The notes under the pieces are model-generated. The model was not told where the DNA came from and ran no database searches. It saw only the letters and a list, made by a program, of their open reading frames with translations. Source: a bacterium (lineage in GTDB: Bacteria; Patescibacteriota; Minisyncoccia; Phycocordibacterales; UBA1550). Taken from it: a stretch of DNA of 64,000 nucleotides. Position numbers and translations under genes: made by a program. The stretch covers positions 9,317 to 73,316 of the forward strand of contig JAUSES010000013.1 of the NCBI GenBank assembly GCA_030649835.1, read 5' to 3'. Within the stretch, counting starts at the first letter, position 1. Each line of letters starts with the position of its first letter. Of the stretch, positions 1 through 64,000 are shown piece by piece.

Positions 1-72
1 ACATTTGGGATGAAAATTCACAAGGGGAACAGGGGGGTGCACAAAAGGAACATTTGGGACGAGGGGAACAGA

Positions 73-101
73 AACGCACAGTCGCTACGCGACTGTGCGT
101 T
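73..101. repeat. Perfect 13-bp-stem palindrome (aacgcacagtcgc-tac-gcgactgtgcgtt). It sits inside a larger imperfect palindrome (GGGGAAC ... GTTCCCC arms, about 25..155).
   Basis: Read directly: the two arms are exact reverse complements. The flanking GGGGAACAG and CCCCGTTCCCC motifs are in inverted orientation. Confidence 0.7.
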
Positions 102-172
102 CCCTAATTTTCGTGCATCCCCGTTCCCCCAGTGAGCCATTGTTCCCCTTGTCCCGAATGTCTACAAAGTCT

Positions 173-202
173 TTGACTCCAAAGACTTTGTAGTGGTATA
201 CT
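173..202 (+). promoter_or_regulatory. Sigma70-like promoter TTGACT-N18-TATACT (extended TGGTATACT), embedded in a perfect 13-bp-stem palindrome (162..193). The -10 ends 9 nt before the ATG at 212, so the transcript is probably leaderless.
   Basis: TTGACT at 173-178 and TATACT at 197-202. The palindrome ctacaaagtcttt/aaagactttgtag overlaps the -35 and spacer, which is operator-like. Confidence 0.4.
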
Positions 203-211
203 AGAATAATT

Positions 212-625
212 ATGGAACCAAATCAAACACCAAAGAAAATTATTATAGTTGACGATGATAAATTTTTGTTAGACATGTACACCTTCAAATTTAAGGAGAG
301 AGGGTTTGATGTTACGCAGGCATATGGCAGTGTTGACGCACTCAATAAATTAAAAGGTGGCATTGTCGCCGATATCCTTCTTATTGATATCGTCATTCCT
401 ACCATGGATGGCTTTGATCTGCTTACTATTATCAAAAACGAAAATCTCGCACCTGATGCAAAGGTTGTCATTCTTTCAAATCTGGGACAACCAGCGGATA
501 TTGAAAAAGGTAGAAACCTCGGCGCAAATGGCTACGTTATTAAAGCATCATCTACTCCGTCTGAAGTAGTGGAGAAAGTGCTCATTGTTTTGGGTGGGGA
601 GGATTCGTTTGCAAAAGTAGATTAA
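212..625 (+). CDS. Stand-alone response-regulator receiver domain protein (CheY-like; a PilH/PilG-like role is possible).
   Basis: The protein shows the receiver-domain pattern: an acidic pocket (IIIVDDD), a later Asp (LLIDIVIPTMDG), and a conserved Lys region (GYVIKA). At 137 aa it has no output domain. Confidence 0.8.
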   Translation: MEPNQTPKKIIIVDDDKFLLDMYTFKFKERGFDVTQAYGSVDALNKLKGGIVADILLIDIVIPTMDGFDLLTIIKNENLAPDAKVVILSNLGQPADIEKGRNLGANGYVIKASSTPSEVVEKVLIVLGGEDSFAKVD

Positions 626-650
626 CGTTTACGATTTATTAAATAAAAAA

Positions 651-1727
651 ATGCCAACCCGTAACTATAAAGAGGAGATTGAGGTACTCATCATGCGTGC
701 GATTGGTGATGGGGCATCTGATATCCACATATCAGCGGGGCATTATCCTACATTTCGTATTTCTGGCAATCTCGTGCCACTTATGAATTTGTCCGTCCTC
801 ACACCTGAAGACACTATGGGAATCCTCACAGAGATTATCACACCAGAGTTTAAGGATCGCTTTTTACAGAACAAAGAAATAGATTTTTCTTATGAATTTT
901 ATGACAAAGGGCGTTTTCGCGGAAGCGCATTTTATCAAAAGAACTCAGTTGGGATTGCGCTGCGAGCAATCCCAACACAGGTGCAGACTATCAGCGAGCT
1001 TAACCTCCCCCCCATCCTTGAGGTGTTTACGAAGAAAAAGCAAGGGTTCTTTCTTGTTGTGGGTCCAGTTGGGCAGGGCAAGTCCACTACACTTGCCTCA
1101 ATGGTAGAGCTTATCAACCGCGAACGCGCAGAACATATCGTGACTATTGAAGATCCGATTGAATATTTATTTAACTCTCAGAAGGCGATTATTGATCAGC
1201 GCGAAGTGGGTATCGATACTAAGGATTTTAAATCAGGACTACAGGCAGTGTTTCGCCAGGATGTAGATGTTATTATGATTGGGGAAATGCGTGACCCAGA
1301 AACAATCTCCACAGCAGTCACCGCCGCAGAGACAGGACACCTTGTTTTATCCACACTCCACACCAACAACGCCTCTCAGACCATAGATCGCATTATCGAC
1401 TCTTTTCCCGGCGACCAGCAATCACAAATACGCGTTCAGCTTGCAGGAAGCTTACTCGGGATTTTTTCACAGCGACTCGTACCGCGTATTTCCGGCGGAC
1501 TCATTCCTGCATACGAGCTTCTTATAAACAACACCGCGGTCTCAAGCCTCATTCGCGAGGGTCGTACGCATGAGGTAGATGTAATCATTGAGACAGGTAT
1601 GAAGGACGGAATGATTGACATGAATCGCAGTCTCTCAACCCTGGTATTAAACGGAGAGGTCACTCCAGAAAATGCATTGCTCTATTCGTTTAATCCAAAG
1701 GGTTTGGAGAGAATGTTACATTCGTAA
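651..1727 (+). CDS. pilT: Type IV pilus retraction ATPase PilT (twitching motility).
   Basis: Walker A GPVGQGKSTTLASM, TIEDPIEY, IMIGEMRD and AAETGHLVLSTLHT match PilT/PilU-family hallmarks. The true start may be the internal Met (MRAIGDGASDIHI). Confidence 0.85.
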   Translation: MPTRNYKEEIEVLIMRAIGDGASDIHISAGHYPTFRISGNLVPLMNLSVLTPEDTMGILTEIITPEFKDRFLQNKEIDFSYEFYDKGRFRGSAFYQKNSVGIALRAIPTQVQTISELNLPPILEVFTKKKQGFFLVVGPVGQGKSTTLASMVELINRERAEHIVTIEDPIEYLFNSQKAIIDQREVGIDTKDFKSGLQAVFRQDVDVIMIGEMRDPETISTAVTAAETGHLVLSTLHTNNASQTIDRIIDSFPGDQQSQIRVQLAGSLLGIFSQRLVPRISGGLIPAYELLINNTAVSSLIREGRTHEVDVIIETGMKDGMIDMNRSLSTLVLNGEVTPENALLYSFNPKGLERMLHS

Positions 1728-1955
1728 AACAAAGTCTAATGTTAAATTTCAAATTTTTAAATTACCTTGAATTACGAAACTACCATATTTCGTCTTTTGA
1801 ATCAGCAGATTCACGTCTTGGACGAAGACCTTCAGAAGCAATCCAGGACTTATAGATTGCTTCGTCAGAGTACTTCCTCGCAAAGACAGGAAACCAGGGT
1901 TTTGTAATTCAAAGTTTACAAAATTGGAAATTAAACATTTAAAATTATAACTACC

Positions 1956-3152
1956 ATGTTATTCACATACAAAGCTGTTACAAAAGAAGGACGCGAAACA
2001 TCCGGCGAAATTGACGCACAAGGTCAAGACTCGGCGATAAACGCGCTTCAGAGAAGTGGTCTCGTGGTGGTTTCTGTGCGACCAGCTGACCAAAAGAAAC
2101 TATTTGAGTTGGACATCAACATTTTCAACAGAGTTTCCCTAAAAGAAATTTCAATTATTTCTCGCCAGATAGCAACGCTCCTTGATGCACACGTTCCTGC
2201 ACTCAAAACCTTTCGGCTCATTGGATCAGAATCTGAAAACCCGCTTGCCGCAAAAAAGTTTACAGAGATTTCAGATGACATCCAAAATGGTGTTCCAATT
2301 TCAGGTGCGTTATTCAAACACCCGAGCCTCTTTTCAGATTTTTATGTAAATATGGTCATTGGAGGAGAGGAGTCAGGAAAACTTGCCGAGACTTTTGGAG
2401 CACTTGCAGACTATCTCGAGCGTTCGTCCGAGCTTGTATCAAAAGCGCGTGGCGCGCTTATCTATCCAGCGTTTGTTATCGGTACGTTCGTCATAGTGAT
2501 GGTGCTTATGCTTACCCTTGTTATCCCAAAGCTTTCCGAGATCATTACGCAGAGTGGTCAGGAGGTACCATTTTATACAACCATTGTCCTGAAGACGAGT
2601 TTTATTTTAATAAACTATGGTATTTTTGTTGCAATGCTTCTTGTTCTCGCATTGTTCCTTGTGTGGCGGTATACGCGAGGAACAAGCTTTATTGCTCATG
2701 CAAAGCTCAGCTTTCCGGTGATTGGCAATCTGTATAAGATGCTCTATTTGTCCCGCATTACCGACAATATGCACGTGATGCTCTCTAATGGTATTTCTAT
2801 GGTGCGATCCATCGAGATTTCTGCAAAGGTAGTAGACAATGAAATCTATCAGGATATTCTTGCGAAGTCCGTCATTGCGGTAAAAGGTGGTGCGCCTCTC
2901 TCAGCCACGCTCATGGGGCACTCTGAAATTCCTAATGTGCTGATACAAATGATAAAAGTGGGGGAGGAGACCGGGGAGCTCGGTAATATTCTTCAAAAAC
3001 TTTCCCTATTTTACAAGCGAGAGGTTGAAAATGCTATAGCTACCGTGATCTCGATGATTGAACCGGTGATGATTGTAGCACTCGGTATTGGCGTAGGAGG
3101 AGTGCTCGCATCAGTGCTTATTCCGATCTATCAGATCGCGGGGAATGTCTAG
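1956..3152 (+). CDS. pilC: Type IV pilus assembly platform protein PilC (GspF family).
   Basis: About 400 aa with three TM segments and duplicated GspF-like domains (…EESGKL… and …EETGEL… motifs). Confidence 0.8.
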   Translation: MLFTYKAVTKEGRETSGEIDAQGQDSAINALQRSGLVVVSVRPADQKKLFELDINIFNRVSLKEISIISRQIATLLDAHVPALKTFRLIGSESENPLAAKKFTEISDDIQNGVPISGALFKHPSLFSDFYVNMVIGGEESGKLAETFGALADYLERSSELVSKARGALIYPAFVIGTFVIVMVLMLTLVIPKLSEIITQSGQEVPFYTTIVLKTSFILINYGIFVAMLLVLALFLVWRYTRGTSFIAHAKLSFPVIGNLYKMLYLSRITDNMHVMLSNGISMVRSIEISAKVVDNEIYQDILAKSVIAVKGGAPLSATLMGHSEIPNVLIQMIKVGEETGELGNILQKLSLFYKREVENAIATVISMIEPVMIVALGIGVGGVLASVLIPIYQIAGNV

Positions 3153-3158
3153 CGCGAG

Positions 3159-3200
3159 ATAGATAGGATATAGAATTTAGGATTTAGAATATAGAAGGGG
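3159..3200. repeat. AT-rich tandem heptamer array (GRATWTA units). It is the left arm of a nested palindrome.
   Basis: atagata|ggatata|gaattta|ggattta|gaatata|gaagggg. The downstream array at 3241..3284 is its approximate reverse complement. Confidence 0.6.
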
Positions 3201-3232
3201 AAGGATTGCCTTCGGCAATCCTTCCCCTGTTT
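3201..3232 (+). terminator. GC-rich hairpin (14-bp stem, TTCG loop) after pilC. Probable terminator or attenuator.
   Basis: ggggaaggattgcc ttcg ggcaatccttcccc is a perfect stem. It is followed by tgtttg, a weak U tract. Confidence 0.5.
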
Positions 3233-3240
3233 GAATCACG

Positions 3241-3284
3241 TATTATCCTAAATTCTAAATCCTATATTCTACCTTCTTCCCCGT
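3241..3284. repeat. AT-rich tandem heptamer array (ANNTYCT units, …cctatattctacc). It is the right arm of the nested palindrome.
   Basis: tatcct|aaattct|aaatcct|atattct|accttct. Same family as the arrays at 5745, 7048, 45900 and 55876. Confidence 0.6.
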
Positions 3285-3446
3285 TATCCACACCCCCCTC
3301 ACCAAACTATTGCATTAAAAATACTATAGGTGGTATAATATCCAAGTGTGGGAGAGAGGGCGGCGATATGGCCATGCCGCTCTCTCTCACAAAAATGAAT
3401 TTAAAGAATTTACATTATCAAGTTAATTACTCGTTTTAAAAATAAT

Positions 3447-3941
3447 ATGAAAAATAAAGGTTTTACACTTATCGAACTCTTGGTGGTTATCGCAATCATC
3501 GGTATCCTCGCATCTGTTGTTCTCGCATCGCTCAACAGCGCTCGTGCAAAGGGTGCGGATGCAGCGGTTAAGGCAAGTTTGGCCAATGCTCGCGCTCAAG
3601 CAGAGCTTCTTTATGACACACCAGGCTGTTATACAACTGCTGGTGGGACATGTCTTGCTGCTGGATTCCCCAAGGCAACATGTACCTACGCTACAGCAAA
3701 CACACTCTTCAATGATACAAAAATATCACAACAGATTGCTGCTGCTATAGCTGCAACAAACGGGCTCTCATCCTGTATGGAAGCAGCAAATGATACAGCC
3801 TGGGCAACCGCGGTACAGTTAAAAGTTAACCCTCTAACCGCATGGTGCGTGGACAGTACCGGCGCCTCAAAGCAAGTAACAATGGCAACGAATGATCAAG
3901 CAGGTATTGACCTAATGATTGGAGCATCAGTTTGTATTTAA
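3447..3941 (+). CDS. Type IV major pilin (PilA-like prepilin).
   Basis: MKNKG|FTLIELLVVIAIIGILA is a class III signal: short leader, F+1, E+5, hydrophobic helix. Cys pairs lie in the C-terminal region. An upstream TGGTATAAT -10 at about 3330 is followed by a roughly 100-nt leader with a hairpin. Confidence 0.8.
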   Translation: MKNKGFTLIELLVVIAIIGILASVVLASLNSARAKGADAAVKASLANARAQAELLYDTPGCYTTAGGTCLAAGFPKATCTYATANTLFNDTKISQQIAAAIAATNGLSSCMEAANDTAWATAVQLKVNPLTAWCVDSTGASKQVTMATNDQAGIDLMIGASVCI

Positions 3942-4007
3942 TTCGTAGAAAGTGAATAGAAAGGGGAAACGGTATCAGGTACCCTTTCCAAACAAAACAC
4001 TCGCCAT

Positions 4008-4068
4008 CCAGCGGGTGTTTTGTTTTGCTCGCCCCGCGCTACTCCTACCGAGGTTAAACCTCGGTGGA
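4008..4068 (+). repeat. REP-like element, copy 1. It contains the palindromic hairpin CGAGGTTAAACCTCG.
   Basis: A 61-nt segment (ccagcgggtgttttg…ctcctaccgaggttaaacctcggtgga) is near-identical to 4818..4880. It lies directly upstream of the RAYT gene. Confidence 0.7.
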
Positions 4069-4095
4069 GACGCGTGTTTGTGCTACTATGAATGT

Positions 4096-4767
4096 ATGTC
4101 ACGAAATATAGATTTCTCTATCAACGAGTATTACCATCTTTATAACCGCGGTGTAGATAAACGCACAGTGTTTATGGATGCTGAGGATTACAAGAGATTC
4201 ACCGCGCTACTTTATCTTGCCAATAATACAAACAGCGTACACATGAATAATTTAAACCACCGAGGTTTAACCTCGCTGGACGTACTTTCGATCGAGAAGG
4301 GAGACACTCTTGTTGATATTGGGGCATATTGTTTGATGCCAAATCATTTCCATGTTCTCGTGCGAGAAAAAATTGAGAGTGGGATCAGTATATTTATGCA
4401 AAAAGTAATGACAGGATACACGATGTACTTTAATAAAAAATACAAAAGAACGGGAGCGCTTTTTGGTGGCACCTTTAAAGCACAGCATGTTGCTCGTGAC
4501 ACGTATCTAAAATATCTTTTTGCGTATATTCATTTGAACCCAATCAAACTTGTAGATTCGAACTGGAAGGAAAATGGTATCTCTGATAAAAAGAAGGCTG
4601 AGAGGTATCTGAATTCTTATCTGTATTCGAGTTACCTCGACTTTAAAGGAACAGACCGAGAAGAAAAGTCGATTTTGAACAAAGATGCATTTCCACAATA
4701 TTTTAGTACCAATGTTGAATTTCGCAGTTTTGTATCTTGGTGGCTAAATTTTAAGGACGAAAAATAG
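4096..4767 (+). CDS. REP-associated tyrosine transposase (RAYT) / IS200-like Y1 (HuH) transposase.
   Basis: The HuH motif CLMPNHFHVLV and the downstream YIHLNPIK/…Y region are typical of the IS200/IS605 TnpA / RAYT family. The in-frame ATG at 4096 gives about 223 aa. The listed ORF from 3952 would run through the REP element. Confidence 0.65.
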   Translation: MSRNIDFSINEYYHLYNRGVDKRTVFMDAEDYKRFTALLYLANNTNSVHMNNLNHRGLTSLDVLSIEKGDTLVDIGAYCLMPNHFHVLVREKIESGISIFMQKVMTGYTMYFNKKYKRTGALFGGTFKAQHVARDTYLKYLFAYIHLNPIKLVDSNWKENGISDKKKAERYLNSYLYSSYLDFKGTDREEKSILNKDAFPQYFSTNVEFRSFVSWWLNFKDEK

Positions 4768-4782
4768 GCGAACGCTTACCTT

Positions 4783-4803
4783 CAGTGAGGTTAAACCTCA
4801 CTG
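4783..4803. repeat. Perfect 21-bp palindrome cagtgaggttaaacctcactg (REP-like hairpin variant).
   Basis: Read directly. It shares the GAGGTTAAACCTC core with the flanking REP copies. Confidence 0.7.
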
Positions 4804-4817
4804 AAAACCTCGGTGAA

Positions 4818-4880
4818 CCAGCGGGTGTTTTGGTTTACTCGTACCGCTCGCCACTCCTACCGAGGTTAAACCTCGGTGGA
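4818..4880 (+). repeat. REP-like element, copy 2 (direct repeat of 4008..4068).
   Basis: ccagcgggtgttttggtttactcgtaccgctcgccactcctaccgaggttaaacctcggtgga. Confidence 0.7.
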
Positions 4881-4935
4881 AACATTCTGGAGGTTTTTTA
4901 AGAGATTTTTGTGATTGGCATGGTAGAATATTCAT

Positions 4936-5742
4936 ATGGATTTCTTAATGCTCGTCAATGTTTTTATTTTTGGGACTATTGTGGGGAGCTTTTTGAATGT
5001 GGTTGTCTATCGTTACAATAGTGGCAGATCCCCACTCACCGGCCGGTCGCAGTGTTTCTCGTGCGGAAAAACACTATCATGGTATGAGCTTGTCCCCGTT
5101 TTTAGCTTCCTTGTGCAGGGTGGGAGATGCCGAAAATGTAAAACAAAACTATCGTGGCAGTATCCGTTAGTTGAAGTACTTTCAGGAATTATTTTTGTTT
5201 CAGTTTTTATGCAGAGTAAGTCCATGGTGGAGACAGCACTTCTCCTTTCTGTTTTTTCAACACTCCTTGTCATTGCAGTGTATGATTTACGGCACCAAAT
5301 CATTCCCGACGGGCTCGCTATACTTTTTGCAGTGCTCGGACTCGCTCAGTTTTTCATTTTAGTTGATATTTCTCGGGCATTTCAGTTTCCTCACGTGTGG
5401 ACGCTCATTGCGGGGCCGATGCTTTTTCTACCATTTTGGTTACTATGGTTTGTGTCTCAGGGGAGATGGATTGGGCTCGGGGACGGTAAGCTTGCGTGGG
5501 GAATAGGCTGGTTTCTTGGAGCAGCACTCGGTGGCTCAGCGGTAATACTCGCGTTTTGGATAGGGGCGGCGTATGCACTTTGCATCATGACAGTGCAGAA
5601 ATTTTTTACCAAAACAAAGGATAAATTATCTCTAAAAAGCGAAATCCCCTTCGGCCCATTCCTCATTTTAGCCACAATTATTGTATACTTTACAGGAGTG
5701 AATTTTTTTGACGGCTCGGTCAACCTTCTCACCTTTTTATGA
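4936..5742 (+). CDS. pilD: Prepilin peptidase PilD (A24 family).
   Basis: N-terminal tetra-Cys zinc motif (CFSCGKTL … CRKCKTKL) and a polytopic membrane domain with conserved Asp-containing segments (…VYDLRHQIIPDGL… and …GLGDGKLAWG…). TGGTAGAAT lies 6 nt upstream of the ATG. Confidence 0.8.
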   Translation: MDFLMLVNVFIFGTIVGSFLNVVVYRYNSGRSPLTGRSQCFSCGKTLSWYELVPVFSFLVQGGRCRKCKTKLSWQYPLVEVLSGIIFVSVFMQSKSMVETALLLSVFSTLLVIAVYDLRHQIIPDGLAILFAVLGLAQFFILVDISRAFQFPHVWTLIAGPMLFLPFWLLWFVSQGRWIGLGDGKLAWGIGWFLGAALGGSAVILAFWIGAAYALCIMTVQKFFTKTKDKLSLKSEIPFGPFLILATIIVYFTGVNFFDGSVNLLTFL

Positions 5743-6323
5743 AAATTCTCCATTCTCCATTCTCCATTCCCCATTCTGCCCTTCAGGGTTTTACCCTTGT
5801 CGAACTTCTTGTATCAATCGGTATTTTTACGATCATGACTGGTGTTGTTCTTGCAAATTATCGCACCTACAATACGAATGCTAATTTCGCAAACTCTTCG
5901 GAAGATATTGTTTTAGCCCTTCGTCAAGCACAGGTATATGGGGTGAGTGTAAAAGGTGAGAGCTCCTCGTTTAACATACCTTATGGTGTTTCGTTTGACA
6001 TATCTTCTACTGGTAAACCAAACCAAATAATTCTGTTTGCAGATAAAGATAGTGATGGAATATATGCACCAGCGAGTGACTCTATTGTGCAGACAATCAC
6101 ATGGCAAAGCCCCATTGGTATTACGGCACTTGAGTGCGGAAGCGTGCCATGCACCGGCGGTGTACTTAATGTAACGTTCAAGCGTCCCAATCCCGATGCG
6201 CGCATTACTCAAGGGGCGACAGTAGACGACTCTGTGCAGATTGCTAAAATCACCGTTGGAAATGGTGGCACAAAGACGAGCACCATAACGATTTCCAAGG
6301 CTGGGCAAATCTCTATTCAATGA
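5739..6323 (+). CDS. Pseudopilin / minor type IV pilin with a long leader.
   Basis: MKILHSPFSIPHSALQG|FTLVELLVSIGIFTIM has the class III signal with F+1 and E+5. The 17-aa leader is encoded by (ATTCTCC)3-ATTCCCC-ATTCTGC heptamer repeats. The ATGA overlaps the pilD stop. Confidence 0.7.
   Translation: MKILHSPFSIPHSALQGFTLVELLVSIGIFTIMTGVVLANYRTYNTNANFANSSEDIVLALRQAQVYGVSVKGESSSFNIPYGVSFDISSTGKPNQIILFADKDSDGIYAPASDSIVQTITWQSPIGITALECGSVPCTGGVLNVTFKRPNPDARITQGATVDDSVQIAKITVGNGGTKTSTITISKAGQISIQ
5745..5779 (+). repeat. Tandem heptanucleotide repeat (ATTCTCC)x3 + ATTCCCC + ATTCTGC inside the first codons of the pseudopilin gene.
   Basis: Read directly. Period 7 is not a multiple of 3. Confidence 0.8.
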
Positions 6324-6324
6324 T

Positions 6325-6936
6325 ATGAAAAACCCGCAATACTCAACATTTGATATATCTCGCCCCACATCAAGGGGATTCACTCGCCAAAATTTTTCAA
6401 AGAAAAACTTAGGGGGGTTTACTCTTGTTGAAATGATCGTTGCCCTCGGACTCTTTACTATAGTGCTATTTATTGCAACGAGCGCATTTCTTTCAATTGT
6501 AAATGCAGACAGAAAGGCACGAGCTGTTCGTGTTGCGGCCGATAACCTAAACATTGCACTTGAAGATATGTCGCGTAGAATTAAAACAGGCACAAGTTAT
6601 TATTGTGGACCAGGAGGGGATGCGCTACTTTCTGTGAAGGATTGTGCGAGTGGGGGGAACACACTCTTCTTTACTGGTCAGGATGGATTTAGGACTATGT
6701 ATACACTGGACAGCAGTGGTGCAATTTTACGTTCCATTGCTCCAGACGCACCAATATCGGCAACTTCCCCTGAAATAAAAATCACCAGTCTTAATTTTAT
6801 TGTGAATGGTAGCGACCCAACAGATAAAATACAGCCAGTCGTCGCAATCTCCATAAGTGGGTCACTGAGCGCAGGTACGGCAAATACTACATTCAAAATG
6901 CAAACCACCGTAACACAGCGACAATATGATAATTGA
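6325..6936 (+). CDS. Pseudopilin / minor type IV pilin with a long leader.
   Basis: …KKNLGG|FTLVEMIVALGLFTIVLF. The 31-aa N-terminal extension (containing SRGFTRQNF) has no internal alternative start. Confidence 0.65.
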   Translation: MKNPQYSTFDISRPTSRGFTRQNFSKKNLGGFTLVEMIVALGLFTIVLFIATSAFLSIVNADRKARAVRVAADNLNIALEDMSRRIKTGTSYYCGPGGDALLSVKDCASGGNTLFFTGQDGFRTMYTLDSSGAILRSIAPDAPISATSPEIKITSLNFIVNGSDPTDKIQPVVAISISGSLSAGTANTTFKMQTTVTQRQYDN

Positions 6937-6941
6937 TAGGT

Positions 6942-6977
6942 GGAATAGAGAATGGAGAATAGGGGATGGTGAATGGA
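6942..6977. repeat. Tandem heptamers GAATRGN x5 (complement orientation of the CCATTCY family).
   Basis: gaataga|gaatgga|gaatagg|ggatggt|gaatgg. Confidence 0.6.
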
Positions 6978-7018
6978 CGAAAGAACAGAAAATATGAAAT
7001 ACAAAATATTAAAAATAG

Positions 7019-7082
7019 GAATGGAGAATGGAGAATGGAGAATAAAAATTCCCCATTCCCCATTCCCCATTCCCCATTCTAC
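7019..7082. repeat. Inverted heptamer arrays (GAATGGA)x3-GAATAAA | (ATTCCCC)x4-ATTCTAC. They form a long imperfect palindrome centred near 7046, inside the pseudopilin leader-coding region.
   Basis: Read directly. The two halves are approximate reverse complements. Confidence 0.75.
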
Positions 7083-7619
7083 CCAGCGGGGCTTCACTCT
7101 CGTGGAAACACTCATCGCGATTTCAATCCTCCTTGTCGCTGTGGTAACACCAATCTCACTTATTGGAGATTCACTTCACAAACTTTACTATGCACGAGAT
7201 GAAATGGTCGCTATTAATCTCGCGCAGGAGGGGATAGAGGTGGTGCGCTACGTGAGAGACTCAAACTTGCTCGCGTCTGTACCATGGACAAAGGGACTTC
7301 ATAATTCCAATGAAAAGAATGGATATATTGTTGATGCTGCAAGCATTAGCGGTGCAACTAATTCTTATTTTAAAAAGTGCAATGGCAACAATACAGAATG
7401 TCTAGCCCCACAGCCAATATATTTCGACTCCGCAACAGGGTTTTATAGTCAAGGTCTTTCTGTGGGTGGAACTGTTTCCTTAACGCAATTCAAGCGCCTT
7501 GTCACAACAGAGGATGTTTCCGGAAATGTAAATGAGATAAAGGTTACTTCTACAGTAGAATGGATGACAGGTGGGCAGGCAGGGTCGATTGTGGTTACTG
7601 AAAATCTTTTTAAACTGAA

Positions 7620-7623
<4 letters not shown>
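7021..7623 (+). CDS. Pseudopilin / minor type IV pilin with a long leader.
   Basis: MENGEWRIKIPHSPFPIPHSTQRG|FTLVETLIAISILLV. The in-frame ATG at 7021 lies within the heptamer array. The listed ORF start at 6973 is further upstream. Confidence 0.6.
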
Positions 7624-10162
<2,539 letters not shown>

Positions 10163-10166
10163 AATT

Positions 10167-10988
10167 ATGAATTCAAAAAAATTAATATTGGTTGTCTTAG
10201 TAGTTGTGGTAGGGCTTGCCGTCTCAAAAAATTCTCTTTATGAATTTTACATAAGTATAAATAATGATAAATCATCGTTAATAAATAAACCTGACCCAAC
10301 TAAAAATCAATCGAGGGTATTTAAAACAAGCTTTGAGTCACTTGATGATTTTAAAGGTTTTTATATTTCCCCACAGAATCATCAAAATTCAGCATCACAC
10401 GACTTTTCTACAGAGCAGGCAAAAAGCGGAAAGTATTCACACAAAGGGTGGATATATAAAACAAACAACCCGAGTACTGTTTTTACTAATAATAATCATC
10501 GTGGTTATCCAACAGTTCAATTTAACAAAACAGAGGGAGGGGCTTTTAAAACCCCGGTTCTCATAGAATTTTGGGTTTGGCTCGATATGGAAATAGCAAA
10601 AGGAGAATGGTTTAGTTTTGCAACACTTGATCATACAAATTCCACAGAATGGGACGCAGTGCTGGTTAACCTTAGCGATGTAGGAACTGTTCAGCTGATG
10701 CACGTTCCTTCAAATGGAAAGGGTACACGAACATTTCAAACAACGAATATCAAATTTCCCATGAAGAAATGGGTAAAATTAACTATCTGTTTGAACTTCG
10801 ATGCAGAAAAGGGAGGTGCGAAAGTTTGGCAGGATGACCAACTCGTTTCAGAGGCGAATATAAGCAAAGGAAGGGGCGATGGGTTTTTTACCCAAGCACA
10901 CTTTGGATTATACGCGCCACCCTCTATTTCCAAAGGAGTTGTTTACAATGACGATCTCATAATAAAGGAGGGGAACTGTAAAAGTTGA
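10167..10988 (+). CDS. Hypothetical secreted or membrane-anchored protein (possible ConA-like/lectin fold).
   Basis: N-terminal TM/signal MNSKKLILVVLVVVVGLAVS. No confident family assignment. Confidence 0.35.
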   Translation: MNSKKLILVVLVVVVGLAVSKNSLYEFYISINNDKSSLINKPDPTKNQSRVFKTSFESLDDFKGFYISPQNHQNSASHDFSTEQAKSGKYSHKGWIYKTNNPSTVFTNNNHRGYPTVQFNKTEGGAFKTPVLIEFWVWLDMEIAKGEWFSFATLDHTNSTEWDAVLVNLSDVGTVQLMHVPSNGKGTRTFQTTNIKFPMKKWVKLTICLNFDAEKGGAKVWQDDQLVSEANISKGRGDGFFTQAHFGLYAPPSISKGVVYNDDLIIKEGNCKS

Positions 10989-11012
10989 TTTTTAATGGTG
11001 GAAAAATCGTGG

Positions 11013-11018
11013 TATACT
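11013..11018 (+). promoter_or_regulatory. Extended -10 (TGGTATACT) 7 nt upstream of the gatC ATG. The transcript is probably leaderless.
   Basis: cgtGGTATACTcgcgaatATG. The same GTGGTATACT motif occurs at 196-202. Confidence 0.4.
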
Positions 11019-11025
11019 CGCGAAT

Positions 11026-11319
11026 ATGACGATTGAAATTAAAGATGTTGAACACCTTGCGGGCCTTGCGCGTATTGCTGTTTCTGAGGAGGAAAAAAAG
11101 ATACTTCAGCATGATTTGGAGGAGATTTTGGCATATGTGTCACAGATTAAAGAAGTCGAAGGTCAAAAGTCAAAAGTCAAAAGTGGGGAGCTTCGCAATG
11201 TGATGCGCGAGGATAGTGAGCCGCACGAAGCGGGAATTTTTACTGAGGATATTTTGAAGCAAGCACCAGCACGTGAAGGGAACCGCATTTCAGTAAAAAA
11301 GATACTGGGAAACAGTTGA
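11026..11319 (+). CDS. gatC: Glu-tRNA(Gln)/Asp-tRNA(Asn) amidotransferase subunit C.
   Basis: The 97 aa protein MTIEIKDVEHLAGLARIAVSEEEKKILQHDLEEILAYVSQI matches GatC. A tRNA-Gln gene at 24713..24781 is consistent with use of the transamidation route. Confidence 0.8.
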   Translation: MTIEIKDVEHLAGLARIAVSEEEKKILQHDLEEILAYVSQIKEVEGQKSKVKSGELRNVMREDSEPHEAGIFTEDILKQAPAREGNRISVKKILGNS

Positions 11320-11332
11320 CACACTTACTTTT

Positions 11333-11411
11333 TCGTCTTTGCGAGCGAAGCGAAGTAATCCAGTGCGTGTGCCATGAATTCTGGATTGCCACGCTTCGCT
11401 CGCAAAGACAA
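11333..11411. repeat. Long imperfect hairpin between gatC and gatA (18-bp perfect stem core gtctttgcgagcgaagcg / cgcttcgctcgcaaagac).
   Basis: Read directly. There is no downstream U tract. The gagcgaagc(a/g)aag motif also occurs at about 14990. Confidence 0.6.
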
Positions 11412-11428
11412 CTACCTACAACTAACTC

Positions 11429-12868
11429 ATGACTCTCGACATTAAACAATTAACAATCAAGCAAGCGCACGAACTCCTCATAAATAAAAAAATGAGTGTG
11501 CTTGAGCTCGCAGAGGCAATACTCAAGGTCGCAGAGGACACTCGTGACCTCAATGCGTACTTGGAAATTTTTGATGATGTAAGAGAGCAGGCTGAGGTAG
11601 CACAAAAAATGATTGATGAAGGGAAGGGAACAACGCTCACCGGTATTCCTTTTGCGATGAAAGACAATATTTTGATCAAAGGGCGCATCGCAAGCGCATC
11701 ATCAAAGATTCTTGAGAACTACACCGCAACATACGATGCGCATGTGACAAAAAAACTTCGTGATGCAGGAGTAATATTTGTGGGGAGAACCAACATGGAT
11801 GAATTTGCGATGGGTGGCTCCACAGAAAACTCTGCATTTGGAGTGACAAAAAACCCTCATGATAAAACTCGTGTACCAGGAGGGTCATCAGGTGGCTCTG
11901 CTGCGGTTGTTGCTTCAGGTTCAGCATTAGGAGCCCTCGGTACTGACACAGGTGGCTCTATTCGTCAGCCCGCAGCCTTTTGTGGAGTAGTGGGCTTGAA
12001 GCCCACGTACGGCAGTGTTTCGCGGTCGGGTCTCATCGCGATGGCGAGCTCTCTTGATCAAGCGGGACCTTTTGCAAAAACCGTGGAGGATGCGGAAATT
12101 ATTTTTGATTGTATAAAAGGTCACGACTCGATGGACAGCACGTCTTATACAGATGAGTTTATTAATATTAAAAATAAAAAACCTAAAATAATTGGCGTAC
12201 CCACAGAGTTTGTACACGCAAAGGGTGTTGACGAAAGAGTTCTTAAAAATTTTGAAGAGTCCTTGGAACAAATGAAAAATGCGGGGTATGAAATAAAAGA
12301 AATTTCTTTGCCTTCTCTTGCACACGGACTCGCCGTTTACTATATTCTGATGCCTGCTGAGGTTTCTTCAAATCTTGCACGTTTTGATGGTGTGCGATAC
12401 GGATATCATGCAGATGGACAGAACTTGCTAGAGGATTACATGCGTTCACGTGGGGAGGGGTTTGGGCGGGAGGTACGACGCAGAATTCTCCTCGGTACCT
12501 ACGTGCTCTCTGCTGGCTACTACGATTCATATTATGGTCGCGCATGCGCATTGCGTGAGATGCTCAAGAAAGATCTAGAAAAAGCATTTGGAGGTGTAGA
12601 TATTATTGCAACCCCCACAACACCTACTCCCGCATTTAAAATAGGCGAAAAATCAAATGACCCACTTCAGATGTACCTCGCGGATATTTTTACTGTACCG
12701 GTAAACATTGCGGGGGTTCCGGCGATCTCAGTTCCATCTGGTTTTATAAAAGAGGGAGACTCCATGCTTCCACTTGGTATGCAATTCATCGCGCCGCACT
12801 TTGGAGAAAGCGCACTATTTGAGGTAGGGAAAGACTTTGAAAAAGTCCAAGAATCTAATAGAATTTAA
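11429..12868 (+). CDS. gatA: Glu-tRNA(Gln) amidotransferase subunit A (amidase family).
   Basis: The amidase signature GGSSGGSAAVVASG with a Ser-cisSer-Lys triad context is present, at 479 aa. Confidence 0.9.
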   Translation: MTLDIKQLTIKQAHELLINKKMSVLELAEAILKVAEDTRDLNAYLEIFDDVREQAEVAQKMIDEGKGTTLTGIPFAMKDNILIKGRIASASSKILENYTATYDAHVTKKLRDAGVIFVGRTNMDEFAMGGSTENSAFGVTKNPHDKTRVPGGSSGGSAAVVASGSALGALGTDTGGSIRQPAAFCGVVGLKPTYGSVSRSGLIAMASSLDQAGPFAKTVEDAEIIFDCIKGHDSMDSTSYTDEFINIKNKKPKIIGVPTEFVHAKGVDERVLKNFEESLEQMKNAGYEIKEISLPSLAHGLAVYYILMPAEVSSNLARFDGVRYGYHADGQNLLEDYMRSRGEGFGREVRRRILLGTYVLSAGYYDSYYGRACALREMLKKDLEKAFGGVDIIATPTTPTPAFKIGEKSNDPLQMYLADIFTVPVNIAGVPAISVPSGFIKEGDSMLPLGMQFIAPHFGESALFEVGKDFEKVQESNRI

Positions 12869-12871
12869 TAT

Positions 12872-13534
12872 ATGAAAGACGACCATACTTCTCCTGCACC
12901 CGATACGATTATTCGTGACGTAGCCATAGTGCTTGGCATTGGACTTGTTATTTATATAAGTACAAACGTTACAACAATATCCGTGGACACGATCCTGTCC
13001 GGCGAGGCGCCAAGGGACACAATTCGATATTTTTTGGGTGGGGTAGATCTCACTCCCGTTTACAATTTTTTTGTGTCTCTTAAAAACCCACTTGCCGTAC
13101 TCGGAACTGTTTTTCTTGCAGGTAGTTTTTGGGCGACATTGAAAATCCGTGAAATCCACCATCATGAAGAAGAAAAATATGCGCCGATCCACGCTGAAGA
13201 AGTTTCTGCAAAAGAAAAGTTTGTGCAGTGGCAAGTGATTTTGAACCACGTAAACTCAGAAAGCCCAGCGGAGTGGAAACTTGCCATTTTGGAAGCAGAT
13301 AATATTCTTGATGAAATTTTAGAGGAGGAGGGGTATGTTGGAGACACCCTTGCTGAAAAACTTAAAACGATGAGTCGCACAAAAATAGCATCATACAACG
13401 ACATATGGGAGGCACATAAAGTGCGTAATGAAATAGCACACGGTGGAGCCATAGATATGGATCTTTCCAAAAAACTCGCTCGCGACACCGTTGCAAAGTT
13501 TGGCAATGCTTTTAAGGAGCTGGGGTATTTGTAG
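12872..13534 (+). CDS. Hypothetical membrane protein.
   Basis: ORF with two or three hydrophobic segments. No family recognised. Confidence 0.35.
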   Translation: MKDDHTSPAPDTIIRDVAIVLGIGLVIYISTNVTTISVDTILSGEAPRDTIRYFLGGVDLTPVYNFFVSLKNPLAVLGTVFLAGSFWATLKIREIHHHEEEKYAPIHAEEVSAKEKFVQWQVILNHVNSESPAEWKLAILEADNILDEILEEEGYVGDTLAEKLKTMSRTKIASYNDIWEAHKVRNEIAHGGAIDMDLSKKLARDTVAKFGNAFKELGYL

Positions 13535-13538
13535 GGGG

Positions 13539-13570
13539 ACATTTGGGACAAGAAGAACGGGAGGAACAGT
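13539..13570. promoter_or_regulatory. Composite motif ACATTTGGGAC…GGGAGGAACAG, a third copy of a motif also present at 1..33 and 50..72.
   Basis: Read directly. In both loci it lies about 60-150 bp upstream of a sigma70-like promoter. Confidence 0.4.
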
Positions 13571-13605
13571 TGACAAGTGATGGGAGGGACGTCTCGCCCC
13601 CATCT

Positions 13606-13634
13606 AAGACCTTGCAAAACCTAACAACTATGAT
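13606..13634 (+). promoter_or_regulatory. Sigma70-like promoter TTGCAA-N16-TATAGT, about 40 bp upstream of the initiator tRNA.
   Basis: ttgcaa aacctaacaactatga tatagt. Confidence 0.4.
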
Positions 13635-13676
13635 ATAGTTGGGACTCTTAAAGCGAGTATGACTCGCAGTAGATAT

Positions 13677-13747
13677 AGCGGGGTAGAGAAGCGGTATCTC
13701 ATCAGGCTCATAACCTGAAGACGCCCGTTCGATTCGGGCCCCCGCAA
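13677..13747 (+). tRNA. Probable initiator tRNA-fMet (anticodon CAT).
   Basis: The cloverleaf was folded by hand. The anticodon loop is cUCAUAa. A11:U24 is present. Positions 1 and 72 are unpaired (A1·A72). The 3' acceptor strand CCCCGCA with an A discriminator matches the bacterial initiator tRNA as I recall it. The T-loop is TTCGATT. CCA is not encoded. Confidence 0.6.
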
Positions 13748-13812
13748 CACGAATAAAGTACTCTATCTTCGCGAACCTTGCTTATTTTAGAACAGCTGAT
13801 ATAATGGTATAT

Positions 13813-14493
13813 ATGGCTAAGTTTAAAGATAAAATAAAGGCACGTCAATTGAGAAAAAAAGGATGGAGCATAGGAGCTATTGCTGAAGAACTTGGGATTT
13901 CTAAATCATCCGCAAGTATTTGGTGCTTAGATGTTGTGTTGACGAAAAGGCAAACAAATAGACTTAAAGAAAATTCAATACGCGCTGGACATAAAGGTAG
14001 AATGATGGGGGCAGCAATGAACCACAAGAAGAAACTAGATGCAGTAGAATCCTCCAAACTAAAAGCCATTGCTCTCGTTGATCAAATGACACAAAGAGAC
14101 CTGTTTATGCTCGGGATAGGTCTTTATTGGGGGGAAGGAACGAAAAGTGAAAGGAGCGCACTTGCAGTTGTTAATTCTGACCCAGAAATTATACTCGTTA
14201 TGAAGAAGTGGTTTGAAATAATCTTCAATGTAAAAGACGAAGATTTTATGCCAAGGATATTTATAAACGAGATCCACCAACCTAGGATAAAAAAAGTTGT
14301 CGAATACTGGTCCTCCTTACTCAAATTGCCTAAGGAGCAGTTTGGAAATCAAGTATTGTTAAAAATAAAGCAAAAAAAGGTATATGAGAATTATGACTCA
14401 TATTATGGTATTCTATCGCTAAAGGTACGGAAGAGTTCTAAGTTGAAATATGAAGTACTTGGATTGATTGATGCAGTAAAAAAGAAGTATTAA
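13813..14493 (+). CDS. HTH-domain protein with a single LAGLIDADG-like motif (putative homing-endonuclease-like protein).
   Basis: N-terminal HTH (GWSIGAIAEELGISKSSASIW). The motif DLFMLGIGLYWGEGTKS resembles motif 2 (LRGLYEAEGSF) of the double-motif enzyme at 23913. The gene stops 6 nt before tRNA-Met. The listed ORF starts at 13804; the second Met at 13813 follows a TATAAT box. Confidence 0.4.
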   Translation: MAKFKDKIKARQLRKKGWSIGAIAEELGISKSSASIWCLDVVLTKRQTNRLKENSIRAGHKGRMMGAAMNHKKKLDAVESSKLKAIALVDQMTQRDLFMLGIGLYWGEGTKSERSALAVVNSDPEIILVMKKWFEIIFNVKDEDFMPRIFINEIHQPRIKKVVEYWSSLLKLPKEQFGNQVLLKIKQKKVYENYDSYYGILSLKVRKSSKLKYEVLGLIDAVKKKY

Positions 14494-14499
14494 ATTTAT

Positions 14500-14571
14500 G
14501 CCGGTGTAGTTCAATGGTCAGAACGAGGGACTCATAAGCCCTAGACAGTGGTTCGATTCCACTCATCGGCA
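14500..14571 (+). tRNA. tRNA-Met (anticodon CAT; elongator Met or lysidine-modified tRNA-Ile2).
   Basis: 7-bp acceptor stem gccggtg/catcggc with a G1:C72 pair. Anticodon loop cUCAUAa, T-loop TTCGATT, discriminator A. CCA is not encoded. Confidence 0.75.
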
Positions 14572-14575
14572 CAAA

Positions 14576-14625
14576 CAGTAGAAAGTGCGCCCTCGTGAGG
14601 GAGCACTTTCTACGGTTTGTGTCTT
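14576..14625 (+). terminator. Long hairpin following tRNA-Met (gtagaaagtgc…gcactttctac with inner ccctc/gaggg).
   Basis: Read directly. It is followed by ggtttgtg. Confidence 0.45.
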
Positions 14626-14692
14626 AGTGAATCGAACCGCGGGCCGCAGCACTCGAAGAGAGTGCGTAGGTTTCGAGCTCACCAGAGCGAGA

Positions 14693-14713
14693 GGCGATTC
14701 CACTCATCGGCAC
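14693..14713 (+). repeat. Direct repeat of the tRNA-Met 3' end (gattccactcatcggcac), about 140 bp downstream of the gene.
   Basis: 18-19 nt are identical to 14554..14572. An inverted T-arm-like fragment (gtgaatcgaacc) lies at 14627..14638. Confidence 0.75.
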
Positions 14714-14782
14714 CCGCAGTTTGTTTAGCGGACTGTTTCCTGTTAGAATGCGCAAGGGTTATTTTAGTTGAATTTATGTAAT

Positions 14783-14856
14783 GCGGTCGTAGCTCAGCTG
14801 GTTAGAGCGCCCGCCTGTCACGCGGGAGGTCGTGGGTTCAAGTCCCATCGACCGCG
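14783..14856 (+). tRNA. tRNA-Asp (anticodon GTC).
   Basis: Acceptor stem gcggtcg/cgaccgc. Anticodon loop cUGUCAc. D-loop agctcagctggttagagc. Discriminator G. Confidence 0.85.
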
Positions 14857-14857
14857 C

Positions 14858-14897
14858 AAATACAAAAGATACCTAGTGCTACTGCACTAGGTATCTT
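14858..14897 (+). terminator. Rho-independent-type terminator hairpin after tRNA-Asp.
   Basis: acaaaagatacctagtgc tac tgcactaggtatcttttgtattc. Confidence 0.6.
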
Positions 14898-15026
14898 TTG
14901 TATTCTTCCGCGTACGGGACTTGAAAGGCGGAGACATCCCGAGGCTTCTGCGAGGGAGTCGAGCCGGGGTCGAGAGTACTTAGGCTTTTTCGAGCGAAGC
15001 AAAGAAAAAGACTTAGTAACTCGTGA

Positions 15027-15055
15027 CCAAGTCCCATCGACCGCGCAAATACAAA
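15027..15055 (+). repeat. Exact 29-nt direct repeat of the tRNA-Asp 3' end plus trailer (caagtcccatcgaccgcgcaaatacaaaa).
   Basis: Identical to 14839..14867. It is followed by a second, different terminator hairpin (15052..15091, aaaatgagtccaacgc…gtgttggactcatttt). Confidence 0.85.
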
Positions 15056-15143
15056 ATGAGTCCAACGCAGAAGTGTTGGACTCATTTTGTTTAATGATTG
15101 AAAGAATGAGCTAAATAGTGTATTGTGTCGTGGTGTTGAATAA

Positions 15144-15170
15144 GCCGATGTAGCTGTTTTGGTAGGCAAG
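15144..15170 (+). repeat. Truncated 5' pseudo-copy of tRNA-Thr(GGT) (gccgatgtagctg…ggtagg), about 65 bp upstream of the intact gene.
   Basis: Compared by eye with 15211 onward. The same taag upstream context is present. Confidence 0.55.
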
Positions 15171-15210
15171 CAGGGGTACTGCGATAGTCTATATCTTGAA
15201 AATAATATAA

Positions 15211-15286
15211 GCCGATGTAGCTCAGTTGGTAGAGTGCGTCCTTGGTAAGGACGAGGTCTCCGGTTCAATCCCGGACATCGGCTCCA
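15211..15286 (+). tRNA. tRNA-Thr (anticodon GGT).
   Basis: Acceptor stem gccgatg/catcggc. Anticodon stem cgtcc/ggacg with loop tUGGUAa. T-loop TTCAATC. Discriminator T. CCA is encoded. Confidence 0.85.
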
Positions 15287-15324
15287 GTAAATAATTGACA
15301 TACAGTCAGTTATTTATTTTGTGC

Positions 15325-15345
15325 GCCGATGTCTGGGATTGAACC
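15325..15345 (-). repeat. Inverted copy of the tRNA-Thr(GGT) T-arm/acceptor 3' end.
   Basis: gccgatgtctgggattgaacc is the reverse complement of ggttcaatcccggacatcggc, with 1 mismatch. Confidence 0.75.
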
Positions 15346-15440
15346 AAGAAAGGGGTCGGGAAACGGGAGTTTCCTGTGGAGGAAAATGTTAGAAACCGTG
15401 GGTTTCTAAAGCGGGGTGAGCCTGCGAGCGAGCAGTGATC

Positions 15441-15458
15441 TCCCGGACATCGGCTCCA
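15441..15458 (+). repeat. Direct repeat of the tRNA-Thr(GGT) 3' end (tcccggacatcggctcca), about 170 bp downstream of the gene.
   Basis: Identical to 15269..15286, including the CCA. Confidence 0.75.
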
Positions 15459-15553
15459 TGATAGTTGAAAGCCTGTAAAGTCCTTAAGGTCAAAAAGTGA
15501 ATGCATTTTTGCAATCACTTTTGACTTTACACTTTGGACTTTTGACTGTTTGT

Positions 15554-15629
15554 GCCGACCTAGCTCAACTGGTAGAGCAACGGTATCGTAAACCGTAGGT
15601 TCCGGGTTCAATTCCCGGGGTTGGCTCCA
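15554..15629 (+). tRNA. tRNA-Thr (anticodon CGT).
   Basis: Acceptor stem gccgacc/ggttggc. Anticodon stem acggt/accgt with loop aUCGUAa. T-loop TTCAATT. CCA is encoded. Confidence 0.85.
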
Positions 15630-15763
15630 TTCTTGAATTTTTTAAAAATAATCCATGTAATTATAGACAGGTAGTAGGTTTTTAATTGGTTCTCTGAACC
15701 TGATCAAAATTTTTTATAAAAATTAACGGAGCCATAGTTCTAGCTCCGTTAATCGATAAGCGT

Positions 15764-16210
15764 TTAAGAAGAACTTATCGCTTCTATGGCGGCACGATAT
15801 ATTTTCTTGTGCCCGCATATTATTCCGCGATTTGGCATCTGGCGGTCAACGACAAAAGGATGGAAATTATTATTGCCTTTTTTTGCCGGCGAGTTCCGTA
15901 GTGTACCCAAGCCTTCTGTGAGAGCTGCGTGCACGTGATAGTAGTGTGTTTCATCTTTAGCAAGCACCCTGAACAGGAATATTACTTTAGTTCTGTCTAG
16001 TATAAGACCCGTTTTTTCCATAACTTCCCGAATAAACGCCTCTTTTGGAGATTCGTCATTTCGGATCCTTCCACCAGGCATTTTCGCTTTGTTCTTCCGT
16101 GACCTGATATCTTTTATCAGTATGTGTCGGCCCGTGTCACTGTCTATGACAAGCCCGACTGCTACCCCACCTAATGGGTCAGCCAAAACTGCACCTGTCT
16201 TCATGTCCAT
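15764..16210 (-). CDS. NUDIX hydrolase.
   Basis: The Nudix box GGRIRNDESPKEAFIREVMEKTGL (GX5EX7REUXEEXGU) is present. A hairpin at 15721..15753 sits at its 3' end. Confidence 0.75.
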   Translation of the reverse strand: MDMKTGAVLADPLGGVAVGLVIDSDTGRHILIKDIRSRKNKAKMPGGRIRNDESPKEAFIREVMEKTGLILDRTKVIFLFRVLAKDETHYYHVHAALTEGLGTLRNSPAKKGNNNFHPFVVDRQMPNRGIICGHKKIYRAAIEAISSS

Positions 16211-16417
16211 GAGCCGCCTCCATTCGTAGTTGATGAAAAGAAAGGATACACTAATTCATCCCTATTCAAACTCTATCAGAATGAAGCAATTTTGTCAACA
16301 GCAACAGGTGCACATGGGTATTTTTATATCAACAGCATCATCGTATCGTATAGGCAAAATACATCTATAATAATGAGAATAATACGGGAATTTCGTATCT
16401 TCTGATATACTTTTTTT

Positions 16418-17305
16418 ATGAATAACAAAGATGCACTCCAAATAAAACTTACATCACTTGAGACCGAAATGGTGACGGGGGATTTTTGGTCTGACAAGGC
16501 GCATGCGCAGGCAGTAATAAAAGAAATAGCGGAGCTCAAAGAAAAACTCGCAGGCGTGGGCAAGTACGACAAAGGCAATGCAGTGATGACTATTTTTTCC
16601 GGTGCGGGAGGGGATGACGCAGAGGATTTTTCTGCAATGCTCCTCAATATGTACCTAAAGTTTTTTGAAAAACAAAAATTTGAAGTGAAGCTTTTGCACG
16701 AGAATAAAAATGATCACGCTGGCTACCGAAACATAACCCTCGAGATTCACGGCAAGGGAGTGTACGGCATGCTTAAGAATGAATCAGGCGTGCATCGCCT
16801 CGTGCGCATTTCGCCGTTCAATGCAAAAAAACTTCGTCATACTTCATTTTCAATGGTTGAAGTAATTCCTGACTTTAAGGATAGCGCGAACGATGAGATT
16901 GTCATTCCAGCAGACGACATTAGGATAGAGTTCAGTCGTTCCTCAGGTCCCGGTGGACAAAATGTAAATAAACGCGAGACCGCGGTGCGTGTAGTACACA
17001 TTCCTACTGGTATTGCCGTGCACGTCGAGACCGAGCGCTCGCAAGAGCAAAACCGCGAGAAGGCAGTGCAAATTTTGAAAGGCAAACTTTTTAAGAAACA
17101 AGACGACGAGCGCAAGGCCGCAGAAAGTGGCATGTATATTAGTAAGACCACCGAAATAGAATGGGGTAATCAAATCCGTTCCTACGTGCTCCACCCCTAC
17201 AAAATGGTGAAGGATCATCGCACAGATGTGGAAACTTCAAACGTGGACGCCGTGCTTGAAGATGGCGAAATAATGGAATTCATTGAAGCGGAAAAAGAAA
17301 TCTAG
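16418..17305 (+). CDS. prfB: Peptide chain release factor 2 (short form; no programmed frameshift site seen).
   Basis: GGQ motif (SGPGGQNVNKRET) and the RF2-specific SPF tripeptide (RISPFNAKK). It begins downstream of where the E. coli frameshift region would lie. No CTTTGAC motif is present upstream. Confidence 0.8.
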   Translation: MNNKDALQIKLTSLETEMVTGDFWSDKAHAQAVIKEIAELKEKLAGVGKYDKGNAVMTIFSGAGGDDAEDFSAMLLNMYLKFFEKQKFEVKLLHENKNDHAGYRNITLEIHGKGVYGMLKNESGVHRLVRISPFNAKKLRHTSFSMVEVIPDFKDSANDEIVIPADDIRIEFSRSSGPGGQNVNKRETAVRVVHIPTGIAVHVETERSQEQNREKAVQILKGKLFKKQDDERKAAESGMYISKTTEIEWGNQIRSYVLHPYKMVKDHRTDVETSNVDAVLEDGEIMEFIEAEKEI

Positions 17306-17312
17306 GGAATTT

Positions 17313-17340
17313 GACAAATATATTTAAACTGCTATAATAC
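17313..17340 (+). promoter_or_regulatory. Sigma70-like promoter TTGACA-N16-TATAAT.
   Basis: ttgaca aatatatttaaactgc tataat, about 80 nt upstream of the 17420 ORF, which has a GGGGAG RBS. Confidence 0.45.
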
Positions 17341-17419
17341 GATAAGATGGTAAATTGGGTAGGACATACTTGAGGCTACTGCCGAAGGTTTTATCCAACT
17401 TTATTTAGGGGAGAGAGCG

Positions 17420-18058
17420 ATGAAGAAACTGATCATTTCAATGATGACCACGTGCATTATGTTTGGTTTCTGCGGGCAAGTTTTTGCTGCAGACACAGCC
17501 AGCCTTGCTACTGCAGAAAATGCAGCAGCAGTAAAAAAAGGCGTGGAGGAGCTTGGGAAACTTTTTGCCGTCGAGGCACCACCACAAAAGGCAGAACCGC
17601 AAAAAATTGAAGTAGACCCGGCCCCGCAAAAGTCCATGGCAGATGTAATGGACAAAGCAATTGACAAGGTATCTGATGTTGTTGGCGCTATGGCAAAGGC
17701 AATAAGCAATATTGCGCCAGAAGTTTGGCGAATTATGGTCAGACAGCAATATGCAAAAGGAATAGCCTTTCTGATTGTTCCGTTTTTGCTAACCCTCGTT
17801 CTCGTTGCCGGTTTTTTCGCGTCGAAGGCGAGATATGATCATGTCATTTCTTTAATTGGAAACCCGAATAATCCCGAAAGGGCAGACAGTGACGAGGCTG
17901 GATTCTTTTGGTTTCTAAAAATTGCATTTACTGTCTTTATCGGCCTTTCGTTCGTTTGGTTAGCAAACCGAATAACCGACGCAGCATTGTTCCTGATTAA
18001 CCCCGAGTTTTATGCGATTCAAGATCTGCTTCGCATGATATTGAATAAGGGGATGTAG
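17420..18058 (+). CDS. Hypothetical secreted/membrane protein.
   Basis: Signal peptide MKKLIISMMTTCIMFGFCGQVFA. Two C-terminal TM helices. Confidence 0.4.
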   Translation: MKKLIISMMTTCIMFGFCGQVFAADTASLATAENAAAVKKGVEELGKLFAVEAPPQKAEPQKIEVDPAPQKSMADVMDKAIDKVSDVVGAMAKAISNIAPEVWRIMVRQQYAKGIAFLIVPFLLTLVLVAGFFASKARYDHVISLIGNPNNPERADSDEAGFFWFLKIAFTVFIGLSFVWLANRITDAALFLINPEFYAIQDLLRMILNKGM

Positions 18059-18151
18059 TCGGGCACCACGTAGAGATTCCACTTAGTAGCGAAAGCGAAC
18101 GGTGGGATTTTTTTGTTTCTCTTTGTTAAAAATATTTGTTACAATTAGTTT

Positions 18152-18832
18152 ATGATTTACTTCGATAATGTCTACAAGGTTTATCCTGATGGTACTAAAG
18201 CGCTTGATGGAGTGACGCTTTCGGTGAAGCAGGGTGAATTTGTTTCCATCGTGGGGCACTCAGGCGCGGGCAAGACAACCCTCGTAAAACTTATTTTAGG
18301 AGAAGACCACCCCACCGAGGGGAGTGTTTCTTTTGATTCGGTGAACCTCAGAAAAATAAAGTCAAAGGACGTGCCGAAGCTCCGCCGTCGCATCGGCGTC
18401 ATCTTTCAGGACTTCCGACTTCTTCCCAACAAGACTGCTTACGAAAATGTGGCCTTTGCAATGGAGGTCGCTGGCAAGACTGATGATGAAATAGCATCAG
18501 ATGTACCCCACGTGCTGGAGCTCGTAGACCTTACCAAGAAAATGTGGAACTTTCCGCGCCAGCTTTCTGGGGGGGAGCTTCAGCGCGTAGCGATAGCACG
18601 CGCTATTGTAAACCAGCCCGACCTCATCATTGCCGATGAGCCCACGGGCAACCTTGACCCCATCAACACCTACGAAATCGTGCAGATTTTGAAGAAAATT
18701 AACGACATGGGAACGACGGTTGTTTTAACCACGCACAACAAAGGCGTGGTGGAGGCATTGGGGAAGCGGGTCATTACGATGGATCATGGGAAGATTACTA
18801 GGGACGACTCCACGGGCAAATACGCGTTGTAG
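18152..18832 (+). CDS. ftsE: Cell-division ABC ATPase FtsE.
   Basis: Walker A GHSGAGKTT, ABC signature LSGGELQRVAIARA and Walker B IIADEP. TACAAT lies 11 nt upstream of the ATG. Confidence 0.85.
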   Translation: MIYFDNVYKVYPDGTKALDGVTLSVKQGEFVSIVGHSGAGKTTLVKLILGEDHPTEGSVSFDSVNLRKIKSKDVPKLRRRIGVIFQDFRLLPNKTAYENVAFAMEVAGKTDDEIASDVPHVLELVDLTKKMWNFPRQLSGGELQRVAIARAIVNQPDLIIADEPTGNLDPINTYEIVQILKKINDMGTTVVLTTHNKGVVEALGKRVITMDHGKITRDDSTGKYAL

Positions 18833-18970
18833 GACTGATAAATTTGGCGAATTCCATTGTTAAAATCAGCCGTTTCTTCCTCGGAGTACGTATTAGTACA
18901 CCTCAGTCGAAACGTTGATTTTGCCTCGGACTTCATCCAAATTTATCAATCTCATGGGAATTGGTAGAAC

Positions 18971-19930
18971 TTGCAATTGATATGTTACAATACAGATAAC
19001 AATATGTTCTGGACAGCACTCAAACGAATTATAAAAGCAGGGTTCATCAGTTTTTGGCGAAACGGTAGTGTTTCGTTGTCTGCGGTTTTTGTGATGATTG
19101 TTGCTCTCTTTATGATTGCTTCCACGTTTCTCATTACCGCATTTCTCGGCACAGCACTCAGAGACCTACAGGATAAAATTGATATAAATATATACGTAGA
19201 TTCAAAAGCAACAGAAGCGCAAATAATTAGTCTACAGAAGCAAATTGAAACATTGCCCGAAGTAAAAAAAGTTAACTATACTTCACGAGAGCAAGCACTC
19301 GCAGATTTTCGCCTTCGTCATGAAAATGATCACCGTATCATACAAGCGCTTGACGAGGTAGGGGACAACCCACTTCCCGCCGCCCTAACCGTAAAAGCAA
19401 AAGAACCCTCACAGTACGAAGGCATTGCAACCTTCCTTTCAAATAAATCAGAGCTTTCAGCGGGAGGTGCTTTGTCCATCGTTAGCAAGGTCAATTACAA
19501 TGACAACAAAGTCGCCATCGAGCGCTTGTCAAAGCTCATTATAGGCGTGAAGAAACTCGGAAGTATTATCACCGCAGTGATGATTGGTATTTCTATTTTA
19601 ATTACATTTAATACTATTCGTCTCGCAATTTTTATTGCTCGTGATGAAATAGGGGTGATGCGTCTTGTGGGGGGGAGCAGAGAATACATTCGTGGGCCAT
19701 TTGTGGTGGAAGGGATACTTTATGGACTCGTGTCTGCGTTTATTACGCTGATTATTTTTTACCCGATAACCTATTGGCTCAAAAACACGACGCAGGTTTT
19801 TTACGGCGGTGTTGATCTTCTCCATTACTTTGTCGCAAACTTTGTGCAAATATTTCTTGTTATCATTTTTTCTGGCATAGCACTCGGCGCAGTTTCAAGT
19901 TATTTAGCAGTTAGGAAATATTTAAGATAA
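18971..19930 (+). CDS. ftsX: Cell-division permease-like protein FtsX.
   Basis: One N-terminal TM helix, a large extracytoplasmic loop and three C-terminal TM helices. It lies immediately downstream of ftsE. Confidence 0.75.
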   Translation: MQLICYNTDNNMFWTALKRIIKAGFISFWRNGSVSLSAVFVMIVALFMIASTFLITAFLGTALRDLQDKIDINIYVDSKATEAQIISLQKQIETLPEVKKVNYTSREQALADFRLRHENDHRIIQALDEVGDNPLPAALTVKAKEPSQYEGIATFLSNKSELSAGGALSIVSKVNYNDNKVAIERLSKLIIGVKKLGSIITAVMIGISILITFNTIRLAIFIARDEIGVMRLVGGSREYIRGPFVVEGILYGLVSAFITLIIFYPITYWLKNTTQVFYGGVDLLHYFVANFVQIFLVIIFSGIALGAVSSYLAVRKYLR

Positions 19931-20168
19931 ATAAGGAGTGAAACGACTATAATTACGCAACCCGGTTAAATGATTTCAAATTTAAAATATAATTACGCGA
20001 TATGATAAAATCTTACAACAGCCACAAAAAATCCTCGGCTAATTTAGCAGTGAATTTGAAATCACGCTTTGAGTATGCCCTCAAATCGTATTTAAATGGG
20101 TCATTGTTTTCTAGCGTCCAAGACGCGAACCAGCTGATTCGTCCTCGCTCCTCTCGTCAAGAAAACAT

Positions 20169-21830
20169 ATGAAAACACGCAAGTATATTTTTGTGGTAGG
20201 AGGCGTGATTTCGGGGGTCGGTAAGGGAGTGACGACATCTTCGGTAGGTAAGATTTTACAGTCACACGGATATCGGGTAACAGCAATGAAGATCGATCCG
20301 TATGTAAATATTGATGCAGGCACTATGAACCCTACGGAGCACGGAGAAGTCTTTGTACTCAAGGATGGTGACGAGACGGATCAGGACATGGGTAACTATG
20401 AGCGTTTTTTAGGTCACCCACTTTCTCGCGACAACTACATGACCACCGGGCGCGTGTACTTGTCGGTTATTCAAAAGGAGCGCGCACTCGCGTATAAGGG
20501 TAAGTGTGTGGAGGTCGTTCCACATATTCCCCACGAAGTTATCGATAGGATTAACAATGCATGTGACAAGGCAAATGCAGAGATTGTGATTATCGAAGTT
20601 GGGGGAACGGTAGGAGAATATCAAAACGTCCTCTTCCTTGAGGCCGCACGAATGCTCAAGATTAAAAATCCTGACGACGTGCTTTTTGCTATTGTGAGCT
20701 ATCTTCCTACTCCATCCAAAGTAGGTGAGATGAAAACAAAGCCGACACAGTACGCGGTGAGAACATTAAATGCCGCGGGGATACAGCCGGACTTTATTAT
20801 TGCTCGAAGCGATGTGGCACTCGACAATAAGCGAAAAGAAAAGCTCGCTCTCTTTTGTAGTGTACAGCCAGACGGCGTCATCTCAGCACCTGATGTCGAC
20901 AGCATATATGATATTCCGGGGAATTTTGAAAAAGATAAATTGGGGGAGAAGATTTTAAAGAGGCTGAAGCTCAAGTCTCGTGGGAGAAGTAGTGACTGGA
21001 AGAATTGGGAGGCCTTTGCACGGAAGGCGCACAACGGAAAGGAGGAAGTCCGCATCGCCGTCGTGGGGAAATATTTTGATACCGGAGATTATGTCCTTTC
21101 AGATGCATATCTCTCAATTATTGAAGCACTCAAATACTCGGCAATTGCACAAGGGAAGAAAGCGAAACTTGTGTGGCTGTCGGCTACATCGTTTGAGGGA
21201 AATACAAAAGAAAGCAAGCGTCATCTTGCGGAGCTTAGTTCCTTCGACGGCATTCTCGTACCCGGTGGGTTTGGCGCACGCGGGGTGGAGGGCAAACTGA
21301 GTGTCATCCGCTACGCGCGAGAAAATAGGATTCCTTACTTCGGTATTTGCTACGGTATGCAACTCGCCGTCATTGAATACGCGCGAAATGTTTTAGGGCT
21401 CAAAGATGCAACGACCCGCGAGATTGATCCAAAATCAAAGCACCTTATTATTGATATTATGGAAGGACAAAAAGAAAACATTGAAAAAGGGAACCTTGGT
21501 GGTAGTATGCGTCTCGGTGCGTATGAGGCTGTGCTCAAAAAAGGAAGCATCGCGCGCACGGCGTATGGTCAGGACAAAATAGTAGAACGCCACCGCCACC
21601 GCTTTGAGGTGAACCCTGAGTATGTGGCGACCCTAGAAGAGAATGGACTCATATTTTCTGGAAAGTCACCAAACGGCATGCTTATGGAAATAGCAGAGCT
21701 TCCCAAAAGCGTGCATCCATTTTTTCTCGGCACGCAGTTTCATCCAGAGTTTGAAGCCCGGCCACTTTCCCCACACCCTATTTTCACCGCGTTCATCAAA
21801 TCAGCTGTTACGAGAGGAAAAAAGAAATAA
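20169..21830 (+). CDS. pyrG: CTP synthase.
   Basis: N-terminal synthetase domain (KYIFVVGGVISGVGKG…). C-terminal class-I glutamine amidotransferase domain (GILVPGGFG…, FGICYGMQ). Confidence 0.9.
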   Translation: MKTRKYIFVVGGVISGVGKGVTTSSVGKILQSHGYRVTAMKIDPYVNIDAGTMNPTEHGEVFVLKDGDETDQDMGNYERFLGHPLSRDNYMTTGRVYLSVIQKERALAYKGKCVEVVPHIPHEVIDRINNACDKANAEIVIIEVGGTVGEYQNVLFLEAARMLKIKNPDDVLFAIVSYLPTPSKVGEMKTKPTQYAVRTLNAAGIQPDFIIARSDVALDNKRKEKLALFCSVQPDGVISAPDVDSIYDIPGNFEKDKLGEKILKRLKLKSRGRSSDWKNWEAFARKAHNGKEEVRIAVVGKYFDTGDYVLSDAYLSIIEALKYSAIAQGKKAKLVWLSATSFEGNTKESKRHLAELSSFDGILVPGGFGARGVEGKLSVIRYARENRIPYFGICYGMQLAVIEYARNVLGLKDATTREIDPKSKHLIIDIMEGQKENIEKGNLGGSMRLGAYEAVLKKGSIARTAYGQDKIVERHRHRFEVNPEYVATLEENGLIFSGKSPNGMLMEIAELPKSVHPFFLGTQFHPEFEARPLSPHPIFTAFIKSAVTRGKKK

Positions 21831-21834
21831 TTAC

Positions 21835-21852
21835 AGAGGTCGGACCTCTATA
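21835..21852 (+). terminator. Short hairpin after pyrG (agaggtcggacctct).
   Basis: Read directly. Confidence 0.45.
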
Positions 21853-21866
21853 TTATCTGTAAAATT

Positions 21867-22409
21867 ATGAAAAATAAAATCATTATCTCTATAATTATTA
21901 TCGCACTTGCTTCACTTGCTATCGCGTGGAAATTTATGGACAACAAGCCCGCTGTCGTCGTGACGACTTTTGAGGAATGTGTAGCAAGCGGTGCTCCCGT
22001 GATGGAGAGCTACCCAGCCCAGTGTCGCTCAGGCGGGAAAACATTTGTTGAAAATATTGGTAACGAGCTCGTGAAAGCCAACCTCATTCGCATATCTAGT
22101 CCTCGGCCAAATGAAGCGATCACCAGTCCGCTTGTTGTGCGTGGCGAGGCACGCGGTAACTGGTTTTTTGAGGCGAGCTTTCCGGTAGTGCTTACCAACT
22201 GGGATGGGCTCATTGTTGCGCAGGGTATTGCACAGGCAAAAGGCGAATGGATGACCACAGATTTTGTGCCATTTGAAGCGACGCTCACATTTGTCGTTGA
22301 TAAAAATGTATACAGCACACGAGGGGCACTGATTCTCAAGAAAGACAATCCATCTGGACTTCCCGAACATGACGATGCGCTCGAGATTCCCATAGTGTTC
22401 CAGAAATAG
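21867..22409 (+). CDS. Hypothetical secreted protein (possible Gmad2/GerM-like Ig-fold domain).
   Basis: N-terminal TM MKNKIIISIIIIALASLAIA. The Gmad2 suggestion is weak and made from memory. Confidence 0.35.
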   Translation: MKNKIIISIIIIALASLAIAWKFMDNKPAVVVTTFEECVASGAPVMESYPAQCRSGGKTFVENIGNELVKANLIRISSPRPNEAITSPLVVRGEARGNWFFEASFPVVLTNWDGLIVAQGIAQAKGEWMTTDFVPFEATLTFVVDKNVYSTRGALILKKDNPSGLPEHDDALEIPIVFQK

Positions 22410-22423
22410 TTATGAAAAAACTT

Positions 22424-22900
22424 CAAAACAATTATGCGTTTATAGATAGCCAAAATGTAAATTTGAGTATTCAGTCAATTGGATGAAGACTTGACTTCGC
22501 TCGTTTTCGAATATATCTTGCAGAAAAATATGGTGTCACGAAAGCGTTCCTATTTGTTGGTTATATCGAAGGAAACAATGATCTCTATATCGCGTTGCAA
22601 GGAATGGGGTATCTTTGTGTTTTCAAACCGACACTAACATACAAAGATGGCACAACAAAAGGGAACTGCGACGCAGAACTTGTTTTGCAGGCAATGATCG
22701 AATATGAAAACTATGACGCAACAGTTATTGTTACGGGGGATGGTGATTTCTATTGCCTTGTGAAATATCTATTAGAGAAAAATAAATTAAAAAGAGTTTT
22801 AGTTCCCAATATTTTAAAATACTCTGCACTCCTTAAAAGATTTGGAGGTAAACACCTTAGTTTTATGAATAACTTAAGGACTCTCTTGGAGCGTAAATAA
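22424..22900 (+). pseudogene. NYN/LabA-like domain gene interrupted by an in-frame TGA (at 22484..22486) at a position where Trp is expected.
   Basis: In a single frame the sequence reads MKKLQNNYAFIDSQNVNLSIQSIG*RLDFARFRIYLAEKYG…TGDGDFYCLV. The TGDGDF motif is typical of the NYN domain. TGA is a genuine stop elsewhere in the window. Confidence 0.55.
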
Positions 22901-22945
22901 AAAGTCCCCCGTAGGGACAGAACCCTACGGGGGACTTTTCGTGGT
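22901..22945 (+). terminator. Strong Rho-independent-type terminator hairpin.
   Basis: aaaagtcccccgtaggg acagaa ccctacgggggactttt. Confidence 0.7.
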
Positions 22946-23017
22946 GATTAAGTATAGTCTAGCAATTCTCTTATTTTTGTCAAGCATTAATTTCTTCTAT
23001 ATAATTACATAATAATC

Positions 23018-23905
23018 ATGCCTGATAAATATACAGCAGTCTGGGTGTCGCATTCTTCGATGGGGGACTTTATCAAGTGCCCGCGTTCATATTACCTGCA
23101 CAATATGTACAAGGACCCGAAGACTGGGCACAAGGTGTCGCTTGTCACCCCCCATATGTCACTAGGTATTGCGGTGCACGAGGTGCTCGAGGGGCTCGCG
23201 GAGTTTCCTTCTGAGTCGCGGATGGGCCATGACCTACTTGCAATCTATGAAAAAGAGTGGAAAAAAGTGACCGGCAAGAAAGGCGGATTTTTAAACGATA
23301 CTGAAGAAGCGGAGTTTAAAGCACGTGGCGTAGTGATGCTCAAAAAAGTTGTTGAAGACCCACGTTTTCTCGTAAACAAATGTATCAAGCTTCCACAAGA
23401 CAAAATGCCCTGCAACTTTTATTTGAGTGAGGAGCACAATATTATTTTAAATGGCCTCGTGGATTGGATAGAGTACTTGCCCGAGACCGACTCACTTCAT
23501 CTGGTGGATTTCAAAACAGGAAAAGTAGAGGAAAAAGAAAGCTCGCTTCAGCTTCCAATTTATCTCCTCCTCTGTGATGCGCTTCATAAAAAAAGAAAAG
23601 TCATCAAAGCAAGCTACTGGTATTTGGAGAGCGATAAGCTTGTTGAAAAGAAATTGCCTGACATTGATACTGCGCGCCGTGATGTGCTTGCCGCAGCGGT
23701 AAAGGTAAAGGACGCGCGCGACATTGCAAAAAGAGAAGGTGTAGAAAAAGCATTTGTTTGTCCACAAGGAGTGTATAATCCTCAAACCAAAGAAGGCGGA
23801 TGCATGTCTTGCCGCCCATATGAATTTATTTTGAACAGTGACTCGAGGGTGGAGTTTGTTGGGGTGGGGGGGTTTAGTCAGGATATGTACGTGTTGATAA
23901 GATAA
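23018..23905 (+). CDS. PD-(D/E)XK nuclease of the Cas4/RecB/AddB type with a four-Cys cluster.
   Basis: One N-terminal Cys (IKCPRSY) plus three C-terminal Cys (CPQG…CMSCRPYEF). Motifs DWIEY…VDFKTGK (D/E-K) and QLPIYLL (QhxxY). A TTGTCA-N17-TATAAT promoter is upstream. There is no CRISPR context. Confidence 0.55.
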   Translation: MPDKYTAVWVSHSSMGDFIKCPRSYYLHNMYKDPKTGHKVSLVTPHMSLGIAVHEVLEGLAEFPSESRMGHDLLAIYEKEWKKVTGKKGGFLNDTEEAEFKARGVVMLKKVVEDPRFLVNKCIKLPQDKMPCNFYLSEEHNIILNGLVDWIEYLPETDSLHLVDFKTGKVEEKESSLQLPIYLLLCDALHKKRKVIKASYWYLESDKLVEKKLPDIDTARRDVLAAAVKVKDARDIAKREGVEKAFVCPQGVYNPQTKEGGCMSCRPYEFILNSDSRVEFVGVGGFSQDMYVLIR

Positions 23906-23912
23906 GCCTTTT

Positions 23913-24707
23913 TTGCTAGTATCCATGAATATTGGGAAGGTTACTGAAGGTAGCCAATTTTTTGCGAGATCGTCTAATGGTCAACAAATATGCTATAATT
24001 CTTTTATGCCAAGCAATTGGAATAAAGGAGAGACCAAAACTACAAACCTTTCTGTAAGGAAGATTTCGGATACGATGAGGTTGAGGAAGATTGATAATTT
24101 TAAAATATGGAGAGACGGGATGAAGATGGAGGGGAAGGTTAAGTCAGAGTATCCGCAACTTGAGAAAAACGGAGACCTAGCAGAACTTATTGGTGTTGTT
24201 CTTGGTGATGGGCACATTTGTGTGTACCCTCGATGCGAGGAACTGCGACTGATATCAAATTCAAATAGCCCAGGGTTTATCAAAAGGTATGCAAAAATTA
24301 TGGAGCAGGTATTTAGCAAGAAGCCATATGTCATCTCGAGCGGTCAATCCAACTCTACCAAGATTGGTTTTTATGAAAAATTCATAAGTAAAAGGCTCGG
24401 TGTTCCAACTGGATCACGAAAAGACCTCGAAATTAAGGTCCCCAAATGGATTTCAAAAAATAGGGAATACGTGGTAAGGTATCTTCGTGGTTTATATGAG
24501 GCAGAAGGGAGTTTCTGTGTTCACGAGCCGACATATACCCACAAGTTCCTTTTCGCGAATAGAAACGAGTCGATGCTCAATAATGTTTATGAGTTAATGC
24601 AGGGTCTGGGTTTCCACCCACATAGAAGCAAAGACCAGATTCAAATTTCAAAAAAAGAAGAGGTGTATGGGGCGATGAAAGTATTAGGGTTTAGGGACTA
24701 CAAGTAA
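23913..24707 (+). CDS. Double-motif LAGLIDADG homing endonuclease (free-standing).
   Basis: LAELIGVVLGDGH (motif 1) and YLRGLYEAEGSF (motif 2). The stop lies 5 nt before tRNA-Gln. The real start may be the in-frame Met at 24006. Confidence 0.75.
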   Translation: MLVSMNIGKVTEGSQFFARSSNGQQICYNSFMPSNWNKGETKTTNLSVRKISDTMRLRKIDNFKIWRDGMKMEGKVKSEYPQLEKNGDLAELIGVVLGDGHICVYPRCEELRLISNSNSPGFIKRYAKIMEQVFSKKPYVISSGQSNSTKIGFYEKFISKRLGVPTGSRKDLEIKVPKWISKNREYVVRYLRGLYEAEGSFCVHEPTYTHKFLFANRNESMLNNVYELMQGLGFHPHRSKDQIQISKKEEVYGAMKVLGFRDYK

Positions 24708-24712
24708 ATATT

Positions 24713-24781
24713 GCGGGTTGGTGTAATGGTAGCACGTCGCCCTCTGGAGGCGAAAATTGGGGTTCGAGCCCCTGACCCGCA
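24713..24781 (+). tRNA. tRNA-Gln (anticodon CTG).
   Basis: Acceptor stem gcgggtt/gacccgc. Anticodon stem tcgcc/ggcga with loop cUCUGga. T-loop TTCGAGC. Discriminator A. The exact ends are uncertain by ±2 nt. Confidence 0.7.
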
Positions 24782-24833
24782 GCTAAGTTGAGCTAAGTAT
24801 TGAAGCCCTAGACGCAACAGAATCAACAATATT

Positions 24834-25286
24834 ATGCTAAAAGTAATAGTTAAAGAAACAGACGGTAGAGGTAAAGGTGTTTTTGCAACTGAACAAATTA
24901 AAGCTGGCGAACTCATCTTTGACTGGACAGGAGGGCCTATTTACGAAGCAGAAAATGCTATGGATTTAGAAAAGGATATTCGAGATTACGCAATTCAATT
25001 TGAAGAGCACAAATGGATAGACACAGATGGTCTTGGAAGATTCTTAAATCATTCCTGTTTTCCTAATGCGGGAGTTCGAGGCTTATTCCAAATAATTATC
25101 ACTCGAGATATTAACCCAGGAGAGGAGATATTGTGGGATTACGATATGACAGAAAATAGTAATTGGGTTATGGAGGAGTGCAAATGTGGATCCGAGCGTT
25201 GTCGTAAGTTAATTCATGGGTATAGATTTCTGCCGAACGAGCTAAAGAAAGAGTATCAAAATTACATTTCCGATTGGTTAAAATAG
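24834..25286 (+). CDS. SET-domain protein (putative protein-lysine methyltransferase).
   Basis: Canonical SET motifs NHSCFPNAG and ELIFDW, a Tyr-containing EEILWDYD, and a post-SET Cys cluster CKCGSERCRK. Confidence 0.7.
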   Translation: MLKVIVKETDGRGKGVFATEQIKAGELIFDWTGGPIYEAENAMDLEKDIRDYAIQFEEHKWIDTDGLGRFLNHSCFPNAGVRGLFQIIITRDINPGEEILWDYDMTENSNWVMEECKCGSERCRKLIHGYRFLPNELKKEYQNYISDWLK

Positions 25287-25287
25287 T

Positions 25288-25656
25288 ATGTCCGAGGAGC
25301 TTCTCTTTCCAGTCCAGTTATCTTTTAAGAAAAGCTTGTGGGGTAAAGGGATAGAAAAGCACGAGTCTGGTTTGGTCAGCTCGTGGTACTATATAAATAT
25401 GGAAAAGGAACAAATCATTAGAATTGTAGGGTGGTCCACAGTAGTTCTTGTTATTCCGATACTTGGGCAGTTGTTTGTGGACGGGTGGAATTGGGGAGTG
25501 GGTGATTTTGTCTTTGCTTGGGTATTTTTTAATGTTCTTGGGATCACGTATACATTCGTGAATAACAAAATTACGCATCGGGGAGGTAGAATTGCGGCAA
25601 GTATAATCGTGGTCGCAATTTTTGTGTTTGTTTGGGTTCTCCTCGCTACCGGGTAA
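25288..25656 (+). CDS. Hypothetical small membrane protein.
   Basis: Hydrophobic ORF with three predicted TM helices. Confidence 0.3.
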   Translation: MSEELLFPVQLSFKKSLWGKGIEKHESGLVSSWYYINMEKEQIIRIVGWSTVVLVIPILGQLFVDGWNWGVGDFVFAWVFFNVLGITYTFVNNKITHRGGRIAASIIVVAIFVFVWVLLATG

Positions 25657-25710
25657 AAATTTGCTTGTGTCCCCAGACTCGTAGTTCGTAAAATTTGATA
25701 AAATTATAAT

Positions 25711-25926
25711 ATGTATTTCAAATCAAAAAAGATTTCATTAGTAATTTTGGGCATCACAGCTCTCATATGCTCAAGGATACTGTTTGCATTGTTCAATGAT
25801 CCTGAGGGTCCGAATTTACTGATAGTTACCGTGATGGCCCTCTTCATATATTTTTTGTCCTTAACGGTATATTCATTCGACACCAGAGTCACTGCAATAG
25901 GGGGTCAGGAGTCTTTAATAGAATAG
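25711..25926 (+). CDS. Hypothetical small membrane protein.
   Basis: 71 aa with two TM helices. Confidence 0.3.
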   Translation: MYFKSKKISLVILGITALICSRILFALFNDPEGPNLLIVTVMALFIYFLSLTVYSFDTRVTAIGGQESLIE

Positions 25927-25982
25927 GTGATGGTTCACTAGTTCACACGGCTACTAACTTATGTAGTATACTTTAGCTATTA

Positions 25983-26264
25983 TTGGTTAACCATTATTTT
26001 ATGCTAAATACACACAAAGTTGGGTTAGTGTTCGGGACAGTTTTTGGAGGAGCGCATGTTCTTTGGGCACTATTTGTTCTTCTAGGCTGGGCTCAGCCAA
26101 TTGTTGATTTTGTTTTTTGGGCTCATATGATGGAGTTTCCACCTATGGTGGCGCCATTTGATTTAATAGCATCGGCAGCACTTATCGTTATCGCCTCAAT
26201 CATCGGCTACATCGCGGGATACGTCGCTTCAAGCGTATGGAACAAAATCCACTCAGTAGCGTAG
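25983..26264 (+). CDS. Hypothetical small membrane protein.
   Basis: 93 aa with three TM helices. Confidence 0.3.
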   Translation: MVNHYFMLNTHKVGLVFGTVFGGAHVLWALFVLLGWAQPIVDFVFWAHMMEFPPMVAPFDLIASAALIVIASIIGYIAGYVASSVWNKIHSVA

Positions 26265-26414
26265 TATTGCAGAACATATGAATAAAAAATAGTGAATTCA
26301 CCCGCCCAAACTTTTAGAAAATATTTGTTTTTAAAATATGCTAATAGAAGTACAGTTTAATTATCAAATTAAAGGACCACTTACTTTCTAAAAGTTAGGT
26401 GGGTAAATAAAACA

Positions 26415-26801
26415 ATGCCAACCACAGACGCAGAATGGGAAGAGAAGCTTTCGCCTGAACAATACCGTGTTCTCCGCAAGAAGGGGACAGAAGCACCTTT
26501 TTCAGGAAAGCTTCTTCACACAGATGCGGAAGGTGTGTATCGCTGTGCGGCATGTGATAACCCCCTCTTTTCCTCGGATACAAAGTTTGATTCAGGCACC
26601 GGATGGCCAAGTTTTGATGAGGCACTTCCCGGAGCGGTGCGTCTTGAGACCGACACCACGCTCGGGCTGGAACGCACCGAAACCCTCTGCGCAAAATGTG
26701 GTTCCCACTTGGGGCACCTTTTTAACGACGGGCCTACCAAAACAGGCAAGAGATATTGTATGAACTCGGTGTGTCTCGATCTCGAAGAGAAAAAGAAGTA
26801 A
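26415..26801 (+). CDS. msrB: Peptide-methionine (R)-S-oxide reductase MsrB.
   Basis: Two CxxC zinc motifs (CAACDNPLF…CAKCGSHLGH) and the catalytic RYCMNS. Confidence 0.85.
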   Translation: MPTTDAEWEEKLSPEQYRVLRKKGTEAPFSGKLLHTDAEGVYRCAACDNPLFSSDTKFDSGTGWPSFDEALPGAVRLETDTTLGLERTETLCAKCGSHLGHLFNDGPTKTGKRYCMNSVCLDLEEKKK

Positions 26802-26928
26802 TACAATGAAGAAATACACGGCTTAAGTTACGAAGCCGTGTATTTTTGTTTTTCCCCCTGCACAGAACCAGCAACTCAGGTACCCCCACTAGAAGGTGAA
26901 TACAATTAATTAAATTTACACATAAATT

Positions 26929-27720
26929 ATGAATTCAATATCAGAAAAAGACGTAATCATATTCGATCTCGACGGGACACTTACAGAAGCAAAGACATTG
27001 ATCGACGCCGAGATGGCGCGACTCATCAGTAAGCTCCTTGATACTCATCAAGTGGCAGTGATGAGCGGTGGTTCACATGATCAAATCAAAAAGCAATTTG
27101 TTGCGGGGCTTGAGGTTGCCGACAAGGCACGAGTGGCGCTCGAGAGAATTCACTTGTTTCCAACATGCGGTTCACAATGCTATCAGTTTGAGAAGAGCGA
27201 GTGGTTGGAGCGCTATGCTGAAAGACTGACAGATAGAGAGAAAAAAGAAATTCAAGAAGGATTCGAAAAAGTTTATAAAAAGATTGGGTATAAACATCCA
27301 GATAAGCTTTATGGAGAAGTTGTCGAGGACAGGGGAACACAGATGACTTTTTCTGCCGTAGGACAAAAGGCACCCATTGAAGAAAAACAAAAATGGATTG
27401 ATAAAAATTATGATAAGAGAGAGGAGGTAGCACAGGAACTACAAAAGTTGCTACCCGAGCATGAGGTTCGTACCGCAGGGCTCACATCGATAGACGTAAC
27501 AAGAAAAGGGATAAATAAATATTATGGAGTAAAGAAAGTGGTAGAGCTTCTGTCTGTTCCGATCGAGCGCATGGTGTTTGTGGGGGATATGCTAATGAAG
27601 GGAGGGAATGATGAACCGGTAATTGAGACGGGAATAGATACAGTGGCTGTAACGGGGCCTGAAGATACTAAGGATCTTCTCATGAAGTGGTTACAATCTC
27701 CCCGAGAGAGATCTAGCTGA
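26929..27720 (+). CDS. HAD-superfamily hydrolase (class IIB-like sugar-phosphatase/PMM-like).
   Basis: Motif I IIFDLDGTLTEA and a C-terminal GDMLMKGGND. Confidence 0.55.
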   Translation: MNSISEKDVIIFDLDGTLTEAKTLIDAEMARLISKLLDTHQVAVMSGGSHDQIKKQFVAGLEVADKARVALERIHLFPTCGSQCYQFEKSEWLERYAERLTDREKKEIQEGFEKVYKKIGYKHPDKLYGEVVEDRGTQMTFSAVGQKAPIEEKQKWIDKNYDKREEVAQELQKLLPEHEVRTAGLTSIDVTRKGINKYYGVKKVVELLSVPIERMVFVGDMLMKGGNDEPVIETGIDTVAVTGPEDTKDLLMKWLQSPRERSS

Positions 27721-27884
27721 TTTTGATATGATCCTTTTTCATCGTGTAAAATAATCACAATGATCTTTCAGGAAATAGTGCGGTCTGTCTTTATGTGCTA
27801 AAGCAGACTGACAAAACAAAAGAAAAGTCCCTACACAAACAATACAAATTTTTAAATGAATATTTTAAAAGATACATTGTTAAA

Positions 27885-28736
27885 CTAGTCCCGCACGATG
27901 ACGACAGTGCCGACATCTGCCCACTGATAGAGCTCTTGCGCACGAGAGGGAGGTAGGTTTACACAGCCGTGCGACCAGGGCTGTCCGAATTTATTATGCC
28001 AGTAGGCACCATGAATAACACCGCCCTCCATCGTGAAGTATAAATTCCAAGGGACACCGGGGAGGTCGTAATACTGATCACTGATGCCGGGCAGAGGTCC
28101 CTGCATATACCTACTTGGTGTTTTCTTATAGACGGAAAAAGTGCCACGAGGTGTGGGAGTGAGCTCAAGGCCGGTTGATGTTGGGCCCTCCATAAATAAA
28201 GTATCACCCTCATATGCATACATTTTTTGATCCGAACGGTCTACAATAATTTTCTTTGTACTTGAGGCGGTTGGGGCGTCAGTTGTGTTTTGATCTCTCT
28301 CGGTGAACAATCGCACATACTCCGCAGACACAAACCAGTCTCCAGAAACACGTTCTGGATATCGCACCCAGTCATCAAACAAAATTTTGTGCCACGCTCG
28401 TCCATCCTGTATTATCGTATCTGCAATTTTTAAAACCACGCCCGTACGCAGGCGCATTACCACAGGATGTTCCTCGCTTGGTCCTGACCGCACATTTACA
28501 CACGAACCTTTGTACTCATTATCACATCCATCAACTACTTCTATATATTGAAAAAGTTTTGGTTCACTGATAGTGGCGGTGACGGTTGAGGTCGCTACCT
28601 CTAAAGGTCGATCTACTACAACAAGAGATGGTGGGGTACTTATCTCCTTCTCTTCTTGCTGTATAGTAGACACACCAAAAATCGCCCCCACTGCAAGAGC
28701 GACAAATACTGTCCTGTACACCACAATCCCATTCAT
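27885..28736 (-). CDS. L,D-transpeptidase (YkuD domain) with an N-terminal TM helix and an SH3-like domain.
   Basis: The catalytic HGCVNLP with a C-terminal YkuD fold pattern. An SH3_3-like middle region. Confidence 0.7.
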   Translation of the reverse strand: MNGIVVYRTVFVALAVGAIFGVSTIQQEEKEISTPPSLVVVDRPLEVATSTVTATISEPKLFQYIEVVDGCDNEYKGSCVNVRSGPSEEHPVVMRLRTGVVLKIADTIIQDGRAWHKILFDDWVRYPERVSGDWFVSAEYVRLFTERDQNTTDAPTASSTKKIIVDRSDQKMYAYEGDTLFMEGPTSTGLELTPTPRGTFSVYKKTPSRYMQGPLPGISDQYYDLPGVPWNLYFTMEGGVIHGAYWHNKFGQPWSHGCVNLPPSRAQELYQWADVGTVVIVRD

Positions 28737-28796
28737 GGGCTCATTCTAGTGGACTTTCAGTAATTACACAACAAAGGTGCCCATTAAGCGCTCTTA

Positions 28797-28832
28797 TGCT
28801 AAAATAACCATAATGATTCGGAACATTATGCG
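28797..28832 (+). repeat. 36-nt repeat (tgctaaaataaccataatgattcggaacattatgcg), copy 1, upstream of the A2M-like gene.
   Basis: Identical to 36883..36918 except for one position. It contains a TAAAAT box 7 nt before an ATG. Confidence 0.8.
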
Positions 28833-28925
28833 CAGGGACTCGCAGAGTTTTTACAGAGGCACAAAATCTAATTTTCCTAAATATCTGTATTATGAAGAAT
28901 AAAGGATATTTGCTATTCTTACTCT

Positions 28926-31900
28926 ATGTTAGATAATAATGATGTGGAAAATGTAAGGCAGGCCCCACATTTTTGGAGCAACCTTAGTAATCGCAATTTT
29001 TTATTCATTATCGGTACCGTCCTTGTTCTGCTTATTGGAGGGATTTTTTATAATTCAGTTGTTTATAGAACCGAGATATCGGAATATGATCTCAAGGCAA
29101 GTGTTGCTGACGCCGCTGGTATTGCACCAAACAGTCATTTTATTTTAAAAACAACAGCTCCGCTAACCACCCAAGTACTTGAAAGGTATATCAAAATAAT
29201 TCCGGCGATTGATTTAAGTATTAAGAAAGTATCAGCACAGGAAAATACATTTGAAATTATTCCTAAAGATGAACTTCAGCCAAATCAAATTTACACCATT
29301 CAGGTAGACAAGGGCCCCTTAGCGAGCCGTGATTTCAGTTGGGCATATCAAGTAAAAGCACTGTTTCAGGTAACATCTTCAATCCCGGGAGATAGAGGCG
29401 TGGATGCTCCTACAAATACAGGGATTGAATTCTACTTTAATCGCGACAATATCATTGCTCCCGATAATTTTATTGAAATAACTCCTGCGGTGTCGGGTAA
29501 GTTTGATGTATCTGAAAATAGAGTTCGGTTTATTCCTAGTAGTCCTTTAGCCGAAAGAACTATTTATACGATAAAAATAAAAGCGGGGCTAAAAGCTAAA
29601 GACACGGATGATGTTTTGAGTAGCGAGAAAATAATTCAATTTCAGACAGCCCAAGCCTATTCCGATAATCGCGGGCCTTCAGCATATTTCTCTCGTCAAT
29701 TTGCTGAATTTAAACCGGGTTCGGATATTCTTTTAGGTGTAGGTGCTTATAACACTTCTTCAGTTGGTGCAACTGTCTACCGGTTTGATTCAGCTCAAGA
29801 ATTTCTTGATTCTGTAACAAAAATTCAAGGCAACACGCCATGGGCTCGTTACTATACAAATATCGATAATCAACTGCCAGAAAATAAAAAAGTGTTTACT
29901 GGTAACCTTCCTCTTGAGACCGCTGACTACTATTCACTGGTGAGAATGCCTCAAGCATTGCAGACTGGATACTATGCGATAGTTATTAACTCGGGTAAAA
30001 GCAAAGATATCTCATGGTTTCAAGTAAACCCAGTGGCTAGTTTTGCGGCGTTTGCGAGTTCAAAATCTTTGGTGTGGTTAAAAGACATTGCTGGTGAAAA
30101 AAGTGTCACAGGAGTTCCTATCCTCTTTAATAATAAACAGATCGGGCAATCTGGCGCGGATGGAGTGGCTCTCTTTGGTACACCCTCAGAACTTATAAGA
30201 AAACCGACTGATTCTTATTATACAAATGAACGAAAATTCTTCATTGCACAGGCCCCTACTGGTGCTCTGGTTATCCCAATGGAAAGTGAATATGGTTACG
30301 CAACTTCTCTCACTCAAAATGATAGCTGGTGGGACTATATTTCACTTAATAAAAATATGTATCTACCGACCGATACACTCCGCTTCTGGGCAATAGAGAA
30401 ACCTCGTAATAGTGGAGCGGCTGGCGAAGAAATCAGCGCTAAGCTTACTAACCCATACTGGAGTGAGACTCAGGACAATGTCGTAACATACGCTGAAACA
30501 AAATTAAAACTTTCCGAATATAATGCTGTTACTGGTGAACTATCGTTTGCCAATCTAAAACCGGGCACATACGACCTAACTTTCCTAAAAGGAAGTGAGG
30601 CTGTTGCAAAACAGACAGTTACCGTAAGTGCATATATAAAACCAGCTTATAAAATTACTGCTACCCCTGATAAGAATACGCTCTTCGCGGGCGATACTGT
30701 GACATTCAAAGTCAAAGCAGAATTTTTTGATGGAACACCCGTTACGAACACTTCGCTTTCTTATTCTGCTTATGGAGCTTTAGGCAAAAATTCCCAAGGC
30801 AGTATAAACCTTAGTTCTCAAGGAGAAGGATCATTTACTGTCACCCCTGAATATACAAACGATCAAACATACTGGCCATCTTACTTAAGTGTTAATGTGA
30901 AACCAACGAAAGCCGAGGAGGGGCAAATAGAAACAAATTCTTCAGTATTTGTATTTGGACCGCATATAAATAATTCAATTAGCCAAAAACAATCAGCCTC
31001 AAACGTAACCTTTGCGGTAAAAACACGCGCAGTTGTTCCCAATAATAATTCTCGAGGGGAACCTTATTGGAATACCGAGAATTACTTGGGTGGCCCCGTG
31101 GTTGGTGCAACAACAAACGTTGATACATCAGAAGTTGTGTATCTCAAAAACCAAACAGGGACTGGTTATGATCCGATAAATAAATTGACCTACCCAATTT
31201 ATAATTATCGAACAGAATATCGCTTCATTTCATCTCAAGCAATAACCGCCGATCAAAACGGTTCTGCGGAATTTCTCTTTACGCCTGAAAACAAAAAAAC
31301 GTATAAATTTATTTTTACGACATACGATAATGTAGGGCGGGCAGTCAAAGACACTCGGTATGTTTATGGTGGCTTGGGGGATGTTGACTATGGTTCAGAA
31401 GACTCCTCCTACTACCTCTTTAATCCAGACAATAACAAGAACTACAAAGTTGGTGATTCAATAAATATCCAGCTACAGACTTATCAGGGAATCATGCCAC
31501 CTGAAGGAACGGGGAACTATATATTTATGACTGTAAATAACGGAGCTATTGAGTATCGGATTCAGGATGCTCCCAAATATAATGCAACATTCCAGAATAA
31601 GGACATTCCGAATATAGGTATTTGGCCGGGATGGTTTGCTGGTGGCCGTTTCCACAACTCGTATCTTCAAAATATTTCTTTTGACGCCAATGAGCGAAGA
31701 TTGAATATAGCAATTACTAAAGATAAGCAGACATATAAGCCAGGGGATAATGTTAGCCTTGATATCAGAGTAACGGATAAAAATAATAATCCAGTTAAAG
31801 CAGAGGTAAATCTTTCTGCCCTGGACGAAGCTGTATTCTCAATTAGACCAGATGAAAAAGATATTATTAACGATCTCTATAAAGATATCTACTCGCAGGT

Positions 31901-33818
31901 TGTAATTCGCACATCAAACATGCCTCCTTATGGTGGCGGTGGTGCTGAAAAAGGTGGGGGTGGAGATGATGCACCTCGCTCAAATATTCAAGAAATGGCA
32001 ATATTTAAATCTGTCACGACAGACGCTGGAGGATTCGCGCATACTGAATTTAAACTTCCTGACAATATAACCTCGTGGCGCTTAACAAGTCAGGCTGTTA
32101 CCAAGGATTTGTTTGCTGGCAAAGACGTGTCCTTCATACCGGTCACCCTACCATTCTTTGTAGATGTGACATTGAATAATACGTATCTTGCAGCTGACCA
32201 GCTCACCCTTCGGTTAAGAACATTCGGAACAGCGACCACCCAAGGAACTGCAAGCTATACAGTAGAAAGCCCTACTCTGCCGTTCAAAAAGATTGATAAA
32301 GCCGGTGGAAACAACATTGATATACCGCTTGGAGTACTGCCCCTTGGAAGTCACCAACTTACCGTGAGAGCAAGTAGTGGCGGATTTTCAGATGCACTAA
32401 CACGACCACTGAACGTTCTCGATAGTTATTTTACAAAAAATACTTCGAACTTTTATGAGGGCATTGGTGGACTGAAAATTAAAAATAATGCTCTAGGTCA
32501 CACTACGCTTACTTTCATCTCGCACGGTAGAGGGCAGTTATATAAAGAGCTTAAATCTTTGAGTTATCAGTGGGGGGTTAGACTTGATCAAAAAGGCACA
32601 CAGCTGATTGCAACAAATCTTCTCAACAACTATTTTGGAGAGAAGAATGAAAAACCAGAATTTCAGGCCGTTAAATATCAAGCTTACTCAGGAGGCTTAC
32701 AGTTACTGCCTTACAGCAGTGATGATCTCGAATTGTCGGCAATTTCTGCTCACCTCTTTGAGGACTCTGTCTTTGATCGATCCTCGCTCAAGAATTATTT
32801 ATCCCAATCATTAAGTGATGCCAAGTCGGATACATCAAGAATAACTCGTGCTTTGTATGGACTAACTGCATTCAAAGAACCAGTACTTACTAAAATTCAA
32901 AAAATTAAAAGTGACCGATCGCTGACGCTTAAGGATAAAGTGTTTGTTGCTCTTGCTCTTGATTCAATCGGAGCAAAAGAAGAAGCGCGTGCTTATTACA
33001 GGCAAACCATAAAGCCCTCAGTTCAAGTCAAATCGTCCTATGCTTACGTTGGTGGACTTAAGGGTGATGACACTATTACCACAACAGCCTTAGTCTCTGC
33101 TCTTACTGCCAGTCTTGAAGAACCAGAATCTGCTCAGCTTGCGTTATATATAAATCAAGATTTCCCCAAGGAAACTCTGAATAATTTCCAGCAACTTCTC
33201 TACATAAAATCTGCACTACCCAAGCTTAGTCCCGAAGAAGTCAGGTTTGCTTATAAGGTTGGATCAAAGAATGAAAATAAAACACTGAAAAATGGTGAGT
33301 CATTCACACTCACACTTTCACCGCAGGAGCTGACATCTTTGGAGCTCTCTGATGTCAAAGGCAAACTAGGTATGGTTGCTTCTTACGAACTAGTGTCTGT
33401 ACCCGAATCAATTTCTAAAGATAAAAATTTGTCACTAAGTCGTTCTTACGAAGTAAATGGCGGTGCCACAAAAGAATTCAATGAAGGAGATTCTGTATTG
33501 GTACGGTTAAATCCTCGATTTAGTGGAAACGCACTCAATGGTTCCTATCAAATTGTTGATTACCTACCAAGCGGACTGCGTCCAATAGATCAAGAATTGG
33601 GCAGATACCATAGCAACTATGATTTACGAGTTGATCCAACAGAAATTAATGATCAAAAGATAACATTCGTAATAGATAAAAATGTAAATCTGCCTGTCTA
33701 CTATTACGCTCGGGTAGTCTCAAAAGGTACTTATAAAGCTGAGCCAGCCATCTTACAGTCACTCCGAAGTTTCGAGAGTGTAACGATATCAAATGAAGAT
33801 ACAATTACCGTTAAATAA
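28926..33818 (+). CDS. Alpha-2-macroglobulin-family (MG-domain) large secreted/membrane-anchored protein without a recognisable thioester motif.
   Basis: 1630 aa with an N-terminal TM helix, repeated MG/Ig-like beta domains, and an A2M-like core (DNITSWRLTSQAV…LPFFVDVTLN, compare DTITEW…QPFFVEL). No CxEQ thioester motif was found by eye. Confidence 0.55.
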   Translation: MLDNNDVENVRQAPHFWSNLSNRNFLFIIGTVLVLLIGGIFYNSVVYRTEISEYDLKASVADAAGIAPNSHFILKTTAPLTTQVLERYIKIIPAIDLSIKKVSAQENTFEIIPKDELQPNQIYTIQVDKGPLASRDFSWAYQVKALFQVTSSIPGDRGVDAPTNTGIEFYFNRDNIIAPDNFIEITPAVSGKFDVSENRVRFIPSSPLAERTIYTIKIKAGLKAKDTDDVLSSEKIIQFQTAQAYSDNRGPSAYFSRQFAEFKPGSDILLGVGAYNTSSVGATVYRFDSAQEFLDSVTKIQGNTPWARYYTNIDNQLPENKKVFTGNLPLETADYYSLVRMPQALQTGYYAIVINSGKSKDISWFQVNPVASFAAFASSKSLVWLKDIAGEKSVTGVPILFNNKQIGQSGADGVALFGTPSELIRKPTDSYYTNERKFFIAQAPTGALVIPMESEYGYATSLTQNDSWWDYISLNKNMYLPTDTLRFWAIEKPRNSGAAGEEISAKLTNPYWSETQDNVVTYAETKLKLSEYNAVTGELSFANLKPGTYDLTFLKGSEAVAKQTVTVSAYIKPAYKITATPDKNTLFAGDTVTFKVKAEFFDGTPVTNTSLSYSAYGALGKNSQGSINLSSQGEGSFTVTPEYTNDQTYWPSYLSVNVKPTKAEEGQIETNSSVFVFGPHINNSISQKQSASNVTFAVKTRAVVPNNNSRGEPYWNTENYLGGPVVGATTNVDTSEVVYLKNQTGTGYDPINKLTYPIYNYRTEYRFISSQAITADQNGSAEFLFTPENKKTYKFIFTTYDNVGRAVKDTRYVYGGLGDVDYGSEDSSYYLFNPDNNKNYKVGDSINIQLQTYQGIMPPEGTGNYIFMTVNNGAIEYRIQDAPKYNATFQNKDIPNIGIWPGWFAGGRFHNSYLQNISFDANERRLNIAITKDKQTYKPGDNVSLDIRVTDKNNNPVKAEVNLSALDEAVFSIRPDEKDIINDLYKDIYSQVVIRTSNMPPYGGGGAEKGGGGDDAPRSNIQEMAIFKSVTTDAGGFAHTEFKLPDNITSWRLTSQAVTKDLFAGKDVSFIPVTLPFFVDVTLNNTYLAADQLTLRLRTFGTATTQGTASYTVESPTLPFKKIDKAGGNNIDIPLGVLPLGSHQLTVRASSGGFSDALTRPLNVLDSYFTKNTSNFYEGIGGLKIKNNALGHTTLTFISHGRGQLYKELKSLSYQWGVRLDQKGTQLIATNLLNNYFGEKNEKPEFQAVKYQAYSGGLQLLPYSSDDLELSAISAHLFEDSVFDRSSLKNYLSQSLSDAKSDTSRITRALYGLTAFKEPVLTKIQKIKSDRSLTLKDKVFVALALDSIGAKEEARAYYRQTIKPSVQVKSSYAYVGGLKGDDTITTTALVSALTASLEEPESAQLALYINQDFPKETLNNFQQLLYIKSALPKLSPEEVRFAYKVGSKNENKTLKNGESFTLTLSPQELTSLELSDVKGKLGMVASYELVSVPESISKDKNLSLSRSYEVNGGATKEFNEGDSVLVRLNPRFSGNALNGSYQIVDYLPSGLRPIDQELGRYHSNYDLRVDPTEINDQKITFVIDKNVNLPVYYYARVVSKGTYKAEPAILQSLRSFESVTISNEDTITVK

Positions 33819-35574
33819 TGCAAAAACAAAGACGGCACTATTGTTCCTATTTGTCTTCATAATATTTGGAGTAGTTTTTGGTTTGACATCGATAAAAAAT
33901 AACAGGACTGAAATTATATACCACCAGTCTCAGTGGAATGAATATGCCCCCGAGATAGAAAGGGCGGTTAAGACAGAACAATTAATAGAGCCACTTAACC
34001 TAGAGCATATCTATGGTGGTGTTGTTTCTCATCACATCCCAACGACCATACCCCAATTAGTTAAGTTCTATAGTCGTCTAAAGCGTACCCAACCTGTTAA
34101 GAACCTCATCGTCATTGGACCCGATCATATTGACGCAGGCAAGGCACCTATAACAGTATCGAATGCTAGTTTTTTCACTGCCTACGGTGAGGTTAGGCCA
34201 ATAGATGGTTTAGCTTCAAAATTACAGGATGCAAAATTAGCCAATATCGACGAATCTCCATTTGACCCAGAACATTCTGTTGGTTCCCAGATATTAGTTA
34301 TTAGTAAGATTTTCCCTGGAGCCAAAGTAACGCCGATTATTCTTCGATCAGATACCACCAAAGATCATGCAGAGGCATTGGGGAAAATGCTCTCAACACT
34401 CATGGATGATGAGACCGTACTTATTGCAAGTGTGGATTTTTCGCACTATCTTCCAACTGATCAAGCAATGCCTCTCGACCAGATTTCTGGAGAAGTAGTA
34501 CGCAATCTTGATCTCGGAGCTCTTTCTCTAGTCACCGCAGACTCTGGGAAATCTACGGCAGTTTTTATGGAAGCGATGAATGGGAAGAAAGCCATTGATA
34601 CAGATGATCTAGTAATTTTAAATACAAACGATCTTATGCAGAACTCGGACTATACAACGGGGTATGTGTTTGGTTTTTGGGGCATTAAGAATAAAGTTCT
34701 AGCACAAAATAATAGTAACGAAACCTCAACGCTTATTTTTGTTGGTGACATCATGCTCTCGCGTGAGATCAATAATATAATGAATAAGAATAGTGATTGG
34801 CGTTACCCATTTCTAAAGACAGCCGATTTTTTGAAAAATGCTGACCTCACCTTTGGAAACCTAGAGGGACCCATTTCAAGAAATGGAGTTAAAGTAGGAA
34901 GTATATATTCTTTTAAGGCAGACCCTCGATCAGTCGAGGGGCTTTTGTACTCTGGTTTCGATGTCTTGTCGGTAGCCAACAATCATATTTGGGATTATGG
35001 CGCTGAAGCGTTTGGAGATACTCTCAAAATCCTTAAAGATAACGGCATAAGTTATATAGGAGGAGGGCTATCCTATGAAGAGGCCCATATGCCTGTTATC
35101 AGGGAGATTAGAGGAGCGAAAATCGCATATCTAGGTTATACAAACTTACTTTCGCTCTCTCTTGGAAACAAGAACTCAAAACCGGCAATTGCTTTTCCGG
35201 ACAAAGATCAAATAATTCTTGATGTGCAAAAGGCAAAAATGCACGCTGATATTGTAATAGTTTCTTTTCACTGGGGCGACGAATATGAAACACAGCACAA
35301 CTCTTTTCAAGAAGAATTAGCGCACGCTACTATTGATGCGGGCGCACACTTAGTAGTGGGTCATCACCCTCATGTCATACAAGAGATAGAAAAATATAAT
35401 GGAGGATATATCGCCTATAGTTTAGGAAATTTTGTCTTCGATCAGAATTTTTCAGAGGACACCAAGTCCGGTCTGGTATTGACGGTTGCTCTAAGGGATA
35501 AAAAAATTGTTGAAATTAGGAAGCACATAATTAAATTTACACCCTCATACCAGCCATTTCTCGTAATTGAGTAG
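33793..35574 (+). CDS. Fusion protein: MEMO1/AmmeMemoRadiSam-B-like domain plus a CapA (poly-gamma-glutamate synthesis, metallophosphatase) domain.
   Basis: N-terminal half GGVVSHHIPT…VIGPDHID…FDPEHSVGSQ is Memo-like. C-terminal half LIFVGDIML…GNLEGP…VANNHIWDYG…HWGDEY…VVGHHPH is CapA/PgsA-like. The start overlaps the A2M gene end by 26 nt. Confidence 0.55.
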   Translation: MKIQLPLNNAKTKTALLFLFVFIIFGVVFGLTSIKNNRTEIIYHQSQWNEYAPEIERAVKTEQLIEPLNLEHIYGGVVSHHIPTTIPQLVKFYSRLKRTQPVKNLIVIGPDHIDAGKAPITVSNASFFTAYGEVRPIDGLASKLQDAKLANIDESPFDPEHSVGSQILVISKIFPGAKVTPIILRSDTTKDHAEALGKMLSTLMDDETVLIASVDFSHYLPTDQAMPLDQISGEVVRNLDLGALSLVTADSGKSTAVFMEAMNGKKAIDTDDLVILNTNDLMQNSDYTTGYVFGFWGIKNKVLAQNNSNETSTLIFVGDIMLSREINNIMNKNSDWRYPFLKTADFLKNADLTFGNLEGPISRNGVKVGSIYSFKADPRSVEGLLYSGFDVLSVANNHIWDYGAEAFGDTLKILKDNGISYIGGGLSYEEAHMPVIREIRGAKIAYLGYTNLLSLSLGNKNSKPAIAFPDKDQIILDVQKAKMHADIVIVSFHWGDEYETQHNSFQEELAHATIDAGAHLVVGHHPHVIQEIEKYNGGYIAYSLGNFVFDQNFSEDTKSGLVLTVALRDKKIVEIRKHIIKFTPSYQPFLVIE

Positions 35575-35613
35575 CCCACACAAGGACTAATATGCTAGAA
35601 TTGCAAGAACATC

Positions 35614-36843
35614 ATGACAAAAACTATAAGACTTTGGTATCTCTATGACTTTGCAAACTCATTTGCTTCGATAGTTTTGATTTTTTACTACCCTCTTATG
35701 CTTGCAGAAAGAGGTGCGAGCAATATTTGGATTGGTGTTTCGGCATCAATTTCCACGGGGATACTTCTCATAGTGTTACCGTATCTCGGCGCGTACTCAG
35801 ACAGAACAGGAAGGAGATTTATTTTTATAAAAATTGCAGCTATTTTAATGGTTGTATCGTTATTTGTGCTTGCATTTCTAATGCAAAATATAGATGTTTT
35901 TAGTGTGCCAGTATTAATAATAGTCTCGTTTTTTTACGTGTTATTTCAGGTTAGCTTTCAGGGTTCATTTGTATTCTACTCGGCAATGTTGCGGGGTATA
36001 ACAACAACTGAAAATAACGCAAAAGTGTCAGGGGTAGGTCTCGGTCTCGGACAATTAGGAAACGCTGTTGCTTTGGGAATAATCGGACCCATCATTGGGT
36101 CTTCACTTGTAATCATCGGACTAAGCGGAAAACCCATTGCCCTATTTCTTGGTGGGGTGATGTTTGCAATAATTTCAATTCCGTTTTTGAAACAGAAAGA
36201 CTTGAAAAATGATATAGAAAAAGTAGGCTTTTCTTACAAGGCCTTTCTTAAAGAAGTATTTTTAGAAAAAAGAATATTCTATTTTTTGATAGGATATTCG
36301 CTACTTGCAGATGCAATTCTTACTTTTCAATTATATTTAACCCTTTATGTAACAAAAGTGTTTGATTTTTCTGACACATTAACAACGTACGCGGGAATAG
36401 TTGCCCTACTTTTCGCGGTCATGGGTGGATTTACGGCAAGCAAGTTTGCATATAAGTTAAGGGATAAAGAAAAGGCATTAAGAGCATCAAGTCTTTTCTA
36501 CGCCGTCGCTTTTTTAATTCTTGCACTCGTCCCAAATACCCCCATTTTAGTATTTTTTGCTCTAGCGTTGGGTGGCATCGCTTTCGGTCTACTGTTTTCG
36601 TTGGCAAGATGCGTTTATTCTGAAATCTCTCCACAAAACAAACAGGGCGAATTTTTTAGTTTGTATACGGTGTTTGAACGAGCCGCATCTATTGTCGGAC
36701 CGTTAGTCTGGCTCCTCACCTTCTATTTACTAAAAGACTTTGGCGAAAATATCCAATACAGGGGATCAATGCTCTTTTTGGTGGTAGTTTGCTTAGCAGG
36801 TTATTATTTCTTAATTAAAAGCAATCGAGCTGTCAAAGTGTAA
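35614..36843 (+). CDS. MFS transporter.
   Basis: 12 predicted TM helices. The motif GAYSDRTGRR sits after TM2. Confidence 0.7.
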   Translation: MTKTIRLWYLYDFANSFASIVLIFYYPLMLAERGASNIWIGVSASISTGILLIVLPYLGAYSDRTGRRFIFIKIAAILMVVSLFVLAFLMQNIDVFSVPVLIIVSFFYVLFQVSFQGSFVFYSAMLRGITTTENNAKVSGVGLGLGQLGNAVALGIIGPIIGSSLVIIGLSGKPIALFLGGVMFAIISIPFLKQKDLKNDIEKVGFSYKAFLKEVFLEKRIFYFLIGYSLLADAILTFQLYLTLYVTKVFDFSDTLTTYAGIVALLFAVMGGFTASKFAYKLRDKEKALRASSLFYAVAFLILALVPNTPILVFFALALGGIAFGLLFSLARCVYSEISPQNKQGEFFSLYTVFERAASIVGPLVWLLTFYLLKDFGENIQYRGSMLFLVVVCLAGYYFLIKSNRAVKV

Positions 36844-36882
36844 CTATTAGCTCCTGTTTCGGTGTGTCAAAAGCTCACAGTG

Positions 36883-36918
36883 TGCTAAAATAACCATAAT
36901 GATTCGGAACGTTATGCG
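36883..36918 (+). repeat. 36-nt repeat, copy 2, spanning the cyoA promoter and start codon.
   Basis: tgctaaaataaccataATGattcggaacgttatgcg. The cyoA protein begins MIRNVMR. Confidence 0.8.
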
Positions 36919-37795
36919 GGGGATATTGGTAATTGCTATTTTGGGACTGGCAACATTTTTATGGGTCTATATGAGTACGCACAATATGGGCGTCTTTAAT
37001 CCTAAGGGGGTTATTGCGCTTGCGGAAAAAGATTTGATTGTTACCACGACACTCCTCATGCTCATTGTGGTCATTCCAGTGTTCGTGCTACTTGCAGCGT
37101 TCATTTGGAGATACAGGGCAACGAACACAAAAGCAACATACACTCCCGACTGGAGCGGGAGTAAGATTTTGGAAACAATCTGGTGGGCTATTCCCACGGC
37201 AATTATTATTGCACTCGGAATCATTACATGGAAAAGCACGCATGCGCTTAACCCGTACACGCCCCTTGTTTCAAATGTTCCGCCGATTACCATTGAGGTC
37301 GTAGCGCTAGACTGGAAGTGGCTTTTTATTTACCCAGAGCAAAATATTGCTACGGTAAATTTTGTGCAGTTTCCCGTGGGGACACCGGTCAATTTTAAAA
37401 TTACGGGTGATGCGCCCATGAATTCATTTTGGATTCCCCAGCTTGGAGGACAAATATATGCGATGGCTGGAATGAACACAAAGCTTCACTTAATGGCTAG
37501 TGAAGCGGGGGAGTACGCCGGGCTCTCGGCCAACTACAGTGGTGCGGGATTTTCTGGAATGAAGTTTACGGCAAAGGCGAGCACGCAGGAAGAGTTTGAC
37601 GCGTGGGTAGAGACAGTGCGTCAATCGCCAATTACTCTAAGTCTCAGTGAATACGATGAGCTTGCACAAAAAAGCCGAAATAATCCAGTAACGTATTATT
37701 CATCTGCCGAAGAAAATTTGTATGGTAAAATAATAATGAAATACATGGAACCAAGAGGAATTTTACCACCAGCTATGCACGAAATGACAAGATAA
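36899..37795 (+). CDS. cyoA: Cytochrome bo3 ubiquinol oxidase subunit II.
   Basis: Two N-terminal TM helices plus a cupredoxin-like domain lacking the CuA ligands. Long stretches (WKWLFIYPEQNIATVNF…MNSFWIPQLGGQIYAMAGMNTKLHL…YSGAGFSGMKF) resemble E. coli CyoA as I recall it from memory. Confidence 0.8.
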   Translation: MIRNVMRGILVIAILGLATFLWVYMSTHNMGVFNPKGVIALAEKDLIVTTTLLMLIVVIPVFVLLAAFIWRYRATNTKATYTPDWSGSKILETIWWAIPTAIIIALGIITWKSTHALNPYTPLVSNVPPITIEVVALDWKWLFIYPEQNIATVNFVQFPVGTPVNFKITGDAPMNSFWIPQLGGQIYAMAGMNTKLHLMASEAGEYAGLSANYSGAGFSGMKFTAKASTQEEFDAWVETVRQSPITLSLSEYDELAQKSRNNPVTYYSSAEENLYGKIIMKYMEPRGILPPAMHEMTR

Positions 37796-37842
37796 TTTTT
37801 TGCTTACGGTATTTAGTGTTTTGATATATAATTCATGAGTAT

Positions 37843-40719
37843 ATGATTTCTTTACGTAATTTTGCCCTGACACTGCTTGTTTTTCTCTTGCCTTTTTCAT
37901 TGACGAATGTTGCTTCTGCGCAAGTGGCAAGTCTTCCATCTGGGACAAGGGTAGATTATCCGGTGGGGGACGGGCCTATTGGTATTGCATTTGATAACAT
38001 AACAAACTCGGTATGGGTAACAAATGCCTACACTAGCACCCTTAGTAAGGTGAATATTTTTGATGGTACCAGAATTGACTATGTTGCTGGAATAAATCCG
38101 CGTGGTATCGCTTTTGACGGTGTTACAAATTCTGTATGGGTGGCAAATTCTGGCTCTAATACTGTTAGCAAGGTAAACATTTACACAGGCATAAAAACTG
38201 ATTATCCGGTCGCAATAGAGCCATTTGATATTGCTTTCGATAATGTTACAAACTCGGTTTGGGTTACAACTGGTGGTACCACAGGGATAATTAGTAAAGT
38301 AGACATTTTTACTGGCGCAAGGGTTGATTTTTATAATTGGTATTATCCGCGAGGTGTTGTCTTTGATAGTGTTACAAATTCTATATGGACAGGAAATTAT
38401 TATGCAGCTATTAGTAAGATAAATATATTTAATGGAACAAGAATAGATTATCCAACAGGATTAGGCAAGGAACAGATGTATGGAATTGCTTTTGATAACT
38501 TTAATAATTCCATCTGGGCAGGGATATCTTCTGCAAGCGTAATTACCAAAGTAAATGTTTTTACCGGAGAAATGACTGAGTATGTTGTTAAAGCAGCTCC
38601 ATATGGCGCCATTTTTGACAACACCACTAATTCAATATGGGTAACAAGTTATTCATTTAATACTGTTAGTAAAATAGATGTTCTAACTGGTACAAGAGTT
38701 GATTATCCAGTAGGCGGAGAGCCCTACGATATCGTTTTTGATAGTGTGACAGATTCTGTATGGGTAACAAATGTTGCCTCCAGCACTATTAGTAAAATAG
38801 CAATTGGAGCACCTCCTCAACATTTGCCCACTCTTTCTACCCTCGTACAACTTAAGTCAGATGGAGTAATGTCAATTGCAGAAGGTAGCGTTACGACTGA
38901 ATCAACCGCGGTTTTTAAGGCAACTCTTTCAGACGTAGATAATGATGTAGCTAAACTTCAAGTAGAATTAAAAGAATTAAGCCAACAGTTTGATGGAACA
39001 AATCTTTTGGAAAGTGGTTTTGTAGCATCAGGGAGCACTGCAACAACATCAAAAGAAATAATTGCCGACGGACAGTATCACTGGCGCGCACGCGCGGTAG
39101 ACGACAATGGAAATATGAGCGATTGGCAGGAGTTTGGTGCTTTTGGGAATATGGATTTTAAGGTGAAGACCGTCCCGCTGTATACGCAGAGACTATCAGA
39201 GTTTCCTTCAAGGACAGCGACTGAAGGTTGGGCAGGATTAGATTATGCAGCTGGGTCCGCCGGTAATTATAGCTGTGGTTCCACTATTGCTGGATGTGGT
39301 TGCGCCATCTCTTCATCTGTAATGATTATGCGCTTTCATGATATTACGGTGGCTGTTGATGGTCTTGAAGTAGAACCTAAAAATATAAATAATTGGCTCA
39401 ATACACATAATGGATACGACAACGGAAATGTTAATTGGAAAAAGGTCTCTGAATATTCTAAAAATCTAAATGGTCTTGCACGATTACAATTTGACAAAAT
39501 AATTCGTTTTAGAGATACGGTTACTCTTGATCAATATCTTGAGACTGGTCGACCTGCTATTCTTTATAGCAAAACCTTCGGTTCCCATTTTTTAGTGGCT
39601 GATGGCAAGCTTGCCAACACCTATACTATCAAAGACCCAGCTCGATATAATACAAAGAACCTTAACGACACAAGGATCGGTTCTTTTATTAAAAATTATA
39701 ACAATAATTTTGACGGCCTTCGATTGTATTCCCCTGTTCTTACTGCTATGAAGGGAATGTCGTTCAGCCTGGGTTCTCCCGCAGAACTTTTAATTATAGA
39801 CCCACTTGGCCGCAGATTAGGGAAAGACCCCACAACAGGGATTCTCTACGAGGAGATTCCAGAAGGTTCGTATTATCAAGAGGGGATAAGCAACGCCGAG
39901 CTAGAAAACCCCCCGCAAGCACACGAAAATAAGAATATTTGGATCCCCAATCCAGAAGTAGGGCAATACATAACGAAAGTTATCGGTACGGATACAGGGT
40001 CATACACCCTTAATTCCTTAGCCTATGACTATAACGGAGATTCTCATTCTCAAACATTGACCGCAACAACGCAACCTGCTTTTGTTGATGAATATCATCT
40101 CAGTGTGTCAACAGTAGGTCAACCGATAAACCTTGACCTCGCGCTCACCTCACAAGGGATTGATGAATGCCCCACTTTGAGTGGTACCAGCCTCGGCTGT
40201 CCTGCAAAGATTGATTTTTTGAGTATGGAAAAGATTAGTAATTCTGCAGGAGCGCCAGAGCTAATCAGTCCTCTCGGAGAAACTCGTTATACCGCCCCAG
40301 TGGTTTCAGGGGAACGGGGCACGACCGAGGTCAAAGCAAAGCTTTATGATGAGGGCAAACTTCTTGCTCTTTTGAATACGCGTTCAGTGTCATCTGACCA
40401 GCTTTGCGCAATTTTTGACGACACCTCAAAAGATAGTGCGTTACTCAATCACCTAACTAAAACAACAGATAAAGACGGCAAATTCTCTTTTGGTGTTTCA
40501 TCTACAACAGTTTCCCCTACGCTGATAGAAAGCGTTAGGGAAACTGTCGCGGGGCAATCAAAAAGAGTTTGTATCGCAGAATCAGTTTCCCCGCGAGATT
40601 TTGTTAACGGCATTGCTTCAAAAGAGGTAAGTATGATTACGCTTACTGTCAGAAATACAAACAACGGTATTTTGGTCAAAAAGACCGCGGGAAGTAACTC
40701 GCAAACGATAGACTACTAA
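37843..40719 (+). CDS. Secreted beta-propeller repeat protein (NHL/YVTN-like repeats x8) with an Ig/Fn3-like region and a C-terminal papain-like (peptidase C39-like) domain.
   Basis: Signal peptide. A roughly 40-aa repeat (GIAFDxVTNSVWVxNxxxxTVSKxNIxTG). Later NYSCGSTIAGCGCAIS (Cys) … GSHFLVADG (His) is typical of the C39-like fold. Confidence 0.5.
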   Translation: MISLRNFALTLLVFLLPFSLTNVASAQVASLPSGTRVDYPVGDGPIGIAFDNITNSVWVTNAYTSTLSKVNIFDGTRIDYVAGINPRGIAFDGVTNSVWVANSGSNTVSKVNIYTGIKTDYPVAIEPFDIAFDNVTNSVWVTTGGTTGIISKVDIFTGARVDFYNWYYPRGVVFDSVTNSIWTGNYYAAISKINIFNGTRIDYPTGLGKEQMYGIAFDNFNNSIWAGISSASVITKVNVFTGEMTEYVVKAAPYGAIFDNTTNSIWVTSYSFNTVSKIDVLTGTRVDYPVGGEPYDIVFDSVTDSVWVTNVASSTISKIAIGAPPQHLPTLSTLVQLKSDGVMSIAEGSVTTESTAVFKATLSDVDNDVAKLQVELKELSQQFDGTNLLESGFVASGSTATTSKEIIADGQYHWRARAVDDNGNMSDWQEFGAFGNMDFKVKTVPLYTQRLSEFPSRTATEGWAGLDYAAGSAGNYSCGSTIAGCGCAISSSVMIMRFHDITVAVDGLEVEPKNINNWLNTHNGYDNGNVNWKKVSEYSKNLNGLARLQFDKIIRFRDTVTLDQYLETGRPAILYSKTFGSHFLVADGKLANTYTIKDPARYNTKNLNDTRIGSFIKNYNNNFDGLRLYSPVLTAMKGMSFSLGSPAELLIIDPLGRRLGKDPTTGILYEEIPEGSYYQEGISNAELENPPQAHENKNIWIPNPEVGQYITKVIGTDTGSYTLNSLAYDYNGDSHSQTLTATTQPAFVDEYHLSVSTVGQPINLDLALTSQGIDECPTLSGTSLGCPAKIDFLSMEKISNSAGAPELISPLGETRYTAPVVSGERGTTEVKAKLYDEGKLLALLNTRSVSSDQLCAIFDDTSKDSALLNHLTKTTDKDGKFSFGVSSTTVSPTLIESVRETVAGQSKRVCIAESVSPRDFVNGIASKEVSMITLTVRNTNNGILVKKTAGSNSQTIDY

Positions 40720-40720
40720 T

Positions 40721-41800
40721 ATGAAATTTAATAAAATAGTTTTTGTTGCAGGATCACTTGTGGTGCTTGTTGTGAGTATAATAGTATACTATTTTTTCTA
40801 TCCTGAAACTGGAATAAATCGTGAACAGAAATTTGTAAAAGACAATCTGACAAAAGAAGATTGCCTTCATGAAAATTTAATTGCCGTCTTTGAAAATGAT
40901 AAATCTGATTATGTTGGTAAAGTCAAGGTAATTATAAGAGATAAACAATACAACAAGATTATTTCAAGTTTTGATATTGATGATGTTGCTAAAAGAAATT
41001 ATCATCCTGTAGAAATACACGAATGTGGGGTTTACGCTCTGAAGAGTTTTAATTATGATTATAAGTCCTCAAAAACACTCTCAGGGTTTAGTAGAGAACT
41101 TTGGTTCTACGATTATAGTGGTAACGGAAAATTACTGGTTGTTTTTTCTGGCGAAAGCGCATCTGGAGTTCCAGATGCGGGGGGAATTCCAGGAAGACTT
41201 TATTCATTTAACTATTCATACGACTTCCGTGTCTCACCACAAGAAACCCATGTAATTCTACTTCGAGGATACCTCGAATCTTCTGACTATGCGCTTATCG
41301 TTAAGGATTTAGAAACTCTTAAAGATGTTTTTGTGCTCCCAATAGCAGATATTGAAAGGGAAAATCCTGATATCATCGGTGATGTTGGACTCAAGGGTTG
41401 GTCTCGCGATGGTAGATATTTTTGGGCTGGAATGGCTTATGGTGCAAACACACTCAGTTTTATTCGTATTGATATAAAAACTATGAGCTTCGCCGTGTTT
41501 GCTGCACCCAAAGATGTCCTTGGTGGTGACGCTTTGAATATTGAAAAAGGACTCATCACCGTTCATCCTGGAAATGTGTGGTATGGGATCGCTGATGTGA
41601 CAGAACAAGAAAAAGCTGAACGTCGTAAGCAAGGTGCTGGCACCGAACTCTATATTGAAAATCTTTTCACCAAAAAGCGCGAGTTTGTTGCTAAAACTGA
41701 TGAGCCACTTTATTACTTTAAACCAAAATGGCTCTCTGATACCGAACTCCAATATGAACTGCCTAACGGGGAGAGAAAGATATATAAAATTAATATATAA
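40721..41800 (+). CDS. Hypothetical membrane-anchored protein.
   Basis: N-terminal TM helix IVFVAGSLVVLVVSIIVYYFF. No family recognised. Confidence 0.35.
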   Translation: MKFNKIVFVAGSLVVLVVSIIVYYFFYPETGINREQKFVKDNLTKEDCLHENLIAVFENDKSDYVGKVKVIIRDKQYNKIISSFDIDDVAKRNYHPVEIHECGVYALKSFNYDYKSSKTLSGFSRELWFYDYSGNGKLLVVFSGESASGVPDAGGIPGRLYSFNYSYDFRVSPQETHVILLRGYLESSDYALIVKDLETLKDVFVLPIADIERENPDIIGDVGLKGWSRDGRYFWAGMAYGANTLSFIRIDIKTMSFAVFAAPKDVLGGDALNIEKGLITVHPGNVWYGIADVTEQEKAERRKQGAGTELYIENLFTKKREFVAKTDEPLYYFKPKWLSDTELQYELPNGERKIYKINI

Positions 41801-41814
41801 TATAATTAGAAATT

Positions 41815-42852
41815 ATGCCAACACAATTTTATAAAAAATATATTTTCCTGCTCTTGAGTATCGTTATAGTAGTTTCGTTTGTAATTATTAGTAGAAATTA
41901 TTTCATATCAAAATGGTTACCACAGGACCCATCCTTAGTTGAGGGAACATCTTTATCAAAGATGCCTACTTCTACTCAGATGATTGATACAACCTCTCAG
42001 GTTGCCCAAAAAACACCAACTTGTATATCCACCAAAAGTAATAACGTTACTGATTCTCTAGATGTACCTAAATTATTCCCTGATTTTAAATGGACAAAAG
42101 TAAGTAAAACCGTGATGGAAGAAAAAGAGTTCAGCAGTGGATACATAAGTTTTCGCAAATTCTCAGATCAAGATTATACAAAAATTGATAGCTTAAAAGG
42201 CGAAGCATGGTCTATAATTTATGAATATGGAAGTCCCCCTGATTATAGCATTAATGAAAAATTTGATAGTTCTTTTGCTGAAAAGTTTCCAAAAGAAGAT
42301 TGGGTTTGGAAAACAAACGTGCATGGTTATGAGATAATGGGGGGCGCCGCAGATGGCCCCACCTCAGGCGTTTATGGGCTTGTTAAAATTGAGAACGGGA
42401 AACTACGCGCCGTTGTTATTGATAGAAGCGGCAGTTATAAAGGAACATTTCCCGATGATGCTGAATTAATCGCAACCACCTATACAATTTTTTTATCAGA
42501 CCCTGTGTCTTTGTCAGAAGTTTTACCGAATTATGCCCCTGCTCCTTATCTTGGCGTACTGCATACGGCGGTCAATCACGAAATTCAAAGGGAAAAAAAT
42601 CTTTCTGTTGATTATGGCGCTTTGGTTATTACCGACAGTTCTTTTGAGTCGGCAGTGATGACTGATTCACCAGCTTCAAAGGCGGGTATTAAAGATGGAG
42701 ATGTTATCCTTGCGGTGAATAATCAGCCCATAAATCAAACTAACCAATTAACAAAACTATTGTCTCAATATTGTCCGAGTGACATAATTATACTTCACGT
42801 ACTTTCACATAGTATAGAAAAAGATGTTTCTGTTACACTGGCAGAATATTGA
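41815..42852 (+). CDS. Membrane-anchored PDZ-domain protein.
   Basis: N-terminal TM helix. A C-terminal PDZ-like segment (…ASKAGIKDGDVILAVNNQPINQTNQL…). Confidence 0.5.
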   Translation: MPTQFYKKYIFLLLSIVIVVSFVIISRNYFISKWLPQDPSLVEGTSLSKMPTSTQMIDTTSQVAQKTPTCISTKSNNVTDSLDVPKLFPDFKWTKVSKTVMEEKEFSSGYISFRKFSDQDYTKIDSLKGEAWSIIYEYGSPPDYSINEKFDSSFAEKFPKEDWVWKTNVHGYEIMGGAADGPTSGVYGLVKIENGKLRAVVIDRSGSYKGTFPDDAELIATTYTIFLSDPVSLSEVLPNYAPAPYLGVLHTAVNHEIQREKNLSVDYGALVITDSSFESAVMTDSPASKAGIKDGDVILAVNNQPINQTNQLTKLLSQYCPSDIIILHVLSHSIEKDVSVTLAEY

Positions 42853-42901
42853 TTTATAAAAATTTCTTGAATTTTTACTGCCGTGATAACATTAAGTAAA
42901 T

Positions 42902-44863
42902 ATGTTTGGAAATTTAACACTCTCTGCGATTCCTACGGACCCGATTACGATTGGTGGTGGTTTTGTAATGGTTCTTTCAATATCGACGATTATCGGACTG
43001 TTGACCTATTTTAAAAAGTGGAAGTGGCTGTGGACGGAGTGGCTCACGTCAGTTGATCACAAAAAAATCGGTGTGATGTATATCATTCTCGCATTTGTGA
43101 TGATGCTCCGTGGTTTTTCTGATGCGATTATGATGCGCCTCCAGCAGGCTCTCTCGGTGGGGGATGCAGTAGGGTATTTACCACCAGAACACTACGACCA
43201 AATATTTACTGCGCACGGCGTGATTATGATTTTCTTTGTGGCGATGCCGTTAATGTTTGGGCTCATCAACTGGGCAGTGCCACTCCAGATAGGTGCGCGT
43301 GACGTTGCGTTTCCTTTTTTAAACTCCATGAGTTTGTGGCTCACGATTACTGGTGCGATGCTCGTGAACCTTTCGCTCGTGGTGGGGGAGTTTGCAGCGA
43401 CAGGATGGCTCGCGTACCCACCTCTTTCGGGGATTGTCTACAGCCCCGGCGTGGGTGTGGACTACTATATTTGGGCGCTCCAAATAGCGGGGGTGGGAAG
43501 CTTGCTTTCGGGAATCAACTTTTTTGTGACTATTCTTATGATGCGCGCGCAAGGAATGAATATGATGCGTATGCCGGTTTTCACGTGGACAGTTTTTTGC
43601 AGTATGATTTTGGTGATAATTTCTTTCCCTATTCTCACGGCGACACTCGGCATGCTCTCCCTTGACCGATTGCTCGGGATGCACTTTTTCACATCGGATT
43701 TTGGGGGAAATGCCATGATGTATGTAAATCTCATTTGGGCGTGGGGGCATCCTGAGGTGTACATTCTCGTTTTGCCTGCGTTTGGAATTTTTTCAGAAGT
43801 TGTCGCCACTTTTTCACGTAAGAAACTTTTTGGATACACCACGATGATATGGGCTACTATCGCTATTACCTTTCTCTCATTCGTGGTGTGGGTGCATCAC
43901 TTTTTCACAATGGGCGCAGGTGCAAATGTAAATGCGTTTTTTGGCATCATGACGATGATTATCGCCATTCCTACCGGCGTGAAAATTTTCAACTGGCTCT
44001 TCACTATGTTTCGCGGGCGCATCATTTTTGCTTCACCGATGCTCTGGATGATTGGTTTCGTGGTGACTTTCACCATTGGGGGCATGACGGGAGTACTCCT
44101 CGCGGTGCCGGGGGCGGATTTCCAGCTTCACAATAGTTTGTTTCTTATTGCGCATTTTCACAATACTATTATTGGCGGAGTGGTGTTTGGATATTTTGCA
44201 GGGCTCACGTATTGGTGGTCAAAGATTTTTGGATTCACGCTAAATGAGCGCCTTGGCAAAGCTGCATTTTGGCACTGGATCATCGGCTTTTTTGTTACGT
44301 TTACACCACTTTATATTCTGGGGCTTATGGGAATGACGAGAAGGCTCAACAATATTCCTGCAGGCACTGGCTGGGAAACACTTCTATATGTAGCCGGCAT
44401 TGGCGCACTGATTATTGGTATCGGAATTGTTCTGCAAATTTTACAGCTCATCGTAAGTATCCGTGACCGTGAAAAAAACAGAGACACGACCGGCGACCCG
44501 TGGGATGCGCGCACCCTAGAGTGGTCCACATCATCCCCTCCGCCATTTTATAATTTTGCGGTGATTCCTGTGGTGTGGGGACGAAGTCCGTTTTGGGGGA
44601 TGAAGAACAACCCGACAGAACGAGAGCTAAACCCACAGTACCAGGATATTCACATGCCAAAAAATACCGGGATGGGTTTGTATATTGCAATCGCGAGTTT
44701 CTTCGTTGGGTTTGGTTTAGTGTGGCACATATGGTGGCTTGCGGGGCTTGGTTTTGTGGCGGTCATCGCGCTCGTCATTATTCGTTCTTTTGATTATGAT
44801 ACGGAGTATGTGGTAACGGCGGAGGAGATAGCGCGTATTGAAAATGCGCGTAAGCAAAAGTAA
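42902..44863 (+). CDS. cyoB: Cytochrome bo3 ubiquinol oxidase subunit I (heme-copper oxidase).
   Basis: 653 aa. [22 protein letters not shown] and the His ligands are present (HHFFTMG, LIAHFHN). It shows very high similarity along its length to proteobacterial CyoB as I recall it. Confidence 0.9.
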
Positions 44864-44864
44864 T

Positions 44865-45491
44865 ATGAATACAGAAACACTAAATCAAAATCTCACCGCC
44901 ACGCATGAGGCACACCAGACGCGTGGTGCAAAAGCCCTGTTTGGCTTCTGGACGTACATTATGAGCGACGTACTTCTGTTTGGCGCAATTTTTGCATCAT
45001 ACGCAGTGCTCCATGACAACATCTTTGGTGGGCCTTCAGCAAAAGAGCTCTTTAGTATGCCGTTTGTTTTAGTAGAGACACTCGTGCTTCTCGCAAGCAG
45101 TTTCACTTTTGGGCTCGCATCGCTACATGCGCATCACCATGCGGAGGGCAGGAATTGTATACCGAAAGTGGTGAAGTGGCTTGGCATAACATTCCTTCTT
45201 GGAGCAGTCTTTTTAGGAATGGAGTTGTTTGAATTTGCAAAACTCCTTGAAGAGGGGAACGGATGGCAGAGAAGTGGTTTTTTGTCGGCGTTCTTTACAC
45301 TTGTGGGCACCCACGGTCTTCACGTGACGGCGGGGCTCATTTGGATGGGGAGTGTGACCGCGCAGGTCGTGCGTCACGGCATTACCGAGAGGACGATAAA
45401 CAAAATATCCACACTCGGTTTGTTCTGGCATTTCCTTGATATCGTATGGATATTCATTTTCACGTTTGTGTATTTAATGGGCGCAATATAA
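44865..45491 (+). CDS. cyoC: Cytochrome bo3 ubiquinol oxidase subunit III.
   Basis: Five TM helices. The start is taken at the in-frame ATG just after the cyoB stop; the listed ORF begins at 44838. Confidence 0.75.
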   Translation: MNTETLNQNLTATHEAHQTRGAKALFGFWTYIMSDVLLFGAIFASYAVLHDNIFGGPSAKELFSMPFVLVETLVLLASSFTFGLASLHAHHHAEGRNCIPKVVKWLGITFLLGAVFLGMELFEFAKLLEEGNGWQRSGFLSAFFTLVGTHGLHVTAGLIWMGSVTAQVVRHGITERTINKISTLGLFWHFLDIVWIFIFTFVYLMGAI

Positions 45492-45512
45492 CGAACTCAT
45501 ATCAAAAATATT

Positions 45513-45893
45513 ATGGATACTAACGATTTTAAAATAATTGATGAGGAATACGAAGCAGGGCGCCTTGCTTTGCGATCGTACGTGACAGGTTTTGTGCTGT
45601 CCATCATACTCACACTCATTCCGTATTTCATAGTGGTAAATAAAATGTTCGGAGTACAAAGTATGGTTGTGGCCATTGTCCTCTTTGGCGTGACCCAGCT
45701 TTTTGTTCAGGTTGTCTTTTTCCTCCACCTTCATAAAAAATTCAAACCTAAATGGAACATGGTTATTTTTACGTTCACAGTACTCATTGTTTCTATATTG
45801 GTCGTAGGTACACTTTGGATTATGTCCAACCTCAACTACAACACTATGCATAGAACCCCCGCGACGTTAAATGAAGGATATATTCCACAGTAG
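45513..45893 (+). CDS. cyoD: Cytochrome bo3 ubiquinol oxidase subunit IV.
   Basis: 126 aa with three TM helices. Positioned after cyoC. Confidence 0.65.
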   Translation: MDTNDFKIIDEEYEAGRLALRSYVTGFVLSIILTLIPYFIVVNKMFGVQSMVVAIVLFGVTQLFVQVVFFLHLHKKFKPKWNMVIFTFTVLIVSILVVGTLWIMSNLNYNTMHRTPATLNEGYIPQ

Positions 45894-45899
45894 AGGGGG

Positions 45900-45934
45900 T
45901 AGAATGTAGAATTTAGAATATTGAATATAGAATG
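45900..45934 (+). repeat. Tandem heptamer array TAGAATG-TAGAATT-TAGAATA-TTGAATA-TAGAATG running into the ATG at 45932.
   Basis: Read directly. The units resemble -10 boxes (TAGAAT). It is the complement orientation of the ATTCTAA arrays. Confidence 0.75.
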
Positions 45935-46237
45935 AAAAAAACTCTTTTTAAAAACGATAAATATAAAAAAACGCGTGGTGGATACTCGCGACTTTTGAAT
46001 ATCTCTTGTGAAAAATGCAGGGAACATATTTGCAATTATCAAAAAGACGGGCCAGGTAATTTACGTCGACTATATCGTGATCGCATCAGCAATCCGAAGA
46101 TCTCTGTTTCAGGAAAGAACCTCACTTGCTCGAGAGGTCATCTTCTAGGTGTAGGAATTATTTATGATAAAGAAAAACGACCAGCGTTTCGTTTATTTGT
46201 TGATTCGGTCACGAAAAAGATAATTAGATCTGTCTAA
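45932..46237 (+). CDS. Hypothetical small Cys-containing protein.
   Basis: CEKCREHIC…C..H pattern. No family recognised. Confidence 0.3.
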   Translation: MKKTLFKNDKYKKTRGGYSRLLNISCEKCREHICNYQKDGPGNLRRLYRDRISNPKISVSGKNLTCSRGHLLGVGIIYDKEKRPAFRLFVDSVTKKIIRSV

Positions 46238-46242
46238 TCGTT

Positions 46243-46824
46243 ATGGAAAATATACAAGTATATATCGGATATGCGGCGGGAATACTCGGGTTCATCCCAT
46301 TTATTTTGCTGATCATCTCAATGAGAAAGGGTATAACAAAACCAAATCTAGCTGGATGGGTTTTGTACACTGTTGCGATGGTGATGATTGTGGCTAGTAG
46401 TATCGCACTTAATGCATGGCAAGCTGTGTGGCTTGCCATGGCCTATGTTGTCGGACAATCTTTAGTAATCGCTGTCTCCTTCAAGACTGGTTATTTTTCC
46501 TTTTCTCGTTTTGATTATTGGTGCTTATCCATTTCTTTTTTAAGCCTGATACTCTGGATTTATACAAATAATCCGCTATATGCACTGGTATTAAATGTCA
46601 TTGTTGATGGGCTTGGAACATTTGCGATATCACGAAAGTTGTATTTGCATCCAGGAACTGAAGATACAACGGCATGGGTTGTTGGATTCCTCGTAGCCTT
46701 GCTTAATGTGTTTGCTGTTGCTTCTTTTGATATTAGTAACGCACTTTATCCTATATACATAGTACTTGCGTGTGCTTTAATTGCTGGGTTAAGTTTGAGA
46801 CGAGTTAATGCTATAAATACTTAA
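46243..46824 (+). CDS. Hypothetical polytopic membrane protein.
   Basis: Six predicted TM helices. Confidence 0.35.
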   Translation: MENIQVYIGYAAGILGFIPFILLIISMRKGITKPNLAGWVLYTVAMVMIVASSIALNAWQAVWLAMAYVVGQSLVIAVSFKTGYFSFSRFDYWCLSISFLSLILWIYTNNPLYALVLNVIVDGLGTFAISRKLYLHPGTEDTTAWVVGFLVALLNVFAVASFDISNALYPIYIVLACALIAGLSLRRVNAINT

Positions 46825-46826
46825 AT

Positions 46827-47441
46827 ATGAATATTAAGAATTACTTATTTGACTTTGATGGGACGCTTTTTGACACGCAGAAGCTACATGCTGCAGTAGA
46901 ATCTGAGTTGTTTGCTGAAAACGGAATCGCAATGCCACCAGAGGAGATAACTGAAAAATATGCTGGTATTAAAACAGAAGCATTTTTTGCTGAACTTTTG
47001 GGAGACGAGAAACTTGCAAAGACATTGATCGCAAAAAAATGGGAGAAATTAATTCCCCTTGCGCGAACAGCTGAACCTCTGGGTGATCTACATACCCTTT
47101 TTTCCTCACTTAAAGCTAAGGGTCTACTTTTTGGCATTGGCACAGCATCTCCCTTGTCATGGGTTGAGGAAATATTGGCAATAAATAATCTCACACCCTA
47201 CTTTTCAGAAAAATCTATCATTACTGGTGAGATGGTTGAACAAGGGAAGCCTCATCCAGAAACATGGCAAAGATTACAGTGTGGGGTTCCAGGGGAAAAT
47301 TGTCTTGTTGTAGAAGATGGTGTTGCTGGGGTCTTTGCCGCAAAAGCGGCCAACATGAATTACGTAGTCGTTGGGAAACCAAATGATAAATTTCCGGAAG
47401 ATTCAGTCTTTATTCAATCTGTCTCTAGTCTAATAAACTAA
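46827..47441 (+). CDS. HAD-IA hydrolase (beta-phosphoglucomutase/phosphatase-like).
   Basis: Motif I LFDFDGTLFDT. Later motifs GIGTASP and VVEDGVAGVFAAKAANM. Confidence 0.6.
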   Translation: MNIKNYLFDFDGTLFDTQKLHAAVESELFAENGIAMPPEEITEKYAGIKTEAFFAELLGDEKLAKTLIAKKWEKLIPLARTAEPLGDLHTLFSSLKAKGLLFGIGTASPLSWVEEILAINNLTPYFSEKSIITGEMVEQGKPHPETWQRLQCGVPGENCLVVEDGVAGVFAAKAANMNYVVVGKPNDKFPEDSVFIQSVSSLIN

Positions 47442-47442
47442 C

Positions 47443-48297
47443 TTGCTTAAAAACTATTACCAACTCACCAAGCCGGGGATTATTTATGGCAATGCGATTA
47501 CGGTTGTTGCGGGTTTTTTGATTGCGTCGAGGGGGAGTGTTGATTGGTGGCTCTTGCTCGTGACTCTGCTTGGGATTTCGCTCATTATGGCGTCGGGCTG
47601 TGTCTTTAATAATTACATTGACCGTGACATTGATGCTTTGATGGAGCGGACGAAAAATCGTGCGTTGGTGAAGGGTGCGGTGTCCTTGAGAGGCGCACTT
47701 TTTTACGGCGTTTTTTTAGGATCTCTCGGTACTGTCCTTTTATTTTTGTATACAAACACATTGATCGTGCTTGTTGCGCTTGGCGGACTCGTTGCGTATG
47801 TTGGTTTATACAGTTTGCGCTTCAAGCGCACGTCCACGCACGGCACTATCGTAGGAAGTATTTCTGGAGCAGTGCCACCGGTTGTGGGGTATCTTGCAGT
47901 TTCAAATAGTGTCGACCTAGGGGTTGTGATTTTATTTTTTATTCTAGCGCTTTGGCAGATGCCCCATTCATTCGCCATTGCCATATATCGACTCGAGGAT
48001 TATGCAAAGGCAAATATCCCCGTGCTCCCCGTCAAAAAAGGAATTTTTATAACGAAAATACAGATGGTGATTTACATCACACTTTTTATTCTCGCCACAC
48101 TTGCGCTTCCCGTGTTTGGCTATGTAGGCAACGCATATTTCTTTACAATGTCTTTATTTGGCATTGTGTGGCTTACACTTGCAGGAAAAGGTTTTTCTAC
48201 GACCAATGACAAACTCTGGGCTCGCCGTATGTTCATTTTTTCAATCGTAATTCTAACGATTTTTTCTATCATGATTGCGTTTGATGTGGTAAAATAG
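47443..48297 (+). CDS. cyoE: Protoheme IX farnesyltransferase (heme O synthase; UbiA family).
   Basis: NNYIDRDIDALMERTKNRALV (Asp-rich motif). Nine TM helices. Confidence 0.85.
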   Translation: MLKNYYQLTKPGIIYGNAITVVAGFLIASRGSVDWWLLLVTLLGISLIMASGCVFNNYIDRDIDALMERTKNRALVKGAVSLRGALFYGVFLGSLGTVLLFLYTNTLIVLVALGGLVAYVGLYSLRFKRTSTHGTIVGSISGAVPPVVGYLAVSNSVDLGVVILFFILALWQMPHSFAIAIYRLEDYAKANIPVLPVKKGIFITKIQMVIYITLFILATLALPVFGYVGNAYFFTMSLFGIVWLTLAGKGFSTTNDKLWARRMFIFSIVILTIFSIMIAFDVVK

Positions 48298-48303
48298 GTC
48301 ATC

Positions 48304-49299
48304 GTGAAAACAAAAAAGAAAGTAAATCAGAACGTAATCATCTATCAGGCAAAGTCTGGGGCTATTGAGCTTCGAGGGGATTTTGGCAAGGATACGGTGT
48401 GGGCGACGCAGGTGCAAATTGCGGGGGCATTTGATGTTGATGTGAGAACAATAAATGAACACATTAAAAATATATACAGAACTGGGGAGTTATCAGAATC
48501 TTCAACTATCCGGAATTTCCGGATAGTTCAAAATGAAGGGAAAAGGGAAATTGAGCGCGATGTGAAACACTATAATCTTGATATGATCCTGTCTGTTGGT
48601 TATCGTGTGAATAGCAAAAAAGCGACAATGTTCCGCCAGTGGGCTACCAAAATCCTGCGTGCGCATATTGTGGATGGCTACACCATAAACCGCACCCGTA
48701 TTGCAAAAAACTACGATGTGTTTATTCAGGCCGTTGCAGATGTAAAGGCGCTACTTCCTGCAAGCACAATGTCCGACACAAAAGACATTCTTGAGCTCGT
48801 GACGCTTTTTGCGGACACGTGGCTTTCGCTTGATGCATACGACAAAGACGAGCTCACTACCAAAGGCGCAACAAAAAAGTCTGTTAAAATTACCGCAGAA
48901 ACATTTGCAAAAGACCTCGCTTTTTTGAAAGAGTCGCTTATTAAAAAAGACGAAGCGACGGATCTTTTTGCCACCGAACGTGAAAAGGGAAGCCTTGCGG
49001 GTATCATCGGCAATGTGATGCAAGCATTTGGTGGCAAAGATATGTATCCAACCGTTGAAGAAAAGGCGGCGCATTTTCTCTATTTCGTTATCAAAAATCA
49101 CCCGTTCCTTGACGGCAACAAGCGTAGTGGCGCCTATGCTTTTGTGTGGTTCCTCACAAAGGCAAAAGTCCTTGATACGACCCGCATGTCACCACCTGCC
49201 CTCACTGCCATAACCCTCCTCGTTGCAGAAAGTGACCCTACTCACAAAGACAAAATGATTGGCCTTGTGCTTACGATGCTAAAACGCGGGAAGAAATAA
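48304..49299 (+). CDS. RhuM-family N-terminal domain fused to a Fic/Doc-family domain.
   Basis: The N-terminal region matches RhuM-like proteins (YQAKSGAIELRGDF…VQIAGAFDV). The C-terminal HPFLDGNKRSGAYAF fits the Doc motif HxFx(D/N)GNKR. Confidence 0.6.
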   Translation: MKTKKKVNQNVIIYQAKSGAIELRGDFGKDTVWATQVQIAGAFDVDVRTINEHIKNIYRTGELSESSTIRNFRIVQNEGKREIERDVKHYNLDMILSVGYRVNSKKATMFRQWATKILRAHIVDGYTINRTRIAKNYDVFIQAVADVKALLPASTMSDTKDILELVTLFADTWLSLDAYDKDELTTKGATKKSVKITAETFAKDLAFLKESLIKKDEATDLFATEREKGSLAGIIGNVMQAFGGKDMYPTVEEKAAHFLYFVIKNHPFLDGNKRSGAYAFVWFLTKAKVLDTTRMSPPALTAITLLVAESDPTHKDKMIGLVLTMLKRGKK

Positions 49300-49327
49300 A
49301 AGTTTAATAGTTAGTTATGGATAAAAA

Positions 49328-49927
49328 ATGAAAAAACAAATTTTCACAATTCATGGAGGGGACGCTTTTGCTACTTACGAAGAATATCTAGAGGACCTAA
49401 AAGCATTTCAAATTGATCTAGATGGATTCAAAAGAAGTGGCTGGAAGAATACTCTGCAGAATGCATTGGGTCAGGATTATGATGTTAATTCCCCTCGTAT
49501 GCCAAACTCGGGAAATGCAAAATATATTGAGTGGAAAATTTGGTTTGAAAAGATGATTCCATATATGCAAGATGATGTTATTTTGATAGGACACTCACTC
49601 GGGGGTAGTTTCCTCGCTAAATATCTCTCAGAAGAGAATATTTCCAAAAAAATTAAGGCAGCTTTTTTAGTTTCTGCTCCTTATGATACTGACGGCAATC
49701 GTGAAATAGTCGAGTTCGTTCTTCCTGGTTCGTTATCACTTTTTGAAAAACAGGGGGGTTCAATATTCCTTATTCATAGTAAAGATGACCCTGTCGTATC
49801 TTTTAAAGAATTTGAGAAATATCAAAAAGCTTTACCAAAAGCGAAAGCTATTATTTTTGAAGACAGGGGACATTTTAATCAAGAAAGCTTTCCCGAAATT
49901 GTTGAGCAAATTAAAAATCTAAACTAA
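49328..49927 (+). CDS. Alpha/beta-hydrolase-fold serine hydrolase (YdeN/RBBP9-like).
   Basis: Nucleophile elbow GHSLGG. Later Asp/His (HSKDDPV…GHF). Confidence 0.55.
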   Translation: MKKQIFTIHGGDAFATYEEYLEDLKAFQIDLDGFKRSGWKNTLQNALGQDYDVNSPRMPNSGNAKYIEWKIWFEKMIPYMQDDVILIGHSLGGSFLAKYLSEENISKKIKAAFLVSAPYDTDGNREIVEFVLPGSLSLFEKQGGSIFLIHSKDDPVVSFKEFEKYQKALPKAKAIIFEDRGHFNQESFPEIVEQIKNLN

Positions 49928-50929
49928 GTATTTCCCATTTTCAAAAAGCACTTTACCATCGGCGAGAACGCGGTCAACGAGGGGGAAGAGGTCAACGTGA
50001 AATTTTGCTTTGTGGGCGGTGATGCCCTCTTTTTTGAAGACGCTGTGCTTTTCGCCGAGAGAAAAATGCATACCAAGAATGCGCTCAAAGGCGGTGATGT
50101 CCTGCACATATCGCTCACGCGTGATGGCGCGGTTCATACCAAAACCGATTTCGCGAATAATGGGTCGCTCATACTCTTTGATATTGGAGATAATTTTTGC
50201 AAATGTTTCTGGTGCGTTGTCTGCAAAGCCGACCACCAGTCCCTCTTTTACATCCACACGAAATGGCTCGTGCATGTCTACCGAAAAATCCGCCCCCGCG
50301 TATGCATAGCACATAAAAGACCCGTTCATTTTAGAAAAGTAGCGGGCTTCGGTAAATACCTCACCGATAGGAAAGGTTCCTCCGATGTTTTCCATTCCCG
50401 TGTAGTCACCTATGTTAAGCTTTGCTGATTCTAGTCCACCTGTCACAACGAGCTCGGCTCCTTGTGACTGAATACGAAGCCCCTGTGTCTCATCAATCCG
50501 CGCTTTGAGTTTTGGACCCACACCACGGTACCATGCTACATCATACTCGAGCGCATTTACATACACATCCCAGACGTCCTCGGTGTTGCGGTGCAGGTGC
50601 AGATGCTCGATGACTTTTAGTTTTTTATTAAAAAGGTGAAGGCGAATACGAAAGGCGTCCAAGAGGAAGTTGGATGACTGGATAAGTACCACAAGGTCGC
50701 TTTGGCGCATTTCATCGAACGCCGAAATAACCTCCTCTTTGCTTACTTTGTCAAAGTCCACAAACCGTGCGTGGGGGAGTGCCGTGCGATAGGCTTCAGT
50801 TAAAATATCGGTAAGTCCATAACGTGTATCGTATACCACCAAGGCTTTCTCAGGCGCCTTGTGCTCAATAGCGATATTAATGATGTCGGCAACATTTTTC
50901 GTGGCAAGAGCAAGAAGTTTTTTGTCCAT
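49919..50929 (-). CDS. Putative M29-family aminopeptidase (AmpS/PepS-like).
   Basis: Central ELVVTG…IGGTFPIGEVFTEA…and C-terminal REIGFGMN resemble the M29 pattern, assigned from memory. Confidence 0.4.
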   Translation of the reverse strand: MDKKLLALATKNVADIINIAIEHKAPEKALVVYDTRYGLTDILTEAYRTALPHARFVDFDKVSKEEVISAFDEMRQSDLVVLIQSSNFLLDAFRIRLHLFNKKLKVIEHLHLHRNTEDVWDVYVNALEYDVAWYRGVGPKLKARIDETQGLRIQSQGAELVVTGGLESAKLNIGDYTGMENIGGTFPIGEVFTEARYFSKMNGSFMCYAYAGADFSVDMHEPFRVDVKEGLVVGFADNAPETFAKIISNIKEYERPIIREIGFGMNRAITRERYVQDITAFERILGMHFSLGEKHSVFKKEGITAHKAKFHVDLFPLVDRVLADGKVLFENGKYLV

Positions 50930-50979
50930 AAATGTAGACTAGCCTAAAACCCACAAAACTCAAAATCGAAAAAATAAAA

Positions 50980-51109
50980 ATCTACTATACACGTATAATA
51001 TACTATATAACTGGGTACAATATAGTTTGCGCTCGCTCGGAAATGCAAACGCCTTGTTTGCATTTCTCTCACTCACTTAACTATCGTATATTATACGTGT
51101 ATAGCAGAT
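50980..51109. repeat. Structured intergenic element: 24-bp inverted repeats (atctactatacacgtataatatac / gtatattatacgtgtatagcagat) flanking an inner 11-bp-stem hairpin (51040..51066).
   Basis: Read directly; 1 mismatch between the arms. It lies between two same-strand (minus) genes. Confidence 0.6.
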
Positions 51110-51142
51110 TTTTGTTAGAAACTTATGGGAATGAAGGAGAAA

Positions 51143-51769
51143 CTACGTGCGGGGGTCGGTGCGCGCCCATTCGGTGAGGTTGCCTGCCTTGCGCTCGATG
51201 GGAGATAAGGGGCGTATGAATTTTTCATTCCCCTTAGGAATGATGGGAAAGTGTGGAGATTCATCAAGTGCGAGCGCAATATCCCAGAGCTGTTTTTTTG
51301 ATGTAATCCAACCCTCACCAAACTGTTTTAATGAAAACGGTCGCGAGTAACTCCGCAAAGTTTTCTGTCCAGTTTTGAGAAGTGTGTATTCGTGAAAATA
51401 GGAAAGGGCGAGTTCACGTGGAGTTTTGTAAATCGGGTCACGAAATCGGAGAACGGGATGGTTGGTCTTGCTGATCGCCCCCCAGTAGCCATTCTTTTTG
51501 TATAGCGCCACGACATGGTCGTAGTCAATGTTAAGCGCCTTGAGGTCAAGGAGAAGTGGTTCCTCCCCGTGGAGCCAGAGCGCCACCGCCGCAATGAAGG
51601 CACCCTCAATACAATGAGCTCTTCCTTTTTGCAAAACCATACGCGGAGAGAAACACGTGCTTCCTTTTTTACTCAAATTAGCGGGAATCGTATCAAGATA
51701 ATCTTGAATCTTATGTGGAGTTGAAAGTTTTCTAAAAACTGCGAGCTCCTCTATTGAGAGTCCTAACAT
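51143..51769 (-). CDS. Hypothetical protein (possible transglutaminase-like/papain-like fold: AHCIEGAFIAA … YDHVVALY).
   Basis: A Cys…His arrangement only; weak. Confidence 0.3.
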   Translation of the reverse strand: MLGLSIEELAVFRKLSTPHKIQDYLDTIPANLSKKGSTCFSPRMVLQKGRAHCIEGAFIAAVALWLHGEEPLLLDLKALNIDYDHVVALYKKNGYWGAISKTNHPVLRFRDPIYKTPRELALSYFHEYTLLKTGQKTLRSYSRPFSLKQFGEGWITSKKQLWDIALALDESPHFPIIPKGNEKFIRPLSPIERKAGNLTEWARTDPRT

Positions 51770-51829
51770 ATCTTAATTATTACAGAACAGGAGCGGCTGT
51801 TCAAGTTGAGAATCTGATATACTAGTAGT

Positions 51830-52678
51830 ATGCAAAAAACATACATTTTTATCTCATTGTTGGTGGTTTTGGCAGCAGGTGTTCTTGTCTGGTTTAATAC
51901 AAAAAGTACAGAAGTATCTCTCGTTGCCTGCACGAGGGAAGCACAGCTCTGTCCTGATGGAAGCGCTGTGGGCCGCACTGGTCCTAACTGCGAGTTTGCA
52001 GAGTGTCCAAAGGTGTCCCCACCACCACCGCCTGTTACAGGAGAGGTGGCACTTAGTGTGGGAGAAAAGGGAAAAATGGGCGACCTCAGTATAATCGTAA
52101 ATAAATTTATTTCAGATAGTCGTTGCCCAGCAGACGTACAGTGTATTTGGGCAGGGGAATTTAAAGTAGAAATCACCATCTCGAGTAACTTATCTGAACT
52201 GGCAAAAAATGAAACTCATATCATTTCATCTATCGATAAACCACTTTCGTTTAAGGGTCGACTAATTTCAATTTCTTCAGTCTCTCCGTATCCAGCAAGT
52301 AAAAAAATCGATCCAAGTGATTATCGTATCACTTTCCATGTTGAGGCTAATGAAAAAACGAGCGTCGTAAGTACAGGCACTATTAACGGACGAGTAACTC
52401 TTTCGCCAATATGCCCCGTAGAGCGAATGCCACCAGATCCAAAGTGTGCCCCCAAACCATCTCAAACAAAAATAGAAGTATTTTCGGCTGTCAGTGGTAA
52501 GTTGATTACAACCACACAAACAGGAACCGATGGAAGATTTGAAGTGTCACTTCCTTTTGATTTCTATAAAATAGAAGCAGGTACAGGAACTATGCTTCCA
52601 CGTTGTTCGCCTGTTTCTCTGCATCTCCAAACCAGCGTAACGTCGGTAGATATTTCTTGCGATACCGGAATTCGTTAA
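51830..52678 (+). CDS. Hypothetical Cys-rich secreted/membrane-anchored protein.
   Basis: N-terminal TM helix plus multiple Cys pairs. Confidence 0.35.
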   Translation: MQKTYIFISLLVVLAAGVLVWFNTKSTEVSLVACTREAQLCPDGSAVGRTGPNCEFAECPKVSPPPPPVTGEVALSVGEKGKMGDLSIIVNKFISDSRCPADVQCIWAGEFKVEITISSNLSELAKNETHIISSIDKPLSFKGRLISISSVSPYPASKKIDPSDYRITFHVEANEKTSVVSTGTINGRVTLSPICPVERMPPDPKCAPKPSQTKIEVFSAVSGKLITTTQTGTDGRFEVSLPFDFYKIEAGTGTMLPRCSPVSLHLQTSVTSVDISCDTGIR

Positions 52679-52696
52679 AGAGTTAAAATAAAAAAA

Positions 52697-53314
52697 GTGA
52701 AATATAGGAAAATAATTCTCGGGGTATCTTTATTAACTCTTTCTTTATTTAGTTTTTTTTATTATTCACGCACGCCACCAGTCACCAACTACCCTTCAAA
52801 GGGAACGGACATCATTGCGTTTGGAGACAGCCTCGTGGAGGGGCTCGGTGCAACCAGCGGAAATGATTTTGTATCGCAGCTTTCGCAGAAGATTGGACAG
52901 CCTATCATAAACCTCGGTCACGCAGGGGACACCACTGCACAGGGATTAGCACGTATTAACGAGCTTGATAATTATAATCCTAAAGTAGTCCTGCTCCTTC
53001 TTGGAGGAAACGATCATCTGAAAAAAATACCGCTTGCTAATACAAACAAAAATCTCGCAACCCTCATTGAAAACATACAGGCTCGAGGGGCAGTTGTTCT
53101 CCTGCTTGGTGTGAGGGGCGGGCTTTTTAATGACCCTTTTGATACGGAGTTTGAAAATCTGCGAGACACGTACCATACGGCATATGTCTCGGACGTTCTT
53201 CTAGGACTTTTTGGAAAACCTGAATACATGGCTGATACTATTCATCCTAACAACGCTGGTTATGAAATAATAGCTGAAAGAATTTATCCAGTGCTTACCG
53301 AGGTCATTAAGTAG
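52697..53314 (+). CDS. SGNH/GDSL-family hydrolase.
   Basis: Block I IIAFGDSLVEGLG, block III LLLGGNDHL, block V DTIHPNNAGY. N-terminal TM helix. Confidence 0.65.
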   Translation: MKYRKIILGVSLLTLSLFSFFYYSRTPPVTNYPSKGTDIIAFGDSLVEGLGATSGNDFVSQLSQKIGQPIINLGHAGDTTAQGLARINELDNYNPKVVLLLLGGNDHLKKIPLANTNKNLATLIENIQARGAVVLLLGVRGGLFNDPFDTEFENLRDTYHTAYVSDVLLGLFGKPEYMADTIHPNNAGYEIIAERIYPVLTEVIK

Positions 53315-53383
53315 TATGTAAGATTCTAAAAGGCGGAGCGTCCTCATTTATAAGGGGCTACCCCTCTAAATATAATACTACCT

Positions 53384-54247
53384 ATGAAAAAATTTTTAAT
53401 TGTAATGTTAATGGCATCTATTGTTTCTCCAACGTTTGTTTTTGCAGACAATAAGTCTGAGAGGGACAAGGAACAAGAGTCTCGCAAATCTACTCATATG
53501 GCTGAGAAGAGTGAGAAAAAAGAAAATAAAGAAGAAGACCACAAAGAGAAGAGGGAAAATAAAGAAGAGCAGAGAATTCAAAAGGAAATGAAGCGCACCG
53601 TCGTTCGCCTCGAAGCGGCTATTGCGCGCGTACAGAGACTTTCTGACCGTGTCGCAGAGAGACTCACCAAGTATGAAGCACGTGGAGTGAACACCACAGC
53701 TTCTCGCGCACACTTGGTTGAAGCGAAAAGCAAGCTTGCTCTGGCACAGGTGAAAGTGCAGGCAATAAAACTTTCAATTGAGACTTCTTTTGCAACCACA
53801 ACTCCAGCTACCGCAACAAGCACTACTGCCAAGGATACAAAGAGAGCATTTAAAACTGCCGTAAAAAGTGCAACCGAAACAATCAAAGAAGCACACCAGC
53901 ATGTTGCTCTCGCCATCTCGTCTGCAAAGCCAGGAAGAAATGACGGTAGTCATGCAACCACGACTCCTGATACGACCGCTCCAGTAATTTCGCTGATTAC
54001 AAAGACGGGGGTTGCAAGCACGACTGCAACCGTATCGTGGAATACAAACGAACTCGCTACTGGGAAATTGTTTTACGGAACAACCACACCGCTTACGGCA
54101 TTCGTATTCAATGCTTCTTCAACACTTGCACACACATTTAACCTCACTGGTTTGACTGCAAGTACTACTTATCAGCTCCTTTTGGAATCAAAGGACGCTG
54201 CAGGGAACACCGCTACGACAACCTCATCCTTAATGACTACAATCTAA
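53384..54247 (+). CDS. Secreted protein with a K/E-rich coiled-coil region and a C-terminal fibronectin-III-like domain.
   Basis: Signal peptide. EKKENKEEDHKEKRENKEEQ. Fn3-like segment ISLITKTGVASTTATVSWNTNELATGKLFYG…YQLLLESKDAAGN. TATAAT 7 nt before the ATG. Confidence 0.4.
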   Translation: MKKFLIVMLMASIVSPTFVFADNKSERDKEQESRKSTHMAEKSEKKENKEEDHKEKRENKEEQRIQKEMKRTVVRLEAAIARVQRLSDRVAERLTKYEARGVNTTASRAHLVEAKSKLALAQVKVQAIKLSIETSFATTTPATATSTTAKDTKRAFKTAVKSATETIKEAHQHVALAISSAKPGRNDGSHATTTPDTTAPVISLITKTGVASTTATVSWNTNELATGKLFYGTTTPLTAFVFNASSTLAHTFNLTGLTASTTYQLLLESKDAAGNTATTTSSLMTTI

Positions 54248-54269
54248 CTTCTGCAAAGAAGCCTACAGC

Positions 54270-54300
54270 AAAAAGCCCGCACTTAGTGTGGGCTTTTTGC
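54270..54300 (+). terminator. Rho-independent terminator.
   Basis: aaaagcccgcacttagtgtgggctttttgc. Confidence 0.65.
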
Positions 54301-54320
54301 TCTGTGGTATACTTTGTTAT

Positions 54321-55025
54321 ATGAGAAAATACATTTTTTTCGTTTTCCTCGTAATTTTACTAATGATTGGTAATATTTTATTTTCTAGCAACAAATTTAC
54401 TAAGGTTGAGTCGATACCGCCTGTTTCAGTACCTTCACAGATGGCAACCCAGTATGCTCTTGAGTATTTTGGCGATTCTCGTCCTGGGGATGCCCAGATA
54501 ACTAAAATAAGTGGACAAACAATAGAGATTCTGGTTCCAAGTATTAAAGCTGCGCTTCCTGAATTGCAAAGTGAAAAAATGCGTACCCTTGTTTTAATTT
54601 CGAGCTCAACTGATACTAAAAAAATATTTTTTAGTAGTACCTTAAAAGATTCAGATTCTGGAATTTTCGATTTATATTCGTTTAATGTCGCTTCCCGACA
54701 ATTTAATAAACTTTCTTTCCCCGCCAAACAATTTGTGCTTTCACCAAACAAACAATTTGTTGCAGGTGTTAGTACGGAAGGAGTAAGTTTTGAGAATTTA
54801 ATAGACACAGTTTTCATTTTTAGTTTAGATGATAACCGTATTATTTCATCAACAATACTTCCTATGTCAGAAACCGCAACTTCATGGAACGGGTTCGACG
54901 TACCATTTATTAAATGGAAAAATGTATATACGTTAGAATATGATGCATATAGGAAAGCAAATATCTCAGGCAATAGTCTTCCAACTCAACTTCCCTTTGA
55001 GACACGGCAACTGCAATTGAAGTGA
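54321..55025 (+). CDS. Hypothetical membrane-anchored/secreted protein.
   Basis: The start is taken at the Met after the terminator (MRKYIFFVFLVILLMIG). Confidence 0.35.
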   Translation: MRKYIFFVFLVILLMIGNILFSSNKFTKVESIPPVSVPSQMATQYALEYFGDSRPGDAQITKISGQTIEILVPSIKAALPELQSEKMRTLVLISSSTDTKKIFFSSTLKDSDSGIFDLYSFNVASRQFNKLSFPAKQFVLSPNKQFVAGVSTEGVSFENLIDTVFIFSLDDNRIISSTILPMSETATSWNGFDVPFIKWKNVYTLEYDAYRKANISGNSLPTQLPFETRQLQLK

Positions 55026-55076
55026 AGTCTTTTATTACCCCAGTTTTTTTGATTGTTGTTAATTAAACACAAAATT

Positions 55077-55514
55077 ATGAAAATACATGAATTGGGTCAC
55101 ATAGTGCTGTATGTGACCGACATCAAAAAGATGGCGGATTTTTATCGTGATACTCTCGGCTTCCACGAGATTGCACGACGAGAAGGCATGGCGATTTTTT
55201 CTTCTGGGCGCACACACCACGAGATGCTTCTTATTGAGGTTGGTGGCGAGCCACGCAAGCACAGAGTAGAGCCGGGGCTGTATCATATTGGTTTTAAAGT
55301 TGGCGACAGCACTGCGGAGCTTCGCGAAGTGTACAAGCACTTGAAAAAAGAAGGCGTGAAAATTCTCGGTACCACCGACCACGGCGTGACGCACAGCATT
55401 TACATTCTTGACCCAGACGGCAACGAGCTGGAGCTCTACGCGGACGTTTCCGACTCGTGGAAAAAAGACCCAAACGCAATCCTCTCAATGCCGAAGCTTC
55501 TCGATTTGGAATAA
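55077..55514 (+). CDS. VOC/glyoxalase-family protein.
   Basis: MKIHELGHIVLYVTDIKKMADFYRDTLGF… is a paired βαβββ module pattern. His/Glu metal ligands are present. Confidence 0.6.
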   Translation: MKIHELGHIVLYVTDIKKMADFYRDTLGFHEIARREGMAIFSSGRTHHEMLLIEVGGEPRKHRVEPGLYHIGFKVGDSTAELREVYKHLKKEGVKILGTTDHGVTHSIYILDPDGNELELYADVSDSWKKDPNAILSMPKLLDLE

Positions 55515-55566
55515 GAAAAAAGCTATACAAAATTTGTATAGCTTTTTGGATTATTTGTGGGAGGGA

Positions 55567-55719
55567 TTAAAAACCCCCACGCTGGTAGCATTTCCACGCT
55601 TCCTCTGGATTTTCCCTTGCCCATTTTCTATCACGTAGTGCACTTCTAGTGCGTAAGAACAGCAAAACTAGAAGTATAGGTAATGTAATAGTAAGAAGTC
55701 CAATATGGTATTCGTTCAT
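55567..55719 (-). CDS. Unlisted small (50 aa) membrane protein.
   Basis: An AGGAGG RBS lies 8 nt upstream of the ATG. MNEYHIGLLTITLPILLVLLFLRTRSALRDRKWARENPEEAWKCYQRGGF. It falls below the ORF-track cutoff. Confidence 0.35.
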   Translation of the reverse strand: MNEYHIGLLTITLPILLVLLFLRTRSALRDRKWARENPEEAWKCYQRGGF

Positions 55720-55875
55720 TTATATTTCCCCTCCTAATAGCATTTTGCGTGCAAAATTACACTCTCATATTATAACAAAAGTTAGAAAATTGTCAATAAT
55801 TCTGGAGGAGTAAAACCTCCATCAGGGATATACAAACGGTAGGTTTCTGGAACATTTGTTGATACAATGTACCCG

Positions 55876-55913
55876 ATATTCCATATTCTAAATTCTAATT
55901 CCTATATTCTACC
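55876..55913 (+). repeat. Tandem heptamer array ATATTCC-ATATTCT-AAATTCT-AATTCCT-ATATTCTACC.
   Basis: Near-identical to the 3'-arm array at 3254..3278. It lies 4 nt upstream of the duplicated helicase start. Confidence 0.7.
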
Positions 55914-55914
55914 A

Positions 55915-55971
55915 ATTATGACCCAAGATGAAGCATTTGAAATTTTGAAGACGGGGAGGAACGTCTTTGTG
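55915..55971 (+). repeat. 57-nt duplicate (2 mismatches) of the first 18 codons plus 3 upstream nt of the helicase gene at 56717.
   Basis: attATGacccaagatgaagcatttgaaattttgaagacGgggaggaaCgtctttgtg compared with 56714..56770. It forms a truncated ORF (55867..56055). Confidence 0.85.
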
Positions 55972-56126
55972 TTAGGTTTTAAGTCGCTGTTATGTCGCGT
56001 GTGGATAACTCAGGCAACAATGTGTTGCAATTCCTTCGACAGTAGTATATATTAGATACATACACGCCCCAGCCAGCCGAAAGGCCCGCTGGGGTTTTTA
56101 GGTCTTTATTGCTACAATAACAAGCA

Positions 56127-56705
56127 ATGGAAACCATTTTACTTATAGACGGTGAGAATTTTAAAGGCAAGATGAAAGCCGTATTTTATAATGCAGGGAA
56201 AGATAAACCAACCTGGCACAAATATAATTTTAGTGGATTATTTGAAAAAGTTTTGGATGGTTATTTTATTGAGCGAAAGGTTTTTTATTTTGCGCGCATA
56301 AAAGAACACGAAGACAGTAAAGAAAAATCAAAGCAACTTGTCCAAGATCAGCGACTTCTCAAAACTCACCTTGAACGTCAAGGTTTTGAAGTCATCTTGA
56401 GCGGTAGAGTCCGCGGACAAATGGAAGATGGCACAAACGGAAAGAAAGTACTTGTTTTTAAAGAAAAAGGGGTTGACGTAAAAATTGCCGTTGACATGGT
56501 AAGTATCGCTTGCGACAAAAAAGCAAAGGAGATTATTTTAGGCAGTTCTGATTCCGATTTACAACCAGCAATTCAAGAAGTTAAAGACAGAAAAGTTCGT
56601 TGTCTCTATTTAGGTTTTGAAGCGCAACCAAACAAAGGAATTTCGTACACGACAGACCGCACTATTTTGATTCGTGATGCAGAGGTGTTTGAGTATGCAA
56701 AATAA
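56127..56705 (+). CDS. NYN/LabA-like domain protein (predicted RNase-fold).
   Basis: LLIDGENF…KGVDVKIAVDMVSIA…ILGSSDSDLQPAI matches the NYN pattern of conserved Asp residues. Confidence 0.65.
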   Translation: METILLIDGENFKGKMKAVFYNAGKDKPTWHKYNFSGLFEKVLDGYFIERKVFYFARIKEHEDSKEKSKQLVQDQRLLKTHLERQGFEVILSGRVRGQMEDGTNGKKVLVFKEKGVDVKIAVDMVSIACDKKAKEIILGSSDSDLQPAIQEVKDRKVRCLYLGFEAQPNKGISYTTDRTILIRDAEVFEYAK

Positions 56706-56716
56706 TTTTTACTATT

Positions 56717-58387
56717 ATGACCCAAGATGAAGCATTTGAAATTTTGAAGACAGGGAGGAATGTCTTTGTGACGGGACCTGCGGGGAGCGGGAAGACACAT
56801 CTCGTCAATCGCTATATTGCATACCTTCGCGAACATGCGATTGATATGGGTATTACCGCATCCACTGGCATCGCTGCGACCCACATGGGCGGGGTGACTA
56901 TTCACTCATGGGCGGGGATTGGCATTGCAGCAAGCCTCACTCCATACGAACTCGAGGCAATGCTTGAAAAAAGCTATCTCTATAAGAGGTTTGAAAAAGT
57001 GAAGGTGCTCATCATAGACGAGGTTTCAATGCTCCACCATTTTCGCCTAGATCTCGTGAACAATGTTTTGAAAACAATGAAGCACTCCGAGAAACCTTTT
57101 GGGGGGATTCAGGTCGTACTCTGTGGGGATTTTTTCCAACTTCCGCCGGTGTCACGCATGGGTGAGCCTGAAACACATTTTATATACAAGAGTGATGCAT
57201 GGCGTGAGGGCGGCTTTACTATTTGCTATCTGTCGGAACAATTTCGCCAAGAGGATGATGTAACGATTTCTATTTTAAACGAGATTCGCTCGGGGGAGGT
57301 TTCTGATGGCGCCCGCGAGCATCTCCGCTCACGCTATCAAGTGCGTTCGCCAAAATTTATAACTTCAACTAAACTTTTTACGCACAATGCCGACGTGGAT
57401 ACTCTCAACGATACAGAGCTCGGGCGAATTGACGAGGGTGAAATTGTGACCTACCTGATGGAGAGTCGTGGCAAAGAAGCGATCGCTGCAACGCTCAAAA
57501 AATCCTGCCTCGCCCCCGAAACGCTCCGTTTGAAAGTGGGTGCACGCGTGATGTGCGTAAAGAATAACTTTGAAGCGGGTTATGTGAACGGTACTCTCGG
57601 TGTGGTGGTGTCGTGCGATGAAATGGACGACCCCATTATTAAAACAGCATCAGGGAAAAGAATTGTTATTCCCCGTGCTTCGTGGAAAATAGAAGAAGAT
57701 GGCAAAGTAAAAGCGGAAATTTTGCAGTACCCGCTTCGGCTTGCATGGGCCATCACGGTGCACAAGAGTCAGGGGATGAGCTTGGATGCGGTGGAAGTGG
57801 ATCTATCAAAATCCTTTGAACCCGGCATGGGGTACGTGGCGCTCTCTCGCGTGCGCTCACTTGAGGGCCTCACTATTTTAGGAATGAACGAAAATGCGCT
57901 CCGTGTTCACGAAGAAGTGCGAGAGCTTGATCAGGATTTTCAAAATCTTTCTAAAGAAGCCCTTGGGGAAATAAAAAAAATGGGCGAGAAGGAGATTGCT
58001 CGCTTGCAAGCTGAATTTCTTGCGTGCTCAAAGCCACCACAAAAAGAAAAGAAGCTCGCTACACACAAAGAGACCGAGCTACTCCTCGCGGAGAAGAAAA
58101 GTCTAGGTGAAATTGCAGAAGCGCGTGGCATGACAATTGAAACGATAGTCTCCCATATTGAGAAGCTTATGGAAGAGGAATCGCGCGTGGATATGAGACA
58201 TTTAAAATATGAAATTTCGCCTGCGCATTTTTTGAAAATTGAAAAGGCAATTGAAAAACTTTTGGAAGATAAGAAAGTTATACTACTTACACCAGTCAAA
58301 AACATTGTTGGGCCTAATGTGTCGTTTCTTCATATCCGCCTCGCCCGCGCGCTTTTGGGACACACGCCGAAGAACGAGGGAAAGTAG
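56717..58387 (+). CDS. Pif1/RecD2-like SF1 helicase with a C-terminal helical/HTH extension.
   Basis: Walker A TGPAGSGKTHLV, Walker B LIIDEVSML, and motifs QLPPV, VHKSQG, ALSRV are Pif1/RecD-family hallmarks. Confidence 0.75.
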   Translation: MTQDEAFEILKTGRNVFVTGPAGSGKTHLVNRYIAYLREHAIDMGITASTGIAATHMGGVTIHSWAGIGIAASLTPYELEAMLEKSYLYKRFEKVKVLIIDEVSMLHHFRLDLVNNVLKTMKHSEKPFGGIQVVLCGDFFQLPPVSRMGEPETHFIYKSDAWREGGFTICYLSEQFRQEDDVTISILNEIRSGEVSDGAREHLRSRYQVRSPKFITSTKLFTHNADVDTLNDTELGRIDEGEIVTYLMESRGKEAIAATLKKSCLAPETLRLKVGARVMCVKNNFEAGYVNGTLGVVVSCDEMDDPIIKTASGKRIVIPRASWKIEEDGKVKAEILQYPLRLAWAITVHKSQGMSLDAVEVDLSKSFEPGMGYVALSRVRSLEGLTILGMNENALRVHEEVRELDQDFQNLSKEALGEIKKMGEKEIARLQAEFLACSKPPQKEKKLATHKETELLLAEKKSLGEIAEARGMTIETIVSHIEKLMEEESRVDMRHLKYEISPAHFLKIEKAIEKLLEDKKVILLTPVKNIVGPNVSFLHIRLARALLGHTPKNEGK

Positions 58388-58416
58388 AAAGATAATATCT
58401 GCTGTATAATACACAC

Positions 58417-58584
58417 ATGAATTCAAAATCCCTCATTTGGTTCCTTGCGATTGTGGGTACCTATGCAGGAGCATACGTACCGCTTTTCTGGGGAGGGGAC
58501 TCATTTTCTATGTCGTCAGTGTTCTTTTCTGGCGTTGGTGGGATAGGCGGAATTTGGCTTGGGTATTGGCTCGGTAGAGAATAG
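58417..58584 (+). CDS. Unlisted small (55 aa) membrane protein.
   Basis: MNSKSLIWFLAIVGTYAGAYVPLFWGG…GIWLGYWLGRE. Below the ORF-track cutoff. Confidence 0.3.
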   Translation: MNSKSLIWFLAIVGTYAGAYVPLFWGGDSFSMSSVFFSGVGGIGGIWLGYWLGRE

Positions 58585-58612
58585 AAATAAAAAGTGTTAC
58601 AATGCAAATATT

Positions 58613-59047
58613 ATGAAAAAAACAGCAATTGGTGGGGCGCTGGTTGTGGTAGCGCTTTTAATAGGATTTGGGGTTTATTTGCAGAGTATGGAAAAAGGCG
58701 GCGCAAGTGCGGATCCTGAAATAGTGAGTCTGAAGGGCCTTCATTGGCATGCTGATCTCGCCATTGTGGTAAAAGGGTCGCCCGTGGTAATTCCCGCAAA
58801 TGTTGGTCTTGAGGGGGGACATAACCCAATTCACACTCACGATGGTGAGCCGAACATTATTCACATGGAGTTTCCGGGAATTGTGCGCGTAGATGATCTT
58901 AAGCTCGGAGAGTTTTTTAGGATTTGGAAAAAAGAGATGCGCTCGTTTGGTAATAATATGAAGATGACGGTGAATGGCGTAGAAAATACTGAATTTGAAA
59001 ATTATCACATGAAGGACAAAGACAAAATTGTTTTAAGTTTTGACTAG
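58613..59047 (+). CDS. Small secreted His-rich protein (putative periplasmic metal/copper-binding).
   Basis: Signal/TM MKKTAIGGALVVVALLIGFGVYL. HWHADL, HTHDGEP, IHMEF. It lies immediately upstream of the Cu-ATPase. Confidence 0.35.
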   Translation: MKKTAIGGALVVVALLIGFGVYLQSMEKGGASADPEIVSLKGLHWHADLAIVVKGSPVVIPANVGLEGGHNPIHTHDGEPNIIHMEFPGIVRVDDLKLGEFFRIWKKEMRSFGNNMKMTVNGVENTEFENYHMKDKDKIVLSFD

Positions 59048-59056
59048 TAGACTTTT

Positions 59057-61210
59057 ATGGAAAAAATACTCTATACATGTCCAATGCACCCGAATATTGT
59101 TCGCGAGATGCCGGGGATATGTCCAGAGTGTGGGATGAGTCTCGTGCTAGCACGAGCGCGGAAGGACGCTGACGACACGCAGACGGGCGCGGAAAAATTT
59201 CTGCATGAGTCCGCGTCAATTCCGCATAGTTCCGCGTTTACTAAGCATGAGGGGCATCATACGGAAGATTTTTTGAAGAAGTTTTTTGTAGTACTCGTGC
59301 TTACGGTTCCGCTCCTTGTATATTCCGAAATTTTTGCACTCGCGTTTTCGTGGCAACCGCCGCATTTCACTGCGGAGCCTGATGTGATGCTCGCACTTGG
59401 TTCATTCATCTTTTTTTATGGTGGGTCAGTATTTTTGAGAGGAGCATACCACGAGCTCCGAGCTTGGCTCCCCGGGATGATGACACTCATCTCGCTTGCT
59501 ATTACGGCTGCGTATGCATTTAGTGTTTTTGTCGTCTTTACCGGCGGGGAACACACACTTTTTTGGGAGCTCGCCACGCTTATTGCCATCATGCTTCTCG
59601 GGCACTGGATAGAAATGAAAGCGGTAAAGGGTGCTCAAGGGGCACTCAAGGAACTCGCGAAGCTTTTGCCAGATACCGCGGATGTAATTCGTGCTGGTGT
59701 TACTTCCACCATTTCTATTTCAGAGCTCCGCGTGGGCGACCGCGTACTCGTGCGTCCCGGGGCAAAAATCCCTGCTGACGGTGTTGTTGTAGAGGGCCGA
59801 TCAGAGATAGACGAATCTATTATTACCGGTGAGTCAAAACTAATTCTAAAAGTGGTTGGCGTGGGGGTAATTGCGGGGTCTTTAAACGGCGACGGTAGTC
59901 TCACCATTGAGGTGAAAAAAATTGGCGAAGGAACATTCCTCTCTGGCGTGATGCGCTTGGTTCTTGAGGCAGAGGCGAGCAAGTCACGCCTTCAGATTTT
60001 GTCTGACCGTGCGGCGCTTTATTTGACAGTCATCGCAGTACTCGCAGGCACTGCAACATTTATAGCGTGGATTTTAGCTGACGCAGGAATTGTTTTTGCG
60101 ACGGAGCGTCTTGTTGCCGTGCTTGTCATTACCTGTCCACACGCACTTGGTCTCGCGGTGCCCCTCGTTGCGTCCATCTCCACCACGATGGCAGCGAGAA
60201 ACGGGTTTCTTGTCCGCAAGCGCATTGCGCTCGAGTCGGCACGCACCATTGATGTTGTTCTTTTTGATAAAACGGGAACACTCACCACGGGCGCGTTTGG
60301 CGTGTACGCAGTCATCCCCGCTGACTCATTTACCGAGCTTGACGTACTTCAAAAAGGGGCTGGTCTTGACCAAGGCTCAGAGCACCCACTTGCAAAAGCG
60401 GTCGTGAGAGAAGCAGGGAAACGCGGAGCCACTTTGCTCCCAATGAAAAACTTTGAGCGGATAGCGGGGAAGGGTGCTCGTGGAGATGTGGGCGGAGACA
60501 CAACCCTTGTGGGTAACGAATTATTTATGAATGAGACGACTATTGTTCTTGCACCAGAAATTCTTGCAAAAACTCGCGCATTGGAAGGCGAGGGCAAGAC
60601 GGTGATTTTTGTCGCATCAAAGGGTCAGCTTGTGGGAGCCCTTGCTCTCGCGGACACGATTCGTGAGGAGTCGCGCGAGGCGGTGGAGGCGCTTCGCGCG
60701 CTGGGCATTCGTACGGCGATGATCACGGGAGACTCGCCCGATGTAGCAGCATGGGTTGCAAAGGAGCTTCACATTGACGAATACTTTGCGCGGGTACTCC
60801 CCGGTGAAAAATCAGAAAAAGTAAAAATACTTCAGGCGCAGGGGCACAAAGTCGCGATGGTGGGGGACGGGGTGAACGATGCGCCAGCACTCACGCAAGC
60901 TGACCTTGGTATCGCTATTGGCGCTGGGACCAATGTCGCCATAGAGTCCGCTGGAATTATTCTCGTCAAAAACGACCCTCGTGATATTCCAAAAATCATT
61001 CGTCTTTCTAAACTCACCTACACAAAGATAATACAAAACCTTTTTTGGGCAACGGGATACAATATTGTCGCGCTTACTCTCGCGGCAGGCGTACTCTTTT
61101 CTAAGGGCATTATTTTACAACCAGCAGTCGCGGCGGTACTTATGAGTGTGTCCACGGTTATTGTTGCATTTAATGCACTCTTGTTGCGTCGGAATAAATT
61201 AAGTGTATAG
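59057..61210 (+). CDS. P1B-type heavy-metal ATPase with a CPH motif (CopB-like).
   Basis: N-terminal CPMHP…CPECGM metal-binding motif. TM CPH (ITCPHALG). DKTGTLT. GDGVNDAPAL. Confidence 0.85.
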   Translation: MEKILYTCPMHPNIVREMPGICPECGMSLVLARARKDADDTQTGAEKFLHESASIPHSSAFTKHEGHHTEDFLKKFFVVLVLTVPLLVYSEIFALAFSWQPPHFTAEPDVMLALGSFIFFYGGSVFLRGAYHELRAWLPGMMTLISLAITAAYAFSVFVVFTGGEHTLFWELATLIAIMLLGHWIEMKAVKGAQGALKELAKLLPDTADVIRAGVTSTISISELRVGDRVLVRPGAKIPADGVVVEGRSEIDESIITGESKLILKVVGVGVIAGSLNGDGSLTIEVKKIGEGTFLSGVMRLVLEAEASKSRLQILSDRAALYLTVIAVLAGTATFIAWILADAGIVFATERLVAVLVITCPHALGLAVPLVASISTTMAARNGFLVRKRIALESARTIDVVLFDKTGTLTTGAFGVYAVIPADSFTELDVLQKGAGLDQGSEHPLAKAVVREAGKRGATLLPMKNFERIAGKGARGDVGGDTTLVGNELFMNETTIVLAPEILAKTRALEGEGKTVIFVASKGQLVGALALADTIREESREAVEALRALGIRTAMITGDSPDVAAWVAKELHIDEYFARVLPGEKSEKVKILQAQGHKVAMVGDGVNDAPALTQADLGIAIGAGTNVAIESAGIILVKNDPRDIPKIIRLSKLTYTKIIQNLFWATGYNIVALTLAAGVLFSKGIILQPAVAAVLMSVSTVIVAFNALLLRRNKLSV

Positions 61211-61221
61211 TGAGAAATAAT

Positions 61222-62826
61222 ATGAAAAAAAGATACATTTTATTTGGGGTTATTCTCCTCCCAATAATAATTCTTAGTGGGATTTCCTCGGAAATTTCTG
61301 AAAAGGAGTTTTCAACGAGCACGTGGGGTTTGCCAGAGGCTCAACTTTCACAAATAGTTGAGCTAAAAGATGGTGACACGTATGATCTCACTGCGAGTTT
61401 TGTAAAGAAAAATATCAACGGCAACGCTGTGCGCATGCTCGCGTACAACGGCTCTGTTCCCGGACCGACACTAAAAGTTCCACAGGGAGCAACCGTTAAA
61501 ATTAATTTTAAAAATGATACTGATATCGGAAACACGCTTCACTCGCACGGCGTGCGTATGGAGAATGCGTCTGACGGCGTGCCGGATGTAACGCAAGAAA
61601 TAGTTCCTGTGGGGGGTTCGTTCGCGTATGTCTTAAAATTTCCCGATGCGGGTGCGTACTGGTATCATCCACACGTACGCGATGACTACACTATTGAGAT
61701 GGGACTTTATGGTAATTTTCTCGTGACTCCCAAGGAGGGCTCGTCGTGGAATAAAGTCGACCGCGAGGAAATGGTTTTTATAGATGATATTTTGCTCGAG
61801 AAGGGAGACATTGCGCCGTTTAAAAAAGAAGGAGCAGACCGCACGCTCATGGGTCGCTATGGTAACACGATGTTTGTGAATGGCGAGACAGACTACACGC
61901 TTAGTGTAAAAAAAGGCGAAGTGGTTAGATTTTATTTTACCAACAGCGCTAACGTGAGACCGTTCAATCTTACGATTGTGGGAACAAAAATGAAACTCGT
62001 TGGTGGAGATAGCGGTTTGTATGAGCGCGACACGTGGGCGGACTCGGTTATGATAAATCCATCTGAACGCGCGATTGTTGAGGTGCTTTTTGACAAAGAA
62101 GGTTCATATGAGCTTCAAAACAAAACATCCGAAAAAACCTACACACTCGGAGGGATTGTTGTTTCTGGTGGAGAAACGTCTTTAGCGCCTGGAAAATCTT
62201 TTAGTGATCTTCGCTTGCACCCAGAGATTTCGAAGAGTATTGATCAATTTCGTTCCTCGTTTACAAAAAAGGTGGACAAGCAAATGAAACTTTCTATATA
62301 TATGATGGGGGGCTCAAATATGGGAGGGATGATGACAGGCGGTGCAATGATGGAAGGTGGCATGGGGTCGAGCACCGGTGTCCCAAAAGGTGGGATCGAA
62401 TGGGAAGACACCGACATGTCGGCAATGAACATGATGTCTGACACAAAAATGATAGCATGGAACATTGTTGACGAAGATTCGGGCAAGAAGAATATGGACA
62501 TTGATTGGGATTTCAAGGTAGGGGATAAGGTGAAAATTCGCATTACGAACGATGGTACATCTATGCCCGCCCGAATGACTGAAGGTATTCAGTCGGGCGG
62601 GCATCCCATGCAACACCCAATCCATTTTCATGGACAGCGATTTTTGGTAGTAAATAAAAACGGCGTACAGCAAACAAACCTCGTGTGGAAAGACACCGTC
62701 CTTGTACTTGCAGGCGAGTATGTGGACATTATTCTTGATGCCTCAAACAAGGGCACATGGATGGCGCACTGCCACATTGCCGAGCATCTCGAAGCAGGGA
62801 TGATGATGACATTTAAAGTGGAATAG
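61222..62826 (+). CDS. Multicopper oxidase (CueO/laccase-like) with a Met/Gly-rich insert.
   Basis: Cu-site motifs HSHG, WYHPH, HPIHFHG, HCHIAEHLEAGMM. Met-rich MMGGSNMGGMMTGGAMMEGGMG. Signal peptide. The listed ORF starts at GTG 61210; ATG 61222 is preferred. Confidence 0.8.
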   Translation: MKKRYILFGVILLPIIILSGISSEISEKEFSTSTWGLPEAQLSQIVELKDGDTYDLTASFVKKNINGNAVRMLAYNGSVPGPTLKVPQGATVKINFKNDTDIGNTLHSHGVRMENASDGVPDVTQEIVPVGGSFAYVLKFPDAGAYWYHPHVRDDYTIEMGLYGNFLVTPKEGSSWNKVDREEMVFIDDILLEKGDIAPFKKEGADRTLMGRYGNTMFVNGETDYTLSVKKGEVVRFYFTNSANVRPFNLTIVGTKMKLVGGDSGLYERDTWADSVMINPSERAIVEVLFDKEGSYELQNKTSEKTYTLGGIVVSGGETSLAPGKSFSDLRLHPEISKSIDQFRSSFTKKVDKQMKLSIYMMGGSNMGGMMTGGAMMEGGMGSSTGVPKGGIEWEDTDMSAMNMMSDTKMIAWNIVDEDSGKKNMDIDWDFKVGDKVKIRITNDGTSMPARMTEGIQSGGHPMQHPIHFHGQRFLVVNKNGVQQTNLVWKDTVLVLAGEYVDIILDASNKGTWMAHCHIAEHLEAGMMMTFKVE

Positions 62827-62849
62827 CAGTGTATGATACAATACGACAA

Positions 62850-64000
62850 ATGAGGAAATCTACAAAAAATGTTCGACTCGCTTCACATGTAAAACCAGAA
62901 AGATACCAGATAGCACTCAAGCCCGATTTGGATGCGTTTGTGTTTGAAGGAGAGGAGACGATAACACTAACTCTCGATAAGAAGGTAAAAGAAATTACGC
63001 TCCACTCTGCAGAGATTGAGATTGAGAGCGTTTTTGTTTTGCAAAATAAGGTAAAAACATTTGCGACAAAGATTTCTTATGACAAAAAGGCAGAGACCGC
63101 AACTTTTGTATTTCAAAAAACAATAGACAAAGGCAAAGCAAAACTTACATTACTTTTTCGAGGTATCCTAAACGACCGGATGCAGGGTTTTTATCGTAGC
63201 CGATATGAAGTCGCAGGAAAGGAATATTATATGGCGACGACGCAGTTTGAAGCGACTGACGCTCGCCGAGCGTTCCCGTGTTTTGATGAACCATCACTCA
63301 AGTCCGTCTTTGAGGTAAAACTGATTGTGCCAACGAAAAGTACAGCACTCTCAAACACGATACCCATCTCTATCAAGGAGCATAGTGCGGGGTATCAGGT
63401 GGTGGAGTTCTCGCCTACACCAAAAATGTCTACCTATCTCGCGGCGTTTATTGTGGGGGATCTCGAACATGTAGAAAGAAAAACAAAAGAAGGGGTCCTT
63501 GTACGCGTCTTTACCACACCGGGAAAAATTCATCAGGCAGAATTTGCACTAGACTGCGCGGTGAAGACACTTTCTTTCTTTACAAAGTATTTTGACATTC
63601 CATACCCAATGCCCGTGCTCGATATGGTCGCGATTCCAGACTTTTCATCCGGTGCGATGGAAAACTGGGGCGCCATTACCTATCGCGAAGCCGCGCTCCT
63701 TATCGACCCCGACCACTCTTCACAAGCAATGAAACAGCGAGTTGCGGTGGTTGTTGCACATGAGCTTGCTCATCAGTGGTTTGGTAACCTAGTCACTATG
63801 GAGTGGTGGACGCACCTGTGGTTAAACGAGGGTTTTGCGTCATATATTGAGTATCTTGCGGTTGACCATCTTTTTCCTGAGTGGGAAATGTGGACAGAAT
63901 TTGTCTCCGAAGACTTAGGGAGAGCGCTTTCTCTTGATTCCCTAAAGCACACACACCCTATTGAGGTTTCTGTGAACCATCCAGATGAAATAAGTGAGAT
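62850..64000 (+). CDS. pepN: Aminopeptidase N (M1 family), 5' partial (runs off the window).
   Basis: GAMENWG exopeptidase motif. HELAHQWFGNLVTMEWWTHLWLNEGFASY (HEXXH…E). The ATG at 62834 hits a stop after 6 codons; the in-frame ATG at 62850 is used. Confidence 0.8.
   Translation, partial: MRKSTKNVRLASHVKPERYQIALKPDLDAFVFEGEETITLTLDKKVKEITLHSAEIEIESVFVLQNKVKTFATKISYDKKAETATFVFQKTIDKGKAKLTLLFRGILNDRMQGFYRSRYEVAGKEYYMATTQFEATDARRAFPCFDEPSLKSVFEVKLIVPTKSTALSNTIPISIKEHSAGYQVVEFSPTPKMSTYLAAFIVGDLEHVERKTKEGVLVRVFTTPGKIHQAEFALDCAVKTLSFFTKYFDIPYPMPVLDMVAIPDFSSGAMENWGAITYREAALLIDPDHSSQAMKQRVAVVVAHELAHQWFGNLVTMEWWTHLWLNEGFASYIEYLAVDHLFPEWEMWTEFVSEDLGRALSLDSLKHTHPIEVSVNHPDEISE

What the first reader, a model, noticed from the sequence alone, without database searches (positions are those of the whole stretch)
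55867..58387. NYN-domain gene inserted as a cassette at the 5' end of a Pif1-like helicase gene, flanked by a 57-nt duplication of the helicase start
The first 18 codons of the helicase (MTQDEAFEILKTGRNVFV) plus 3 upstream nt occur twice, at 55915–55971 and 56714–56770, with 2 mismatches. The upstream copy forms a truncated ORF preceded by a heptamer array. Between the copies lies an intact NYN/LabA-like gene (56127–56705).
This points to recombinational insertion of the NYN gene into the helicase 5' region, or to a cassette system that swaps genes in front of the helicase.
NYN (predicted RNase fold) plus a Pif1/RecD-family helicase with a C-terminal HTH-like extension is a nuclease–helicase pairing. 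Such pairings are typical of phage-defence modules, though I do not recognise this one as a named system. A second, pseudogenised NYN gene lies in the 22.4-kb islet.
Basis: partly seen in the sequence, partly recalled or inferred. Interest (0 to 1): 0.65.

Follow-up and report, generated by a model that had tools for sequence, protein, structure and literature searches.

The report
Mobile small-RNA plus NYN nuclease cassette
A 0.74-kb self-contained cassette (a tiny hairpin RNA gene plus a NYN nuclease gene) that turns up at unrelated places in many ultra-small (CPR) bacteria has landed at the start of an ordinary Pif1 helicase gene, duplicating its first 57 bases; the nuclease and the helicase are neighbours by accident, not a defence pair.

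Summary
The 57 nt at 55915-55971 and 56714-56770 differ at 2 positions (blastn E 1e-21). They bracket an intact NYN gene, and the helicase behind copy B is full length.

The proposed nuclease-helicase pairing is not supported. The helicase is a conserved, syntenic Pif1-family gene. Seven related locus types have it without NYN. Among 128 loci carrying the cassette head, only this window has a Pif1 helicase next to it.

The insert is one compact unit:
- a DnaA-box-like 9-mer;
- a sigma-70 promoter;
- a ~40-nt hairpin/terminator RNA;
- an extended -10 promoter;
- a leaderless NYN ORF that ends at the unit's right edge.

This unit occurs, apparently once per genome, at unrelated loci across Paceibacteria and other CPR lineages.

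In 19 of 55 evaluable non-redundant loci it is bracketed by locus-specific direct repeats of 28-196 nt that cover the end of a neighbouring gene. Same-spacing control windows gave 0 of 72.

So the duplication is a recurrent insertion scar that keeps the neighbouring gene intact. The unit has no terminal inverted repeats, no fixed duplication length and no known transposase.

How it inserts is unresolved: host recombination of the insertion-duplication type, or a nuclease-driven staggered insertion. I found no description of this cassette.

The parts
55876..55911 (.). Period-7 tandem array (ATATTCY-like) upstream of repeat copy A. It is a genome-wide intergenic feature, not part of the cassette.
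   Evidence: Tandem Repeats Finder. Similar arrays lie at 3163-3196, 3245-3271, 5745-5777, 6943-7079, 45899-45934 and elsewhere.
55903..55908 (+). Inferred -10 box (TATATT) of the resident helicase promoter. The predicted transcription start, 7 nt downstream, is 55915, the first base of copy A.
   Evidence: Read from the sequence. Relatives have a TGnTAnAnT box 7-9 nt before the helicase ATG. This is an inference; no transcript data are available.
55915..55971 (+). Repeat copy A: 3 nt plus helicase codons 1-18. It is a dead stub.
55867..56055 (+). 62-aa stub ORF. The helicase N-terminus (from ATG 55918) runs into unrelated codons.
   Evidence: No Pfam match.
55972..55995 (.). Filler of unknown origin between copy A and the conserved left end of the cassette.
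   Evidence: Not shared with other cassette copies.
56000..56008 (-). DnaA-box-like 9-mer TTATCCACA. It marks the conserved left edge of the cassette.
   Evidence: A match with at most 1 mismatch is present in 42 of 88 units, against 2 of 88 and 2 of 55 control regions, in either orientation. Similarity between cassette copies starts here.
56025..56053 (+). Promoter P1 (TTGCAA-17 nt-TATATT) that drives the small RNA.
   Evidence: A -35/-10 pair is conserved at this position in all loci.
56060..56099 (+). ~40-nt small RNA: 5' AUACACG tail, hairpin 56066-56095 with a GAAA loop, then a U-run (intrinsic terminator).
   Evidence: Fold of -32.4 kcal/mol, z -5. In 29 sequences, 93% of cells are paired, two pairs carry compensatory changes, and the covariation score exceeds all 500 shuffles. 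No Rfam family matches.
56110..56118 (+). Extended -10 promoter P2 (TGCTACAAT), 8 nt before the NYN ATG, which implies a leaderless NYN mRNA.
   Evidence: TGnTAnAAT is conserved at a fixed distance from the ATG in 23 loci. This is an inference.
56127..56705 (+). NYN (LabA-like) nuclease gene, 192 aa. Its stop codon is the conserved right edge of the cassette.
   Evidence: Pfam NYN. Residues D8, E10, N11, D117, D123 and S140-D144 are invariant. Similarity to other copies ends at the stop codon.
56706..56713 (.). 8-nt spacer (TTTTTACT) between the NYN stop codon and copy B.
56714..56770 (+). Repeat copy B: the functional start of the helicase gene.
56717..58387 (+). Intact Pif1-family helicase with a C-terminal HTH_40 domain (556 aa). 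It is a resident, syntenically conserved gene and not part of the cassette.
   Evidence: Pfam. Solved Pif1 structures match at E 2e-73. Relatives are 555-556 aa with the same neighbours.

Best explanation
The region 55972-56713 is a foreign, self-contained cassette inserted between the promoter-proximal 57 nt and the body of a resident Pif1-family helicase gene.

**What the cassette contains**
- a DnaA-box-like 9-mer;
- a promoter that makes a ~40-nt hairpin RNA ending in its own terminator;
- a second, extended -10 promoter;
- a leaderless NYN (PIN-like) nuclease gene that runs to the cassette's right edge.

**What is shown**
- The same unit is spread across Paceibacteria and other CPR bacteria at unrelated loci, one copy per genome where this can be judged.
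- About a third of copies are bracketed by a locus-specific duplication of 28-196 nt of the adjoining gene end.
- The duplication is therefore the recurrent scar of how this cassette integrates.
- In this window the scar leaves one complete helicase ORF (copy B onwards).

**What is inferred for this locus**
- The helicase is now read through from the NYN promoter.
- A dead 18-codon stub (copy A) is still driven by the old helicase promoter, and its transcripts are stopped by the cassette's terminator hairpin.
- The NYN-helicase adjacency is accidental.

**What is inferred about mechanism**
- The cassette is a selfish or accessory RNase module. Its abundant small RNA is the nuclease's partner, either an antitoxin-like inhibitor or a regulator. 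The layout recalls type III toxin-antitoxin loci.
- It most likely spreads as DNA between related cells. These genomes encode type IV pilus genes.
- It most likely integrates by host recombination of the insertion-duplication type. A donor fragment or circle that already carries the cassette next to the homologous gene end crosses over once with the resident copy. This duplicates the short shared segment.
For: **The cassette is an insertion here.**
- Helicase loci of seven related types lack it.
- The helicase is a bona fide Pif1.

**It is one conserved unit.**
- DNA similarity to other loci starts at the DnaA-like box and ends at the NYN stop codon.
- The box, P1, the hairpin, P2 and the ATG are conserved in 30 loci that were retrieved through the protein alone.
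- The hairpin shows covariation.
- The box is enriched: 42 of 88 units against 2 of 88 controls.

**It moves.**
- Copies 85-96% identical lie in unrelated flanks. L035 and L037 are 95% identical with both flanks unrelated.
- Cassettes are more alike than their shared flanks: 95-97% against 83-84%.
- The whole family is a tight clade. 1990 clusters at 90% identity correspond to only 44 representatives at 50% identity with E<=1e-30.

**The scar is recurrent.**
- 19 of 55 loci have bracketing direct repeats, against 0 of 72 same-spacing controls and 2 of 55 in inverted orientation.
- The repeats cover gene ends, and one copy always lies in an intact ORF.

**Evidence favouring host recombination over a transposase.**
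- No terminal inverted repeats; filler at the junctions; variable repeat length.
- One locus per genome in 32 genomes.
- No excess of short (8-20 nt) flanking repeats in loci that lack a long one.
- Differences between repeat copies are biased to third codon positions: 40 of 72 overall, and 8 of 9 in the four youngest pairs.
- In this window the two differences form one compensatory base pair.
- L016 and L113 share cassette plus spacer at 96-97% identity, joined to orthologous genes that are only 83% identical, at the same position. Only L113 has the duplication.
- Single crossover of a circular molecule carrying truncated homology is documented to give 109-950 bp flanking duplications (PMC3240628).
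Against: - No donor genome with the cassette directly upstream of a helicase start was found.
- The primary, non-homologous insertions that placed the cassette at so many loci remain unexplained.
- Most duplications are short (28-69 nt), near the lower limit for RecA-type recombination. Longer homology would recombine better, so survivorship has to be invoked.
- In L113, copy B is of the resident type right up to the junction. That requires a crossover at the very edge of the shared segment.
- The codon-position bias rests on few sites (rough p of 0.01-0.04, against my own estimate of 45% third positions expected if the two copies simply drifted apart after a duplication).
- L021 needs an extra internal deletion under any model.
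- The role of the small RNA is untested. The same RNA head precedes other cargo in about 10% of loci. That argues against a NYN-specific antitoxin.
- There is no expression, toxicity or nuclease data of any kind.
Confidence: 0.6

Rival explanations
1. The cassette is an autonomous mobile element of a new kind. The NYN (PIN-like) nuclease, perhaps guided or regulated by the hairpin RNA and helped by DnaA bound at the left-end box, makes uncoupled staggered nicks 28-196 nt apart in the target. Fill-in synthesis then creates long target-site duplications of variable length.
For: - It carries a single protein, and the ORF reaches the element's edge as in insertion sequences.
- It has a conserved left-end motif.
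- Bracketing duplications occur in 35% of loci against 0 of 72 controls. Their identities form a continuum from 80% to 99.5%, as expected for scars of different ages.
- One process would explain both new-locus insertions and the duplications.
- In L037 the duplication abuts the conserved left end with no filler.
- The catalytic residues are invariant.
- A DnaA box inside a transposon end has a precedent in IS50/Tn5 (from my own knowledge, not checked here).
Against: - One copy per genome.
- No terminal repeats; filler at many junctions; the right boundary sometimes carries a flank along, as in L035/L037.
- No short duplications.
- The differences between repeat copies are biased to third codon positions.
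- No PIN/NYN-family transposase is known. NYN proteins are otherwise predicted RNases (PMC5499597).
- The RNA head also occurs with non-NYN cargo.
- It is absent from viral contigs and from known phage and plasmid collections.
Confidence: 0.2
2. The duplication arose by replication template switching or break-induced repair. A nascent strand left the helicase region, copied the cassette from another DNA molecule, and re-annealed 57 nt behind its point of departure. The cassette plays no active part.
For: - The duplication length varies, there is filler DNA at the junctions, and no end motifs are present.
- Transformation-associated formation of duplications has been reported in pneumococcus (PMC3784515).
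Against: - It does not explain why this particular 0.7-kb unit is recurrently involved (19 of 55 against 0 of 72 controls).
- It does not explain the sharp conserved ends at the box and the stop codon.
- Microhomology at the junctions cannot be assessed without the donor sequences.
Confidence: 0.1
3. One reading: NYN and the Pif1-like helicase form a functional nuclease-helicase module (anti-phage defence), or the helicase 5' end is a docking site where cassettes are swapped.
For: - The two genes are 12 nt apart on the same strand, with no terminator between them.
- There are weak PADLOC matches: HEC-09 and NYN for the nuclease, RecD-like models for the helicase.
Against: - The helicase and its synteny are conserved without NYN in all seven related locus types examined.
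- Only 1 of 128 loci with the cassette head has an adjacent Pif1.
- None of the helicase relatives fetched carries any cassette at that position.
- The PADLOC hits are partial and domain-level only.
Confidence: 0.04
4. The duplication is a metagenome assembly artefact, such as a strain bubble that was linearised.
For: - The window comes from a metagenome-assembled genome.
- Contig ends are mildly enriched near the cassette (7 observed against 3.2 expected for contigs of at least 4 kb).
Against: - The two copies differ at 2 positions, and the repeat length does not match a k-mer.
- The same kind of structure, with 80-99% identity and lengths of 28-196 nt, recurs in 19 loci from different studies and assemblers.
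- The 194-nt case is reproduced in four independent records, L009, L010, L070 and L125.
Confidence: 0.02

Closest known systems
Type III toxin-antitoxin loci (ToxIN, AbiEi-less AbiQ/antiQ type)
   Same: - It is a compact two-part module. A short non-coding RNA gene with its own promoter and an intrinsic terminator lies directly upstream of an endoribonuclease-type gene.
- Its distribution is accessory and horizontally mobile.
   Different: - The RNA is a single hairpin, not a tandem array of repeats.
- The nuclease has a NYN/PIN-like fold, not the ToxN/AbiQ fold.
- The nuclease has its own promoter rather than depending on terminator read-through.
- The RNA head also precedes other cargo.
- Toxicity and neutralisation are untested.
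LabA-like NYN proteins (Pfam PF01936, COG1432; structure 2qip)
   Same: - The Pfam match is above threshold, and the acidic catalytic residues are conserved.
- It is a stand-alone protein of about 190 aa.
   Different: - It is a narrow, very tight subfamily confined mainly to CPR bacteria.
- It is tied to a conserved upstream small RNA and to flanking duplications.
- No function is established for bacterial members of the family (PMC5499597).
Campbell-type insertion-duplication / homology-facilitated illegitimate recombination
   Same: - Foreign DNA is flanked by a direct duplication of a short stretch of resident sequence of variable length.
- One junction is illegitimate and carries filler.
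- Duplications of 109-950 bp were obtained this way in E. coli (PMC3240628).
   Different: - Here the structure recurs in nature with one specific cassette at many different loci.
- The duplications are shorter (28-196 nt).
- No donor configuration was found for this locus.
Insertion sequences, casposons and CRISPR spacer integration (elements that make target-site duplications)
   Same: - A small unit with a single ORF that reaches its edge.
- It is flanked by direct repeats of target sequence.
   Different: - The repeats are 28-196 nt and variable, not a fixed few to about 30 nt.
- It has no terminal inverted repeats.
- It encodes no DDE, HUH, Ser, Tyr or Cas1 enzyme.
- It is single copy per genome.
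Bacterial Pif1-family helicases (e.g. Bacteroides Pif1, PDB 5fhd/5ftb)
   Same: - The helicase at 56717-58387 has the PIF1 core and the 2B domain. It matches solved Pif1 structures at E 1e-60 to 1e-73.
   Different: - It carries a C-terminal HTH_40 extension. This architecture is shared by the 120 closest homologues listed, so it is ordinary for this lineage.

Membership tests
NYN / LabA-like nuclease (PF01936) | Profile match above the curated threshold | tested here: met
   53 bits against a cutoff of 24.2, E 7e-14, residues 4-169.
NYN / LabA-like nuclease (PF01936) | Conserved acidic residues for metal binding | tested here: met
   D8, E10, N11, D117, D123, D142 and D144 are invariant in 35 homologues. 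The requirement for four acidic residues is taken from PMC5499597.
NYN / LabA-like nuclease (PF01936) | PIN-like alpha/beta fold resembling 2qip | tested here: inconclusive
NYN / LabA-like nuclease (PF01936) | Nuclease activity | not testable with these tools
   This needs biochemistry.
Pif1-family SF1B helicase | PIF1 core, 2B domain, Walker A motif, similarity to solved Pif1 structures | tested here: met
   PF05970 at E 4e-37 and PF21530 at E 4e-10. GPAGSGKT lies at residues 20-27. PDB 7otj matches at E 2e-73.
Known anti-phage defence system (PADLOC models) | Full-length matches to the component models of one system | tested here: not met
   The NYN protein matches HEC-09 at 35.6 bits and the NYN model at 30 bits, both partial. 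The helicase matches only generic RecD-like models.
Known anti-phage defence system (PADLOC models) | Conserved co-occurrence of the two genes | tested here: not met
   Only 1 of 128 loci with the cassette head has an adjacent Pif1. Helicase relatives lack NYN.
Type III toxin-antitoxin | Antitoxin RNA made of tandem direct repeats | tested here: not met
   The RNA is a single 40-nt hairpin. No tandem repeat lies in 55972-56126.
Type III toxin-antitoxin | Terminator between the RNA gene and the nuclease gene | tested here: met
   Hairpin plus U-run at 56066-56099, conserved in all loci.
Type III toxin-antitoxin | Toxin of the ToxN/AbiQ family; toxicity neutralised by the RNA | tested here: not met
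   The fold family is NYN. Toxicity and neutralisation cannot be tested here.
Insertion sequence / DNA transposon | Terminal inverted repeats or other defined ends | tested here: not met
   There are no inverted repeats at the unit's ends. The ends are conserved at the box and the stop codon, but with variable filler.
Insertion sequence / DNA transposon | Target-site duplication of fixed length | tested here: not met
   The repeats range from 28 to 196 nt. Short repeats are not enriched.
Insertion sequence / DNA transposon | Transposase of a known class; several copies per genome | tested here: not met
   The only protein is a NYN domain. There are 33 loci from 32 genomes, the extra one being a gene split across two contigs. 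The window holds one copy.
Campbell-type insertion-duplication | Insert flanked by direct copies of resident sequence, one copy continuous with the intact gene | tested here: met
Campbell-type insertion-duplication | The two copies derive from two alleles (donor and recipient) | tested here: inconclusive
   There is a third-position bias (40 of 72 overall; 8 of 9 in the youngest pairs). In this window the two differences form a compensatory pair. The numbers are small.
Campbell-type insertion-duplication | A donor exists with the cassette next to the same gene | tested here: inconclusive
   None was found for the helicase. L016 shows such a configuration for the L113 locus.

The most novel reading that the evidence does not exclude
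The hairpin-RNA plus NYN unit is an autonomous mobile element of a previously unknown class. In this reading a PIN-like (NYN) nuclease is the mobility enzyme, and it produces long target-site duplications of variable length (28-196 nt).
Probability: 0.2. Interest if true: 0.85.

Novelty: new variant of a known kind. Interest (0 to 1): 0.6.

Why it matters
- **Annotation.** The apparent NYN-Pif1 operon is an accident of insertion. It should not be catalogued as a defence pair.
- **A possibly undescribed cassette.** The cassette itself appears to be undescribed. A ~40-nt RNA that is more than 90% conserved across CPR lineages is coupled to an unusually conserved NYN nuclease. The unit is insulated by its own terminator, moves between genomes, and leaves long duplications of neighbouring gene ends. 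My literature searches and Rfam found no account of it.
- **If integration is by host recombination.** The scars would give a direct, countable read-out of DNA exchange in uncultivated, genome-reduced bacteria.
- **If the nuclease itself drives insertion.** It would add a new enzyme class to the known mobility enzymes.
- **Function of the family.** Either way it offers a concrete, testable handle (RNA plus nuclease) on bacterial LabA-like NYN proteins, whose function has remained unknown (PMC5499597).

Tried and rejected
- **Second hairpin over the NYN start codon.** It is predicted in this window, but RNAalifold finds no conserved pairs across 23 loci. Dropped.
- **Helicase-like sequence upstream of other close cassette copies.** Local alignments scored no better than shuffles. 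The flanks are unrelated, and the TTTAGG resemblance at the junction is chance.
- **Circular contigs carrying the cassette.** None has terminal overlaps.
- **Contig breaks at the cassette as a sign of several copies.** The enrichment is weak (29 against 25.6 expected overall; 7 against 3.2 for contigs of at least 4 kb).
- **Short target duplications in loci without a long repeat.** Not enriched once known cases are set aside.
- **Motifs at the inferred cut sites and junctions.** None is apparent.
- **Carriage on phages or plasmids.**
  - No relative or hairpin in IMG/VR.
  - None in the GenBank phage collection.
  - One 28%-identity LabA hit in PLSDB.
- **Structure-based neighbours of NYN.** Foldseek against the PDB was uninformative. 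No PDB sequence hit. Two libraries were unavailable.
- **Rfam.** Nothing significant over 55400-56900. The whole window yields only tRNAs.
- **Clean empty site.** The closest relatives share the VOC-helicase-ATPase order. They lack the 370 nt (small minus-strand ORF and intergenic DNA) that precede copy A here. So the exact pre-insertion sequence could not be recovered.
- **Helicase allele with the ACG/AAC state of copy A.** None was found among the six related loci compared.
- **L086.** This was an indexing artefact and is excluded from the counts.


Full report

Yes. The sequence read-out, the repeat finder and a self-BLAST agree. Positions 55915-55971 and 56714-56770 share 57 nt with 2 mismatches (E 1.4e-21), 799 nt apart. 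A weak extension takes the pair to 66 nt.

The repeat covers 3 nt upstream plus the first 18 codons of a 556-aa ORF (56717-58387). Copy A sits in a 62-aa stub ORF. Between the copies lies an intact 192-aa ORF that matches Pfam NYN (E 7e-14). The long ORF matches PIF1, the Pif1 2B domain and HTH_40, and solved Pif1 structures at E 2e-73.

The heptamer array at 55876-55911 is real, but it is one of about ten period-7 arrays in intergenic regions of the window. The second NYN gene is at 22413-22901 with an in-frame TGA. In a scan of the whole window, this is the only high-identity direct repeat that brackets a gene.

**2. Whose genome, and is the helicase special?**

The closest homologues of all three proteins searched are from Paceibacteria/Yonathbacteria-type CPR bacteria.

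The helicase is a conserved chromosomal gene. Relatives 83-88% identical are 555-556 aa long and have the same architecture. Most are followed by the same P-type ATPase gene. None has a NYN gene upstream (L001-L008, L144-L147). In L144 even the upstream VOC/glyoxalase gene is the same, and the helicase ATG follows it after 40 nt.

In the relatives a TGnTAnAnT box lies 7-9 nt before the ATG, so the helicase mRNA is probably leaderless. In the window the corresponding -10 box (TATATT, 55903-55908) precedes copy A, not copy B.

**3. What is the insert?**

DNA similarity between the window and other NYN loci begins at about 55996-56000 and ends at the NYN stop codon. In 30 loci retrieved through the protein alone, the region upstream of NYN has the same anatomy:

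- A TTATCCACA-like 9-mer, in either orientation. A match with at most 1 mismatch occurs in 42 of 88 units, against 2 of 88 and 2 of 55 control regions.
- A -35/-10 promoter. In the window it is TTGCAA-17 nt-TATATT, 56025-56053.
- The sequence CAUACACG followed by a hairpin with a GNRA loop and a U-run.
- An extended -10 box (TGnTAnAAT) at a fixed 7-10 nt before the NYN ATG.

The hairpin folds at -32 kcal/mol, z -5. In the 29 distinct sequences from protein-retrieved loci:

- 93% of cells are paired;
- two stem positions carry compensatory changes (C-G to U-A in 6 sequences, A-U to G-C in 4);
- the covariation score exceeds all 500 shuffles;
- shifted registers collapse.

No Rfam family matches.

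I therefore read the unit as a strongly promoted ~40-nt RNA gene that doubles as a terminator, followed by a leaderless NYN gene. This reading is inferred from sequence; there is no transcript evidence.

The NYN protein keeps all the acidic residues expected of an active site. Its family is narrow and tight. 1990 clusters at 90% identity match at E<=1e-5, and the 120 best are all at least 72% identical. Yet only 44 representatives at 50% identity reach E<=1e-30 among 1.8 billion proteins.

**4. Is the unit mobile?**

- Copies 85-87% identical at the DNA level lie in wholly different neighbourhoods.
- L035 and L037 carry units 95% identical with both flanks unrelated.
- Where two genomes share the insertion site, the unit is much more alike than the flank. 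It is 96-97% against 83% in L016/L113, and 95% against 84% in L012/L086.
- An exact-pattern scan of metagenomes for the hairpin returned 96 further loci. In most of them NYN follows within about 65 nt.
- In roughly a tenth the same RNA head precedes other small genes: HicB-like, RelB-like, DUF3800 or HIT. In L053 the NYN gene is interrupted by an IS200-type transposase.
- Each of 32 genomes contributed one locus.
- The unit was not found in viral contigs, phage records or plasmids, apart from one 28% hit.

**5. The flanking duplication is a property of the unit.**

I compared the 1 kb upstream of the unit with the 1 kb downstream in every non-redundant locus that had a full NYN gene and at least 300 nt on both sides.

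- 19 of 55 loci have a significant direct repeat of 28-196 nt at 80-99.5% identity.
- 0 of 72 control window pairs with the same spacing have one, and 2 of 55 do in inverted orientation (L086 is an artefact and is excluded).
- In 11 loci the geometry is tight, as in the window. Copy A ends 60-190 nt before the hairpin, a few to about 45 nt left of the box. Copy B starts 12-103 nt after the end of the NYN alignment.
- The repeated sequences differ in every locus.
- They cover the 5' start of the downstream gene (the window and L113), or the 3' end of a flanking gene (L021, L038, L089, L096, L106, L027, L028, L118 and others).
- One copy is always continuous with an intact ORF.
- The 194-nt case is reproduced in four independent records. 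This, together with the mismatches, rules out an assembly artefact.
- Loci without a long repeat show no excess of short (8-20 nt) repeats.
- No terminal inverted repeats or cut-site motifs are visible, and many junctions carry filler.

**6. Consequences at this locus (inferred).**

Transcripts from the old helicase promoter now cover the 18-codon stub. They should stop at the cassette hairpin, or possibly earlier at a terminator-like stem formed by the end of copy A plus the T-rich filler.

The intact helicase begins 12 nt after the NYN stop codon with no terminator in between. It is therefore probably expressed by read-through from the NYN promoter. The two genes form an accidental operon.

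**7. How did it get in?**

Three mechanisms fit the anatomy.

(a) *Host recombination of the insertion-duplication type.* A donor fragment or circle carries the cassette next to a homologous gene end. It crosses over once with the resident copy, and the other junction is illegitimate.

- In favour: one copy per genome, fuzzy junctions, and no short duplications.
- In favour: differences between the copies are biased to third codon positions. By codon position they are 19/13/40 overall, and 8 of 9 fall at third positions in the four youngest pairs.
- In favour: in the window the two differences are the two sides of one base pair. That is what two functional alleles would show.
- In favour: L016 and L113 share cassette plus spacer joined at the same point to diverged orthologues.
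- In favour: the mechanism is documented experimentally (PMC3240628; see also PMC3784515).
- Against: no donor was found for this locus.
- Against: the duplications are short.
- Against: copy B of L113 is of the resident type up to the junction.
- Against: the primary non-homologous insertions are left unexplained.

(b) *An element-encoded reaction.* The NYN nuclease makes uncoupled staggered nicks. This explains new loci and scars with a single process, and it fits the continuum of repeat identities. However, it has no precedent, and it fits the single-copy state and the fuzzy ends poorly.

(c) *Replication template switching.*

I put these at roughly 0.4, 0.2-0.25 and 0.1 given that the insertion itself is real. 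L021 needs an additional internal deletion in copy B under every model.

**8. What does the cassette do?**

This is unknown. My best guess is a selfish or accessory RNase module whose abundant small RNA partners the nuclease. The layout (RNA gene, terminator, nuclease gene) resembles type III toxin-antitoxin loci. It fails their defining features, though: the RNA is not a tandem-repeat array and the nuclease does not have the ToxN fold.

The occurrence of the RNA head with other cargo suggests an alternative. The head may be a portable promoter-terminator 'insulator', or a shared recombination handle, rather than a NYN-specific antitoxin.

Bacterial LabA-like NYN proteins have no established function (PMC5499597). 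Literature searches found nothing on this cassette.

**9. Verdict.**

- The insertion reading is supported.
- The defence-pair reading is not supported.
- The helicase is ordinary.
- The interest lies in the cassette, which appears undescribed: a CPR-wide, horizontally moving small-RNA plus NYN unit with recurrent long insertion scars.

Noticed in passing
window 22413-22901 (+): A second NYN-domain gene of another subfamily, with one in-frame TGA at 22485-22487 where relatives would have Trp. It has no hairpin-RNA head upstream. It may be a pseudogene, a sequencing error or a recoded codon.
   Followed up: partly
window 3163-3196, 3245-3271, 5745-5777, 6943-7079, 11153-11184, 15517-15552, 45899-45934, 55876-55911; also L016 upstream of its cassette: Tandem arrays of 7-nt units (ATTCTAN / GAATNNA types, 3-5 copies) recur in intergenic regions. 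Some flank terminator hairpins as inverted pairs. Similar arrays occur in another Paceibacteria genome. Their function is unknown.
   Followed up: partly
window 3284-3395 (+): The second of only three perfect TTATCCACA sites in the window precedes a near-consensus promoter (TTGCAT-17 nt-TGGTATAAT). A long 5' hairpin follows, upstream of a pilin gene (3447-3941). The box-plus-promoter arrangement of the cassette may therefore be a general strong-promoter design in this lineage.
   Followed up: partly
window 14554-14579 / 14695-14720; 14839-14867 / 15028-15056; 15140-15165 / 15207-15232: Partial duplicates of tRNA gene ends (tRNA-Met 3' end, tRNA-Asp 3' end at 29 nt and 100% identity, tRNA-Thr 5' end) lie 67-189 nt from the genes. 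They look like scars of small insertions or integrations in the tRNA cluster.
   Followed up: no
window 55567-55719 (-) with promoter 55796-55769: A 50-aa membrane-type ORF with a perfect consensus promoter (TTGACA-16 nt-TATAAT with TG). It lies in about 370 nt that are absent between the VOC gene and the helicase in relative L144. This is a second, separate difference at this locus.
   Followed up: no
window 55954/55963 versus 56753/56762: The only two differences between the repeat copies are the two sides of the loop-closing pair of a local stem: G-C in copy A, A-T in copy B. Copy B has the state seen in most relatives. With the T-rich filler, copy A forms a terminator-like element.
   Followed up: partly
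L063, L065/L068, L083, L091, L101, L139: The same box-promoter-hairpin head precedes other cargo instead of NYN: a HicB-like antitoxin, DUF3800, a RelB-like protein, an unknown 110-aa protein, a HIT hydrolase and an unknown 157-aa protein. L139 also has a 30-nt flanking duplication.
   Followed up: partly
L053:1074-1505: An IS200/IS605-type Y1 transposase gene is inserted into the 5' part of a NYN cassette.
   Followed up: no
L016/L113, L012/L086, L048/L115: Where two genomes share the insertion site, the cassette is far more similar (95-97%) than the adjoining orthologous gene (83-93%). This suggests recent exchange or homogenisation of cassettes between lineages.
   Followed up: partly
window 37934-38795 (+): Six or more diverged 123-nt (41-aa) repeats lie inside the 958-aa ORF 37843-40719, within a lower-GC stretch (about 29-43 kb) of very large genes.
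   Followed up: no
window 212-5742: A type IV pilus gene cluster: response regulator, PilB/T-like ATPase, PilC-like protein and several prepilin-like genes whose starts are rich in heptamer repeats. This is relevant to DNA uptake as a route for cassette spread.
   Followed up: partly
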